Virus record (IMG/VR): IMGVR_UViG_3300020269_000018 | Location: 1-37,502 of that record | From: a virus | Taxonomy: Duplodnaviria; Caudoviricetes | Direction: 5' to 3' (one strand) | DNA: 37,502 bases | In this document: positions 1-37,502 of the stretch, piece by piece | Layout: every line of letters starts with the position of its first letter | Numbering within the stretch: the first letter of the stretch is position 1 | The notes under the pieces: model-generated | Told to the model about the DNA's origin: nothing | Seen by the model: only the letters and a program-made list of their open reading frames with translations | Databases searched by the model: none | Program-made: the position numbers and the translations under genes

Positions 1-37
1 CAATGTAGCTATGTTTGGAAAGTAACACAAGATTATT

Positions 38-202
38 ATGCTTAAACTCTTAAAACCAATACTACTAAAGTTCTTTACTACTACTGCTGTAAAAAGATTA
101 GTAGTCGATTTGCTTAGAGCAATCTGCAAACAAACTACCAACACGCTTGATGACAGGGCTGTTGATATGTTGGAGCAGCAGTTGTTCCCCAAATTGAACT
201 GA
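38..202 (+). CDS. Small conserved phage protein, 54 aa (MLKLLKPILLKFFTTTAVKRLVVDLL...TNTLDDRAV)
   Basis: Translated by hand, ATG38 to TGA202, abutting the next ATG at 204; resembles a small amphipathic family seen in cyanophage late regions. Confidence 0.7.
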   Translation: MLKLLKPILLKFFTTTAVKRLVVDLLRAICKQTTNTLDDRAVDMLEQQLFPKLN

Positions 203-203
203 T

Positions 204-512
204 ATGAGCCACAAAGAGTTTTTTAAAGTACTTATTGGCAATCCACCGCCAGAAATCGAGTTTGAAATCTTGATGAAACAGCGTGAAACAGAACAATTAC
301 CTGATGAAGCTATAAAAGCATACTGTTTAGATTTAATTAAGTACACAAAACTACAAGATATGCTGCTTTCTGCTGCAATAATGCGTATATCAGAAATCGA
401 AACTAAGTTATATCGCTATGAAAAGGGTATGAGACTATACAAAAAAGTAAAAAAATTAGGTTTTTTTGGTAAAATAAGGTATCTTCTGTCTGGCAAAACA
501 GATAAGAAGTAA
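204..512 (+). CDS. Hypothetical phage protein, 102 aa
   Basis: ORF track; tightly packed in the operon. Confidence 0.7.
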   Translation: MSHKEFFKVLIGNPPPEIEFEILMKQRETEQLPDEAIKAYCLDLIKYTKLQDMLLSAAIMRISEIETKLYRYEKGMRLYKKVKKLGFFGKIRYLLSGKTDKK

Positions 513-539
513 TTATATTATTTGTAAACACTAGTTACT

Positions 540-755
540 ATGAACATAAAAAAGCTAAATAACTTACATAGTGCCTTAACTGATACATTATTAGAGAAAG
601 TAACTAGCGGAGATGCAAAAGCTGGTGATTTAAACGTAGCTAGACAGTTTCTAAAAGACAATGGGATAGAATGTATACCTACAGAAAACAATAAAATGGA
701 TGATTTAATGAAAAATTTACCTGATTTAGACGCAATACCTGTTGCTGAATTATGA
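540..755 (+). CDS. Terminase small subunit (T7 gp18-like)
   Basis: LH..LT..LL..V.SG.A...DLNVARQFLKDNGI motif; lies upstream of terL. Confidence 0.85.
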   Translation: MNIKKLNNLHSALTDTLLEKVTSGDAKAGDLNVARQFLKDNGIECIPTENNKMDDLMKNLPDLDAIPVAEL

Positions 756-904
756 ATTGTTGGCATTGTGGGACTCCATTAATTTGGGGAGGTGATGAGG
801 ATGCAAGTGAAGATAGTGAATATCTAATTATTACTAATTTAACTTGTCCTAAATGCAAGTCTTATGTAGAAGTTTCTAAACCAAAAGATGCAACCGTTAC
901 CTAA
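752..904 (+). CDS. Small zinc-finger protein, 50 aa (MNCWHCGTPLIWGGD...NLTCPKC)
   Basis: Translated by hand; ATGA overlap with the terS stop; two CxxC pairs; overlaps the terL start. Confidence 0.7.
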   Translation: MNCWHCGTPLIWGGDEDASEDSEYLIITNLTCPKCKSYVEVSKPKDATVT

Positions 905-2600
905 AAAACTACAAGACTTTAGATATTTTTTAATTGTTACTTGGAGACATTTAAATCTTCCTGATCCTACTCCTGTTCAACTAGATATTGCTGAATATCT
1001 ACAAAGTGGTACTAGACGTAAAATTTTACAGGGATTTAGAGGTGTTGGTAAAAGCTGGATAACCTCTACTTATGTCGTATGGAAACTACGAATGAATCCG
1101 CAGTTAAAATTTTTAGTTGTTAGTGCAAGTAAAAACAGAGCAGACGATTTTACGACTTTTACTATGCGTTTGATCAATGAAATGCCAATATTATCTCCTT
1201 TAATACCGCAAGAACACCAAAGAAACAGCAAAATTAGTTTTGATGTTGCACCTGCAACTGCTTCTCATGCTCCTAGCGTTACTAGTAGAGGAGTTCTTTC
1301 ACAGATGGCAGGTAGTCGTGCAGACGAAATAATTGCAGATGACGTAGAAGTTCCAAATAATTCTTATACACAACCTATGAGAGACAAATTAGCGGAAGCT
1401 GTAAAAGAATTTGAAGCTATTTTAAAACCAAATGGCAATGTTACTTTTCTTGGGACACCACAAGTAGAAAATAGTTTGTATTTAACGCTAGAAGAACGTG
1501 GATATGAAACAAGAATATGGACAGCACGTTATCCAGAGTTAAAAAACAATTATGGAGATAGACTTGCTCCATTTATTAAAGAAAGACTAACTAATGAATT
1601 ATCTAAACCTAAAGATCCTGTAGATCCACAAAGATTTACTTCTGTAGATCTTATGGAACGTGAAGCATCTTATGGGCGATCTGGTTTTAACTTACAGTTT
1701 CAGCTAGATACAACATTATCTGATCAAGACAGATACCCATTAAAAATATCTGATCTTGTTATATCTTCTATAAACCAAGATTATGCACCTGAGAAAATCA
1801 TATGGTCTAATAATCCAGAATACGCTATACAAGATTTACCTTGCGTTGGGTTTAATGGTGATAGGTTCTACCGCCCTGCTCAAGAGTTTGGAGACTACAT
1901 TGAATATACAGGTAGTGTGATGTTTATCGACCCTTCTGGGAAGGGAAAAGATGCTACAGGCTATGCTTGTGTAAAGATGTTAAACGGTAATCTCTATGTT
2001 ACTGATGCAGGTGGACTGACAGGTGGTTATTCAGACTTAGTTTTAGAAAAATTATCTAAAATTGCAAGATTTAATAAAATAAATTCGATTTTAATAGAGC
2101 AAAACTTTGGTGGTGGTATGTTTGCTGAACTACTAAAACCATTTCTTATGAGATTTCACCCATGCGAAGTACAAGATGTAAGAAATAATAAGACTAAAGA
2201 ACTAAGAATTATTGATACTCTAGAACCTGTTATGAACTCTCATAGATTAATAATAGATCGCAAGGTTATAGAAAAAGATTTTAAATCTAATCAAGATGAA
2301 CCGCCAGAAAGACGATTAAAATTACAACTTGTTTATCAACTTAGTAGGATCTCTAGACATAGAGGTAGTTTAGTTAATGACGATATTATTGATGCCCTTG
2401 CTGGTGCTGTTGGTTACTGGACAGAATATATGTCCCAAGATGAAGAAAGGAATATTCAATCTAGAAAAGATGAATTATTAATGACTCATTTAAATAATTG
2501 GGGATCTGCTCTTAACTCAACTATTACTCAAACAGCTATGGGAATGTCTCCTCAACAAATAAGAAATTCTAATGTATCTGACAAAGGTTTTATAAGATAA
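888..2600 (+). CDS. Terminase large subunit (T7 gp19-like)
   Basis: Walker A FRGVGKS, Walker B IIADDVE, LGTPQ, nuclease IDPSGKGKD and DDIIDALA. Confidence 0.96.
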   Translation: MQPLPKKLQDFRYFLIVTWRHLNLPDPTPVQLDIAEYLQSGTRRKILQGFRGVGKSWITSTYVVWKLRMNPQLKFLVVSASKNRADDFTTFTMRLINEMPILSPLIPQEHQRNSKISFDVAPATASHAPSVTSRGVLSQMAGSRADEIIADDVEVPNNSYTQPMRDKLAEAVKEFEAILKPNGNVTFLGTPQVENSLYLTLEERGYETRIWTARYPELKNNYGDRLAPFIKERLTNELSKPKDPVDPQRFTSVDLMEREASYGRSGFNLQFQLDTTLSDQDRYPLKISDLVISSINQDYAPEKIIWSNNPEYAIQDLPCVGFNGDRFYRPAQEFGDYIEYTGSVMFIDPSGKGKDATGYACVKMLNGNLYVTDAGGLTGGYSDLVLEKLSKIARFNKINSILIEQNFGGGMFAELLKPFLMRFHPCEVQDVRNNKTKELRIIDTLEPVMNSHRLIIDRKVIEKDFKSNQDEPPERRLKLQLVYQLSRISRHRGSLVNDDIIDALAGAVGYWTEYMSQDEERNIQSRKDELLMTHLNNWGSALNSTITQTAMGMSPQQIRNSNVSDKGFIR

Positions 2601-2620
2601 TCTTATTAGGTACTACTATA

Positions 2621-2712
2621 GGATAAGTGACTGAGCAACACGCACTCTCCAAAGAACCTACAGGGTGTCATTTTAAAGCGGTGGTACACCCTATAGGTTC
2701 AACCTAATTTTT
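2621..2712 (+). ncRNA. Candidate trans-acting small RNA: 20-nt antisense head plus long hairpin
   Basis: 2621-2640 is complementary to five early-gene leaders; stem 2654-2668/2686-2700 pairs 14 of 15 bp; T-run at 2708-2712. No expression evidence. Confidence 0.5.
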
Positions 2713-3082
2713 CCCTACTTCTGCTTCTACTACGGAAAAATATTTGACACAAAAATCTGAAGAGGTTACGCATATAGTGGAAATGAATTTACCCCCATAG
2801 ACTATATAAAAAACTCAAAAAAAAACCCTAAAAACCTATAAAACCTTACTATGACTAAGTTTATAAATTACTAGTACTAATTTATGGGGTTTCTGGGGTG
2901 GTTCTGGTGAATTTTTAGACCATCTATATGTCTACATGATCGGTTAAAGGTGGGGTGGGTTAGCTATGGATTTAATAAAAAAAAAGAGAATAAAAAGAAA
3001 TAAAGTGTATTAGTAAAAGTAGTACAAAAAAATATTACTGTTTGTTAAGTTTTCGCTGAGATCCATTGGTATGACTGAACAT

Positions 3083-3096
3083 AGTACAAATGAACT
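3083..3096. promoter_or_regulatory. Putative cyanobacterial LexA-box-like operator AGTACAAATGAACT
   Basis: 13/14 match to the consensus AGTACWNWTGTACT (recalled); upstream of the first early gene. Confidence 0.4.
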
Positions 3097-3253
3097 AATC
3101 TACCTGATAAACGCTTTTTTAATTTTGTACTATTAAACAAACAACAAAAAAGAACTAATTATTAGCAATATTGATGATTTTTTTTAATTTATATGTAATA
3201 CTACTAATAGTAATTATTAATTAATTACTGTTGCTCAATTACTTATTAATCAA

Positions 3254-4213
3254 ATGACAGCATCCGCACCTAGAAAATCTAAAAAAGAGTTCGACCCAAA
3301 CAAAGGTTATGAAGAACTAGCAAACGACCTTATTTCAATAATGGAAAAAGGGGTCAACCCGTTCAGAAAAAGCTGGACTAGGGAGGCTCAACACACTAAC
3401 TTTGTAACTGGTGACGCTTACAACAACGGCAACTTAATTTGCTTAGAAATTGCAAGATTAACCAGAAATTACAAAAGTCCTTATTGGATGGGATTTGCTC
3501 AGGCTCGCTCATTCGGTCTATCTATTATTAAGGGTTCTAAAGGATCTATCATTCTACGCCCTGTAGCAATGAAGAAGCCTTTATTAGACGCAAACAATAA
3601 ACCAGTAAAAGACGCACTCGGAAATCCTGAGTTTACTTGCTGGACTATTTTTGTTCCCTGTCGTGTTTTTAATTTGGATTGTTTCCAGAAAACAGAAAAA
3701 TTAGAAAAAAGACTTGCTGAACTTAATAAAGAAGTAGCTGTTAATCATTCACCTATTAGTAGTAGAGAATCAAAAGCAATCGAACAAATTAATAATTATG
3801 TGACTACACATAATATTGATTTTGGCGAGGGCGGAAATTCTGCATATTACGATCCAGAAGCTGACTCTATAACTGTTCCTAATAAAGAAAGATTCTCTGA
3901 TTATTCAGAGTTTATTTCTGTTGCACTACATGAGTGTGTGCATTCATCAGGAGCAGACAAAAAAGGCAGATTAGCCAGAGTCGGCATTACTGATAAAAAA
4001 GCGGTGTTTGGTTCAGAACTTTATGCAACCGAAGAATTAATTGCGGAAGCGGGTTCTTATCTTTGTTGTAATGAATTACAGATAGATTCTAATAATGAAT
4101 CACACGCTTCTTATCTTGATTGCTGGATTAAGCGATTAAGAAAAGAGCCTAAACACTTATTAACCGTCATTGGTCACTCTGTAAAAGCTAAGAACTTAAT
4201 ATTAGGTTCTTAG
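3254..4213 (+). CDS. ardC: ArdC-like antirestriction ssDNA-binding protein with zincin-like C-terminal domain
   Basis: PFRKSW, N.VTG..Y...N, WMGF.QA, G..I.KGSKG, VFN, AYYDP..D.I.VP, LHECVH, Y..EELIAE, H.SYL..WI..L. Confidence 0.9.
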   Translation: MTASAPRKSKKEFDPNKGYEELANDLISIMEKGVNPFRKSWTREAQHTNFVTGDAYNNGNLICLEIARLTRNYKSPYWMGFAQARSFGLSIIKGSKGSIILRPVAMKKPLLDANNKPVKDALGNPEFTCWTIFVPCRVFNLDCFQKTEKLEKRLAELNKEVAVNHSPISSRESKAIEQINNYVTTHNIDFGEGGNSAYYDPEADSITVPNKERFSDYSEFISVALHECVHSSGADKKGRLARVGITDKKAVFGSELYATEELIAEAGSYLCCNELQIDSNNESHASYLDCWIKRLRKEPKHLLTVIGHSVKAKNLILGS

Positions 4214-4225
4214 TCCTTTTTAGAT

Positions 4226-4268
4226 TCTCTCTTATTAGCAGTAATTTATTTACTGCTAGTAAAAGAGA
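4226..4268 (+). other. Long intergenic stem-loop, possible RNase III processing site
   Basis: TCTCTCTTATTAGCAGTAA / TTACTGCTAGTAAAAGAGA: 19-bp stem with one mismatch and one G-U, 5-nt loop, no U-tract. Confidence 0.55.
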
Positions 4269-4314
4269 TTCTTTTATAAGATCTCTTGTTGCTCACGTTA
4301 TCCAATTTTTATTT

Positions 4315-4653
4315 ATGGAAACAAAAAACATTAATGAGTTTACTAAAAAACTTATTGATAAAGACATAGCAATGTTCCATTATTGCTTACGCAAAGAATG
4401 GACTAGACTAAGTGATTTTCAAGAATCACTAGAGCGGGATTTTAAACCGCATGAAGTTCCAACTAGAACTTTTAGGGATAATGTCCATAACAGGACTACA
4501 ACCCTATTACAAGAAGTCAGACTAGAACTTCAGTACCTTGAAAACTTAATACATTACTGCGAGGAGTTCTTTGAACATCCTAAAGAGACTGAATACCATT
4601 GTTTTAGAACAGAACCCGAAAAGGGGACTAGTCACATAAACAATACATATTAA
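4315..4653 (+). CDS. Hypothetical early protein, 112 aa
   Basis: ORF track; position in the early operon. Confidence 0.7.
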   Translation: METKNINEFTKKLIDKDIAMFHYCLRKEWTRLSDFQESLERDFKPHEVPTRTFRDNVHNRTTTLLQEVRLELQYLENLIHYCEEFFEHPKETEYHCFRTEPEKGTSHINNTY

Positions 4654-4668
4654 GTCCCTCCAGAATCG

Positions 4669-4697
4669 CCTAGAACAGCCCTTAAATCTGTTCTAGG
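4669..4697 (+). other. Intergenic stem-loop
   Basis: CCTAGAACAG / CTGTTCTAGG perfect 10-bp inverted repeat between genes. Confidence 0.55.
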
Positions 4698-4733
4698 TAT
4701 CTTTATACCCTTACTATTTACACTTTTCTAATT

Positions 4734-4907
4734 ATGGAAAAAACAACTTATGCTGATTATTTGGCAATGTCAGAAAGTTTTAACGACTGGTTAAAACAAG
4801 TCCCTTTTGGTTTTTGGATTAAAGGGATGAAAGTTAACAAAGATAGATCTGTTACTTTCATATTTAAAAACTCTTTAGACTCTGAAAGGTGGCTAACTGA
4901 AAAATGA
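4734..4907 (+). CDS. Hypothetical early protein, 57 aa (MEKTTYADYLAMSESFNDWLKQVPFG...)
   Basis: Translated by hand; fills the gap; ATGA coupling to the next ORF. Confidence 0.6.
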   Translation: MEKTTYADYLAMSESFNDWLKQVPFGFWIKGMKVNKDRSVTFIFKNSLDSERWLTEK

Positions 4908-4981
4908 CTAGTTTTATTATCTGGGGTTGCATTGCAACCCTTTTATATATCTTTTTAAAAAACACTATCAACCATTATTAA
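4904..4981 (+). CDS. Possible 25-aa hydrophobic peptide (MTSFIIWGCIATLLYIFLKNTINHY)
   Basis: ATGA overlap upstream; stop lies 1 nt before ATG4983; one TM-like stretch. Confidence 0.45.
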   Translation: MTSFIIWGCIATLLYIFLKNTINHY

Positions 4982-4982
4982 A

Positions 4983-5219
4983 ATGAATTTATTTGAAGCA
5001 GTACCAAACATTGTTAAAGAAGAGTTCGAGGGCGTTAACATTAACGACTTAACACACTTTGAACTTCTTAAATACATCACACAAATTGAAGTGAGAGTTT
5101 GGGAAAACATCAGCCTAACACCTAACCCTTTTAATAGATCTCAAGTTGCTTTAATGATCCAGAACGCAACTAATTTATTAAAAGAAAACCCCGAAAATTA
5201 TGATGATTTACTGGGCTAG
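4983..5219 (+). CDS. Hypothetical early protein, 78 aa
   Basis: ORF track; followed by a terminator. Confidence 0.7.
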   Translation: MNLFEAVPNIVKEEFEGVNINDLTHFELLKYITQIEVRVWENISLTPNPFNRSQVALMIQNATNLLKENPENYDDLLG

Positions 5220-5234
5220 GTAAACGCAAAATTT

Positions 5235-5263
5235 AAACCTCTAGTATTACTAGGGGTTTTTTT
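5235..5263 (+). terminator. Rho-independent terminator
   Basis: CCTCTAGT-ATT-ACTAGGGG followed by T7. Confidence 0.75.
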
Positions 5264-5285
5264 ATTGCCAATTTTTATTAAATGT

Positions 5286-5314
5286 TTGCAATATTGTATA
5301 CATTCTGCTAGGTT
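5286..5314 (+). promoter_or_regulatory. Host sigma70-type early promoter
   Basis: TTGCAA-17 bp-TAGGTT with TG extension; predicted start near 5321. Confidence 0.6.
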
Positions 5315-5343
5315 AGGTAGGCTCAGTATACTTTTTCTTTATT

Positions 5344-5943
5344 ATGTCAGCACACTTAACCGATCAGGACTGCTTAAACGCCCTTGCAACATTGTATGGG
5401 GAGTTTTATAAATCTGATGATCCGCAAAGAGCATTAGACCGTGCATATTATAATGCACCAACCACACACAAATTAGATAATTGGGAGTGTGAAAGGATTG
5501 CTAGGTTGCTTTTACATCAAGCAAGCGAAACTCATAAGGGGTTAGCACTTCATAAGGTAGTCTTTGACCACCTACTGGAAGCTAATGTTAATAGCTTAAA
5601 GTACCTATACCCTAGAGATGAAGATGCAAGTCCAACTGAAAGGATTTGGTATAACAACTACGAGTTTAAAAAATCATCAACTGTTACAAAATGGGTAGCA
5701 GAAAAAGACGCTAAAGGTTTATTGCAATTATGGGGGATGCTCAAAGGTTGGGAGTACCAAAGCTGTGAAGATCCAACATGGCAAGATGATGCAGTCTTTC
5801 AAATGAAGTTCCAAATCCAGTACGCAATATTAAACTTATTGGAAGATAAGTTTTGCGGTGAAGATAATGTTTGGACTAGTTGGCAAGACCCACAACTAGA
5901 TAAAGACGTTATTAACATTTCAGATATGTTTGCTATGCATTGA
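5344..5943 (+). CDS. Hypothetical early protein, 199 aa (N..SL..LYP and YQSCE motifs)
   Basis: ORF track; has its own promoter and terminator. Confidence 0.8.
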   Translation: MSAHLTDQDCLNALATLYGEFYKSDDPQRALDRAYYNAPTTHKLDNWECERIARLLLHQASETHKGLALHKVVFDHLLEANVNSLKYLYPRDEDASPTERIWYNNYEFKKSSTVTKWVAEKDAKGLLQLWGMLKGWEYQSCEDPTWQDDAVFQMKFQIQYAILNLLEDKFCGEDNVWTSWQDPQLDKDVINISDMFAMH

Positions 5944-5968
5944 TGTATAGTAACCATAGAGCAACTAC

Positions 5969-5994
5969 AACCATCCGCAAGGGTGGTTTTTTTT
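5969..5994 (+). terminator. Rho-independent terminator
   Basis: CCATCC-GCAA-GGGTGG followed by T8; GNRA loop. Confidence 0.8.
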
Positions 5995-6016
5995 ATTGGT
6001 AAATTTATAAATATAC

Positions 6017-6045
6017 TTGCAATATTATATATATGCGGTTACACT
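6017..6045 (+). promoter_or_regulatory. Host sigma70-type early promoter
   Basis: TTGCAA-17 bp-TACACT; predicted start near 6052. Confidence 0.7.
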
Positions 6046-6073
6046 AGGTTTGCTCAGTTTATTTTATCTAACA

Positions 6074-6250
6074 ATGGCAGACATTAAGTCTTTTAAAGAC
6101 AATCTAGTATGGCGAACTGATCAAAGAATCATAGGCCAAAAGCAATTACTAGAAGAACACACTAGAGCAATAGCTCAAATTGAAAAAACTATTGCAGAAC
6201 TTAAAGAACTCAAAGAGGTTTTAAAGGGGGTGCAAAATGAAAAAAGATAA
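6074..6250 (+). CDS. Small coiled-coil early protein, 58 aa (start revised from 6017)
   Basis: The TTG at 6017 is the -35 box; first in-frame ATG after the promoter is 6074. Confidence 0.65.
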   Translation: MADIKSFKDNLVWRTDQRIIGQKQLLEEHTRAIAQIEKTIAELKELKEVLKGVQNEKR

Positions 6251-6449
6251 TAGAAAATTTATTCCAATACCCAAAGATGAGTACTTTAAAAAGATTACAA
6301 AGTACCAATACGAATGTCCTTTTGATCGTACACTTTCATGCCAAAGTGTGATTAGAAAAGACCCATCTGATGGTCACTCTTATTTCATTGCATCAATAAA
6401 GATGCGAGTGCCTATTAATAAAAGAGATTGGAGTGCAGAAGATGAATAA
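6237..6449 (+). CDS. Hypothetical early protein, 70 aa
   Basis: ORF track; SD-like GGGGG upstream. Confidence 0.65.
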   Translation: MKKDNRKFIPIPKDEYFKKITKYQYECPFDRTLSCQSVIRKDPSDGHSYFIASIKMRVPINKRDWSAEDE

Positions 6450-6744
6450 AAAAATCTTTGCTTACAAATCAGATTTACATGGTAGATGGTTTTGGCTATC
6501 TGATGATTACGATCTTAGGTCGCATCCATTTATAGAGAAGAAACTATTTACTAATGTTTATATGCCTATAGCAGAAACTACAGGCGATTACGTTTGTGAT
6601 TGGTCTTGCTTTGATGACCTCGACATAGAGCAACATCAAGAACTAATAAAAATACAAAAAACTTTATTTTGTTTTGAACAAATGCAGAAGCAGTTGGACA
6701 ATACAGAACTAAAACACATTCACCTTATACACCTAAAGGATTAA
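6442..6744 (+). CDS. Hypothetical early protein, ~100 aa
   Basis: ORF track 6433-6744; ATG6442 with GGAG upstream preferred. Confidence 0.65.
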   Translation: MNKKIFAYKSDLHGRWFWLSDDYDLRSHPFIEKKLFTNVYMPIAETTGDYVCDWSCFDDLDIEQHQELIKIQKTLFCFEQMQKQLDNTELKHIHLIHLKD

Positions 6745-6749
6745 AAAAA

Positions 6750-7367
6750 ATGAAAACAACCACTTTCACAAAGCAGCAAATAGTAGAAAAATTTGTTGAC
6801 GTTGAACTAGAAGATGCAGGTTACAACAATCAAGACTTTTATCTATCTTCAGAAAATAGATTACGTTATGTACTTGCAACTGTTGAATTACCAGAACTTT
6901 ATGGAGAACAAAAATTACCAGAAGGTACAGAAAAAAATAAATTTTATAATTGCATTATTTTCCCTGAAGAAGGCAAAGACTTTGTAGTTAAAAATCCAGA
7001 GTTATTACAACAACTTATGGATATGGATAATGATTCTTTGCATGATTATGTTGAAGATAATGACTATGAATGGTTAGGAGCAGACTTTGAGCATATAGAA
7101 GAATACTTATGTTTTGTTTCTGATATGCAAGATGAGTGGCAATTTATAGCAGGGGGAACACACAATGATGATGAGTATATGGACATTATTAAACAATCTC
7201 GAAACAATCAAAGAACTCATAATAAATTTAAATCGGCAATAGAAATACTTATTAGTTATGTTCCAGAAAATGACTATGTAAAACAAAATATTTACAGAAA
7301 ATTAAACCATCAAGGGATTGATACTGAATTTTTAGATGGGTTAGGTTTGATTAAGGAGGATAAATAA
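6750..7367 (+). CDS. Acidic hypothetical early protein, 205 aa
   Basis: ORF track; AAGGA upstream; D/E-rich centre. Confidence 0.75.
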   Translation: MKTTTFTKQQIVEKFVDVELEDAGYNNQDFYLSSENRLRYVLATVELPELYGEQKLPEGTEKNKFYNCIIFPEEGKDFVVKNPELLQQLMDMDNDSLHDYVEDNDYEWLGADFEHIEEYLCFVSDMQDEWQFIAGGTHNDDEYMDIIKQSRNNQRTHNKFKSAIEILISYVPENDYVKQNIYRKLNHQGIDTEFLDGLGLIKEDK

Positions 7368-7474
7368 TGCAAGAAGAATATGATTATTGTGATAGATGCG
7401 ATTGCATTCTGCGATATGACGAGGGCGATATTTGTTGCTCTTGTGAAGATTTAAAAAAGGAGGAACAAAACTAA
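7367..7474 (+). CDS. Mini zinc-finger-like peptide, 35 aa (MQEEYDYCDRCDCILRYDEGDICCSCEDLKKEEQN)
   Basis: Strong SD AAGGAGG; TAATG coupling at both ends; CxxC...CxxC. Confidence 0.65.
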   Translation: MQEEYDYCDRCDCILRYDEGDICCSCEDLKKEEQN

Positions 7475-7707
7475 TGAGCGAACAACAAGAAAAACTAGAC
7501 AAAGGAGTTGATAGGCTAATGGACTATTTCTCTAATCAGTACGATACAAGAAGCTCTTATTCTGCATTACTTGATAAACTTACAGATAATCCAGATCAAA
7601 CGATAAGAGAATTTTTTGAAAGTTGGGCTGATGATGATGGTCTAGATGATGATTTTGATGATGATGTTGACTATGGTGAAATGAGGGAGGTAGAAGAAGA
7701 TGCTTAA
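7474..7707 (+). CDS. Highly acidic small protein, 77 aa
   Basis: SD AAGGAGG; tail DDDGLDDDFDDDVDY. Confidence 0.7.
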   Translation: MSEQQEKLDKGVDRLMDYFSNQYDTRSSYSALLDKLTDNPDQTIREFFESWADDDGLDDDFDDDVDYGEMREVEEDA

Positions 7708-7906
7708 ATGCCCTTATTGTGATAGTACTGATAACGTTTGTGTCAGTACTATTAATAGAGCCAACATCAACGGTAAACAACGCCAAGTTAATTACGTTTG
7801 GCGTAGGCGTAAATGTTCTAATTGTGGTCAAAAATTTACCACGCATGAAAAGACAGAACAAGAATGGACTAAAGAAAAATATTTAAATTTATTAGAAAAA
7901 CTTTAA
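7700..7906 (+). CDS. NrdR-like zinc-ribbon protein without ATP-cone
   Basis: KCPYC...RRRKCSNCGQKFTTHE matches the NrdR N-terminal signature; only 68 aa. Confidence 0.8.
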   Translation: MLKCPYCDSTDNVCVSTINRANINGKQRQVNYVWRRRKCSNCGQKFTTHEKTEQEWTKEKYLNLLEKL

Positions 7907-7918
7907 TTTTTTATTACT

Positions 7919-8776
7919 ATGCTCAGTCACAAATCTAAAGGTACGAAAGTGCCTACTCTTTCGCAAGCTACTCATACCTATTACAAGCGAAGGCTCAACG
8001 GTCTAACTAGTGCGGATAATTATCTAAAAACAATGAAGATAATTATTAAAATTTTAGGTGATAAACCAGTAGATAAAATTGGCGTTACTGACGTTAATAA
8101 ACTGATTGATCACCTAGTCCAGAAAAAGAAAAAGAACAGCACTATAAACTCATACAAGGGTAGATTAGAAACTACTCTTAGGGAGATGGTACAAGCTGGT
8201 CATATAGATCCATTAACAGCAACAAAAAATTTAAGAGAAGGTGATAAAGATATACATATATTAAATGCTGATATGGAAGATAAATTAATATATAAATTTA
8301 AAGAATTAGATTTTTTATTACATAAACAAATTTCATTAATAGGTTTAGAAACTGGTCTAAGATGGTGCGAAATGTTTGAGGTTAGAAAAAGAAATATAGA
8401 TTTAAATTATGGTCAAATTACTATTGAATCAAGAAAAAATTATACACAATTAACTATACCTTTAACAGAAAAAGCAGCATCATTAATATACGATCATCTA
8501 GGTTTTTGTGATGATAATGATAGGGTTTTTCCTTTTGATAATAAATGGAAATATGGAGGGTGGAATATTGCTAGGCGTGATCTAGGTTACGAAAAAACAG
8601 AATGGTATGTACCACATATAACAAGACATACAGCGTGTACTCGTATGTTGCAGAAGGGTGTACCGCTACCAGTAGTGTCTAACTGGTTAGGTCATAAAAG
8701 CATAGCAGTTACTATGAGGTACGCCCATTTTGTACCGTCAATAATGAATCAGTATAAGGAGCTACTCAATAAATGA
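7919..8776 (+). CDS. int: Tyrosine recombinase / integrase
   Basis: TGLR, HITRH, WLGH, TMRYAH; catalytic residues look intact. Alternative GTG start at 7949. Confidence 0.92.
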   Translation: MLSHKSKGTKVPTLSQATHTYYKRRLNGLTSADNYLKTMKIIIKILGDKPVDKIGVTDVNKLIDHLVQKKKKNSTINSYKGRLETTLREMVQAGHIDPLTATKNLREGDKDIHILNADMEDKLIYKFKELDFLLHKQISLIGLETGLRWCEMFEVRKRNIDLNYGQITIESRKNYTQLTIPLTEKAASLIYDHLGFCDDNDRVFPFDNKWKYGGWNIARRDLGYEKTEWYVPHITRHTACTRMLQKGVPLPVVSNWLGHKSIAVTMRYAHFVPSIMNQYKELLNK

Positions 8777-8871
8777 ACCGCAAAGAAAAAATACAAAAAG
8801 CGAAAGAACGCATCAAAGAATTAGAAACCTTAATTAAACATTGGGAGCAACCTAAAAATGAATCTAAATGA
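8773..8871 (+). CDS. 32-aa coiled-coil peptide (MNRKEKIQKAKERIKELETLIKHWEQPKNESK)
   Basis: ATGA overlap with the int stop; overlaps the RNAP start. Confidence 0.55.
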   Translation: MNRKEKIQKAKERIKELETLIKHWEQPKNESK

Positions 8872-11266
8872 CCTACAAAAACAACTAGAAAATGATGTAA
8901 AACAAGCAGCAATTACATCAAGAAATAATAAAAATAATAAGAATATACAAAATAAAAATGAATCAGAAAATGATTATGCCAGAGCCATCATGGTTACTAG
9001 TATTAAATATTTTACTGAGGCATTAAAAAAATTTTGTGATGAATCTATTAAAGGTCAAGCAGGGGTAAAAGCAACAAGTTCTAAAGTTTTAAATTTATTT
9101 GATGATTTAGATCTAGTTAGCTTTCTTGTTTTTAAGGTAATACTAGATCGTGCTAGTCATATCAGTACAGTTACTTCTGTTGCAATGGCAATAGGGCAAA
9201 GGTTAGATGACGAGTTGAGATATATATATTACGAGCAAGAAGATAAAAAATATTTTAAAAATATGATTAAACATATGAATGATACACAACATAGTAGATA
9301 CCGCAGATCTTTATTAGTTTATTCATTTAATAAAAAGGGTTATAGATATTTAGGTTTAACCAAAGAAGAACGTCTTAGGTTGGGTTTTAAAATGATAGAC
9401 ATAATGACTATGCAAATTGGCCTTACAAAAATATCTAGAGGTAGAGGTAGTAAATATTTACAGTTAACTGACAAAATGATTGAGTGGATTGATAGACAAA
9501 AATACAATAAGTTTGTAGCTCTACCTACATACCTACCTTGTGTAGTAAAACCAAAGCGGTGGACTGATCCATACAATGGTGGTTTTCATTATAATTTTAA
9601 AAATTTAAAGATACTTAAAACAGATAATGATTACCAACTTCTTAGATTAAAAGAAGAAAATCCAATACATTTTTATAATGCTATTAATGGATTACAAGAG
9701 ACAGGATTTAAGGTTAATAAAAAAGTACTAAAGGTTGCATTAAAACTATTTGAAATGAACGTTGAGGTAGGTTGTATGGCGAGTGCAGAGCAAAGACCAT
9801 TACCACCTAAACCCTATGATATTGCCACTAATGAAATAGCTAGAAAAAAATGGAGACAAGAAGCAAAAATTGTACATGAATATAATCAACACACATTGTC
9901 TAAAAGATTACAAACACTTCTGATTTTAAATACAGCAGAAAAATTTAAAGACAATATTTTTTATCATGTAATGCAAGCGGATTTTAGAGGTAGGATTTAT
10001 TCTGTAACCGCTCATTTTAATCCGCAAGGTAACGATCTAGCTAGAGCATTACATTTGTTTGAGAAGCCTAGCAAGATTGAATCATATAAAGAATTAGAAT
10101 ATTTAAAACTTCATGGTGCAAATTTACAGGGTATTACTGGTACATTTTATAATCGTGTAAATCTTGCTGATACTTATTTTAAAGCTAATAAAGAAACAAC
10201 CTACGAAATGTCATTTAATGGCGAACATAGATATACAGTAACGCCTGAGATACAGGGTAAAAATCTTTTTGAACTGGTTGATAAAGATCCATTAGAACAC
10301 ATAGATTTATGGGCGAATGAACCAAAACCTTTTCAGTTTTTAGCTTACTGTTTTGAACGTGCAGCATATCAAAGACACATAACAAAATTTAGTGAAGCTA
10401 AATATAAATCACATTTACCAATTTATTTAGATGGTACTAATAATGCTTATCAACATATAGCCTGTCTTTGCAAAGATCATAAATTAGCAAAAGCTGTAAA
10501 TCTAGCACCACAAACACTAAGACCAGAGGATCTATATACAAAAGTATTAGACCAGCTTATGTCTAATTTAACTAGTTATTTTTTACATAAAAATGAATTA
10601 ATAACTGATTGGCTGAATGAAAAAATTGACAGAAAATTTATAAAGAAACCTGTATTAATGATTCCATACGGTGGTTCTGATTTTGGAATAATAAAATACA
10701 TAGAGCAATATAAGTGGCGAGAACCAAAGACACAAGAGCATTGCAAAATTTTATGTAAATACATACGCATATCATTACTACAGGTTGCACCAAGTATTGA
10801 TCATGTAATTACTTATCTAAAATCTGCACTAGGATTAGGTCTTACTGATGGATGGATAACGCCAAGTGGTTTTTATGTACAACAAAAATATTTAAAAAAT
10901 AAAAGTAAACAGGTAAAAACTAAATTAGGTAACAGTAGTATTAGATTATCAGTCTGTGAATATACGGATAAACCTGACACAAAGAAATCTAATAATTCTA
11001 TATGTGCAAACTTTGTACAAAGCTATGATGCAGCTAATGTACATCTTGCAATATCAAAAGCATTAGATAAAAAAATTAAACAATTTATTACTGTACATGA
11101 TAGCTATGCTACGACTTGTGGACAGATAGAAGAGTTTATTGAAGTAGTTAAAGAAGCCTTTGTAGAGTTATATATTAATAACGATTGTCCACTATATAAG
11201 AACTTACCACCAACAGGTAATTTTGATGTCAAGGAAGTTTTGAAAGCGATATATATCTTTAGCTAG
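8858..11266 (+). CDS. T7-like single-subunit RNA polymerase
   Basis: DFRGRIY, PQGND, PFQFLA, LDGTNNAYQH, R...KKPVLMIPYG, NFVQSYDA, VHDSY, C-terminal YIFS. Confidence 0.96.
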   Translation: MNLNDLQKQLENDVKQAAITSRNNKNNKNIQNKNESENDYARAIMVTSIKYFTEALKKFCDESIKGQAGVKATSSKVLNLFDDLDLVSFLVFKVILDRASHISTVTSVAMAIGQRLDDELRYIYYEQEDKKYFKNMIKHMNDTQHSRYRRSLLVYSFNKKGYRYLGLTKEERLRLGFKMIDIMTMQIGLTKISRGRGSKYLQLTDKMIEWIDRQKYNKFVALPTYLPCVVKPKRWTDPYNGGFHYNFKNLKILKTDNDYQLLRLKEENPIHFYNAINGLQETGFKVNKKVLKVALKLFEMNVEVGCMASAEQRPLPPKPYDIATNEIARKKWRQEAKIVHEYNQHTLSKRLQTLLILNTAEKFKDNIFYHVMQADFRGRIYSVTAHFNPQGNDLARALHLFEKPSKIESYKELEYLKLHGANLQGITGTFYNRVNLADTYFKANKETTYEMSFNGEHRYTVTPEIQGKNLFELVDKDPLEHIDLWANEPKPFQFLAYCFERAAYQRHITKFSEAKYKSHLPIYLDGTNNAYQHIACLCKDHKLAKAVNLAPQTLRPEDLYTKVLDQLMSNLTSYFLHKNELITDWLNEKIDRKFIKKPVLMIPYGGSDFGIIKYIEQYKWREPKTQEHCKILCKYIRISLLQVAPSIDHVITYLKSALGLGLTDGWITPSGFYVQQKYLKNKSKQVKTKLGNSSIRLSVCEYTDKPDTKKSNNSICANFVQSYDAANVHLAISKALDKKIKQFITVHDSYATTCGQIEEFIEVVKEAFVELYINNDCPLYKNLPPTGNFDVKEVLKAIYIFS

Positions 11267-11267
11267 G

Positions 11268-11296
11268 TTGGACAGATTTATAAATACAGGTATTAT
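11268..11296 (+). promoter_or_regulatory. Putative sigma70-type promoter for the replication genes
   Basis: TTGGAC-17 bp-TATTAT, followed by small hairpin ACCTC-TATAT-GAGGT. Confidence 0.45.
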
Positions 11297-11349
11297 TAAT
11301 GAACCTCTATATGAGGTAATAAAAAAAACTTATTAAAGGACTAAACCAA

Positions 11350-12078
11350 ATGGCTGATTTTAAATTTGAAAAAAATCTAACTACTTGCAGGGGTTACTTA
11401 AAATACTGTTGGCTAGTAAAACCTGATGACAAATACAACAACTACCAAGCAACATTAGTTGTTAAACCTGATATGGAACATACCTTATCAGAAAAAGAAT
11501 GTAGAGAAAGAGGTGTTCCAAGCGGTACAAAAGTAAATTCAGTTGAGTATATGTGTGACTTACTGCTCAATATAAAACAAGAATTTCAAGACGCATTAAT
11601 AGAAGCATACCCACAAAGAAAAGGACAATTCAAATGGCAGCCAAGTGTAAAAACAGGTAAGCCAGTTGAGTATTGGCGTATTGAAGAGGATGGTAGTTTA
11701 AGCATCAGATTTAAAAAAGTTGCTAGTGGTGTCAGAAAAAAAGATGGTGAAAAATTTACATCAACACCACCTAAATTTTTTAAACAAGAAAATGGTTTAA
11801 TGGTTCTTTGTACTGATGAAGAAAAACAGAAATACGATAAGATTTCTCCTGAGAGTATTGGTGAAATTAATATGCGTATAGTCGGATATGACTACGATTA
11901 CATAGGTTTCAAATTAGAACCTAGTGCAATATGCGTTAGACACTTTGTACCTTATGTCGGAGGTATGCAAACAGCAGAGGAGTTTGGATTTGAACCAGAA
12001 AAAGAAGCAGCAACACCAAGCAGTTGGGAAGAACCGCAAGAAACTAAAGTTGGATCAGCAACAGGGGGAGACTTCTAA
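11350..12078 (+). CDS. Single-stranded DNA-binding protein (T7 gp2.5-like)
   Basis: Synteny; YCWLVKPDDKY motif; acidic tail ending GDF. Confidence 0.85.
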   Translation: MADFKFEKNLTTCRGYLKYCWLVKPDDKYNNYQATLVVKPDMEHTLSEKECRERGVPSGTKVNSVEYMCDLLLNIKQEFQDALIEAYPQRKGQFKWQPSVKTGKPVEYWRIEEDGSLSIRFKKVASGVRKKDGEKFTSTPPKFFKQENGLMVLCTDEEKQKYDKISPESIGEINMRIVGYDYDYIGFKLEPSAICVRHFVPYVGGMQTAEEFGFEPEKEAATPSSWEEPQETKVGSATGGDF

Positions 12079-12427
12079 TAAATACAAAAGTCATTTTGAA
12101 AAAGAATTTGCTAAAGATTTAAAACAAAAGAAAATTGTATTTACTTATGAAACGCTTACCGTTGATTATGAAATTACTTGCACCTATAAGCCTGACTTTA
12201 TCCTCAACAATTTTATTGTGGAAACGAAAGGCTACTTCTCCAAAGAAGATAGACGCAAACACATTGCGATTAAGAAGAAACGACCCGACTTAGATATAAG
12301 GTTCTGTTTTCAAAACAGCAAGACCAAACTATCTAAAGCCAAGAACTCTATCTCGTATGCCGATTGGTGTACGAGACATGGGTTTCAATATTGTGAAAAA
12401 TTTATTCCAAAAGATTGGTATGACTAA
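12050..12427 (+). CDS. Endonuclease I / Holliday junction resolvase (T7 gp3-like); start uncertain
   Basis: YKS.FE, YKPDF, VETKG, DR.KH, LDIRF.F, YADWC..HGF; no in-frame ATG, nearest start is TTG12050. Confidence 0.9.
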   Translation: MDQQQGETSNKYKSHFEKEFAKDLKQKKIVFTYETLTVDYEITCTYKPDFILNNFIVETKGYFSKEDRRKHIAIKKKRPDLDIRFCFQNSKTKLSKAKNSISYADWCTRHGFQYCEKFIPKDWYD

Positions 12428-12566
12428 ATTCTATCCACAAAAGTCAAATGAACCAGAGCAGGGTGATGTTTGCTTTGATGAAGAAAAAAATTCATGGGTA
12501 ATATATAACGGTGAAGAATGGATTGAAATAACAAAGAAAGAATATTTTGGTGGTGATATATGGTAA
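12420..12566 (+). CDS. Small hypothetical protein, 48 aa (GDVCFD...WVIYNGEEW)
   Basis: ATG12420 overlaps the endonuclease end; stop overlaps the primase start. Confidence 0.6.
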   Translation: MTKFYPQKSNEPEQGDVCFDEEKNSWVIYNGEEWIEITKKEYFGGDIW

Positions 12567-14194
12567 CGCAAAGTAAATATATAAAAAAGACTGCGTGTCC
12601 ACAATGCGGTAGTAAAGATAATCTTGCGTGGTTTGATGATGGTCACGCTTTTTGTTTTTCAGTTGATTGCGATTATAAATTTTATCCAGAAAAAGAAAAA
12701 TCTACACCACTAAAACTAGTACCAGAAACACCATTTAAATCAGAACCTGTGAAATTATTAAAAGTAACCTATCAAGATTTACCTAAACGTGGAATCACTA
12801 AAGAAACTTGTGAACTATATGGTTATGGGATTGGTGTATTCAATGGTCAGGATTGTCAGGTAGCTACATACAAAGATCAATACGGTAAAGATGTAGCCCA
12901 ACATTTAAAATTTAGGGGAAAAAAATTTAGATGGATTGGTGATATGTCTAAGGTTCAATTATGGGGACAACATCTATGTAGGCAACAGGGTACAGGCGGT
13001 ATATTCTTATCTGTTTTTGAAGGCGAAACTGACTGCATGGCAGCTAGTCAAATTTTTGATCACAAGTTTCCTTGTGTCTCTATCCCATCAGGCGTACAAT
13101 CAGCAGCAAAATTTATTTCATTAAATTATCCATTTTTAGATAAATATTATCGAGTCGTTATTTGTTTCGACAATGATAAAGCAGGTGAGTTAGGTGCGGA
13201 AAAATCTATGGCTGCATTACCTAAAGGCAAAGCTGCAATTGCAAGACTACCAGAAGGTATTAATGATGTTAATGATTTATTACTAGCTAAAAGAAGTAGT
13301 GAATTAAGAGACATTCTTTGGAAAGCTCAAAGCTGTAGATCAGATCACATTATCAATGGTGCTGATGCGTGGGATATTTTTACAAAAAAAACAAGTGAAC
13401 CTATTTGTGATTATCCATATCCAACCTTACAAAATTACTTGCAAGGTATATATCCAAAACAAATGATCACACTTGCTGCTGGTAGTGGTACAGGTAAGTC
13501 AACTTTATGCAGAGAGTTTTCATATCACTTTTTAAGAAATGGTCTAAAGGTCGGTTACTTAGCACTAGAAGAATCAGTACAAAGAACTCTTATGGGTTTG
13601 GTTGGTATAGACATGAACATACCTTTGCATCTCGCTGCTCAAGAAACAATAGATCAAGAAGAATTAAAATCATCCTTTGATAAAATTACCAGTAGTAGAA
13701 ACTTATTTTTATATAATCATTTTGGAAGCATTGAACCAGATATATTAATCAATCAGATTAGAGAACTAGCTACTGTTGATAAGGTTGACGTTGTTGTACT
13801 TGATCACCTGACAATAGTTGTAAGTGGTGTATTAGATAAAATAGGTGACGAGAGAAAAGCGTTAGATCTTATTACCACAAAGCTAAGAAGTCTTGCAGAA
13901 GAAACAAACATAGCGTTATTAGTAGTAACTCATTTATCTAGACCACAAGGCAAAGGACATGAGGAAGGTGCTGATGTTTCTCTTAGAGATATTCGTGGTT
14001 CACATGGTCTTGTTCAAACTTCTGATGTTTGTCTTAGCTTGACTAGAAATCAAGTTGGTGATGCTGCTGAAAGATCAAGATTGCAATTAAAAATACTAAA
14101 ATCTAGACATACTGGTATGACAGGAGAAGTAGATAAATTATTGTATGACCAGAAAACTGGTCGATTATTAGTTTATTCGGATGACTTTTTATGA
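12560..14194 (+). CDS. DNA primase/helicase (T7 gp4-like)
   Basis: Zn finger CPQCGS...HAFCF..DC, TOPRIM EGETD and FDNDKAG, Walker A AGSGTGKST, LDHL, HLSR, RGS. Confidence 0.96.
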   Translation: MVTQSKYIKKTACPQCGSKDNLAWFDDGHAFCFSVDCDYKFYPEKEKSTPLKLVPETPFKSEPVKLLKVTYQDLPKRGITKETCELYGYGIGVFNGQDCQVATYKDQYGKDVAQHLKFRGKKFRWIGDMSKVQLWGQHLCRQQGTGGIFLSVFEGETDCMAASQIFDHKFPCVSIPSGVQSAAKFISLNYPFLDKYYRVVICFDNDKAGELGAEKSMAALPKGKAAIARLPEGINDVNDLLLAKRSSELRDILWKAQSCRSDHIINGADAWDIFTKKTSEPICDYPYPTLQNYLQGIYPKQMITLAAGSGTGKSTLCREFSYHFLRNGLKVGYLALEESVQRTLMGLVGIDMNIPLHLAAQETIDQEELKSSFDKITSSRNLFLYNHFGSIEPDILINQIRELATVDKVDVVVLDHLTIVVSGVLDKIGDERKALDLITTKLRSLAEETNIALLVVTHLSRPQGKGHEEGADVSLRDIRGSHGLVQTSDVCLSLTRNQVGDAAERSRLQLKILKSRHTGMTGEVDKLLYDQKTGRLLVYSDDFL

Positions 14195-14931
14195 CTCTAC
14201 TTATTGATGCTGATTATTTAATTTATTCATCTTGTGCTGCTTGTGAGTATGACAGAAGATGGACTTGTGGCAACCATACTTTAGATAGCCATGAAGATGA
14301 CATTATGGTAGCTATTCAAAACAAGCTTGCATACTATAAGAAAGTTGCAGAAGATGACCATGAAGTTGTTATGTGTTTTAGTTCATATCCTAATTTTAGA
14401 CATGAAATATATCCTGACTATAAAATTAACAGAATAGGTAAAAGACCGCCTATGGCTCTTAAAAATGTAATAGCTTTAGTTAAAGAAAAATATACATATG
14501 AATTATTAGAAAATTTAGAAGGTGATGATGTTCTAGGAATTATGAGTAATAACAAAAAATATGATGATCCAATAGTAGTCTCACCTGATAAAGATATGAG
14601 AACAGTACCTTGTAAACTAATAGCAAAGGATGATATTGAATTAATTACAAAACGAAAAGCAAATAGATCATTTATGTGTCAGGTTTTAAGTGGAGATCCA
14701 TCTGACAATTATAAAGGTTTAGAGAAAGTAGGTAGTGTAACAGCAGAAAAGATATTAGGTGATGCGATAGAACTAGAGGATATGTGGGAGAAAGTGACAG
14801 AAGCATATAAGAAGAAGGGTCACACTATTAATGATGCTATTCTTACAGCAAGACTTGCACGAATATTACGACATGAAGATGAATATAATGGTTTAACAGG
14901 AGAAGTTAAACTTTGGAATCCTAAGTTTTGA
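14191..14931 (+). CDS. 5'-3' exonuclease (T7 gp6-like)
   Basis: LLIDAD, NFR..IYPDYK.NR, LEGDD, SPDKD, GDPSDNYKG..KVG, ARLARIL. Confidence 0.93.
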   Translation: MTLLIDADYLIYSSCAACEYDRRWTCGNHTLDSHEDDIMVAIQNKLAYYKKVAEDDHEVVMCFSSYPNFRHEIYPDYKINRIGKRPPMALKNVIALVKEKYTYELLENLEGDDVLGIMSNNKKYDDPIVVSPDKDMRTVPCKLIAKDDIELITKRKANRSFMCQVLSGDPSDNYKGLEKVGSVTAEKILGDAIELEDMWEKVTEAYKKKGHTINDAILTARLARILRHEDEYNGLTGEVKLWNPKF

Positions 14932-14993
14932 GAACTAATAGTGTGATATTTGGCTGTTGCACGTTATATTATAATTAAGTCTTTTATTATTCT

Positions 14994-15203
14994 ATGGCAG
15001 TTGAAATGTTACCTATTATTTCTGATGAAATGATAGATGCATTATCGGTTGCTTTTCCTAATCGTTGCCCTGATTTATCTGATACAGATAGAGAAGTGTG
15101 GTACAAATCTGGACAAAGATCAGTTGTAGATTTCTTAATCGAACAACAAAAAAGACAAAAAGAAAATCTTTTAACAAATTCTGTAATTCCACAAGGAGTT
15201 TAA
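14994..15203 (+). CDS. Conserved phage protein, 69 aa (FP..CP...EVWY..GQRSVV.FL)
   Basis: ORF track; typical position before the portal. Confidence 0.75.
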   Translation: MAVEMLPIISDEMIDALSVAFPNRCPDLSDTDREVWYKSGQRSVVDFLIEQQKRQKENLLTNSVIPQGV

Positions 15204-15206
15204 TCT

Positions 15207-15449
15207 ATGTGTTTCTTTGCTCCAAAACCACCCGAACCACCCGATATTCCAGAACAAAGACCAACTGCACCTTTGCCAGAAGAAACTGCTGATGCACCTG
15301 TAACTGGTAGTAAAAGACAGGCTGTTAAGCTGAAGAAAAAAGTATCAGGTGGTGTTAATCAAGCAAGAAAAACATTAGGTACAAAACTTCTTAGAATACC
15401 TTTACTAAGTAAGACTACTAGTGGTGGTAATTTAAACTATAACCCATAA
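15207..15449 (+). CDS. Small virion/ejection protein (T7 gp6.7/7.3-like)
   Basis: MC start, Pro-rich, G...LRIPL...GGNLN tail, directly before the portal. Confidence 0.65.
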   Translation: MCFFAPKPPEPPDIPEQRPTAPLPEETADAPVTGSKRQAVKLKKKVSGGVNQARKTLGTKLLRIPLLSKTTSGGNLNYNP

Positions 15450-15454
15450 AAAAA

Positions 15455-17029
15455 ATGCAAGGAACAGCAGAAGCACGATACAACCGTATGGCAACAGAGA
15501 GATCTGCCTATGAACAAGACGGTGAAAAAGCTGCTGATCTTACAATACCTTCTTTATACAGAAGGACTAAATCTAAAAGTCAAAAGATTAGGCAACCTTT
15601 TCAAAGTGTAGGTGCAAAAGCAGTTAATACATTAGCTGCAAAACTTTTGTCTGTATTGCTTCCACCAGAAGCTAGTATGTTTCAACTTACCATTGATACA
15701 TTAAAACTAGCAGAAACAGGACAACCGCAATTTATGTCAGAAATAGACAAATCTTTGCGTATGTATGAGAGTGCTGTTAATAATGAGATTGATATAAGTA
15801 ATGATAGAGTTGCATTATTTGAAGCATTAAAACATCTTATTGTTGTTGGTAATGTTCTTTTATATGTAGGTGAAAATGGTATTAAGGTATATCATCTTGA
15901 TAGATATGTATGTCAACGAGATGATGTAGGTAATATCATTGAAATTATTACGAAAGAAACAGTACACATAAATGCCTTTGATAAAGATTTTATAGATAAA
16001 TTAAAAGAAAAAGCTGCATATGATGAAGAGCAAATGATAGATGAAGAGATAGATGTATATACAAGAGTCACTAGAAATGGTGATACACATAACTGGTATC
16101 AAGAATGTAAAGGCGAAAAGATACCTGATACTGATGGTGTTTCTAAAGTAGACAATTCACCTTTTATAGTTTTACGTTGGACTAGAAGAGATGGTATGGA
16201 TTATGGAGAATCATATGTCCATGAATATAGAGGTGATTTAATTAGTCTTGAATCATTAATGCAAGCAATAATAGAAGGTGCAGCAGCTAGTGCAAAAGTA
16301 CTATTTTTGGTAAATCCAAACGGTGTAACTAGAAGTCAAACATTAGCATCAGCACCTAATGGAGCAGTAAGAGAAGGACTAGCAAGTGACGTAAGTACCT
16401 TACAAGTAAATAAAGCTGGTGACTTTGCTATTGCTTATCAAGCTATGGAAAGAATAGAGTCAAGACTAGAACACGCTTTCCTTATGGCTAAGAGTGTACA
16501 GAGACAGGCAGAGAGAGTTACAAGTACTGAAATACAAATTATGGCTAGTGAATTAGAACAAGCATTGGGTGGCATATACAGTATTTTAAGTAATGAGTTC
16601 CAATTGCCCTATATCAAACGTAGAATACATATGTTAGTTAGAAGTAAAAAATTAAAAAAATTACCAGACGAACTAGTAAAACCAAAAATAGTTACAGGGG
16701 TAAATGGTCTTGGTAGAAATTCAGATAAAGCAAAACAAATTGAATTTATACAAACAATTGCTCAAGCTCTTGGTGCAGATGTTATGCGTCAATACATCAA
16801 CCTAGATGAAGCTATCAGGCGGTTTGCAACAAGTGTTGGCATAGATACTATAAATTTAGTAAAATCAAAAGAAGAGATACAACAAGAAATGCAGCAAATG
16901 CAGCAGCAACAACTAGTACAATCTCTTGGTAGTGCAGCTTTAGGTTCTAAATTAGTTGATCCTAAGAATGTTGCTGAAGCTAAAAAAATTGCGGAGGAAA
17001 CTCGAAATGCCACAACAGAAGAAGTCTAA
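15455..17029 (+). CDS. Portal / head-tail connector (T7 gp8-like)
   Basis: TIPSL, QSVGA..VN.LAAKL, LVNPNG, AERVT.TEI, LGGIYS.L..EFQ.P. Confidence 0.95.
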   Translation: MQGTAEARYNRMATERSAYEQDGEKAADLTIPSLYRRTKSKSQKIRQPFQSVGAKAVNTLAAKLLSVLLPPEASMFQLTIDTLKLAETGQPQFMSEIDKSLRMYESAVNNEIDISNDRVALFEALKHLIVVGNVLLYVGENGIKVYHLDRYVCQRDDVGNIIEIITKETVHINAFDKDFIDKLKEKAAYDEEQMIDEEIDVYTRVTRNGDTHNWYQECKGEKIPDTDGVSKVDNSPFIVLRWTRRDGMDYGESYVHEYRGDLISLESLMQAIIEGAAASAKVLFLVNPNGVTRSQTLASAPNGAVREGLASDVSTLQVNKAGDFAIAYQAMERIESRLEHAFLMAKSVQRQAERVTSTEIQIMASELEQALGGIYSILSNEFQLPYIKRRIHMLVRSKKLKKLPDELVKPKIVTGVNGLGRNSDKAKQIEFIQTIAQALGADVMRQYINLDEAIRRFATSVGIDTINLVKSKEEIQQEMQQMQQQQLVQSLGSAALGSKLVDPKNVAEAKKIAEETRNATTEEV

Positions 17030-17168
17030 AAGAGAACGTGACGCAAATGGTCGCTACACCAAAGAAGAGGTAGCGGTTGTTAGTCAATTGGGTGTTAATG
17101 ATGTACCCGAACCAACTGAACCAGTTGTCAAAAAAACATTTAACGGTAATACTATTACAAAAAGCTAA
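17007..17168 (+). CDS. Small hypothetical protein, 53 aa (RERDANGRY)
   Basis: GGAGG SD before ATG17007; ends just before the scaffold gene. Confidence 0.6.
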   Translation: MPQQKKSKRERDANGRYTKEEVAVVSQLGVNDVPEPTEPVVKKTFNGNTITKS

Positions 17169-17173
17169 AAATT

Positions 17174-18025
17174 ATGAAAGCTGAATTAAACGTACAAGAA
17201 ACAACACCTTTGTCACAAGAAGATGTGTCAAAACTTTCATCAGAAAATATTGATGAAAATGGTAAAATTCTTGGAAAATTTAATAGCCAAGAAGAACTTA
17301 TCAAAAGCTATAAAGAATTAGAAAAACTAAATACTGAAAAAAATCAAAAGCCATTAACACAAGAAACAGAAGAAACCGAAAGTACAATTGATCAAGATGG
17401 CTCTTGGGATCAATTTTATAATGAAGATGGTAGTGTTGATTATCTTAAAACAAAAGAAGCATATGGGGAAAAGTTAGGAGAATTGTTTGAAGAAAATGGA
17501 GTTGATCCTTTTAAAATTAGTAAGCATTTCCATGAGAATAACGGTACTATAACTGAGGAAATGTATGACGAGTTATTAGGTACAGGATTAACAAAAGCAG
17601 TAATTGATTCTTACTTACAAGGTAGAGCCAATGAACAAGGTTATACCCAACAAGTTGATCCTTATAATGATATTGTTGCTATAGCTGGTGGTGAAAAAGA
17701 ATACAGAGAAATGCTTGAATATGTTGGTACATTACCATCAGATCAAATAGATGCATTTAATAACATTGTTGATGCAGAGACTCCTAACGTGCCACAAATA
17801 GCTGTTACAGTACAAAATATGTACAATCAATATAAACAAGCTATGGGTATAGAACCAAAACTTATGTCAGGAAAATCACCAACTGCTCGTACTACTAATA
17901 CATTTAGATCTAATGCAGAAGTAGTAGCTGCTATGAGAGATCCACGTTACAAAAAAGATATAGCTTATCAACATGAAGTGCAGAGAAAACTAGCTGAAAG
18001 TGATGTTTTTGGTATATCTGAATAA
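17174..18025 (+). CDS. Capsid scaffolding protein (T7 gp9-like)
   Basis: GKF.S.EEL.KSY.ELE, AGGE..Y, FRS.AEV.AAM.DPRY..D.AY..EV..KL..S. Confidence 0.92.
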   Translation: MKAELNVQETTPLSQEDVSKLSSENIDENGKILGKFNSQEELIKSYKELEKLNTEKNQKPLTQETEETESTIDQDGSWDQFYNEDGSVDYLKTKEAYGEKLGELFEENGVDPFKISKHFHENNGTITEEMYDELLGTGLTKAVIDSYLQGRANEQGYTQQVDPYNDIVAIAGGEKEYREMLEYVGTLPSDQIDAFNNIVDAETPNVPQIAVTVQNMYNQYKQAMGIEPKLMSGKSPTARTTNTFRSNAEVVAAMRDPRYKKDIAYQHEVQRKLAESDVFGISE

Positions 18026-18288
18026 TGCCTAAAAAAAAATCTGTTTCACTTAGAAAAGAACATAAAAGTAAAACAGGTGGCCTTACTAAAAAAGGGCGTG
18101 AAAAAGTTAATAGAGAAACAGGTAGCAATTTAAAAGCACCTGTAACTGGAAAAGTAAAACGTGGTAGTAAAGCAGCTAAAAGACGTAAATCTTTTTGTGC
18201 AAGAATGAAAGGTGTTAAAGGTGCTACCAGTAAAGGCGGTAAGCTAACAAGAAAAGGATTAGCTCTTAAAAAATGGAAATGTAATTAA
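18025..18288 (+). CDS. Highly basic conserved phage protein, 87 aa (GGLT..GR...GSNLKAP, RRKSFCARM)
   Basis: TAATG coupling to the scaffold gene; K/R-rich. Confidence 0.75.
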   Translation: MPKKKSVSLRKEHKSKTGGLTKKGREKVNRETGSNLKAPVTGKVKRGSKAAKRRKSFCARMKGVKGATSKGGKLTRKGLALKKWKCN

Positions 18289-18554
18289 TCAACAAAATTT
18301 AATTCTTTTTTTGCTGCTGCTAATTCTTTAGCTTCAGTAATTTTAGTTAATTTAACTGTACTATTTACCATTTTTTTAGGATCAAAATCTTTAGGATCAG
18401 CTATTAAATATTCATCAGTAGGAATCAAATAAGTCATATCACCACCTGTATTAGCAAGACCTCTACCCCAAGATTCTGTTTTACCTGTATAGGTAATCTT
18501 ATAAATATCTGTCATTACCTTATGGTAATTGTCAAGAATTTTTCCTTTTGCCAT
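18285..18554 (-). CDS. Hypothetical protein after tail fibre, possible fibre chaperone
   Basis: GGAGG SD; last gene of the - strand operon; function by position only. Confidence 0.6.
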   Translation of the reverse strand: MAKGKILDNYHKVMTDIYKITYTGKTESWGRGLANTGGDMTYLIPTDEYLIADPKDFDPKKMVNSTVKLTKITEAKELAAAKKELNFVD

Positions 18555-18556
18555 AA

Positions 18557-21500
18557 TTAATAACCTCCAAATGATAAATGTGGTTTAGTGAAACCAGCAA
18601 CTTGTCCCCTTAAACTACCTGCTTGATTCCAAGAATTGTAGCCACCTGTATAGAAGTTACCGCCTTTTGTAATTATTTGCCAACCTCGTTGAGCATCAGT
18701 TGATCCTGTCCAACAGAAACCGTAAGGTTTTAATTGTTCTGGTTGATGGAACATTGGTACAAATGATGTGACATAATTTTGTGTAGCTTCCATGTCATCA
18801 GCATTATCATCTTCAAAGTCATACATTACAGGTATTTGCATACTACCTGCCATAAACATATTTCCAAATTCATCAAGCAAACATACTCTTGCGTAAGTTT
18901 CATCACTATATTGAGCAGGTATAATATCTACAATTTTACCCATTGGGAACTTCTGGTAGTTAGCTCCACCTACTTGTGTTATTGAAGCCCAAGTCATATC
19001 TGTTCCTTCATTTGGTCTGTTGTTATTACCAGTACTAGATTCGTAATCTCCAAAATCTCTAAACTTAATTTCAGCACCAAACCAATTTCCTTGAGCAGAA
19101 GCAGTTGCACCTGATGATGTTGATGTATTAGTACCTTGTTGACCATAAGTATTAAATCCAGTTGCGTATATTTTTTGAGGTAAACCAGTAGTTCCACCAT
19201 CAGTTATTAACCATATTGTTGAGTTTTCAGTATTACTACACGCTATGTAAACTACCTTTTGACTATCAGAGTTCCATAAAGTACTTGAGTTTGTAAGCAA
19301 TGTTGGTGTAGTGACGTTATTACTTTGTGATGTTTGGTATACACCAGAGTTATGTCCATAACCTTCTTGATAACCTGCATAATATACTTTGCCTTCATCT
19401 GTTAAGAACCATGTTGAACCATTATCTTCATCACCTTGATTACATACAACATGAACTATCTTTTTATTTTGTATAGGTGAACCTGCTACTGCTGTTATTT
19501 CTACAGGTGATGTTTGTTGAACTGTATTTCCTATACCTAAACTACCATGTGCATTTCTTCCAGTACCCCATAACTTACCTGATTCAGTAATAAAGAAAGC
19601 TGAATTATGTTGATAACCTGTACCAGTTATATAAATAATTTTTTCATTATTAAATGTACTTGCTGCATATCTTTTAGCGTAATAATTAGAAGTTGTAGAA
19701 CCATCACCTAATTGACCATAATTATTGTAACCAAATCTATATACGTTTCCTTCTGTATCTAAGAACATTTGGAAACCATTAAAGTCATAAGTTGTTGAGT
19801 CACCAGTATGTCCAACAGAAGCAAACACTTGTGTAATCTTAGGTATATTCGCACCTGTTAATTCTGTATTTGATTCATCATAAAAAGTCATTGGTGCAAC
19901 AACATATTGTTTATTGTTTGTAGTACCATCACCTTTTCCTCCGTCATTACCATAACCAGAGAACATACAAATACCGTTTTCTAGTAAGTGATACCCTTTA
20001 GTTAAATTTTTATGTATCTGTATAGTTTTTGGTTTAGTTACGTTAGTGCTGCCATCAGCATTTCTATAACCTAAATCATTACCATTAAAATCAGTTAAGA
20101 ATTTAGCATAAGTTGAATCGCCAGCTAAACATTTCTTCCACCATAAAGGCATACGATATTGTGACATCAATGCGTATGATGATACGTTATTAGGATTCAT
20201 ACCATAGCCAGCACCACCACCGTATGTATAACCATTAGCATCATTGTAACCGTTACCCCATTGGAAATAATTACCTTTTTCTGTAATAACTCCACCTTGT
20301 CTATAGCCTTGCATAACATGACCATATTTATATCCCCTACCACTATTTTTTAAATATGCAGGTACTGGAAGAATAGACTCTGTATATACATTGCGATCTT
20401 GATTAGGGTAGTTATGTCTTGGAGGTACTACATTTGCATTTAATGGTGCTACTAGATTGTCAAACCCTTCAGTTGAACCGCCTTTCCAGACAGCACCAAA
20501 TGACATATTTTTAACAGTAATAGTAATTATGTCTGCTTGATTTGCTTCATCACGAATAACAACTGTATCTGGTGTAGCTGCTGTAGGACTAAACTTTATA
20601 GTTCCTCCATTAGTAATAGATGCAGGTGATAAGCCAGCAGTTAATCTACCTCCACTACCAGCACCAGAGTAACCAGCAGCAGCAGGGTCTTTAATAGAAT
20701 AAGTTAAACCATTTGCAGGGAATGAAAAATTATAACTTCTACCTCTAACTAATTTGATATTAGTATTAGCTCCTGTAAAATTCTGTCTTACTATTGTTGG
20801 GGATGTTCCTGTAATGACACCATGTCCCATAGCAGAGTGAACAGAGCATTTATATTTAGTTATTGATGAAGCATATTTAGGTGCTACAAAAGTAACTGTT
20901 GCTCCTGATGAACCTGCTGTACCACTTGAACTATATCCGTCTGTAACTTCGTAATCAGTACCACTAATAGTGACATAAAACTTTAATACATGACTTGTAT
21001 TACTACTATCAGATACATCAAATGTATAAGTACTGCCAGCTTTTATTGCAATAGCTAATCTATCTGTACCATTTAGATGAAATTGGTTTTGACCACTTAC
21101 TGCTGCTACTGTAACTGTATAATTAGTTGTTGTGGCAGCAGGTGAATCATCAGCATATAACTGTGCAATTCTTACATTATTAAAATTAGTTGGAACATAA
21201 TGTGTATTACTATCAGTTTCTACACTTTCGTCTGGATCTGCTTCTACTGTTAAGTTTGATCCAACTACACCGATAGGTAATCTTTTAGTTGTAACATCAT
21301 CCTTATCTTTAGTTATTAAATCTCCTGATGTTGTCAAAACACTTGCTGCTGGTGCAGGTGTCATTATCTGCCACTTACTGCTAGTGTCAGGTGCTGGTGC
21401 TGGTGGTACTGTTATATTTTGGTTATATCCACCTAAGAATATTAATACATATAATGCATTATTATAATTAACTACATCACCTTTTTGATAGCTAGTTGTT

Positions 21501-21712
21501 GAACTGAAAGTGCCTTTAAAGTTAAGGCCAACTGTCATAAATTCAAATAAAGAACTTCCTTTTGGATCAGTTACATTATTACTTGGTACATTAGCTACAA
21601 CAACAAATGTTGAACCTCCAAACTCTACAACGTCATCTATTTCATAAGCGGTTGAAGATTGCCAAGCTCCCTTCCATTGAAACTTAAGTTTGCCTAAATC
21701 AATTTGTGCCAT
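18557..21712 (-). CDS. Second tail fibre / receptor-binding protein with RCC1-like repeats
   Basis: IDLGKLKF.WKG.W...Y..DDVV N-terminus; repeated G.VY..GYN.YGQLG.G motifs; CSVHSAM motif. Confidence 0.8.
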   Translation of the reverse strand: MAQIDLGKLKFQWKGAWQSSTAYEIDDVVEFGGSTFVVVANVPSNNVTDPKGSSLFEFMTVGLNFKGTFSSTTSYQKGDVVNYNNALYVLIFLGGYNQNITVPPAPAPDTSSKWQIMTPAPAASVLTTSGDLITKDKDDVTTKRLPIGVVGSNLTVEADPDESVETDSNTHYVPTNFNNVRIAQLYADDSPAATTTNYTVTVAAVSGQNQFHLNGTDRLAIAIKAGSTYTFDVSDSSNTSHVLKFYVTISGTDYEVTDGYSSSGTAGSSGATVTFVAPKYASSITKYKCSVHSAMGHGVITGTSPTIVRQNFTGANTNIKLVRGRSYNFSFPANGLTYSIKDPAAAGYSGAGSGGRLTAGLSPASITNGGTIKFSPTAATPDTVVIRDEANQADIITITVKNMSFGAVWKGGSTEGFDNLVAPLNANVVPPRHNYPNQDRNVYTESILPVPAYLKNSGRGYKYGHVMQGYRQGGVITEKGNYFQWGNGYNDANGYTYGGGAGYGMNPNNVSSYALMSQYRMPLWWKKCLAGDSTYAKFLTDFNGNDLGYRNADGSTNVTKPKTIQIHKNLTKGYHLLENGICMFSGYGNDGGKGDGTTNNKQYVVAPMTFYDESNTELTGANIPKITQVFASVGHTGDSTTYDFNGFQMFLDTEGNVYRFGYNNYGQLGDGSTTSNYYAKRYAASTFNNEKIIYITGTGYQHNSAFFITESGKLWGTGRNAHGSLGIGNTVQQTSPVEITAVAGSPIQNKKIVHVVCNQGDEDNGSTWFLTDEGKVYYAGYQEGYGHNSGVYQTSQSNNVTTPTLLTNSSTLWNSDSQKVVYIACSNTENSTIWLITDGGTTGLPQKIYATGFNTYGQQGTNTSTSSGATASAQGNWFGAEIKFRDFGDYESSTGNNNRPNEGTDMTWASITQVGGANYQKFPMGKIVDIIPAQYSDETYARVCLLDEFGNMFMAGSMQIPVMYDFEDDNADDMEATQNYVTSFVPMFHQPEQLKPYGFCWTGSTDAQRGWQIITKGGNFYTGGYNSWNQAGSLRGQVAGFTKPHLSFGGY

Positions 21713-21714
21713 AG

Positions 21715-22710
21715 TTAAATGTCAAGAACTAAATGTCCAGCTAATCCATAAGCTCTATTAACAGGATTATTAATCGCTAAAGTGAATTTAGGAGCATTAG
21801 GGGAAGTTGTACTAAGGATGTCCTCGCCTAAGAAATAAGCGTGACTTACTCCATTCTGTATAAAATCCTCTGCTCTGTAAATAGTGCTGTTTGGATCGTT
21901 AGCATTATTATAAACCATTCGTAACATTCCGCTACTTAGTCTTTGAAAACCTACAAAGATTGAAGTTCTTGCTAAGTTCTGTGCTGTACTTGCAGAATTG
22001 CTTGCAGTAACAGCACTTGCAGCAGCCTGACTTGCACTTGCAGCAGCTTGTGTAGCTGATGAAGCAGCAGCACTTGCACTAGCACCAGCTTGTCCTATAG
22101 CTGTATTTGCATTGGCTATACCTGCATCTAACTGACCTTTATTAACAGCATCACTATTGGCAGTACCATCAGCAAGATTTGTAATTTTATTAGAGTTTGC
22201 ATTTAGTGAACCAGCCATAGGTACACTTCCGTCAGTTTTTACAAATCCAGCAATATTTGTATCTACATAACCTTTTGTTGCTGCATCTTGTGGATCAACT
22301 GGTGTTAATAAATTTTTTAAAATTTTATTATTTGCAGTTAAATTTGTACCTAAAGGAACAACACCTGACGCTGTATCATCTGCATTTTCTTGCAAAGCAA
22401 ATAATATTTGTTCTGTATTAGTATCTAAATCTGATTCTGTTAAAACACTACCATCTTGGAAATCAACCTTTTTTTGACTAATATCTGTATTTCTTTGAAA
22501 TCTTATAGCAGCACCATTAGGAGGTATTTCTGATGTTATAAACTCAACATTCTGTCCAGAAATAGTGTAATGCGTACCTATCGTTTTAGATACCGCATTT
22601 ACAGTTACATCTATTTCTTCATCTGATAAAAAAGCAAATGATATTGCAAAAGTGTCTGATGTTCCGTTACCTTGATGCGTTACAAATGAAGGGGTATTAT
22701 TAGTAGCCAT
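21715..22710 (-). CDS. Tail fibre (T7 gp17 N-terminal domain), short adaptor type
   Basis: GNG...F.I.F.FL, RNT, VDFQDGSVLTESDLD, DAATKGYVD and DAVNKGQLD repeats, Ala/Ser coil. Confidence 0.88.
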   Translation of the reverse strand: MATNNTPSFVTHQGNGTSDTFAISFAFLSDEEIDVTVNAVSKTIGTHYTISGQNVEFITSEIPPNGAAIRFQRNTDISQKKVDFQDGSVLTESDLDTNTEQILFALQENADDTASGVVPLGTNLTANNKILKNLLTPVDPQDAATKGYVDTNIAGFVKTDGSVPMAGSLNANSNKITNLADGTANSDAVNKGQLDAGIANANTAIGQAGASASAAASSATQAAASASQAAASAVTASNSASTAQNLARTSIFVGFQRLSSGMLRMVYNNANDPNSTIYRAEDFIQNGVSHAYFLGEDILSTTSPNAPKFTLAINNPVNRAYGLAGHLVLDI

Positions 22711-22712
22711 AG

Positions 22713-25700
22713 TTAATTACCAAAAGCATTTTTAAAGGTTTCATTTTCTTTAATGGTTTCCCTGTATTGTAACTCTAATTTCATTTTATCTTGTATTACG
22801 TTTTGTACAAATGGCTCATCTTGATGATCTATGAAGAATTTTTCTTTGCCAGCACGTTTGAAAAATCTAATAATATCATCTAAACCTAAAGTATGTCCTA
22901 CTCTTGGATCACCATATACAACAAAATTTCTTAATTTTTCAAATTCACCTTCATTCTTAATTACTTTATTATTACGGTAATACTTTTCTATTTCTTCCAT
23001 GTGAGCAATAATATGTGGTTGATCAAAATATGCTGTTATTGCTTCTCTAATATTCATATTTCCGAATCTCTCGTACCCTTGTGTACCTTTTGGAAAAGTA
23101 AAGTTATTAATATATCTAATTAACTTAGTATAATTAGGACTATCTAAACCAACATCAACATCTTCTATCCCATCTACAGGATTCATTAATTCTACGTTTT
23201 GCTTTAAATTAGCATTAGGTGGTTCTGGTAAATAATTTAATATTTTAAAATTAGTAATTAATGGATTATTTCTACTTGTAGATTGATTTACCCAATTTAG
23301 TAACCATAGACCCTCACTTTGCTTATATTTTTTAACTTTTTCATCAGTAATAAACTCATATTCAAATGGATATTTCATTTCGCCTTTATCATTTATTCCA
23401 TCACCAGCACCAAAAATATGCTCATCTAATAAAATTTTAAAGTTTCTTAACCACCCTAATTGATCAAATCTAGTACTTAACATTTTTTTGTTTCTTAAAT
23501 TTTGATAATCACTTTCACTCATAATTCCTGTATTTTTAAGACCTAAACCGACATCATGTTTTGCATCTTTTAAAATTCTTGGTGCTATTGATGTAAGAAT
23601 ATTTCTTTGCAACCATGTTTTATTTTTTGTTGGATCTTCTATAAATTTAAAGAAATCTTGTATACCAAACATATTACCTTTATTTAAAATTGACCTTACG
23701 GTGTAGTAAGACAAACTAGATAAAAATTCACCAAATGTTTGTTCTGGCATTTGATCTGCTACTTTAAACAAATTCATAGCATTTATTAATACTTGTGAAA
23801 TAGGATCTAATTTTTGTATTGAATAATAGTCATATACTGGTTTGTTATCTGCACCTAATACTGGTTGTCCATCTTTCATTCGTAAAATACCAATTGATTC
23901 TGGTAATTCACCACTCATTTTTTGTAATTTAACTTTAGTTTGTTCCCAATCGCCACCAAAATAATTATCTGACGTACCATTAAAAACTACTCTTGGTGGA
24001 TTATTAGGATCATTTGATTTGTACATATTTAGTACAGTTGCAAATGCAGGTAGCAAAATAATATTGCCTAACATTAATGAACCTCTTGCTTGTCTTGCAA
24101 CTAAAGGATCTACACTTTTTAAATCTTGCCAAAGTTCTGGCATTAAAAAGTTAACTACAGGTGTTCTTCTCCAACCACGTTTCATTAAATTAACAGGTGA
24201 TCTTAAGAAAAACATAAAACGTTTTGCTATTGGTGATGTTGATGTTATACGATTTGCACCATCAGCAACTTGTCCAAAAATAAATCCTTTATTAAATATT
24301 GGTTCAGTAAACGTTTGTCTTTTTGCAAACTCTAATGACTGTTGCAATGCTTCTGCAAAATCATCATCTATAATCCCTGTCTTTAAAGCTTTTCTAGACT
24401 TGCTAAGTAACAACTCTTGCATAGACTTCAGATAATCCTGTACATGATCAGTTAACTTTTGACCTGTTTTGCCTAGTTTTAAACCAGATCTATATCCATG
24501 AAATGTCATAGAACCATTCAAAGCACCAGCTTGAAACAAAGCATCCATAGTAGTCATAACTTTACTACCACCTCTAAATGCTTGTGTTGGAAAATTCATA
24601 CCATCTTCAAGCATGGGTAATTTATCTGAAAAAGGAATTTTTGCTTTACCATCTAAAAATGCTGCTACTGCTTCTCCTAGTGGTGTGTTACGAAATTCAA
24701 AAGCTGGAATATCAAGCTTCTGACCACCAATATTGTAAGTCTTTCCAGAAAAAGGTAATTGACCTTCAATCATTTGACTAGAAAAGGCTCTTTCACTTAC
24801 ATTTTCTAGTTTTGTATTTCTTGGATTTATAATATTAACATCAGTCAACCATGATTTTTTTGCTACTTCGTTTATAAATTCTAAATCAGTAAACATACCA
24901 GTAAATGCTTTTAAATTTTCTTCGTACATTCTTGTATCTCCTTTAAATGCTTTTAGCATTGCATAAGGATCTAACATTAATTCAGCACCAAAAAATAATG
25001 ATTCAAGACTATTAGAAACAAAATTTACTGTTAATGTTGTGGGGTGAAACAGTAGTAAATTAATACTGAGATCAGTTAGTGGGTGTAATACCTTATCATT
25101 TAAAATTGCAGTTAATAAATTTTGTTCAAACAACTTTTGTAGTTTTCTTGGATCACCGTTTGCACGATTTAAGACTCCAAATAAATTATCTAGTTTTGTA
25201 TAATCACCATCTTTCATAGCTTCTGTATGTGCCTCATAAATCTTTGCTTGGAAATCACTAAATCTTTTACTGTAATTTTTTGAGTTATAAATAATTTCTT
25301 CTTTTAACTTTGCTCTAAATTTAAATTTTTCTGCTTCTGATAATTTAGCCCATTCTTGTGGATCTATACCCATTGTTGGTATTTGCATAGATCTTAAACC
25401 TTGTGCAGTTTTACTACCGATAGGTACTGCTAATTCTATCCATTCATCTATTTCTTTCATATTACTCAACACCTTTTCTATGTTTGCATCAACAAAACTA
25501 TAATCTTCATTTCTTATTGCCATTTTTAATCGTTTAGATAGCTCTGTATTTTTATTAGCCAACAAAGTTATTTGTTCTGCTAATGCATAATTAAGCTCAT
25601 CTAATGGTTCTATATTTAATATTTCAGCCATAGCCTGACCTCTAACTTTTAATTCCTGAGAATCAGCTAACATTGCAATTGCATTTTCAATTGTTGATCT

Positions 25701-28358
25701 TAAAGATTTAGATTTGCCTAATGTACCGTCTTTTTTTAAAGACTTTATCCTGTTCATAATGTAGCTATATTTAGCAAATCGTTTTTGTGTATGAGGTAGG
25801 TTAAAAAAGTTTTCCTCATCATCAAACATACTTTGAGGATTATTAGTTTGACCTCCACCTCCATCTCCTCCACGACCATCTCCACTCTTTGCTCCTATCC
25901 CACTTCTATTTGGTCTATTACCATTCTTCTTATATGTAGTAAAATCAACCTTATTCATATCAGTTGTGTGCCTGTATTCCAGAGGTAATTCACTTTTTTT
26001 AAATTGAAATCTACCACTATTAAAATCATTGAAAATTTTAGTTGTTTGCTCTATTCCGAATTTAGATTTTAAATTTGCCAACATACGTCTAAAATATTCT
26101 TGCATTTCTTGACCTAATCTTTTCCATGAACCTATTGGAGCATGAGGTAATCTTCCGTCAAATTCCAGAAACGCATCAGTCATAGTTTCTGCAAAGTATT
26201 CATCTATATTTTTGTATCTGTATGTTTCTTCTGTAAATTTTGTATTTTCATAAAATCTTTTTTTTATACTTTTAAATGAAGGTAAATTATCCCATTCTAT
26301 GCTTTTACCTACTCTGTCATATTCTCTATCCATTCTTCTGCCATAGCTTTCTAGTTGCTCGTAAGTTATCAACTTTTTAAAATCTTCCCATTTTGTTTTT
26401 TCTATAAAGTCTTTTTTATTAGCTTCAAATTCTATAAGATAGTTTTTTCTTTTTTTTGCAAATTCTTTTCTTAATCTATTTAAATCTTCTGTTGGTAAAT
26501 ATCTAGATAGTGTATGCCAAAGTTCATGTATATATGTTCTACTAAAATCACCTTGATCAATTGTTTTTTGATTAATTGATATTAATTTCTTATTAAAATC
26601 AAAATTACCTGCTGCACTTATTTTGCTATTAATACTAAATGAAACATCTCTAAGCCTAGCATCACCTATGCTATCAATAAACATATTTAAAAGATCAGCA
26701 TCACCATCTGATAACTGTTGAATTTTAATAGGAGGTAATATAGTTGTAGTTCCTGATTTAAAATCTGGTATTTTTCTCTCAGGCATAAATGTATTTTTAA
26801 AATTTAAAAACTTAAGCCTTTCTTTTAAATACTCTTTACCTCTACTGCCATATAATCCTTGACCTGACTCTACTTTTGTTTTATATGGTATTGCTTTTTC
26901 TTCTACATTTTTTATATTTAATAATTGACCTAAATTTTCTTCAGTCAAATTACCATTTACATCTAACTCACCAATAGCTCTATTTACATAACTTATACTA
27001 CCTAAATCTTCATCAGCTAAACTTTCTATGATAATGTCATTTCTTCTGTATAACTCATCTAATTTTTTATCTAAACTTAATTCACTCCATTTAATTTCAT
27101 CTAAATGATCGAAATTAACTTCTGGTTTAAAACCTCTGGTTTCTTCTAATTTTTTTGTAATTGCAGTAACTAAATCAGGATTATTTTTAATTGCTTTAAA
27201 TTTATTTATTGCACCATCTATTAAAAATTTTGTTAATTCAATAGTTTCTCCACTTGCTTCTTTAAAACCTATTCTCCCTGCTCTATTCAGACCTCTTACA
27301 CCTCCATAAGCAAACTGAATAGGTAATGCTTCTGACAAAGCAAATTTTAATTTAGATTGAATAAATCCTTCTTCTTCTGGATTTGTAGAAGTTAACCATC
27401 TATATAGACCTGTATCTAATGCTGGTACTGCTTCTACTAATGGATCAAAAGCTTTAAAGAAATTTTCTGTTTCAGCATCAAGAAACAGCATACCTGCTGC
27501 AAAATCTTCAAAACCACCTAAAGCTCTATTAAAGAAAAAGTTTTGTACATTCTTAGAATTTAATCCTTTTTTTAAAGTGTAATTAACAGGTTTATAACTA
27601 AATGCTCCTAAACCAGTTACAGGACTTACACCGCCTGTTAAAGCGTTTCCAACACTTCTTGTAGCATTACCACCGACTATAAACCTAGTTATAATACTAG
27701 ATGTTTTAAATATATTTTTATTTGCTTTCTCTGGATCTACATGAGTTAGGTTTCTAGTAATTGCATCAATATCAAATATTTCAAATTCTTGATAAGGTTC
27801 ACCTGCTAATTGCTTATATATATTGACACCAGTTTCAGCTAATTCATTCATTGCCATTGGATAAGCAGCAAAAAATCCTCTTATAATTTGACCTGTTGCG
27901 TTATCTTGATTTTGTTCAATAAAATCTATATGTTGATTAAAATGTTTTATTGCTTTTTGTTTTCTGTTTTCTAATAAATTATTCCATTTTGGTTTTAAAT
28001 TTTCTGGAAGAATATCACCTATTTTGTTATAAAAGTGTTTGTTCATAAACTGATTATCAAAACCTTCTGCATAGTTTTTCTTTTTCTTTTCATAAAAATC
28101 TTCTTTTTCCGTATCATCAAAACTTTGAATTATTTTGTCATTTTTTTTAAACGTAAATGCACTTTCATTTATGCCAAAATCTGTATCTATACTTTGAGTA
28201 AATGATTCAAATTCTTTTTCATCAGCATTATAAATATCACTTAAATTTAAACCCTCAATATTAGGCTCTATATTATTTTCTATGACTTCATTATGTTCTG
28301 AATTTAATGGTATTTTATTAACACCATCATCAATTAATTCGTTTGTTGGTTTTCCCAT
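22713..28358 (-). CDS. Large internal virion (ejection) protein, gp16-like, with an HExxH domain
   Basis: 1881 aa; synteny before the tail fibre; IHELWH...DEYFAE. Confidence 0.75.
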   Translation of the reverse strand: MGKPTNELIDDGVNKIPLNSEHNEVIENNIEPNIEGLNLSDIYNADEKEFESFTQSIDTDFGINESAFTFKKNDKIIQSFDDTEKEDFYEKKKKNYAEGFDNQFMNKHFYNKIGDILPENLKPKWNNLLENRKQKAIKHFNQHIDFIEQNQDNATGQIIRGFFAAYPMAMNELAETGVNIYKQLAGEPYQEFEIFDIDAITRNLTHVDPEKANKNIFKTSSIITRFIVGGNATRSVGNALTGGVSPVTGLGAFSYKPVNYTLKKGLNSKNVQNFFFNRALGGFEDFAAGMLFLDAETENFFKAFDPLVEAVPALDTGLYRWLTSTNPEEEGFIQSKLKFALSEALPIQFAYGGVRGLNRAGRIGFKEASGETIELTKFLIDGAINKFKAIKNNPDLVTAITKKLEETRGFKPEVNFDHLDEIKWSELSLDKKLDELYRRNDIIIESLADEDLGSISYVNRAIGELDVNGNLTEENLGQLLNIKNVEEKAIPYKTKVESGQGLYGSRGKEYLKERLKFLNFKNTFMPERKIPDFKSGTTTILPPIKIQQLSDGDADLLNMFIDSIGDARLRDVSFSINSKISAAGNFDFNKKLISINQKTIDQGDFSRTYIHELWHTLSRYLPTEDLNRLRKEFAKKRKNYLIEFEANKKDFIEKTKWEDFKKLITYEQLESYGRRMDREYDRVGKSIEWDNLPSFKSIKKRFYENTKFTEETYRYKNIDEYFAETMTDAFLEFDGRLPHAPIGSWKRLGQEMQEYFRRMLANLKSKFGIEQTTKIFNDFNSGRFQFKKSELPLEYRHTTDMNKVDFTTYKKNGNRPNRSGIGAKSGDGRGGDGGGGQTNNPQSMFDDEENFFNLPHTQKRFAKYSYIMNRIKSLKKDGTLGKSKSLRSTIENAIAMLADSQELKVRGQAMAEILNIEPLDELNYALAEQITLLANKNTELSKRLKMAIRNEDYSFVDANIEKVLSNMKEIDEWIELAVPIGSKTAQGLRSMQIPTMGIDPQEWAKLSEAEKFKFRAKLKEEIIYNSKNYSKRFSDFQAKIYEAHTEAMKDGDYTKLDNLFGVLNRANGDPRKLQKLFEQNLLTAILNDKVLHPLTDLSINLLLFHPTTLTVNFVSNSLESLFFGAELMLDPYAMLKAFKGDTRMYEENLKAFTGMFTDLEFINEVAKKSWLTDVNIINPRNTKLENVSERAFSSQMIEGQLPFSGKTYNIGGQKLDIPAFEFRNTPLGEAVAAFLDGKAKIPFSDKLPMLEDGMNFPTQAFRGGSKVMTTMDALFQAGALNGSMTFHGYRSGLKLGKTGQKLTDHVQDYLKSMQELLLSKSRKALKTGIIDDDFAEALQQSLEFAKRQTFTEPIFNKGFIFGQVADGANRITSTSPIAKRFMFFLRSPVNLMKRGWRRTPVVNFLMPELWQDLKSVDPLVARQARGSLMLGNIILLPAFATVLNMYKSNDPNNPPRVVFNGTSDNYFGGDWEQTKVKLQKMSGELPESIGILRMKDGQPVLGADNKPVYDYYSIQKLDPISQVLINAMNLFKVADQMPEQTFGEFLSSLSYYTVRSILNKGNMFGIQDFFKFIEDPTKNKTWLQRNILTSIAPRILKDAKHDVGLGLKNTGIMSESDYQNLRNKKMLSTRFDQLGWLRNFKILLDEHIFGAGDGINDKGEMKYPFEYEFITDEKVKKYKQSEGLWLLNWVNQSTSRNNPLITNFKILNYLPEPPNANLKQNVELMNPVDGIEDVDVGLDSPNYTKLIRYINNFTFPKGTQGYERFGNMNIREAITAYFDQPHIIAHMEEIEKYYRNNKVIKNEGEFEKLRNFVVYGDPRVGHTLGLDDIIRFFKRAGKEKFFIDHQDEPFVQNVIQDKMKLELQYRETIKENETFKNAFGN

Positions 28359-31348
28359 TATTTACCTGAGATAGTTTTACGAGCTTTTTTAAGTGATTCT
28401 TTTAATAATTCTAAGTCTATAATAGCTTGATTCCCTCTCTCGTCACCATCATAAAATCCTTTACCATTTGCCATAGGTGCTGCTGCAAACTCCATTGCAA
28501 CATCTTCTAATGCAGCGTCTAAATCATCTGATTTACCTAAAATATAATTTCTAACATTTGGCCTAATGCTATTCATAAGTCTTGCCCAGAACATTCTGTC
28601 TTGTGCGTCAGGACTAAATTTAGTATTTGTTCCCAAACCTGCTGCCTTCATACTTTCTTTAAATGTAACAGCTTTAAATTGATATGCACCAACTGCATAA
28701 TATTTACCACTTTCTAAATCTTCTAAGACTTCGCCTAATGTTGCTGTAGACAAACCATCTATTGTTGCAGAACGACCTGTATCACCATAATTTACTGCAT
28801 CATAATTATTGCTAGACTCACCATCTCTTATAACTCTTGCCAAATTACCATGATCAGGGAACTTAGTAACATCTATAGACTTGAAATCCATTACTTGATC
28901 TACTGGATTTTTTGGTATCTTAACAACTTGATCTTTGTAAATTAAGCTTGCATCTGTTATCTCAGGATTAATTTCTAAAATATCCTCTACAGATACACCA
29001 TAATTTTCTGCTATAACAGCTAAACTTTCACCGCTTTGTACTGTATGTGATAGTGGTTTTAAATCAACAGTATCTTCATTTAATAAACCACTTAACTCAA
29101 GAGATGCAACTTCTACTGGTTTTTCAAATAAGAAACTTGTTTTATTATTTATTTTTTTATCAGTTTCTTTATCTTTTTCTTTAATTAATTGATCTAATGA
29201 ATTATTATTGCTTTTCACTTTATTGTTATTTAGTTTATTGTCATCACTAATAACAGCACCGTCATTATTGTTATTTGTTTTGTTTAACTTTTTATTTAAT
29301 TCATTTTGTTCCTTATCATCTACTCTAAATGTAGACATTTTATTGACTTTATCATCAATATTTCTGTCATTAAAATACTGTTGATAGAATTTATCAGGAA
29401 CTTTAAATTGTGTAAATAACTCTTTTGGTGGATTAATTGCTGTATGTTCACCACTTTGGAATTTTTCATATAAATCTTTATTAGTAAATCTATTAAGAGT
29501 AATTTTAAAGCTTGATCCATCTCTAGCAAATAAGTCAAAGGTTATATTTTCTGGATAGATAGTACCTACAAGTTGCTTATCTATAAATGGTACAATTGTG
29601 TTTTCAAAATATTCAGATAATTCAGTTTCAGTCGGAGGTGTTTTTTGTGATCTTCTCCAATCGTTAAATTTTTCTAATGATAATCTAAGAACTTTTGTTC
29701 CAATAATGTTTGCTTGTTTACCATCTAACTCAAATGGATTTGTAGATAAATCATTATTATAAAAATCATTTATAGATACAATTGCACCTGTATCTGTTTC
29801 TGTAAGTTTTAGAAGATTAAATATCTTATTTTTAATAGCATTATTGTAATACTTGTACCCACCTACAAGTTGGTTATCAGGAATAGCTCTTATATCACCT
29901 GAGATACTATCTACAAGTCCTTTTTCTACTTTTGTAAGCCGACCATAACCACCCAATTTATTTACTATTGCTAAGAAATCTGTACCTGCTCTTTCTGGAT
30001 CATCATCATAGTCACCACTATTAACAGATAATCGAAATTCTAATAATGTTTGTTTTCTATCTCCGTTATATAGATCTACATACGAGTCAATCATATCTTT
30101 ATACTCTGGTGAAATCTTATATAAAGTGTCAAATATGACTTGGCCTTCTTCTGTCATAAAGTAAATTTTACCGTCTGGACTAACTTCTAATGCTTTTTCT
30201 ATTACAGTATTAACTTTATTTCTTGCTATATCTTCTTTACTCTTTTCTTTATCTTCTTTTAGTCTGTCATATTCTTTTCCTATTTTTACTTTTAGAGCAA
30301 ACTTTTTTGTTGCAAAATCTTTGTGTTGCAATAATTTATTTTTTCCATTGCCATATTGTATATTTTCAGCCCAATCTAAAAAAGCAAAAGCTTCTTCTTT
30401 GCCAAATTTTTCATTAATTTGCAAAGCTACGCTTTCTACATTTTTAATTAAATTTTCATAATATTTAACTGTTTTATCAGACGTTAAACCCATCTGAAAA
30501 TCTAAATTTATTTTACCGTTTATTAATCCATAACTATCACTAATAGCTTCTAAAGCTTCTTCATCAGAAGCAAAACTATCCCATTTTGGTGTAGAAAGAT
30601 CAGAATCTTTTGTTTTAATCCAAGACTGCAATAGAAAACTATTGTTCATAGCAGTTAAATTATTAAATCTAAAATCTTTGTGTTTTGTTATATGATCATT
30701 TTCTACTTTTAAAAAAGCTTTTTCTTTAGCGTCTAAGTATTTTAATGCATCTTCTGGTTTTAAACCTTCTGCTTCATAAGTACCTATAGCATCTACATTT
30801 CTTGCAAACTCTTTATATGCTTCTGAATTTTTTGGAAATTCATACAATGGGCGATCTTCAAATACTGGTTCTTGATTTTCATCTAAAATAGGTAAACCAT
30901 CATTAGTAAAAAGTTGTTTTTTACCTGTTGAAGTTGCATATAGAGTTTGTATTTCTCTATCAATTTTGCTACTTAATAATGTTCCTCTTGCTTGGTTAAA
31001 AGCATCTTCAGCAAAAAAACTACCTCCAATAAAACGATTAGTTATACCATCATCTTTGTTTTTTCTAAGTTCATCTACAACTTCTTTAAAACCACCTTCT
31101 TCTCTATTTTTTCTAACAGCTAATTCAAATCCTTTTTGTTTTTCTTCTTTGATTTTATTTTTTAAATCTACAGCAAAAATAGCATTAAGTGCAGGGTTTA
31201 CTGCAACTAATGCTTCTGTCATTACGTCTAACGCACCTCTTTTTTGTTCTACTTCTTGAGGCGGTTTTACAAAAGTATCAGAGTAACCCTTACCTTGAGG
31301 AGTAAACTCTGTTCCTTTGTATAATCTACCGTTGGATGGTTGTACCAT
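28358..31348 (-). CDS. Internal virion protein, gp15-like, with C-terminal LysM and lysozyme-like domains
   Basis: HTVQSGESL..IA..YGVS..DI...NP.I (LysM); GES..NY.A.N, AVGAYQF, FSP..QD (lysozyme fold). Confidence 0.8.
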   Translation of the reverse strand: MVQPSNGRLYKGTEFTPQGKGYSDTFVKPPQEVEQKRGALDVMTEALVAVNPALNAIFAVDLKNKIKEEKQKGFELAVRKNREEGGFKEVVDELRKNKDDGITNRFIGGSFFAEDAFNQARGTLLSSKIDREIQTLYATSTGKKQLFTNDGLPILDENQEPVFEDRPLYEFPKNSEAYKEFARNVDAIGTYEAEGLKPEDALKYLDAKEKAFLKVENDHITKHKDFRFNNLTAMNNSFLLQSWIKTKDSDLSTPKWDSFASDEEALEAISDSYGLINGKINLDFQMGLTSDKTVKYYENLIKNVESVALQINEKFGKEEAFAFLDWAENIQYGNGKNKLLQHKDFATKKFALKVKIGKEYDRLKEDKEKSKEDIARNKVNTVIEKALEVSPDGKIYFMTEEGQVIFDTLYKISPEYKDMIDSYVDLYNGDRKQTLLEFRLSVNSGDYDDDPERAGTDFLAIVNKLGGYGRLTKVEKGLVDSISGDIRAIPDNQLVGGYKYYNNAIKNKIFNLLKLTETDTGAIVSINDFYNNDLSTNPFELDGKQANIIGTKVLRLSLEKFNDWRRSQKTPPTETELSEYFENTIVPFIDKQLVGTIYPENITFDLFARDGSSFKITLNRFTNKDLYEKFQSGEHTAINPPKELFTQFKVPDKFYQQYFNDRNIDDKVNKMSTFRVDDKEQNELNKKLNKTNNNNDGAVISDDNKLNNNKVKSNNNSLDQLIKEKDKETDKKINNKTSFLFEKPVEVASLELSGLLNEDTVDLKPLSHTVQSGESLAVIAENYGVSVEDILEINPEITDASLIYKDQVVKIPKNPVDQVMDFKSIDVTKFPDHGNLARVIRDGESSNNYDAVNYGDTGRSATIDGLSTATLGEVLEDLESGKYYAVGAYQFKAVTFKESMKAAGLGTNTKFSPDAQDRMFWARLMNSIRPNVRNYILGKSDDLDAALEDVAMEFAAAPMANGKGFYDGDERGNQAIIDLELLKESLKKARKTISGK

Positions 31349-32053
31349 TTAAGCTGCCCTCAAGGTTGCATAAGTACCTGCACTTTGACCCACAGATTTA
31401 AGTATTGCTCCAAACAATGTCGGTGCATTATTAGCAGCATTTGTTGCTCTAGTAATCTGGTCTTTAGCTAAATTATACCTATTATCTCTTCTTGCTCTAG
31501 CTCCGTCTATATCTCTTTGTGTTTGTGATAACAAACTGTCTCTTTCTTGTTCTATTCCTTCAACTAAATTAGATGTTTGATTTTCTATGTCTTGTAGCAA
31601 TAAAGCAATAGTATTACCTGATTTTTCTGTTGCTCTCATAGCACCTTCTAACTGTAAGCCTTGTATTTTTGTTGTCATAATTTTCTGTTTTTTAGCTGCA
31701 TCTTTTTCTTTTTGTAATGCTAATATTGCTCTTTCTTGATCAGCTTTTGCCTGTTCAGCATTTCTAATCATTTCTAATGAAGATCTATAAATACCTCTTG
31801 TTTGATCAAATATTAGTTTTCTTTGTTGAATAGTTGAGAAAATACTAGTTCCTAAATTTAAACCTGCTGATAGTAAAAATGGTTTAGCTGCTGCACCAAG
31901 ACCTAAAAAACTACTTGCGGTAGCTGCTGTAGTGGCTGCTGTGGCTGCGGTTGTCGCTGCTGCTGTGGCTGCTGTAGCACCTGCTGCGGCTGCGGTTGTG
32001 GCTGCGGTTGTACCTGTTACTGCTGGTGCAGCTAATCCAAGACCTAAACACAT
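31349..32053 (-). CDS. Internal virion protein, gp14-like
   Basis: MC start, hydrophobic Ala/Gly N-terminus, coiled coil, synteny. Confidence 0.75.
   Translation of the reverse strand: MCLGLGLAAPAVTGTTAATTAAAAGATAATAAATTAATAATTAATASSFLGLGAAAKPFLLSAGLNLGTSIFSTIQQRKLIFDQTRGIYRSSLEMIRNAEQAKADQERAILALQKEKDAAKKQKIMTTKIQGLQLEGAMRATEKSGNTIALLLQDIENQTSNLVEGIEQERDSLLSQTQRDIDGARARRDNRYNLAKDQITRATNAANNAPTLFGAILKSVGQSAGTYATLRAA
31915..32012 (-). repeat. Low-complexity Thr/Ala codon repeat in the gp14-like gene
   Basis: Degenerate GCN/ACN tandem encoding TTAATTAAAAGATAATAAATTAATAATTAATA. Confidence 0.8.
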
Positions 32054-32505
32054 TAAATTATCCTCATAAATTCATAAAATGGTTTTTTATGTAACCCATA
32101 TTCTTTATGTAAATTTATAAAGTTAAAATTCATAGAACGCAACCATTTAATGGACACTTCGTTTTCAGCATATACATAATTATAAAGGTAATCATAAGTT
32201 TGTAAAAGAGTACTCACCCATTCCTTACCTTTTCTTATAAGTTGTATTTTATATTTCTTGTTATCAAACAACTCATCAGTTGCTACAAACCATATACACC
32301 CATTAGGCATAACACCACATAAACCCATAGGTTGATCTTCATCACCTGCTGCTGTCATAGTGATTTGGCTATTTATATATGTAAGTGCTAACGCATCTTC
32401 TGGTTCACAACCACATTGATAATATGCTTCTATTTTGTCCATAGTACGCATATTTTTCATAACATGACGTAGATCTTTGCTATTAGATTTTCTTAAATAT
32501 CCCAT
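32053..32505 (-). CDS. gp13-like protein, putative acetyltransferase fold
   Basis: R.MD.IE, G.IW.V.T, LYNYV...N..SIKWL..M.F, PFYEF; synteny after tail tube B. Confidence 0.8.
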   Translation of the reverse strand: MGYLRKSNSKDLRHVMKNMRTMDKIEAYYQCGCEPEDALALTYINSQITMTAAGDEDQPMGLCGVMPNGCIWFVATDELFDNKKYKIQLIRKGKEWVSTLLQTYDYLYNYVYAENEVSIKWLRSMNFNFINLHKEYGLHKKPFYEFMRII

Positions 32506-34973
32506 TATATTCTCCTACTTCTCATATAAAACAATCCTTCAAATTCTGCACTTGCAAGTTGAGTAGGTAAAAAAGTGTTGTTCTTTACGTCAATATCTAC
32601 AGTATCGGCTCTTGTCATTATTGGAAATCTAAATGTACCAGAAGCCAAATTTACTTCACCAATAGAAGTAGAAGCAGAACCTAACAACCTACCAGTAAAT
32701 TTATGAACACTTGTATCTCTACTATCTGGTGTTACTTCTACTTGAAAAAATCCTGTTCTTTCATATTTGATATACCAATGATGTATTTGTAAACGACCAG
32801 CAATTACTTCTCCTTGTTGATCGCCACCTGCTGTTTGTAAGATTCTTTGCCGACTAAATCTAAATAACATTTCATATGGTTCACCAATAATAAATTTAGA
32901 ATTTCTATAATCACCTTTAACAACAATAGTGTTTACTGAACCATTAGTAACATTTGTAGATTGTACAACTTGTGCAGGTTTTAAAGTTTGTGTATTACCT
33001 TGAGGATCAACATATGTACTAGTTTCTGTTGAAGATAAATATCTACCTACTATATTCATCTTTCCTCTTAGTTGATAAGGCAACGTAAAAGTAGATGCGT
33101 TAGTAGTAGGGTTATAAGCAACACTAACTCCTGTTGTTGCTTCTGTCACTTTATGATCTAGATGATATTCAAATTCTGAATATGGTTCTTTATAATCAGC
33201 AGCAAATGGCATTTTTTCTAAAGTTGTACCTGTTGGCTGTTCTATAACCATAAATAAATCATTATTAATAAAGTCAATATTTCTAATTATTCTTGCTTCA
33301 TTAATAGTAAAAGTAGACCAAGAGTTTAAAATTTTGTTTGCTCTTTCGCCTTCTAACCATCTATTAACATACAAAGTATTTGGATTATCAGTACCTAATA
33401 ATATAAGGACATCTTCATTGGTTGATACTGCAAATTTAAATATATTTCTTTTTATAAGTCTAGGAATATGAATAGTAATATTTGCTGCATCTCTTACTTG
33501 TACATCTCCTTGCGTTATATATTCTCTAACACCTGCAAATTCACCTTTATCAGTTAAATAATAAATAGAAGAACCAGAACCAACAGGCTGTGCTGCTGAA
33601 CTACTCTCAAATTCAGTTGCAACAATAACGTTAGCAGTTGATGGCGTTAATGTATCAGAAGAACTAGCTAATACAAATTGCGTTTGATCAGAAAACAAAA
33701 TTAATTGTTCACCCATAGATACAGCGTTTTTAAGTATCGCAACCTTTGTGTGTGACGCTGCAACGTCTATTGGATCAGAATCAATAACAGTAATAACTGT
33801 CTCTGGAAAAAAGTTAAAAAATTCAGAAACCCTTGATAATATGACGTTATCATCAGCTAAGAACCCTAGCCTGTTTCTAAAGAAAAATACATTATTTATA
33901 GGAGCATCAATAAAAGAAGGATTAGGTGCTGACTCTTCATCTCCAACAGTCCTTTCACCCCATTGCGGTAATGTATATGATTGCGTAGTACTACCAACAG
34001 TAACGCTATATGTATCACCATCTACTCTTGCAAATCTAAAATCACCATCTGCCTGACGTATTAAAACGTGTGGCATAGTGTCATAATTAAATTTAAATTT
34101 TATTCCATCTTTTACTGTTTCCTCCCATTGTCCCTCTTCTAATGCACCACCATTATTAGTAACAAACTTAACGTAATAATTATCAAAATTAGTTGACTCA
34201 TCACCTTTAACTTCTACTACATAACCGTTTGGTGAAACAGTAGGTAAATCTGTAAATCTCTGTACAGAATCTTTGACTATAGTAATTGTTGTATTTCCTT
34301 GCGTATCACCACCATCAATAGAAAAATTAGATCCGTCATTTTTTTTAATATGTAATACTGCACCATTTTGTGCAATAGTAAAACCTGTAAGTGCAGAGTT
34401 TAAAGAGTTTTTTAAAGATGTAGCAACAGTAGTTGTACTAAGTGGATTATCAGCAGAGGTATCTTTAGTGACTGTATTGCCATCAACTGTAAGTGTATAA
34501 GTTGTTTTGTCTAAGACTTGATTTATAAATACAATCGCTTGCGTATCACTACCTGCTGATAGAGTAGTGTCCATTTGTGTAACTATACTTGTATTAACAA
34601 CAAACGTGAAGTCAGCAATAGTTACAGTTTTAATCTGATCTCTTGGATTAGTAGTTGCTAAGTAAGTAACGCCATCAGGTTTATGTACAGTTTTTTCTGT
34701 ACCATCAAGTTCAAAAACTTTTACATCACCATTACTAAAAATAGCTATATATCTTTCTGATAAATCTCTGTTAATAGTTTGTATGTGAACGTTACCAATT
34801 GTGCTATTACTTATTGTTGCTAAATATTGTGTTCCTGATCTTTTTGTTAAACCTTGTACTGGATTACTATTAGCATTATTTTGCAAATCAGCGTGATCAG
34901 CTTGCTTTGTTGAGTCAGCAGCTTGTGATACCCCTCTTAATAAAGTAGGAATAGATCTTGAGATAACGCCCAT
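32505..34973 (-). CDS. Tail tubular protein B / nozzle (T7 gp12-like)
   Basis: GVSQ, GL.KR.G, TMPH.L.R, W..R.VGD....P.PSF, FFRNRLGFL, DPID, SWS. Confidence 0.95.
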   Translation of the reverse strand: MGVISRSIPTLLRGVSQAADSTKQADHADLQNNANSNPVQGLTKRSGTQYLATISNSTIGNVHIQTINRDLSERYIAIFSNGDVKVFELDGTEKTVHKPDGVTYLATTNPRDQIKTVTIADFTFVVNTSIVTQMDTTLSAGSDTQAIVFINQVLDKTTYTLTVDGNTVTKDTSADNPLSTTTVATSLKNSLNSALTGFTIAQNGAVLHIKKNDGSNFSIDGGDTQGNTTITIVKDSVQRFTDLPTVSPNGYVVEVKGDESTNFDNYYVKFVTNNGGALEEGQWEETVKDGIKFKFNYDTMPHVLIRQADGDFRFARVDGDTYSVTVGSTTQSYTLPQWGERTVGDEESAPNPSFIDAPINNVFFFRNRLGFLADDNVILSRVSEFFNFFPETVITVIDSDPIDVAASHTKVAILKNAVSMGEQLILFSDQTQFVLASSSDTLTPSTANVIVATEFESSSAAQPVGSGSSIYYLTDKGEFAGVREYITQGDVQVRDAANITIHIPRLIKRNIFKFAVSTNEDVLILLGTDNPNTLYVNRWLEGERANKILNSWSTFTINEARIIRNIDFINNDLFMVIEQPTGTTLEKMPFAADYKEPYSEFEYHLDHKVTEATTGVSVAYNPTTNASTFTLPYQLRGKMNIVGRYLSSTETSTYVDPQGNTQTLKPAQVVQSTNVTNGSVNTIVVKGDYRNSKFIIGEPYEMLFRFSRQRILQTAGGDQQGEVIAGRLQIHHWYIKYERTGFFQVEVTPDSRDTSVHKFTGRLLGSASTSIGEVNLASGTFRFPIMTRADTVDIDVKNNTFLPTQLASAEFEGLFYMRSRRI

Positions 34974-35587
34974 TAGTCTCTAATAAGTGCAGATGAAGGG
35001 TTAAATGTATTTAATCTACCTGTTAAAGCTGGATCTCCTATTAACATATTTGTATCATTGTTTTCGTTATCACTATCTAACAAAATTGCTCTAGCTCTTG
35101 TTTCATCTTGTTGTGTATAAGTTCTCAAACTTTCATCAGTAACAGCACGATCTACAAATACTCTAGCTGCCTTTATATTTATATATCTTCTAGCTGGTTC
35201 TGGTAATTCTTCAAACTTTAAAAAATATAAGACTTCACATTTAAGATCTTCATCAAAAATATCTGTATGTTTAAACCTATCATAAAGTTTTAATCCACGT
35301 TGTACTGCATCAACTTGTGGATGATCATGTATATTTACGTCTACTTTTAAAACATTTGCTGGTAAATTAATTTTATTATTAGCACTTCTAGTTAACACAA
35401 CATTATATTCAGTATTAAATGACCAACCTTCACCTTGAACAGATTTACTTTGTTCATTTAACAAGTTTTGTGCAATTTTAACGTCAACAGGAAGCGTACC
35501 AGTAAGTTTATTTACTGGTGCTTCACCAATTGCAGCTAACATAATGTTAATTGCTTCTAGTTCTGTCGTTGCTGCGGTAATACTCAT
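34973..35587 (-). CDS. Tail tubular protein A (T7 gp11-like)
   Basis: TELEAIN.ML.AIGEAPV, VQ.EGWSFN, RG..LYD, FEELP...R.YI...AAR.F. Confidence 0.95.
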   Translation of the reverse strand: MSITAATTELEAINIMLAAIGEAPVNKLTGTLPVDVKIAQNLLNEQSKSVQGEGWSFNTEYNVVLTRSANNKINLPANVLKVDVNIHDHPQVDAVQRGLKLYDRFKHTDIFDEDLKCEVLYFLKFEELPEPARRYINIKAARVFVDRAVTDESLRTYTQQDETRARAILLDSDNENNDTNMLIGDPALTGRLNTFNPSSALIRD

Positions 35588-35739
35588 TTTTTCTTAGCAG
35601 TTTTAGCTGCATCTCTAAAGTTTTTCGCAGTAGGTCTACCCTTTTCACCTTTTTTCCTCATTTTTTCTTTACTACCTCCTTTTATACGCTTTCTTTTTGC
35701 ATGAATGTTAGCGTACAATCCTAGTTTTTTTCTAGCCAT
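35584..35739 (-). CDS. Basic peptide, 51 aa (MARKKLGLYANIHAKRKRIK...PTAKNFRDAAKTAKKK)
   Basis: Translated by hand; ATGA overlap with the tail tube A start. Confidence 0.75.
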   Translation of the reverse strand: MARKKLGLYANIHAKRKRIKGGSKEKMRKKGEKGRPTAKNFRDAAKTAKKK

Positions 35740-35741
35740 AG

Positions 35742-35849
35742 CTACATTTTTTTAGATTTTTTAGTGGTTTTTTTCTTTTTTACAGCAGTTTTAGATTTTT
35801 TTGGTCTGCCAACCTTAGAACCATAACTGCCCTTGCCATAGGGGGACAT
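35742..35849 (-). CDS. Basic peptide, 35 aa (MSPYGKGSYGSKVGRPKKSK...)
   Basis: Translated by hand; starts right after the capsid terminator and ends 2 nt before the next ATG. Confidence 0.7.
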   Translation of the reverse strand: MSPYGKGSYGSKVGRPKKSKTAVKKKKTTKKSKKM

Positions 35850-35880
35850 AAAAAAAAGGGTATCTAATAATAGAATACCC
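35850..35880 (-). terminator. Terminator after the major capsid gene (T7 T-phi analogue)
   Basis: GGGTA-T-TCTA-TTAT-TAGA-TACCC followed by T8 on the - strand. Confidence 0.75.
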
Positions 35881-35901
35881 CATTTTGATGATTTAGGTAG
35901 A

Positions 35902-36888
35902 TTAAGTAGCAGACAATTTAATTGTTGCTGCTGCTTCTGGTCTTAGGATTCCATGACCTAAAGCATATTTAGCAACCATTAATGTACCCTGATACATAAT
36001 ACCGTAGTCAGAACCAGAGATCTCAGTTGTCATGTCCTGTAGTTTTACAGTACCGACTGCTGATTTGTGGAATACTAAACCAATAGTTTTACTATCGTCA
36101 CCAGAATAAGTGTTGTTAGCTCCACTTGGGTTAGATGATACGTTTGACTGAGGTACGTTGTTACTCATCATTACAGGAATACCTGCAACCATTTGAATAC
36201 GACCTGATGCAAATGAACCATTACCTTGAGGGTTAAAGTCAGTATCAACAGTTCTTGTTGCTGTTTCTGCTAACTTATAGTACTCAGAAGGTGGTAGTAC
36301 ACAGAAACGATCTGTTGGAGGAATGTCAGTTTCATCAAATGTCTGTGCAATGTCATAAATAGCTGCTGCTATTTCATCACCTGTGACGTTTGCTGATGTT
36401 GTATTACCTGTAGGTAATGTCAAGACAGTACCACCATTACCACCAGTTAGTGTTGCTGAAGCTCTAGAAGCATTAGCAATTACTTTTGCTACGTTTTGAT
36501 CAAACGTTCTTGCTAAAGCTTTTCCTAATTCAGCACTATAAATTTGCCTAACGTCATAATGGTTCTTCATTTCTTCTAAAGAACTGACGAAAGCTTGGGA
36601 AATTAGGAGGTCATCAATACTTATGATTTTTTCATTAGCTTTGATTTGGTTCGCTCCTACTAATGGAGTCCCGATTGTATGATACGCTGCTGTTGCAGTA
36701 CCTAGAACTGGGAATTGTGCTGATTTACCACTCGCAATTGTGCGAACAGTATGCATTGCTTCGTTAAAAATATTGTTTTCAGCAAAAGAAGTTAGAACTT
36801 CCCCACTAAACGTTTTTAAAAACAAAGCATCATAACTTGTACCTGTATTGTTAACAAGTCCAAGCCTACTTACCGTAGCATTAGCCAT
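35902..36888 (-). CDS. Major capsid protein (T7 gp10-like)
   Basis: ALFLK.FSGEV, RTI.SGKSAQFP..G, IDDLL, HYDVR..YS.ELG.ALA, Y..GHG.LRPEAA. Confidence 0.97.
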   Translation of the reverse strand: MANATVSRLGLVNNTGTSYDALFLKTFSGEVLTSFAENNIFNEAMHTVRTIASGKSAQFPVLGTATAAYHTIGTPLVGANQIKANEKIISIDDLLISQAFVSSLEEMKNHYDVRQIYSAELGKALARTFDQNVAKVIANASRASATLTGGNGGTVLTLPTGNTTSANVTGDEIAAAIYDIAQTFDETDIPPTDRFCVLPPSEYYKLAETATRTVDTDFNPQGNGSFASGRIQMVAGIPVMMSNNVPQSNVSSNPSGANNTYSGDDSKTIGLVFHKSAVGTVKLQDMTTEISGSDYGIMYQGTLMVAKYALGHGILRPEAAATIKLSAT

Positions 36889-36934
36889 TTTTTGTTAAAA
36901 AAAATTGTGTAACATGGGTTGTTTACTCCCTGTC

Positions 36935-36965
36935 ACAAGCGTTATCTGACGTATCAGGCACTTGT
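36935..36965 (-). other. Structured 5' leader of the capsid mRNA
   Basis: ACAAGUG-C-CUGA-UACG-UCAG-AUAA-CGCUUGU stem with UNCG loop and asymmetric internal loop. Confidence 0.55.
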
Positions 36966-36995
36966 TACCTTTGGTGAGGTAAATAACTTAGTTGT

Positions 36996-37004
36996 AGTAT
37001 AACA
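36996..37004 (-). promoter_or_regulatory. Extended -10 promoter element TGTTATACT for the inverted structural operon
   Basis: TGn-TATACT ~110 nt upstream of the capsid ATG; divergent TATAAT on + at 37030-37035. Confidence 0.5.
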
Positions 37005-37045
37005 AAAACTTATATAAGGTAAAGTTATTTATAATATTTTTTAGA

Positions 37046-37502
37046 ATGGACATACCAGATATAGTGTCTCCTGATTTACCTGACACTAATTATATTCTTA
37101 ATCCACCTAAAACAATTTTTTATCCGCCTGTGGTTGAAGAACCCTATTTAGATCCAATCCTTCTTCCAAGTCTGGAACAGGTAGAGTCGGGTTTGGGAGG
37201 TCAGGAATCCTCTGCTGAAGAAGAAACAACATCTTCAAAGGAGGAAGCGTTAGAAGTAACACCAGAGACAATACCGACAAACCTGCCAACCACCAAAGAA
37301 ACTTTATCAACTGAAGAACCTGTAGCTACGTTCAATATACCATTTTACGGTGAAATGCCTATACCTGCACCAGAGGTCATTGCATCTTCTGTAATCGCTG
37401 CTGGTACAGCTTCAGTTGCAAGTGTGGTTGGTGGTATTGCTATGCAATCAGTATTAGCTTTTATCAAGAAAACATTTAAGAAAATCTTTACTAAGATTCT
37501 TA
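37046..37502 (+). CDS. Partial conserved phage protein, Pro/Glu-rich with a C-terminal hydrophobic segment (MDIPDIVSPDLP...PIPAPEVIASSVIAAG...)
   Basis: Translated by hand; open for 152 codons to the window end, so missing from the ORF track. Confidence 0.75.
   Translation, partial: MDIPDIVSPDLPDTNYILNPPKTIFYPPVVEEPYLDPILLPSLEQVESGLGGQESSAEEETTSSKEEALEVTPETIPTNLPTTKETLSTEEPVATFNIPFYGEMPIPAPEVIASSVIAAGTASVASVVGGIAMQSVLAFIKKTFKKIFTKIL

Follow-up and report, generated by a model that had tools for sequence, protein, structure and literature searches.

Gene content of the locus

The window analysed here is a stretch of 37,502 nucleotides of viral DNA (IMG/VR record IMGVR_UViG_3300020269_000018, positions 1 to 37,502), in which five annotated genes frame the features discussed below:

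888..2600, + strand, terL, terminase large subunit (PHROG 38, E=6e-102; 82% identity to P-SCSP2 terL)
3254..4213, + strand, ArdC-type anti-restriction protein (Pfam ArdcN and MPTase-PolyVal; PHROG 7245)
7700..7906, + strand, NrdR-like zinc-ribbon protein (PF22811, 31.7 bits against a cut-off of 27.2), just upstream of the integrase
7919..8776, + strand, tyrosine integrase (Pfam PF00589, E=1e-22)
8858..11266, + strand, T7-like RNA polymerase (PHROG 414, E=2e-160)

By its gene content, the phage is a Prochlorococcus podovirus of the P-SCSP2-like type, from which DNA polymerase is absent. As in the MPP-C cyanopodoviruses, it has a T7-like RNA polymerase and no DNA polymerase gene (the list of open reading frames holds none of polymerase size between the primase at 12560 and the exonuclease at 14191), and P-SCSP2 is its closest cultured relative. 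MPP-C podoviruses are described as cosmopolitan and abundant in the surface ocean (PMC9860041). The sequence-only reading had described a phage with no visible repressor, and PHROG and Pfam profile searches found neither a classical repressor nor, among the early open reading frames, a shut-off protein of the T7 kind. The description is nevertheless not quite right, given the NrdR-like zinc-ribbon gene. This gene precedes the integrase in seven of the nine loci checked, which include members of all four clades defined below, and in P-SSP7, HTVC120P, and CRP-227 a MarR regulator stands in its place.

For comparison we used 152 related loci, 17 of clade A (to which this phage belongs), 14 of clade B, 22 of clade C, and 99 of clade D, the last including the cultured P-SCSP2. 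The clades were assigned by the word at the right end of the genome alone, and gene leaders were counted afterwards.

A promoter and a predicted RNA behind terL

A predicted RNA gene lies directly 3' of terL, and the region can be described as follows:

2604..2620, + strand, T7-type promoter ending in CTATA, with +1 at G2621
2621..2798, + strand, predicted non-coding RNA of about 178 nt (metatranscriptome contig; promoter +1)
2621..2650, + strand, predicted 5' hairpin with the antisense head, the seed TGAGCAACA (2632-2640) lying in and around the loop
2654..2700, + strand, second hairpin, variable in sequence with a conserved helix, either an RNA stem or a DNA cruciform
2751..2798, + strand, conserved element at the 3' end of the RNA (17/17 A, 14/14 B, 21/22 C, and 61/89 D loci)

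The promoter word [CG]TATAG[GA] occurs within 35 nt of the terL stop in 129 of the 152 relatives (17/17 in clade A, 14/14 in B, 98/99 in D, and 0/22 in C), and clade C carries a variant word at the same place. We take this promoter to be the positional equivalent of the right-end promoter of T7, and from its sequence we infer that it is read by the phage polymerase, the T7-like enzyme encoded at 8858..11266, which would then be the maker of the predicted RNA. Transcription of the region is supported by one contig from one run of one study (X1; share 0.06; depths were not used for ranking genes, and gaps in coverage carry no weight). This 181-nt marine metatranscriptome contig, which gives neither strand nor true ends, matches 2621-2798 with 0 differences, and the same run contains exact capsid-gene contigs of this phage. 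Because the contig boundary coincides with the +1 of the + strand promoter, it argues for a primary transcript with a predicted, rather than mapped, 5' end. An RNA of 92 nt (2621-2712) had been proposed from the letters alone; its length is probably about 178 nt instead. The first 92 nt fold with a z-score of -3.2. Rfam returned no family at gathering score in 2400-8200 and the tRNA scan was empty, so the idea that GCTCAG derives from a tRNA D-arm was dropped.

Within the 5' hairpin, ACTGAGCAACA is unchanged in all seven aligned clade-A loci while the neighbouring sequence varies, and the stem shows one compensatory pair (G-C to A-U). The second hairpin has both-sided changes at 4 of its 7 consensus pairs among eight sequences. 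The 3' element is similar to the opening bases of the P-SSP7 and CRP-227 records and, by its sequence, is likely to be the start of the terminal repeat. The - strand folds as stably or more so in several loci and the contig is strandless, as would suit a - strand RNA that displays the leader-sense tag described below as a decoy for an RNA-binding regulator. We give this very little weight, because the contig boundary and the +1 of a + strand promoter coincide and PHROG and Pfam searches found no candidate RNA-binding protein.

Complementarity to five early gene starts

The head of the + strand RNA had been proposed to pair with variants of one motif at five early gene starts, and all six motifs proved exact in both coordinates and letters:

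3229..3248, + strand, target 1, ardC leader (ATG 3254); duplex -23.3 kcal/mol, partly in the 3' arm of the leader hairpin 3205-3233
4287..4303, + strand, target 2, leader of ORF 4315-4653; duplex -19.8 kcal/mol, just 3' of the long hairpin 4227-4270
5321..5337, + strand, target 3, leader of ORF 5344-5943; duplex -18.1 kcal/mol
6050..6069, + strand, target 4, leader of ORF 6074-6250; duplex -20.3 kcal/mol
7920..7936, + strand, target 5, integrase start codon and codons 2-4; duplex -20.8 kcal/mol, with an 11-nt perfect complement

GCTCA begins 21, 24, 23, and 22 nt ahead of the ATGs at 3254, 4315, 5344, and 6074, and the 11-nt integrase complement, TGCTCAGTCAC, occurs only twice in the genome, at 7920 (+ strand, across the ATG) and at 2627-2637 (- strand). 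When the duplex energy of 2621-2645 was computed against 40 gene starts, the five targets took ranks 1-5 with -23.3 to -18.1 kcal/mol. Among the remaining 35, which include replication and structural gene starts, where no copy had been seen, the strongest duplex reached only -14.4 kcal/mol (Mann-Whitney p=2e-4, inflated because the targets had been picked by the reader of the sequence). The same segment was also the best of 14,917 sampled 25-nt genome windows for pairing with the five starts (step 5, both strands, self-complements excluded), and the predicted net binding is -10.7 to -16.8 kcal/mol. A plain search for the 11-mer with two mismatches showed no enrichment, with 8 found against 6.4 expected, so the signal lies in position rather than count. 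Not all early genes are tagged, as the starts at 4734, 4983, 6237, 6442, 6750, 7367, 7474, and 7700 pair weakly, and the start of the T7-like RNA polymerase gene is untargeted (-4.5 kcal/mol). The argument that deviations between the copies preserve G-U pairing stood in part: C-to-T changes are common, but the unpairable G-to-A directly after GCTCA is found as well, in 15 of 31 clade-A pairs, leaving a mixed asymmetry in a confounded test.

Along the contig, 0.6-5.3 kb separate the RNA gene from its targets, which would lie at the opposite end of a linear genome of the T7 type. By computation, a conserved, accessible seed is complementary to several unlinked mRNA start regions, as in a trans-encoded multi-target base-pairing sRNA. 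Weak host-type promoters stand before target 3, at a distance of 7 nt (TTGCAA at 5286, 17 nt, TAGGTT at 5309-5314), and before target 4 (TTGCAA at 6017, 17 nt, TACACT at 6040-6045); both were read by eye, are conserved in relatives, and are absent from the list of the sigma-70 scan, which contained none of the early promoters.

Pairing at such places might also stabilise or activate the leaders, by masking RNase E sites or opening structure. Antisense duplexes are described as shielding mRNA from RNase E in phage-infected Prochlorococcus (PMC3113571), two of the tags coincide with predicted 5' ends, and folding is predicted for some leaders. However, the duplex spans the start codon of the integrase and ends 4-11 nt short of the ATG at the other genes, and it is hard to rationalise why a late-made RNA should boost early genes, so that we consider activation improbable and repression the better reading of these sites.

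Head and leader tag match within three clades

Covariation between head and leaders had been named as a check, and it was found in three separate clades. These carry three unrelated leader tags (GCTCA, TTAGT, and CCCAG), each with its own reverse complement after terL and each of these complements in a predicted hairpin loop. Of the unique leaders, 37/44 in clade A, 21/22 in B, and 42/59 in C have the clade's own tag, while the A, B, and C tags occur in 1, 4, and 2 of 252 clade-D leaders. A pairing matrix of 27 loci is block-diagonal, with A-A at -12.9 against -7.9 to -9.4 for other clades, B-B at -10.6 against -6.2 to -7.8, and C-C at -13.6 against -7.4 to -9.5. There are departures: one set of clade-B leaders (L107) pairs with clade-A RNAs as well (-13.5 to -13.9), and in 2/8 clade-C loci the best window is a G-run and not the loop. 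Swapping the two head variants within a clade gave no significant difference (p=0.16), the variant head belonging to one sub-clade and thus counting as one event.

After terL, the copy stands in the opposite orientation to that in the leaders, the same-sense word being found there in 0/17 (A), 0/14 (B), and 2/22 (C) loci. It is predicted to be unpaired with probabilities of 0.62, 0.95, and 0.79 in A, B, and C (flanks 0.45, 0.11, and 0.11), and in the three clades it lies at +7, about +60, or 150-270 nt from the end of terL. No such head/tag match was found in clade D, the largest (99 of 152 loci). The right-end region of P-SCSP2 itself ranks 415 of 8,439 windows, and a search for clade-D antisense elsewhere in P-SCSP2 gave coding-region or self-complement matches only. 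Scans of the non-coding end regions of P-SCSP1u, HTVC011P, P-SSP7, HTVC120P, and CRP-227 produced no convincing match, and a degenerate clade-C hairpin pattern recovered 0 viral contigs although C loci exist, and so added none.

The promoter, the hairpins, and the 3' element are conserved in the match-less clade D as well, and T7 packaging uses such a right-end region. The locus might therefore be only an ordinary right-end promoter with a packaging or terminal-repeat signal, its complementarity due to chance or left over from an inverted duplication. This has hardly any probability in our estimate, because three unrelated tags are each complemented there (shuffled sequence gives the complement in 14/5000 and 21/5000 cases for A and B; the leader word of clade C is short, and shuffling gives its complement in 1075/5000), the seed is invariant amid varying neighbours, and a compensatory change is found in the integrase codons (see below).

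The repeated motif had alternatively been explained as a DNA operator with one inverted copy. In this form, the tag would be bound at the early promoters and the integrase start, for example by the NrdR-like zinc-ribbon protein. Two tags do lie at predicted host-promoter start sites, the zinc-ribbon gene stands where other phages have a MarR regulator, and operator copies would likewise covary within a clade. Yet an operator needs neither inverted orientation nor a loop, and the extra copy has both in three clades; the tags lack palindromic symmetry, the way in which the match runs on into the 5' stem differs from target to target, and the zinc-ribbon protein is present in clade D, where the inverted copy is absent. 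The operator is thus weakened to an unlikely explanation, though it remains the main rival to an antisense RNA. Primase sites or host-factor boxes would be neither clade-specific nor fixed 12-28 nt from the ATGs, and were rejected on these grounds.

The integrase start codon as a predicted target

In clades A and C, the strongest perfect match of the antisense head covers the integrase start codon, being at least 10 nt long in 7/8 A loci and 8-10 nt long in 3/4 C loci. The match is found in 0/3 clade-B integrases. In one locus (L162), where the head has changed from G to A, integrase codon 4 shows the matching C-to-T (His to Tyr), and so does the RNA's own stem. A second locus (L150) carries an alteration at the integrase site that is not compensated, and in a third (L208) the integrase match is absent.

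The prominence of the integrase raises the possibility, also put forward in the sequence-only reading, that the same RNA and sites serve as a switch for immunity or lysogeny in the manner of P1 C4 or P4 CI. Apart from the integrase, the lack of a classical repressor in the profile searches and the variable lysis times described for P-SCSP2 (PMC9860041) are compatible with this. A promoter of the phage-polymerase type would, however, stay silent in a quiet prophage, the polymerase gene itself is untargeted, an attP of the P-SSP7 kind was not found, and T7-like cyanophages of other clades are described as integrating without lysogeny or immunity (PMC8776855). We therefore doubt an immunity role strongly; the early shut-off that had been offered beside it fits better, with repression being predicted only.

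Proposed function

We propose that the right end encodes a late, trans-acting antisense RNA, made by the phage polymerase, which likely shuts off early genes and the integrase after commitment to lysis, and we put the probability of this at roughly 0.6. The earlier claim that one + strand RNA covers five ribosome-loading regions gains from the promoter, the contig start, the matching in three clades, and the compensatory change in the integrase, and loses from the strandless contig. The phage polymerase would make the + strand RNA from the T7-type promoter behind terL, and the head, presented by its hairpin, would meet the integrase start codon and, in four early leaders, the tag that these share in their ribosome-loading regions. 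Pairing may begin in the loop (TGAGCAA with TTGCTCA) and unzip into the 5' stem, which would not need Hfq; Hfq is described as absent from most Prochlorococcus (PMC2518516), which suits loop-initiated pairing. The duplex would block 30S loading, speed decay, or both.

The RNA gene presumably lies at the end of the genome which, in T7, is the last to enter the cell. Late entry, together with dependence on the phage polymerase, would make the RNA a negative feedback that acts with a delay: anti-restriction and host-takeover expression would cease, and replicating genomes would be kept from integrating. More tentatively, the transcript of a right-end packaging promoter may have been turned into a master antisense switch, a commitment step between lysis and integration that replaces the protein-based shut-off of T7, with seed and tag rewritten together at least three times; this broader reading falls somewhat short of an even chance. 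Such a switch would appear only after full genome entry and with an active phage polymerase.

Comparison with known systems

T7 shuts off its early genes by the proteins gp0.7 and gp2. As at the right end of T7, a phage promoter behind terL would here read into the terminal repeat, with the same apparent end to host-polymerase-driven early expression; to our knowledge, the T7 right-end transcript has no regulatory pairing role. P-SCSP2 resembles this phage in having an integrase, no DNA polymerase, and the same promoter and right-end scaffold, but GAACCAC adjoins the ATG in its leaders, and its right-end region contains no complement.

A close parallel in mechanism is C4 of P1 and P7, described as a structured phage RNA whose loops pair with its own mRNA near ribosome-binding sites, as is computed here, and in which loop changes determine specificity between related phages (PMC5320573). 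Unlike C4, the RNA has no Rfam match (the C4 model is not listed even at E<=10 in 2400-8200) and a single seed rather than the a' and b' loops. It is predicted to be a primary transcript from a phage-polymerase promoter and not an RNase P product, and its targets are five dispersed early genes including the integrase instead of an anti-repressor operon, with lytic shut-off, rather than immunity, as the likely outcome. P4 CI RNA is likewise described as a small phage RNA that pairs with leaders to repress its own phage's genes, as predicted here; it is cut from the leader under its control and causes premature termination in the lysogen (PMC4825925). The present RNA is not encoded within a regulated leader with flanking targets: its gene would lie at the far end of the linear genome from its targets, and the sites that it covers are start regions. 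LUZ100, a temperate, T7-like, integrase-bearing member of the Autographiviridae, also shows non-coding antisense transcription, but this is described as cis-antisense to structural genes, with a MarR-like protein controlling lysogeny (PMC10134795).

For T7-like cyanophages, in which no repressor is recognisable, the control of integration is an open question (PMC8776855), and a 2024 review describes the role of non-coding RNA in lytic phages as still to be elucidated (PMC10884466). With five named targets, a compensatory variant found in nature, and three seed/tag pairs that are orthogonal, both questions become directly testable. The RNA would provide a compact, polymerase-triggered switch for a host mostly without Hfq, and if the proposal is true, the clade-specific codes could also mediate interference among co-infecting cyanophages.

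Genome layout and relatives

The record analyzed here is 37.5 kb long and 98% complete, and it represents a T7-like podovirus that encodes a terminase, an RNA polymerase, a primase/helicase, an integrase, and ArdC, while no DNA polymerase gene was found among its genes. The closest cultured relative is the Prochlorococcus phage P-SCSP2 (36% identity in the RNA polymerase and 82% in the terminase protein TerL), which belongs to the MPP-C clade (PMC9860041). This kinship, together with a G+C content of 32%, suggests a Prochlorococcus-type host. The contig runs from terL through a 650-bp non-coding gap into the early genes, so the candidate RNA and its targets straddle the point where the right and left genome ends meet. 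The features concerned, with coordinates on the + strand, are:

2621-2798 (+), predicted non-coding RNA of about 178 nt behind terL, with the seed-bearing head in a 5' hairpin (2621-2650)
2751-2798, conserved element within the RNA, probably marking the start of the terminal repeat
3254, ATG of ardC (target 1)
4315, 5344, and 6074, ATGs of three early ORFs (targets 2 to 4)
7700-7906, gene for an NrdR-like zinc-ribbon protein
7919-8776, integrase, whose start is target 5

We grouped relatives by their right-end word, a short sequence in the region after the terL stop, into clades A (which includes the window), B, C, and D. The capsid-to-tail-fibre block (18285-36888) is inverted relative to P-SCSP2, as it also is in loci L145, L149, L100 (B), L123, L208 (C), and L218 (D). 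The standard order is seen in 27 of the 33 loci that were informative. Because the independent contigs L145 and L149 share the inversion, it is not an assembly error; no flanking inverted repeats were found at the block. In P-SCSP1u, terL itself is inverted (34646-36699), with the T7-type promoter and right-end scaffold still on the + strand at ~36740.

A predicted promoter and structured RNA behind terL

Of 152 de-duplicated relatives (drawn from 210 loci having the terL 3' end), 129 carry a TATAG word and then a purine-rich start directly 3' of the terL stop. We take this to be a T7-type promoter layout. The other 23, namely 22 clade C loci and L066, a truncated clade-C relative, have a variant word in the same place. 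Position +1 in the window is G2621, and the first 92 nt of the RNA form two predicted hairpins (z = -3.2). Within clade A the head is nearly invariant, and the helix of the second hairpin is kept through changes on both sides. In L017, L020, and other clade D loci, tandem CACTAAG-like short repeats fill the right-end region 30-90 nt after terL; these are mostly absent from the window's clade. T7 likewise has short repeats near its genome ends.

One marine metatranscriptome, available as assembled contigs, contains a 181-nt contig that matches 2621-2798 without a single difference and has two unaligned letters past 2621. It also yielded perfectly matching contigs for the capsid gene and for 6966-7237. 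As such contigs lack strand and true ends, could derive from DNA, and come from one study, the 181-nt contig is only a hint of expression, and what is notable about it is its boundary at the predicted +1.

Complementarity to five gene starts

The sequence-only reading had proposed that the head is complementary to motifs at five early gene starts, and all motif letters and distances it gave proved correct. Duplex energies of the 25-nt head are -23.3 to -18.1 kcal/mol for these starts and no stronger than -14.4 kcal/mol for the remaining 35 gene starts, and none of 14,917 sampled genome windows pairs with the five as well. The p-value for this ranking is inflated because that reading had picked the targets, but the best partner window starting at the promoter +1 is independent of their choice. 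A plain 11-mer count allowing two mismatches gave no excess in the genome; the signal lies in position, not in count.

Covariation of seed and tag among clades

A tree of 89 TerL proteins (16 from A, 11 from B, 22 from C, and 40 drawn from D) resolved four groups; the loci labelled A, like those labelled B, fall on two well-supported branches. The right-end word alone was used to class the loci, and their leaders were inspected afterwards. Clade A has the loop ACTGAGCAAC and the tag GCTCA in 37 of 44 leaders; clade B has GACTAACT or GACTAGCT about 60 nt after +1, and TTAGT in 21 of 22; clade C has TTCTGGG(C/T) in a long hairpin 150-270 nt past the terL stop, and CCCAG in 42 of 59. Tags of other clades occur only 0-4 times per class, and in a duplex matrix computed for 27 of the 152 loci, A, B, and C form diagonal blocks, with a flat pattern for D. 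In 5000 right-end shuffles the A word arose 14 times, the B word 21 times, and the short C word 1075 times, so the clade C case rests on loop position and the integrase match. Covariation of head and targets among relatives, which the proposed RNA implied, is clade-specific in A, B, and C. Clade D lacks the match, and within clade A the swap of head variants, taken over all targets, is not significant (p = 0.16). We conclude that the clade-covarying antisense architecture is real.

The best rival explanation takes the tag to be an operator, bound as DNA by the NrdR-like protein. G-U wobble does not help to choose between an RNA and a DNA role because both kinds of change occur: G-U-type changes in six clade-B targets of the GACTAGCT head and as C-to-T at position 13 in 16 of 31 clade-A pairs, and unpairable G-to-A changes in 15 of 31. 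However, an operator leaves unexplained why the extra tag copy is inverted relative to the leaders and predicted to lie single-stranded in a loop in A, B, and C alike, and the NrdR-like protein also occurs in clade D. Its gene precedes the integrase in all four clades; a MarR regulator occupies this place in P-SSP7, HTVC120P, and CRP-227.

The integrase start reads ATGCTCAG.. in clade A and ATGCCCAGA.. in clade C, each complementing its own clade's loop. The match spans 10 nt or more in 7 of 8 A loci, and in 3 of 4 C loci it spans 8-10 nt. In L162, G-to-A and A-to-T changes in the head are met by a matching C-to-T in the integrase (His4 to Tyr), giving a 12-nt match, and its own RNA stem is compensated for the head change; in three loci from this sub-clade, target 3 has the sequence TACATTA. 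L150 has an uncompensated change at the integrase match, and no match was found in L208 or in the three clade-B integrases. In clade C (L068-L082), the first 60 nt after terL hold a G-run/ACTATA/G-run block near the right-end start. This block can also pair with C leaders and might represent a second promoter or form a G-quadruplex.

Proposed function

The most likely reading, to which we assign a probability of roughly 0.6, is that a predicted late RNA shuts off the early genes and the integrase. Host polymerase would read the early genes, as weak sigma-70-like sites ahead of targets 3 and 4 suggest. The leaders follow a promoter or hairpin, and in them the tag lies 21-24 nt upstream of the ATG. 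The RNA would appear after synthesis of the phage polymerase and entry of the right end into the cell; its loop would nucleate on the tag and the duplex would then grow toward the start codon (predicted net binding -10.7 to -16.8 kcal/mol), so that ArdC, the integrase, and three unknown early genes together with their downstream operon partners would no longer be translated. None of the early ORFs was recognised as encoding an inhibitor of the host polymerase, which is weak evidence. Hairpins precede early leaders at 3205-3233 and 4187-4270, and such hairpins, frequently downstream of a terminator, occur in every clade. Their form recalls the RNase III hairpin sites at which T7 early mRNA is processed. 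Hfq is absent from most Prochlorococcus strains (PMC2518516).

Early shut-off, one branch of the original proposal, fits these data. The other, an RNA-based immunity switch, is less likely: the promoter type speaks against it, the polymerase gene is not a target, no P-SSP7-like attP was found, and T7-like cyanophages that have been tested showed no lysogeny (PMC8776855). The integrase also has no gap close by.

Relation to known systems and distribution

If real, the mode of action would be like those of P1 C4 (PMC5320573) and P4 CI (PMC4825925), but the RNA is a member of neither family; the LUZ100 antisense RNA (PMC10134795) differs in acting in cis on structural genes. The literature covered, from which subscription papers were mostly absent, yielded no description of an RNA of this kind in cyanopodoviruses or other Autographiviridae.

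Clade D accounts for 99 of the 152 loci, P-SCSP2 among them. It shares the promoter and scaffold, but its leader word is GAACCAC-like and adjoins the ATG (135 of 252 leaders), only 7 of 99 loci have a complement in the right-end region, and the A, B, and C tags occur in 1, 4, and 2 of the 252 leaders. The non-coding end regions of five other marine T7-like isolates gave no seed/tag match either, and the RNA/tag system is therefore lineage-restricted. The right-end region of T7 serves packaging, and by analogy the right-end transcript probably has an older packaging role, onto which the RNA/tag system was built. Early genes of P-SCSP2, for example at 892 and 36337, share GAACCAC or GAGCCAC right before the ATG. 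The search for an antisense partner of this clade D word gave none, and the word may serve as a signal for translation or as a site for a protein.
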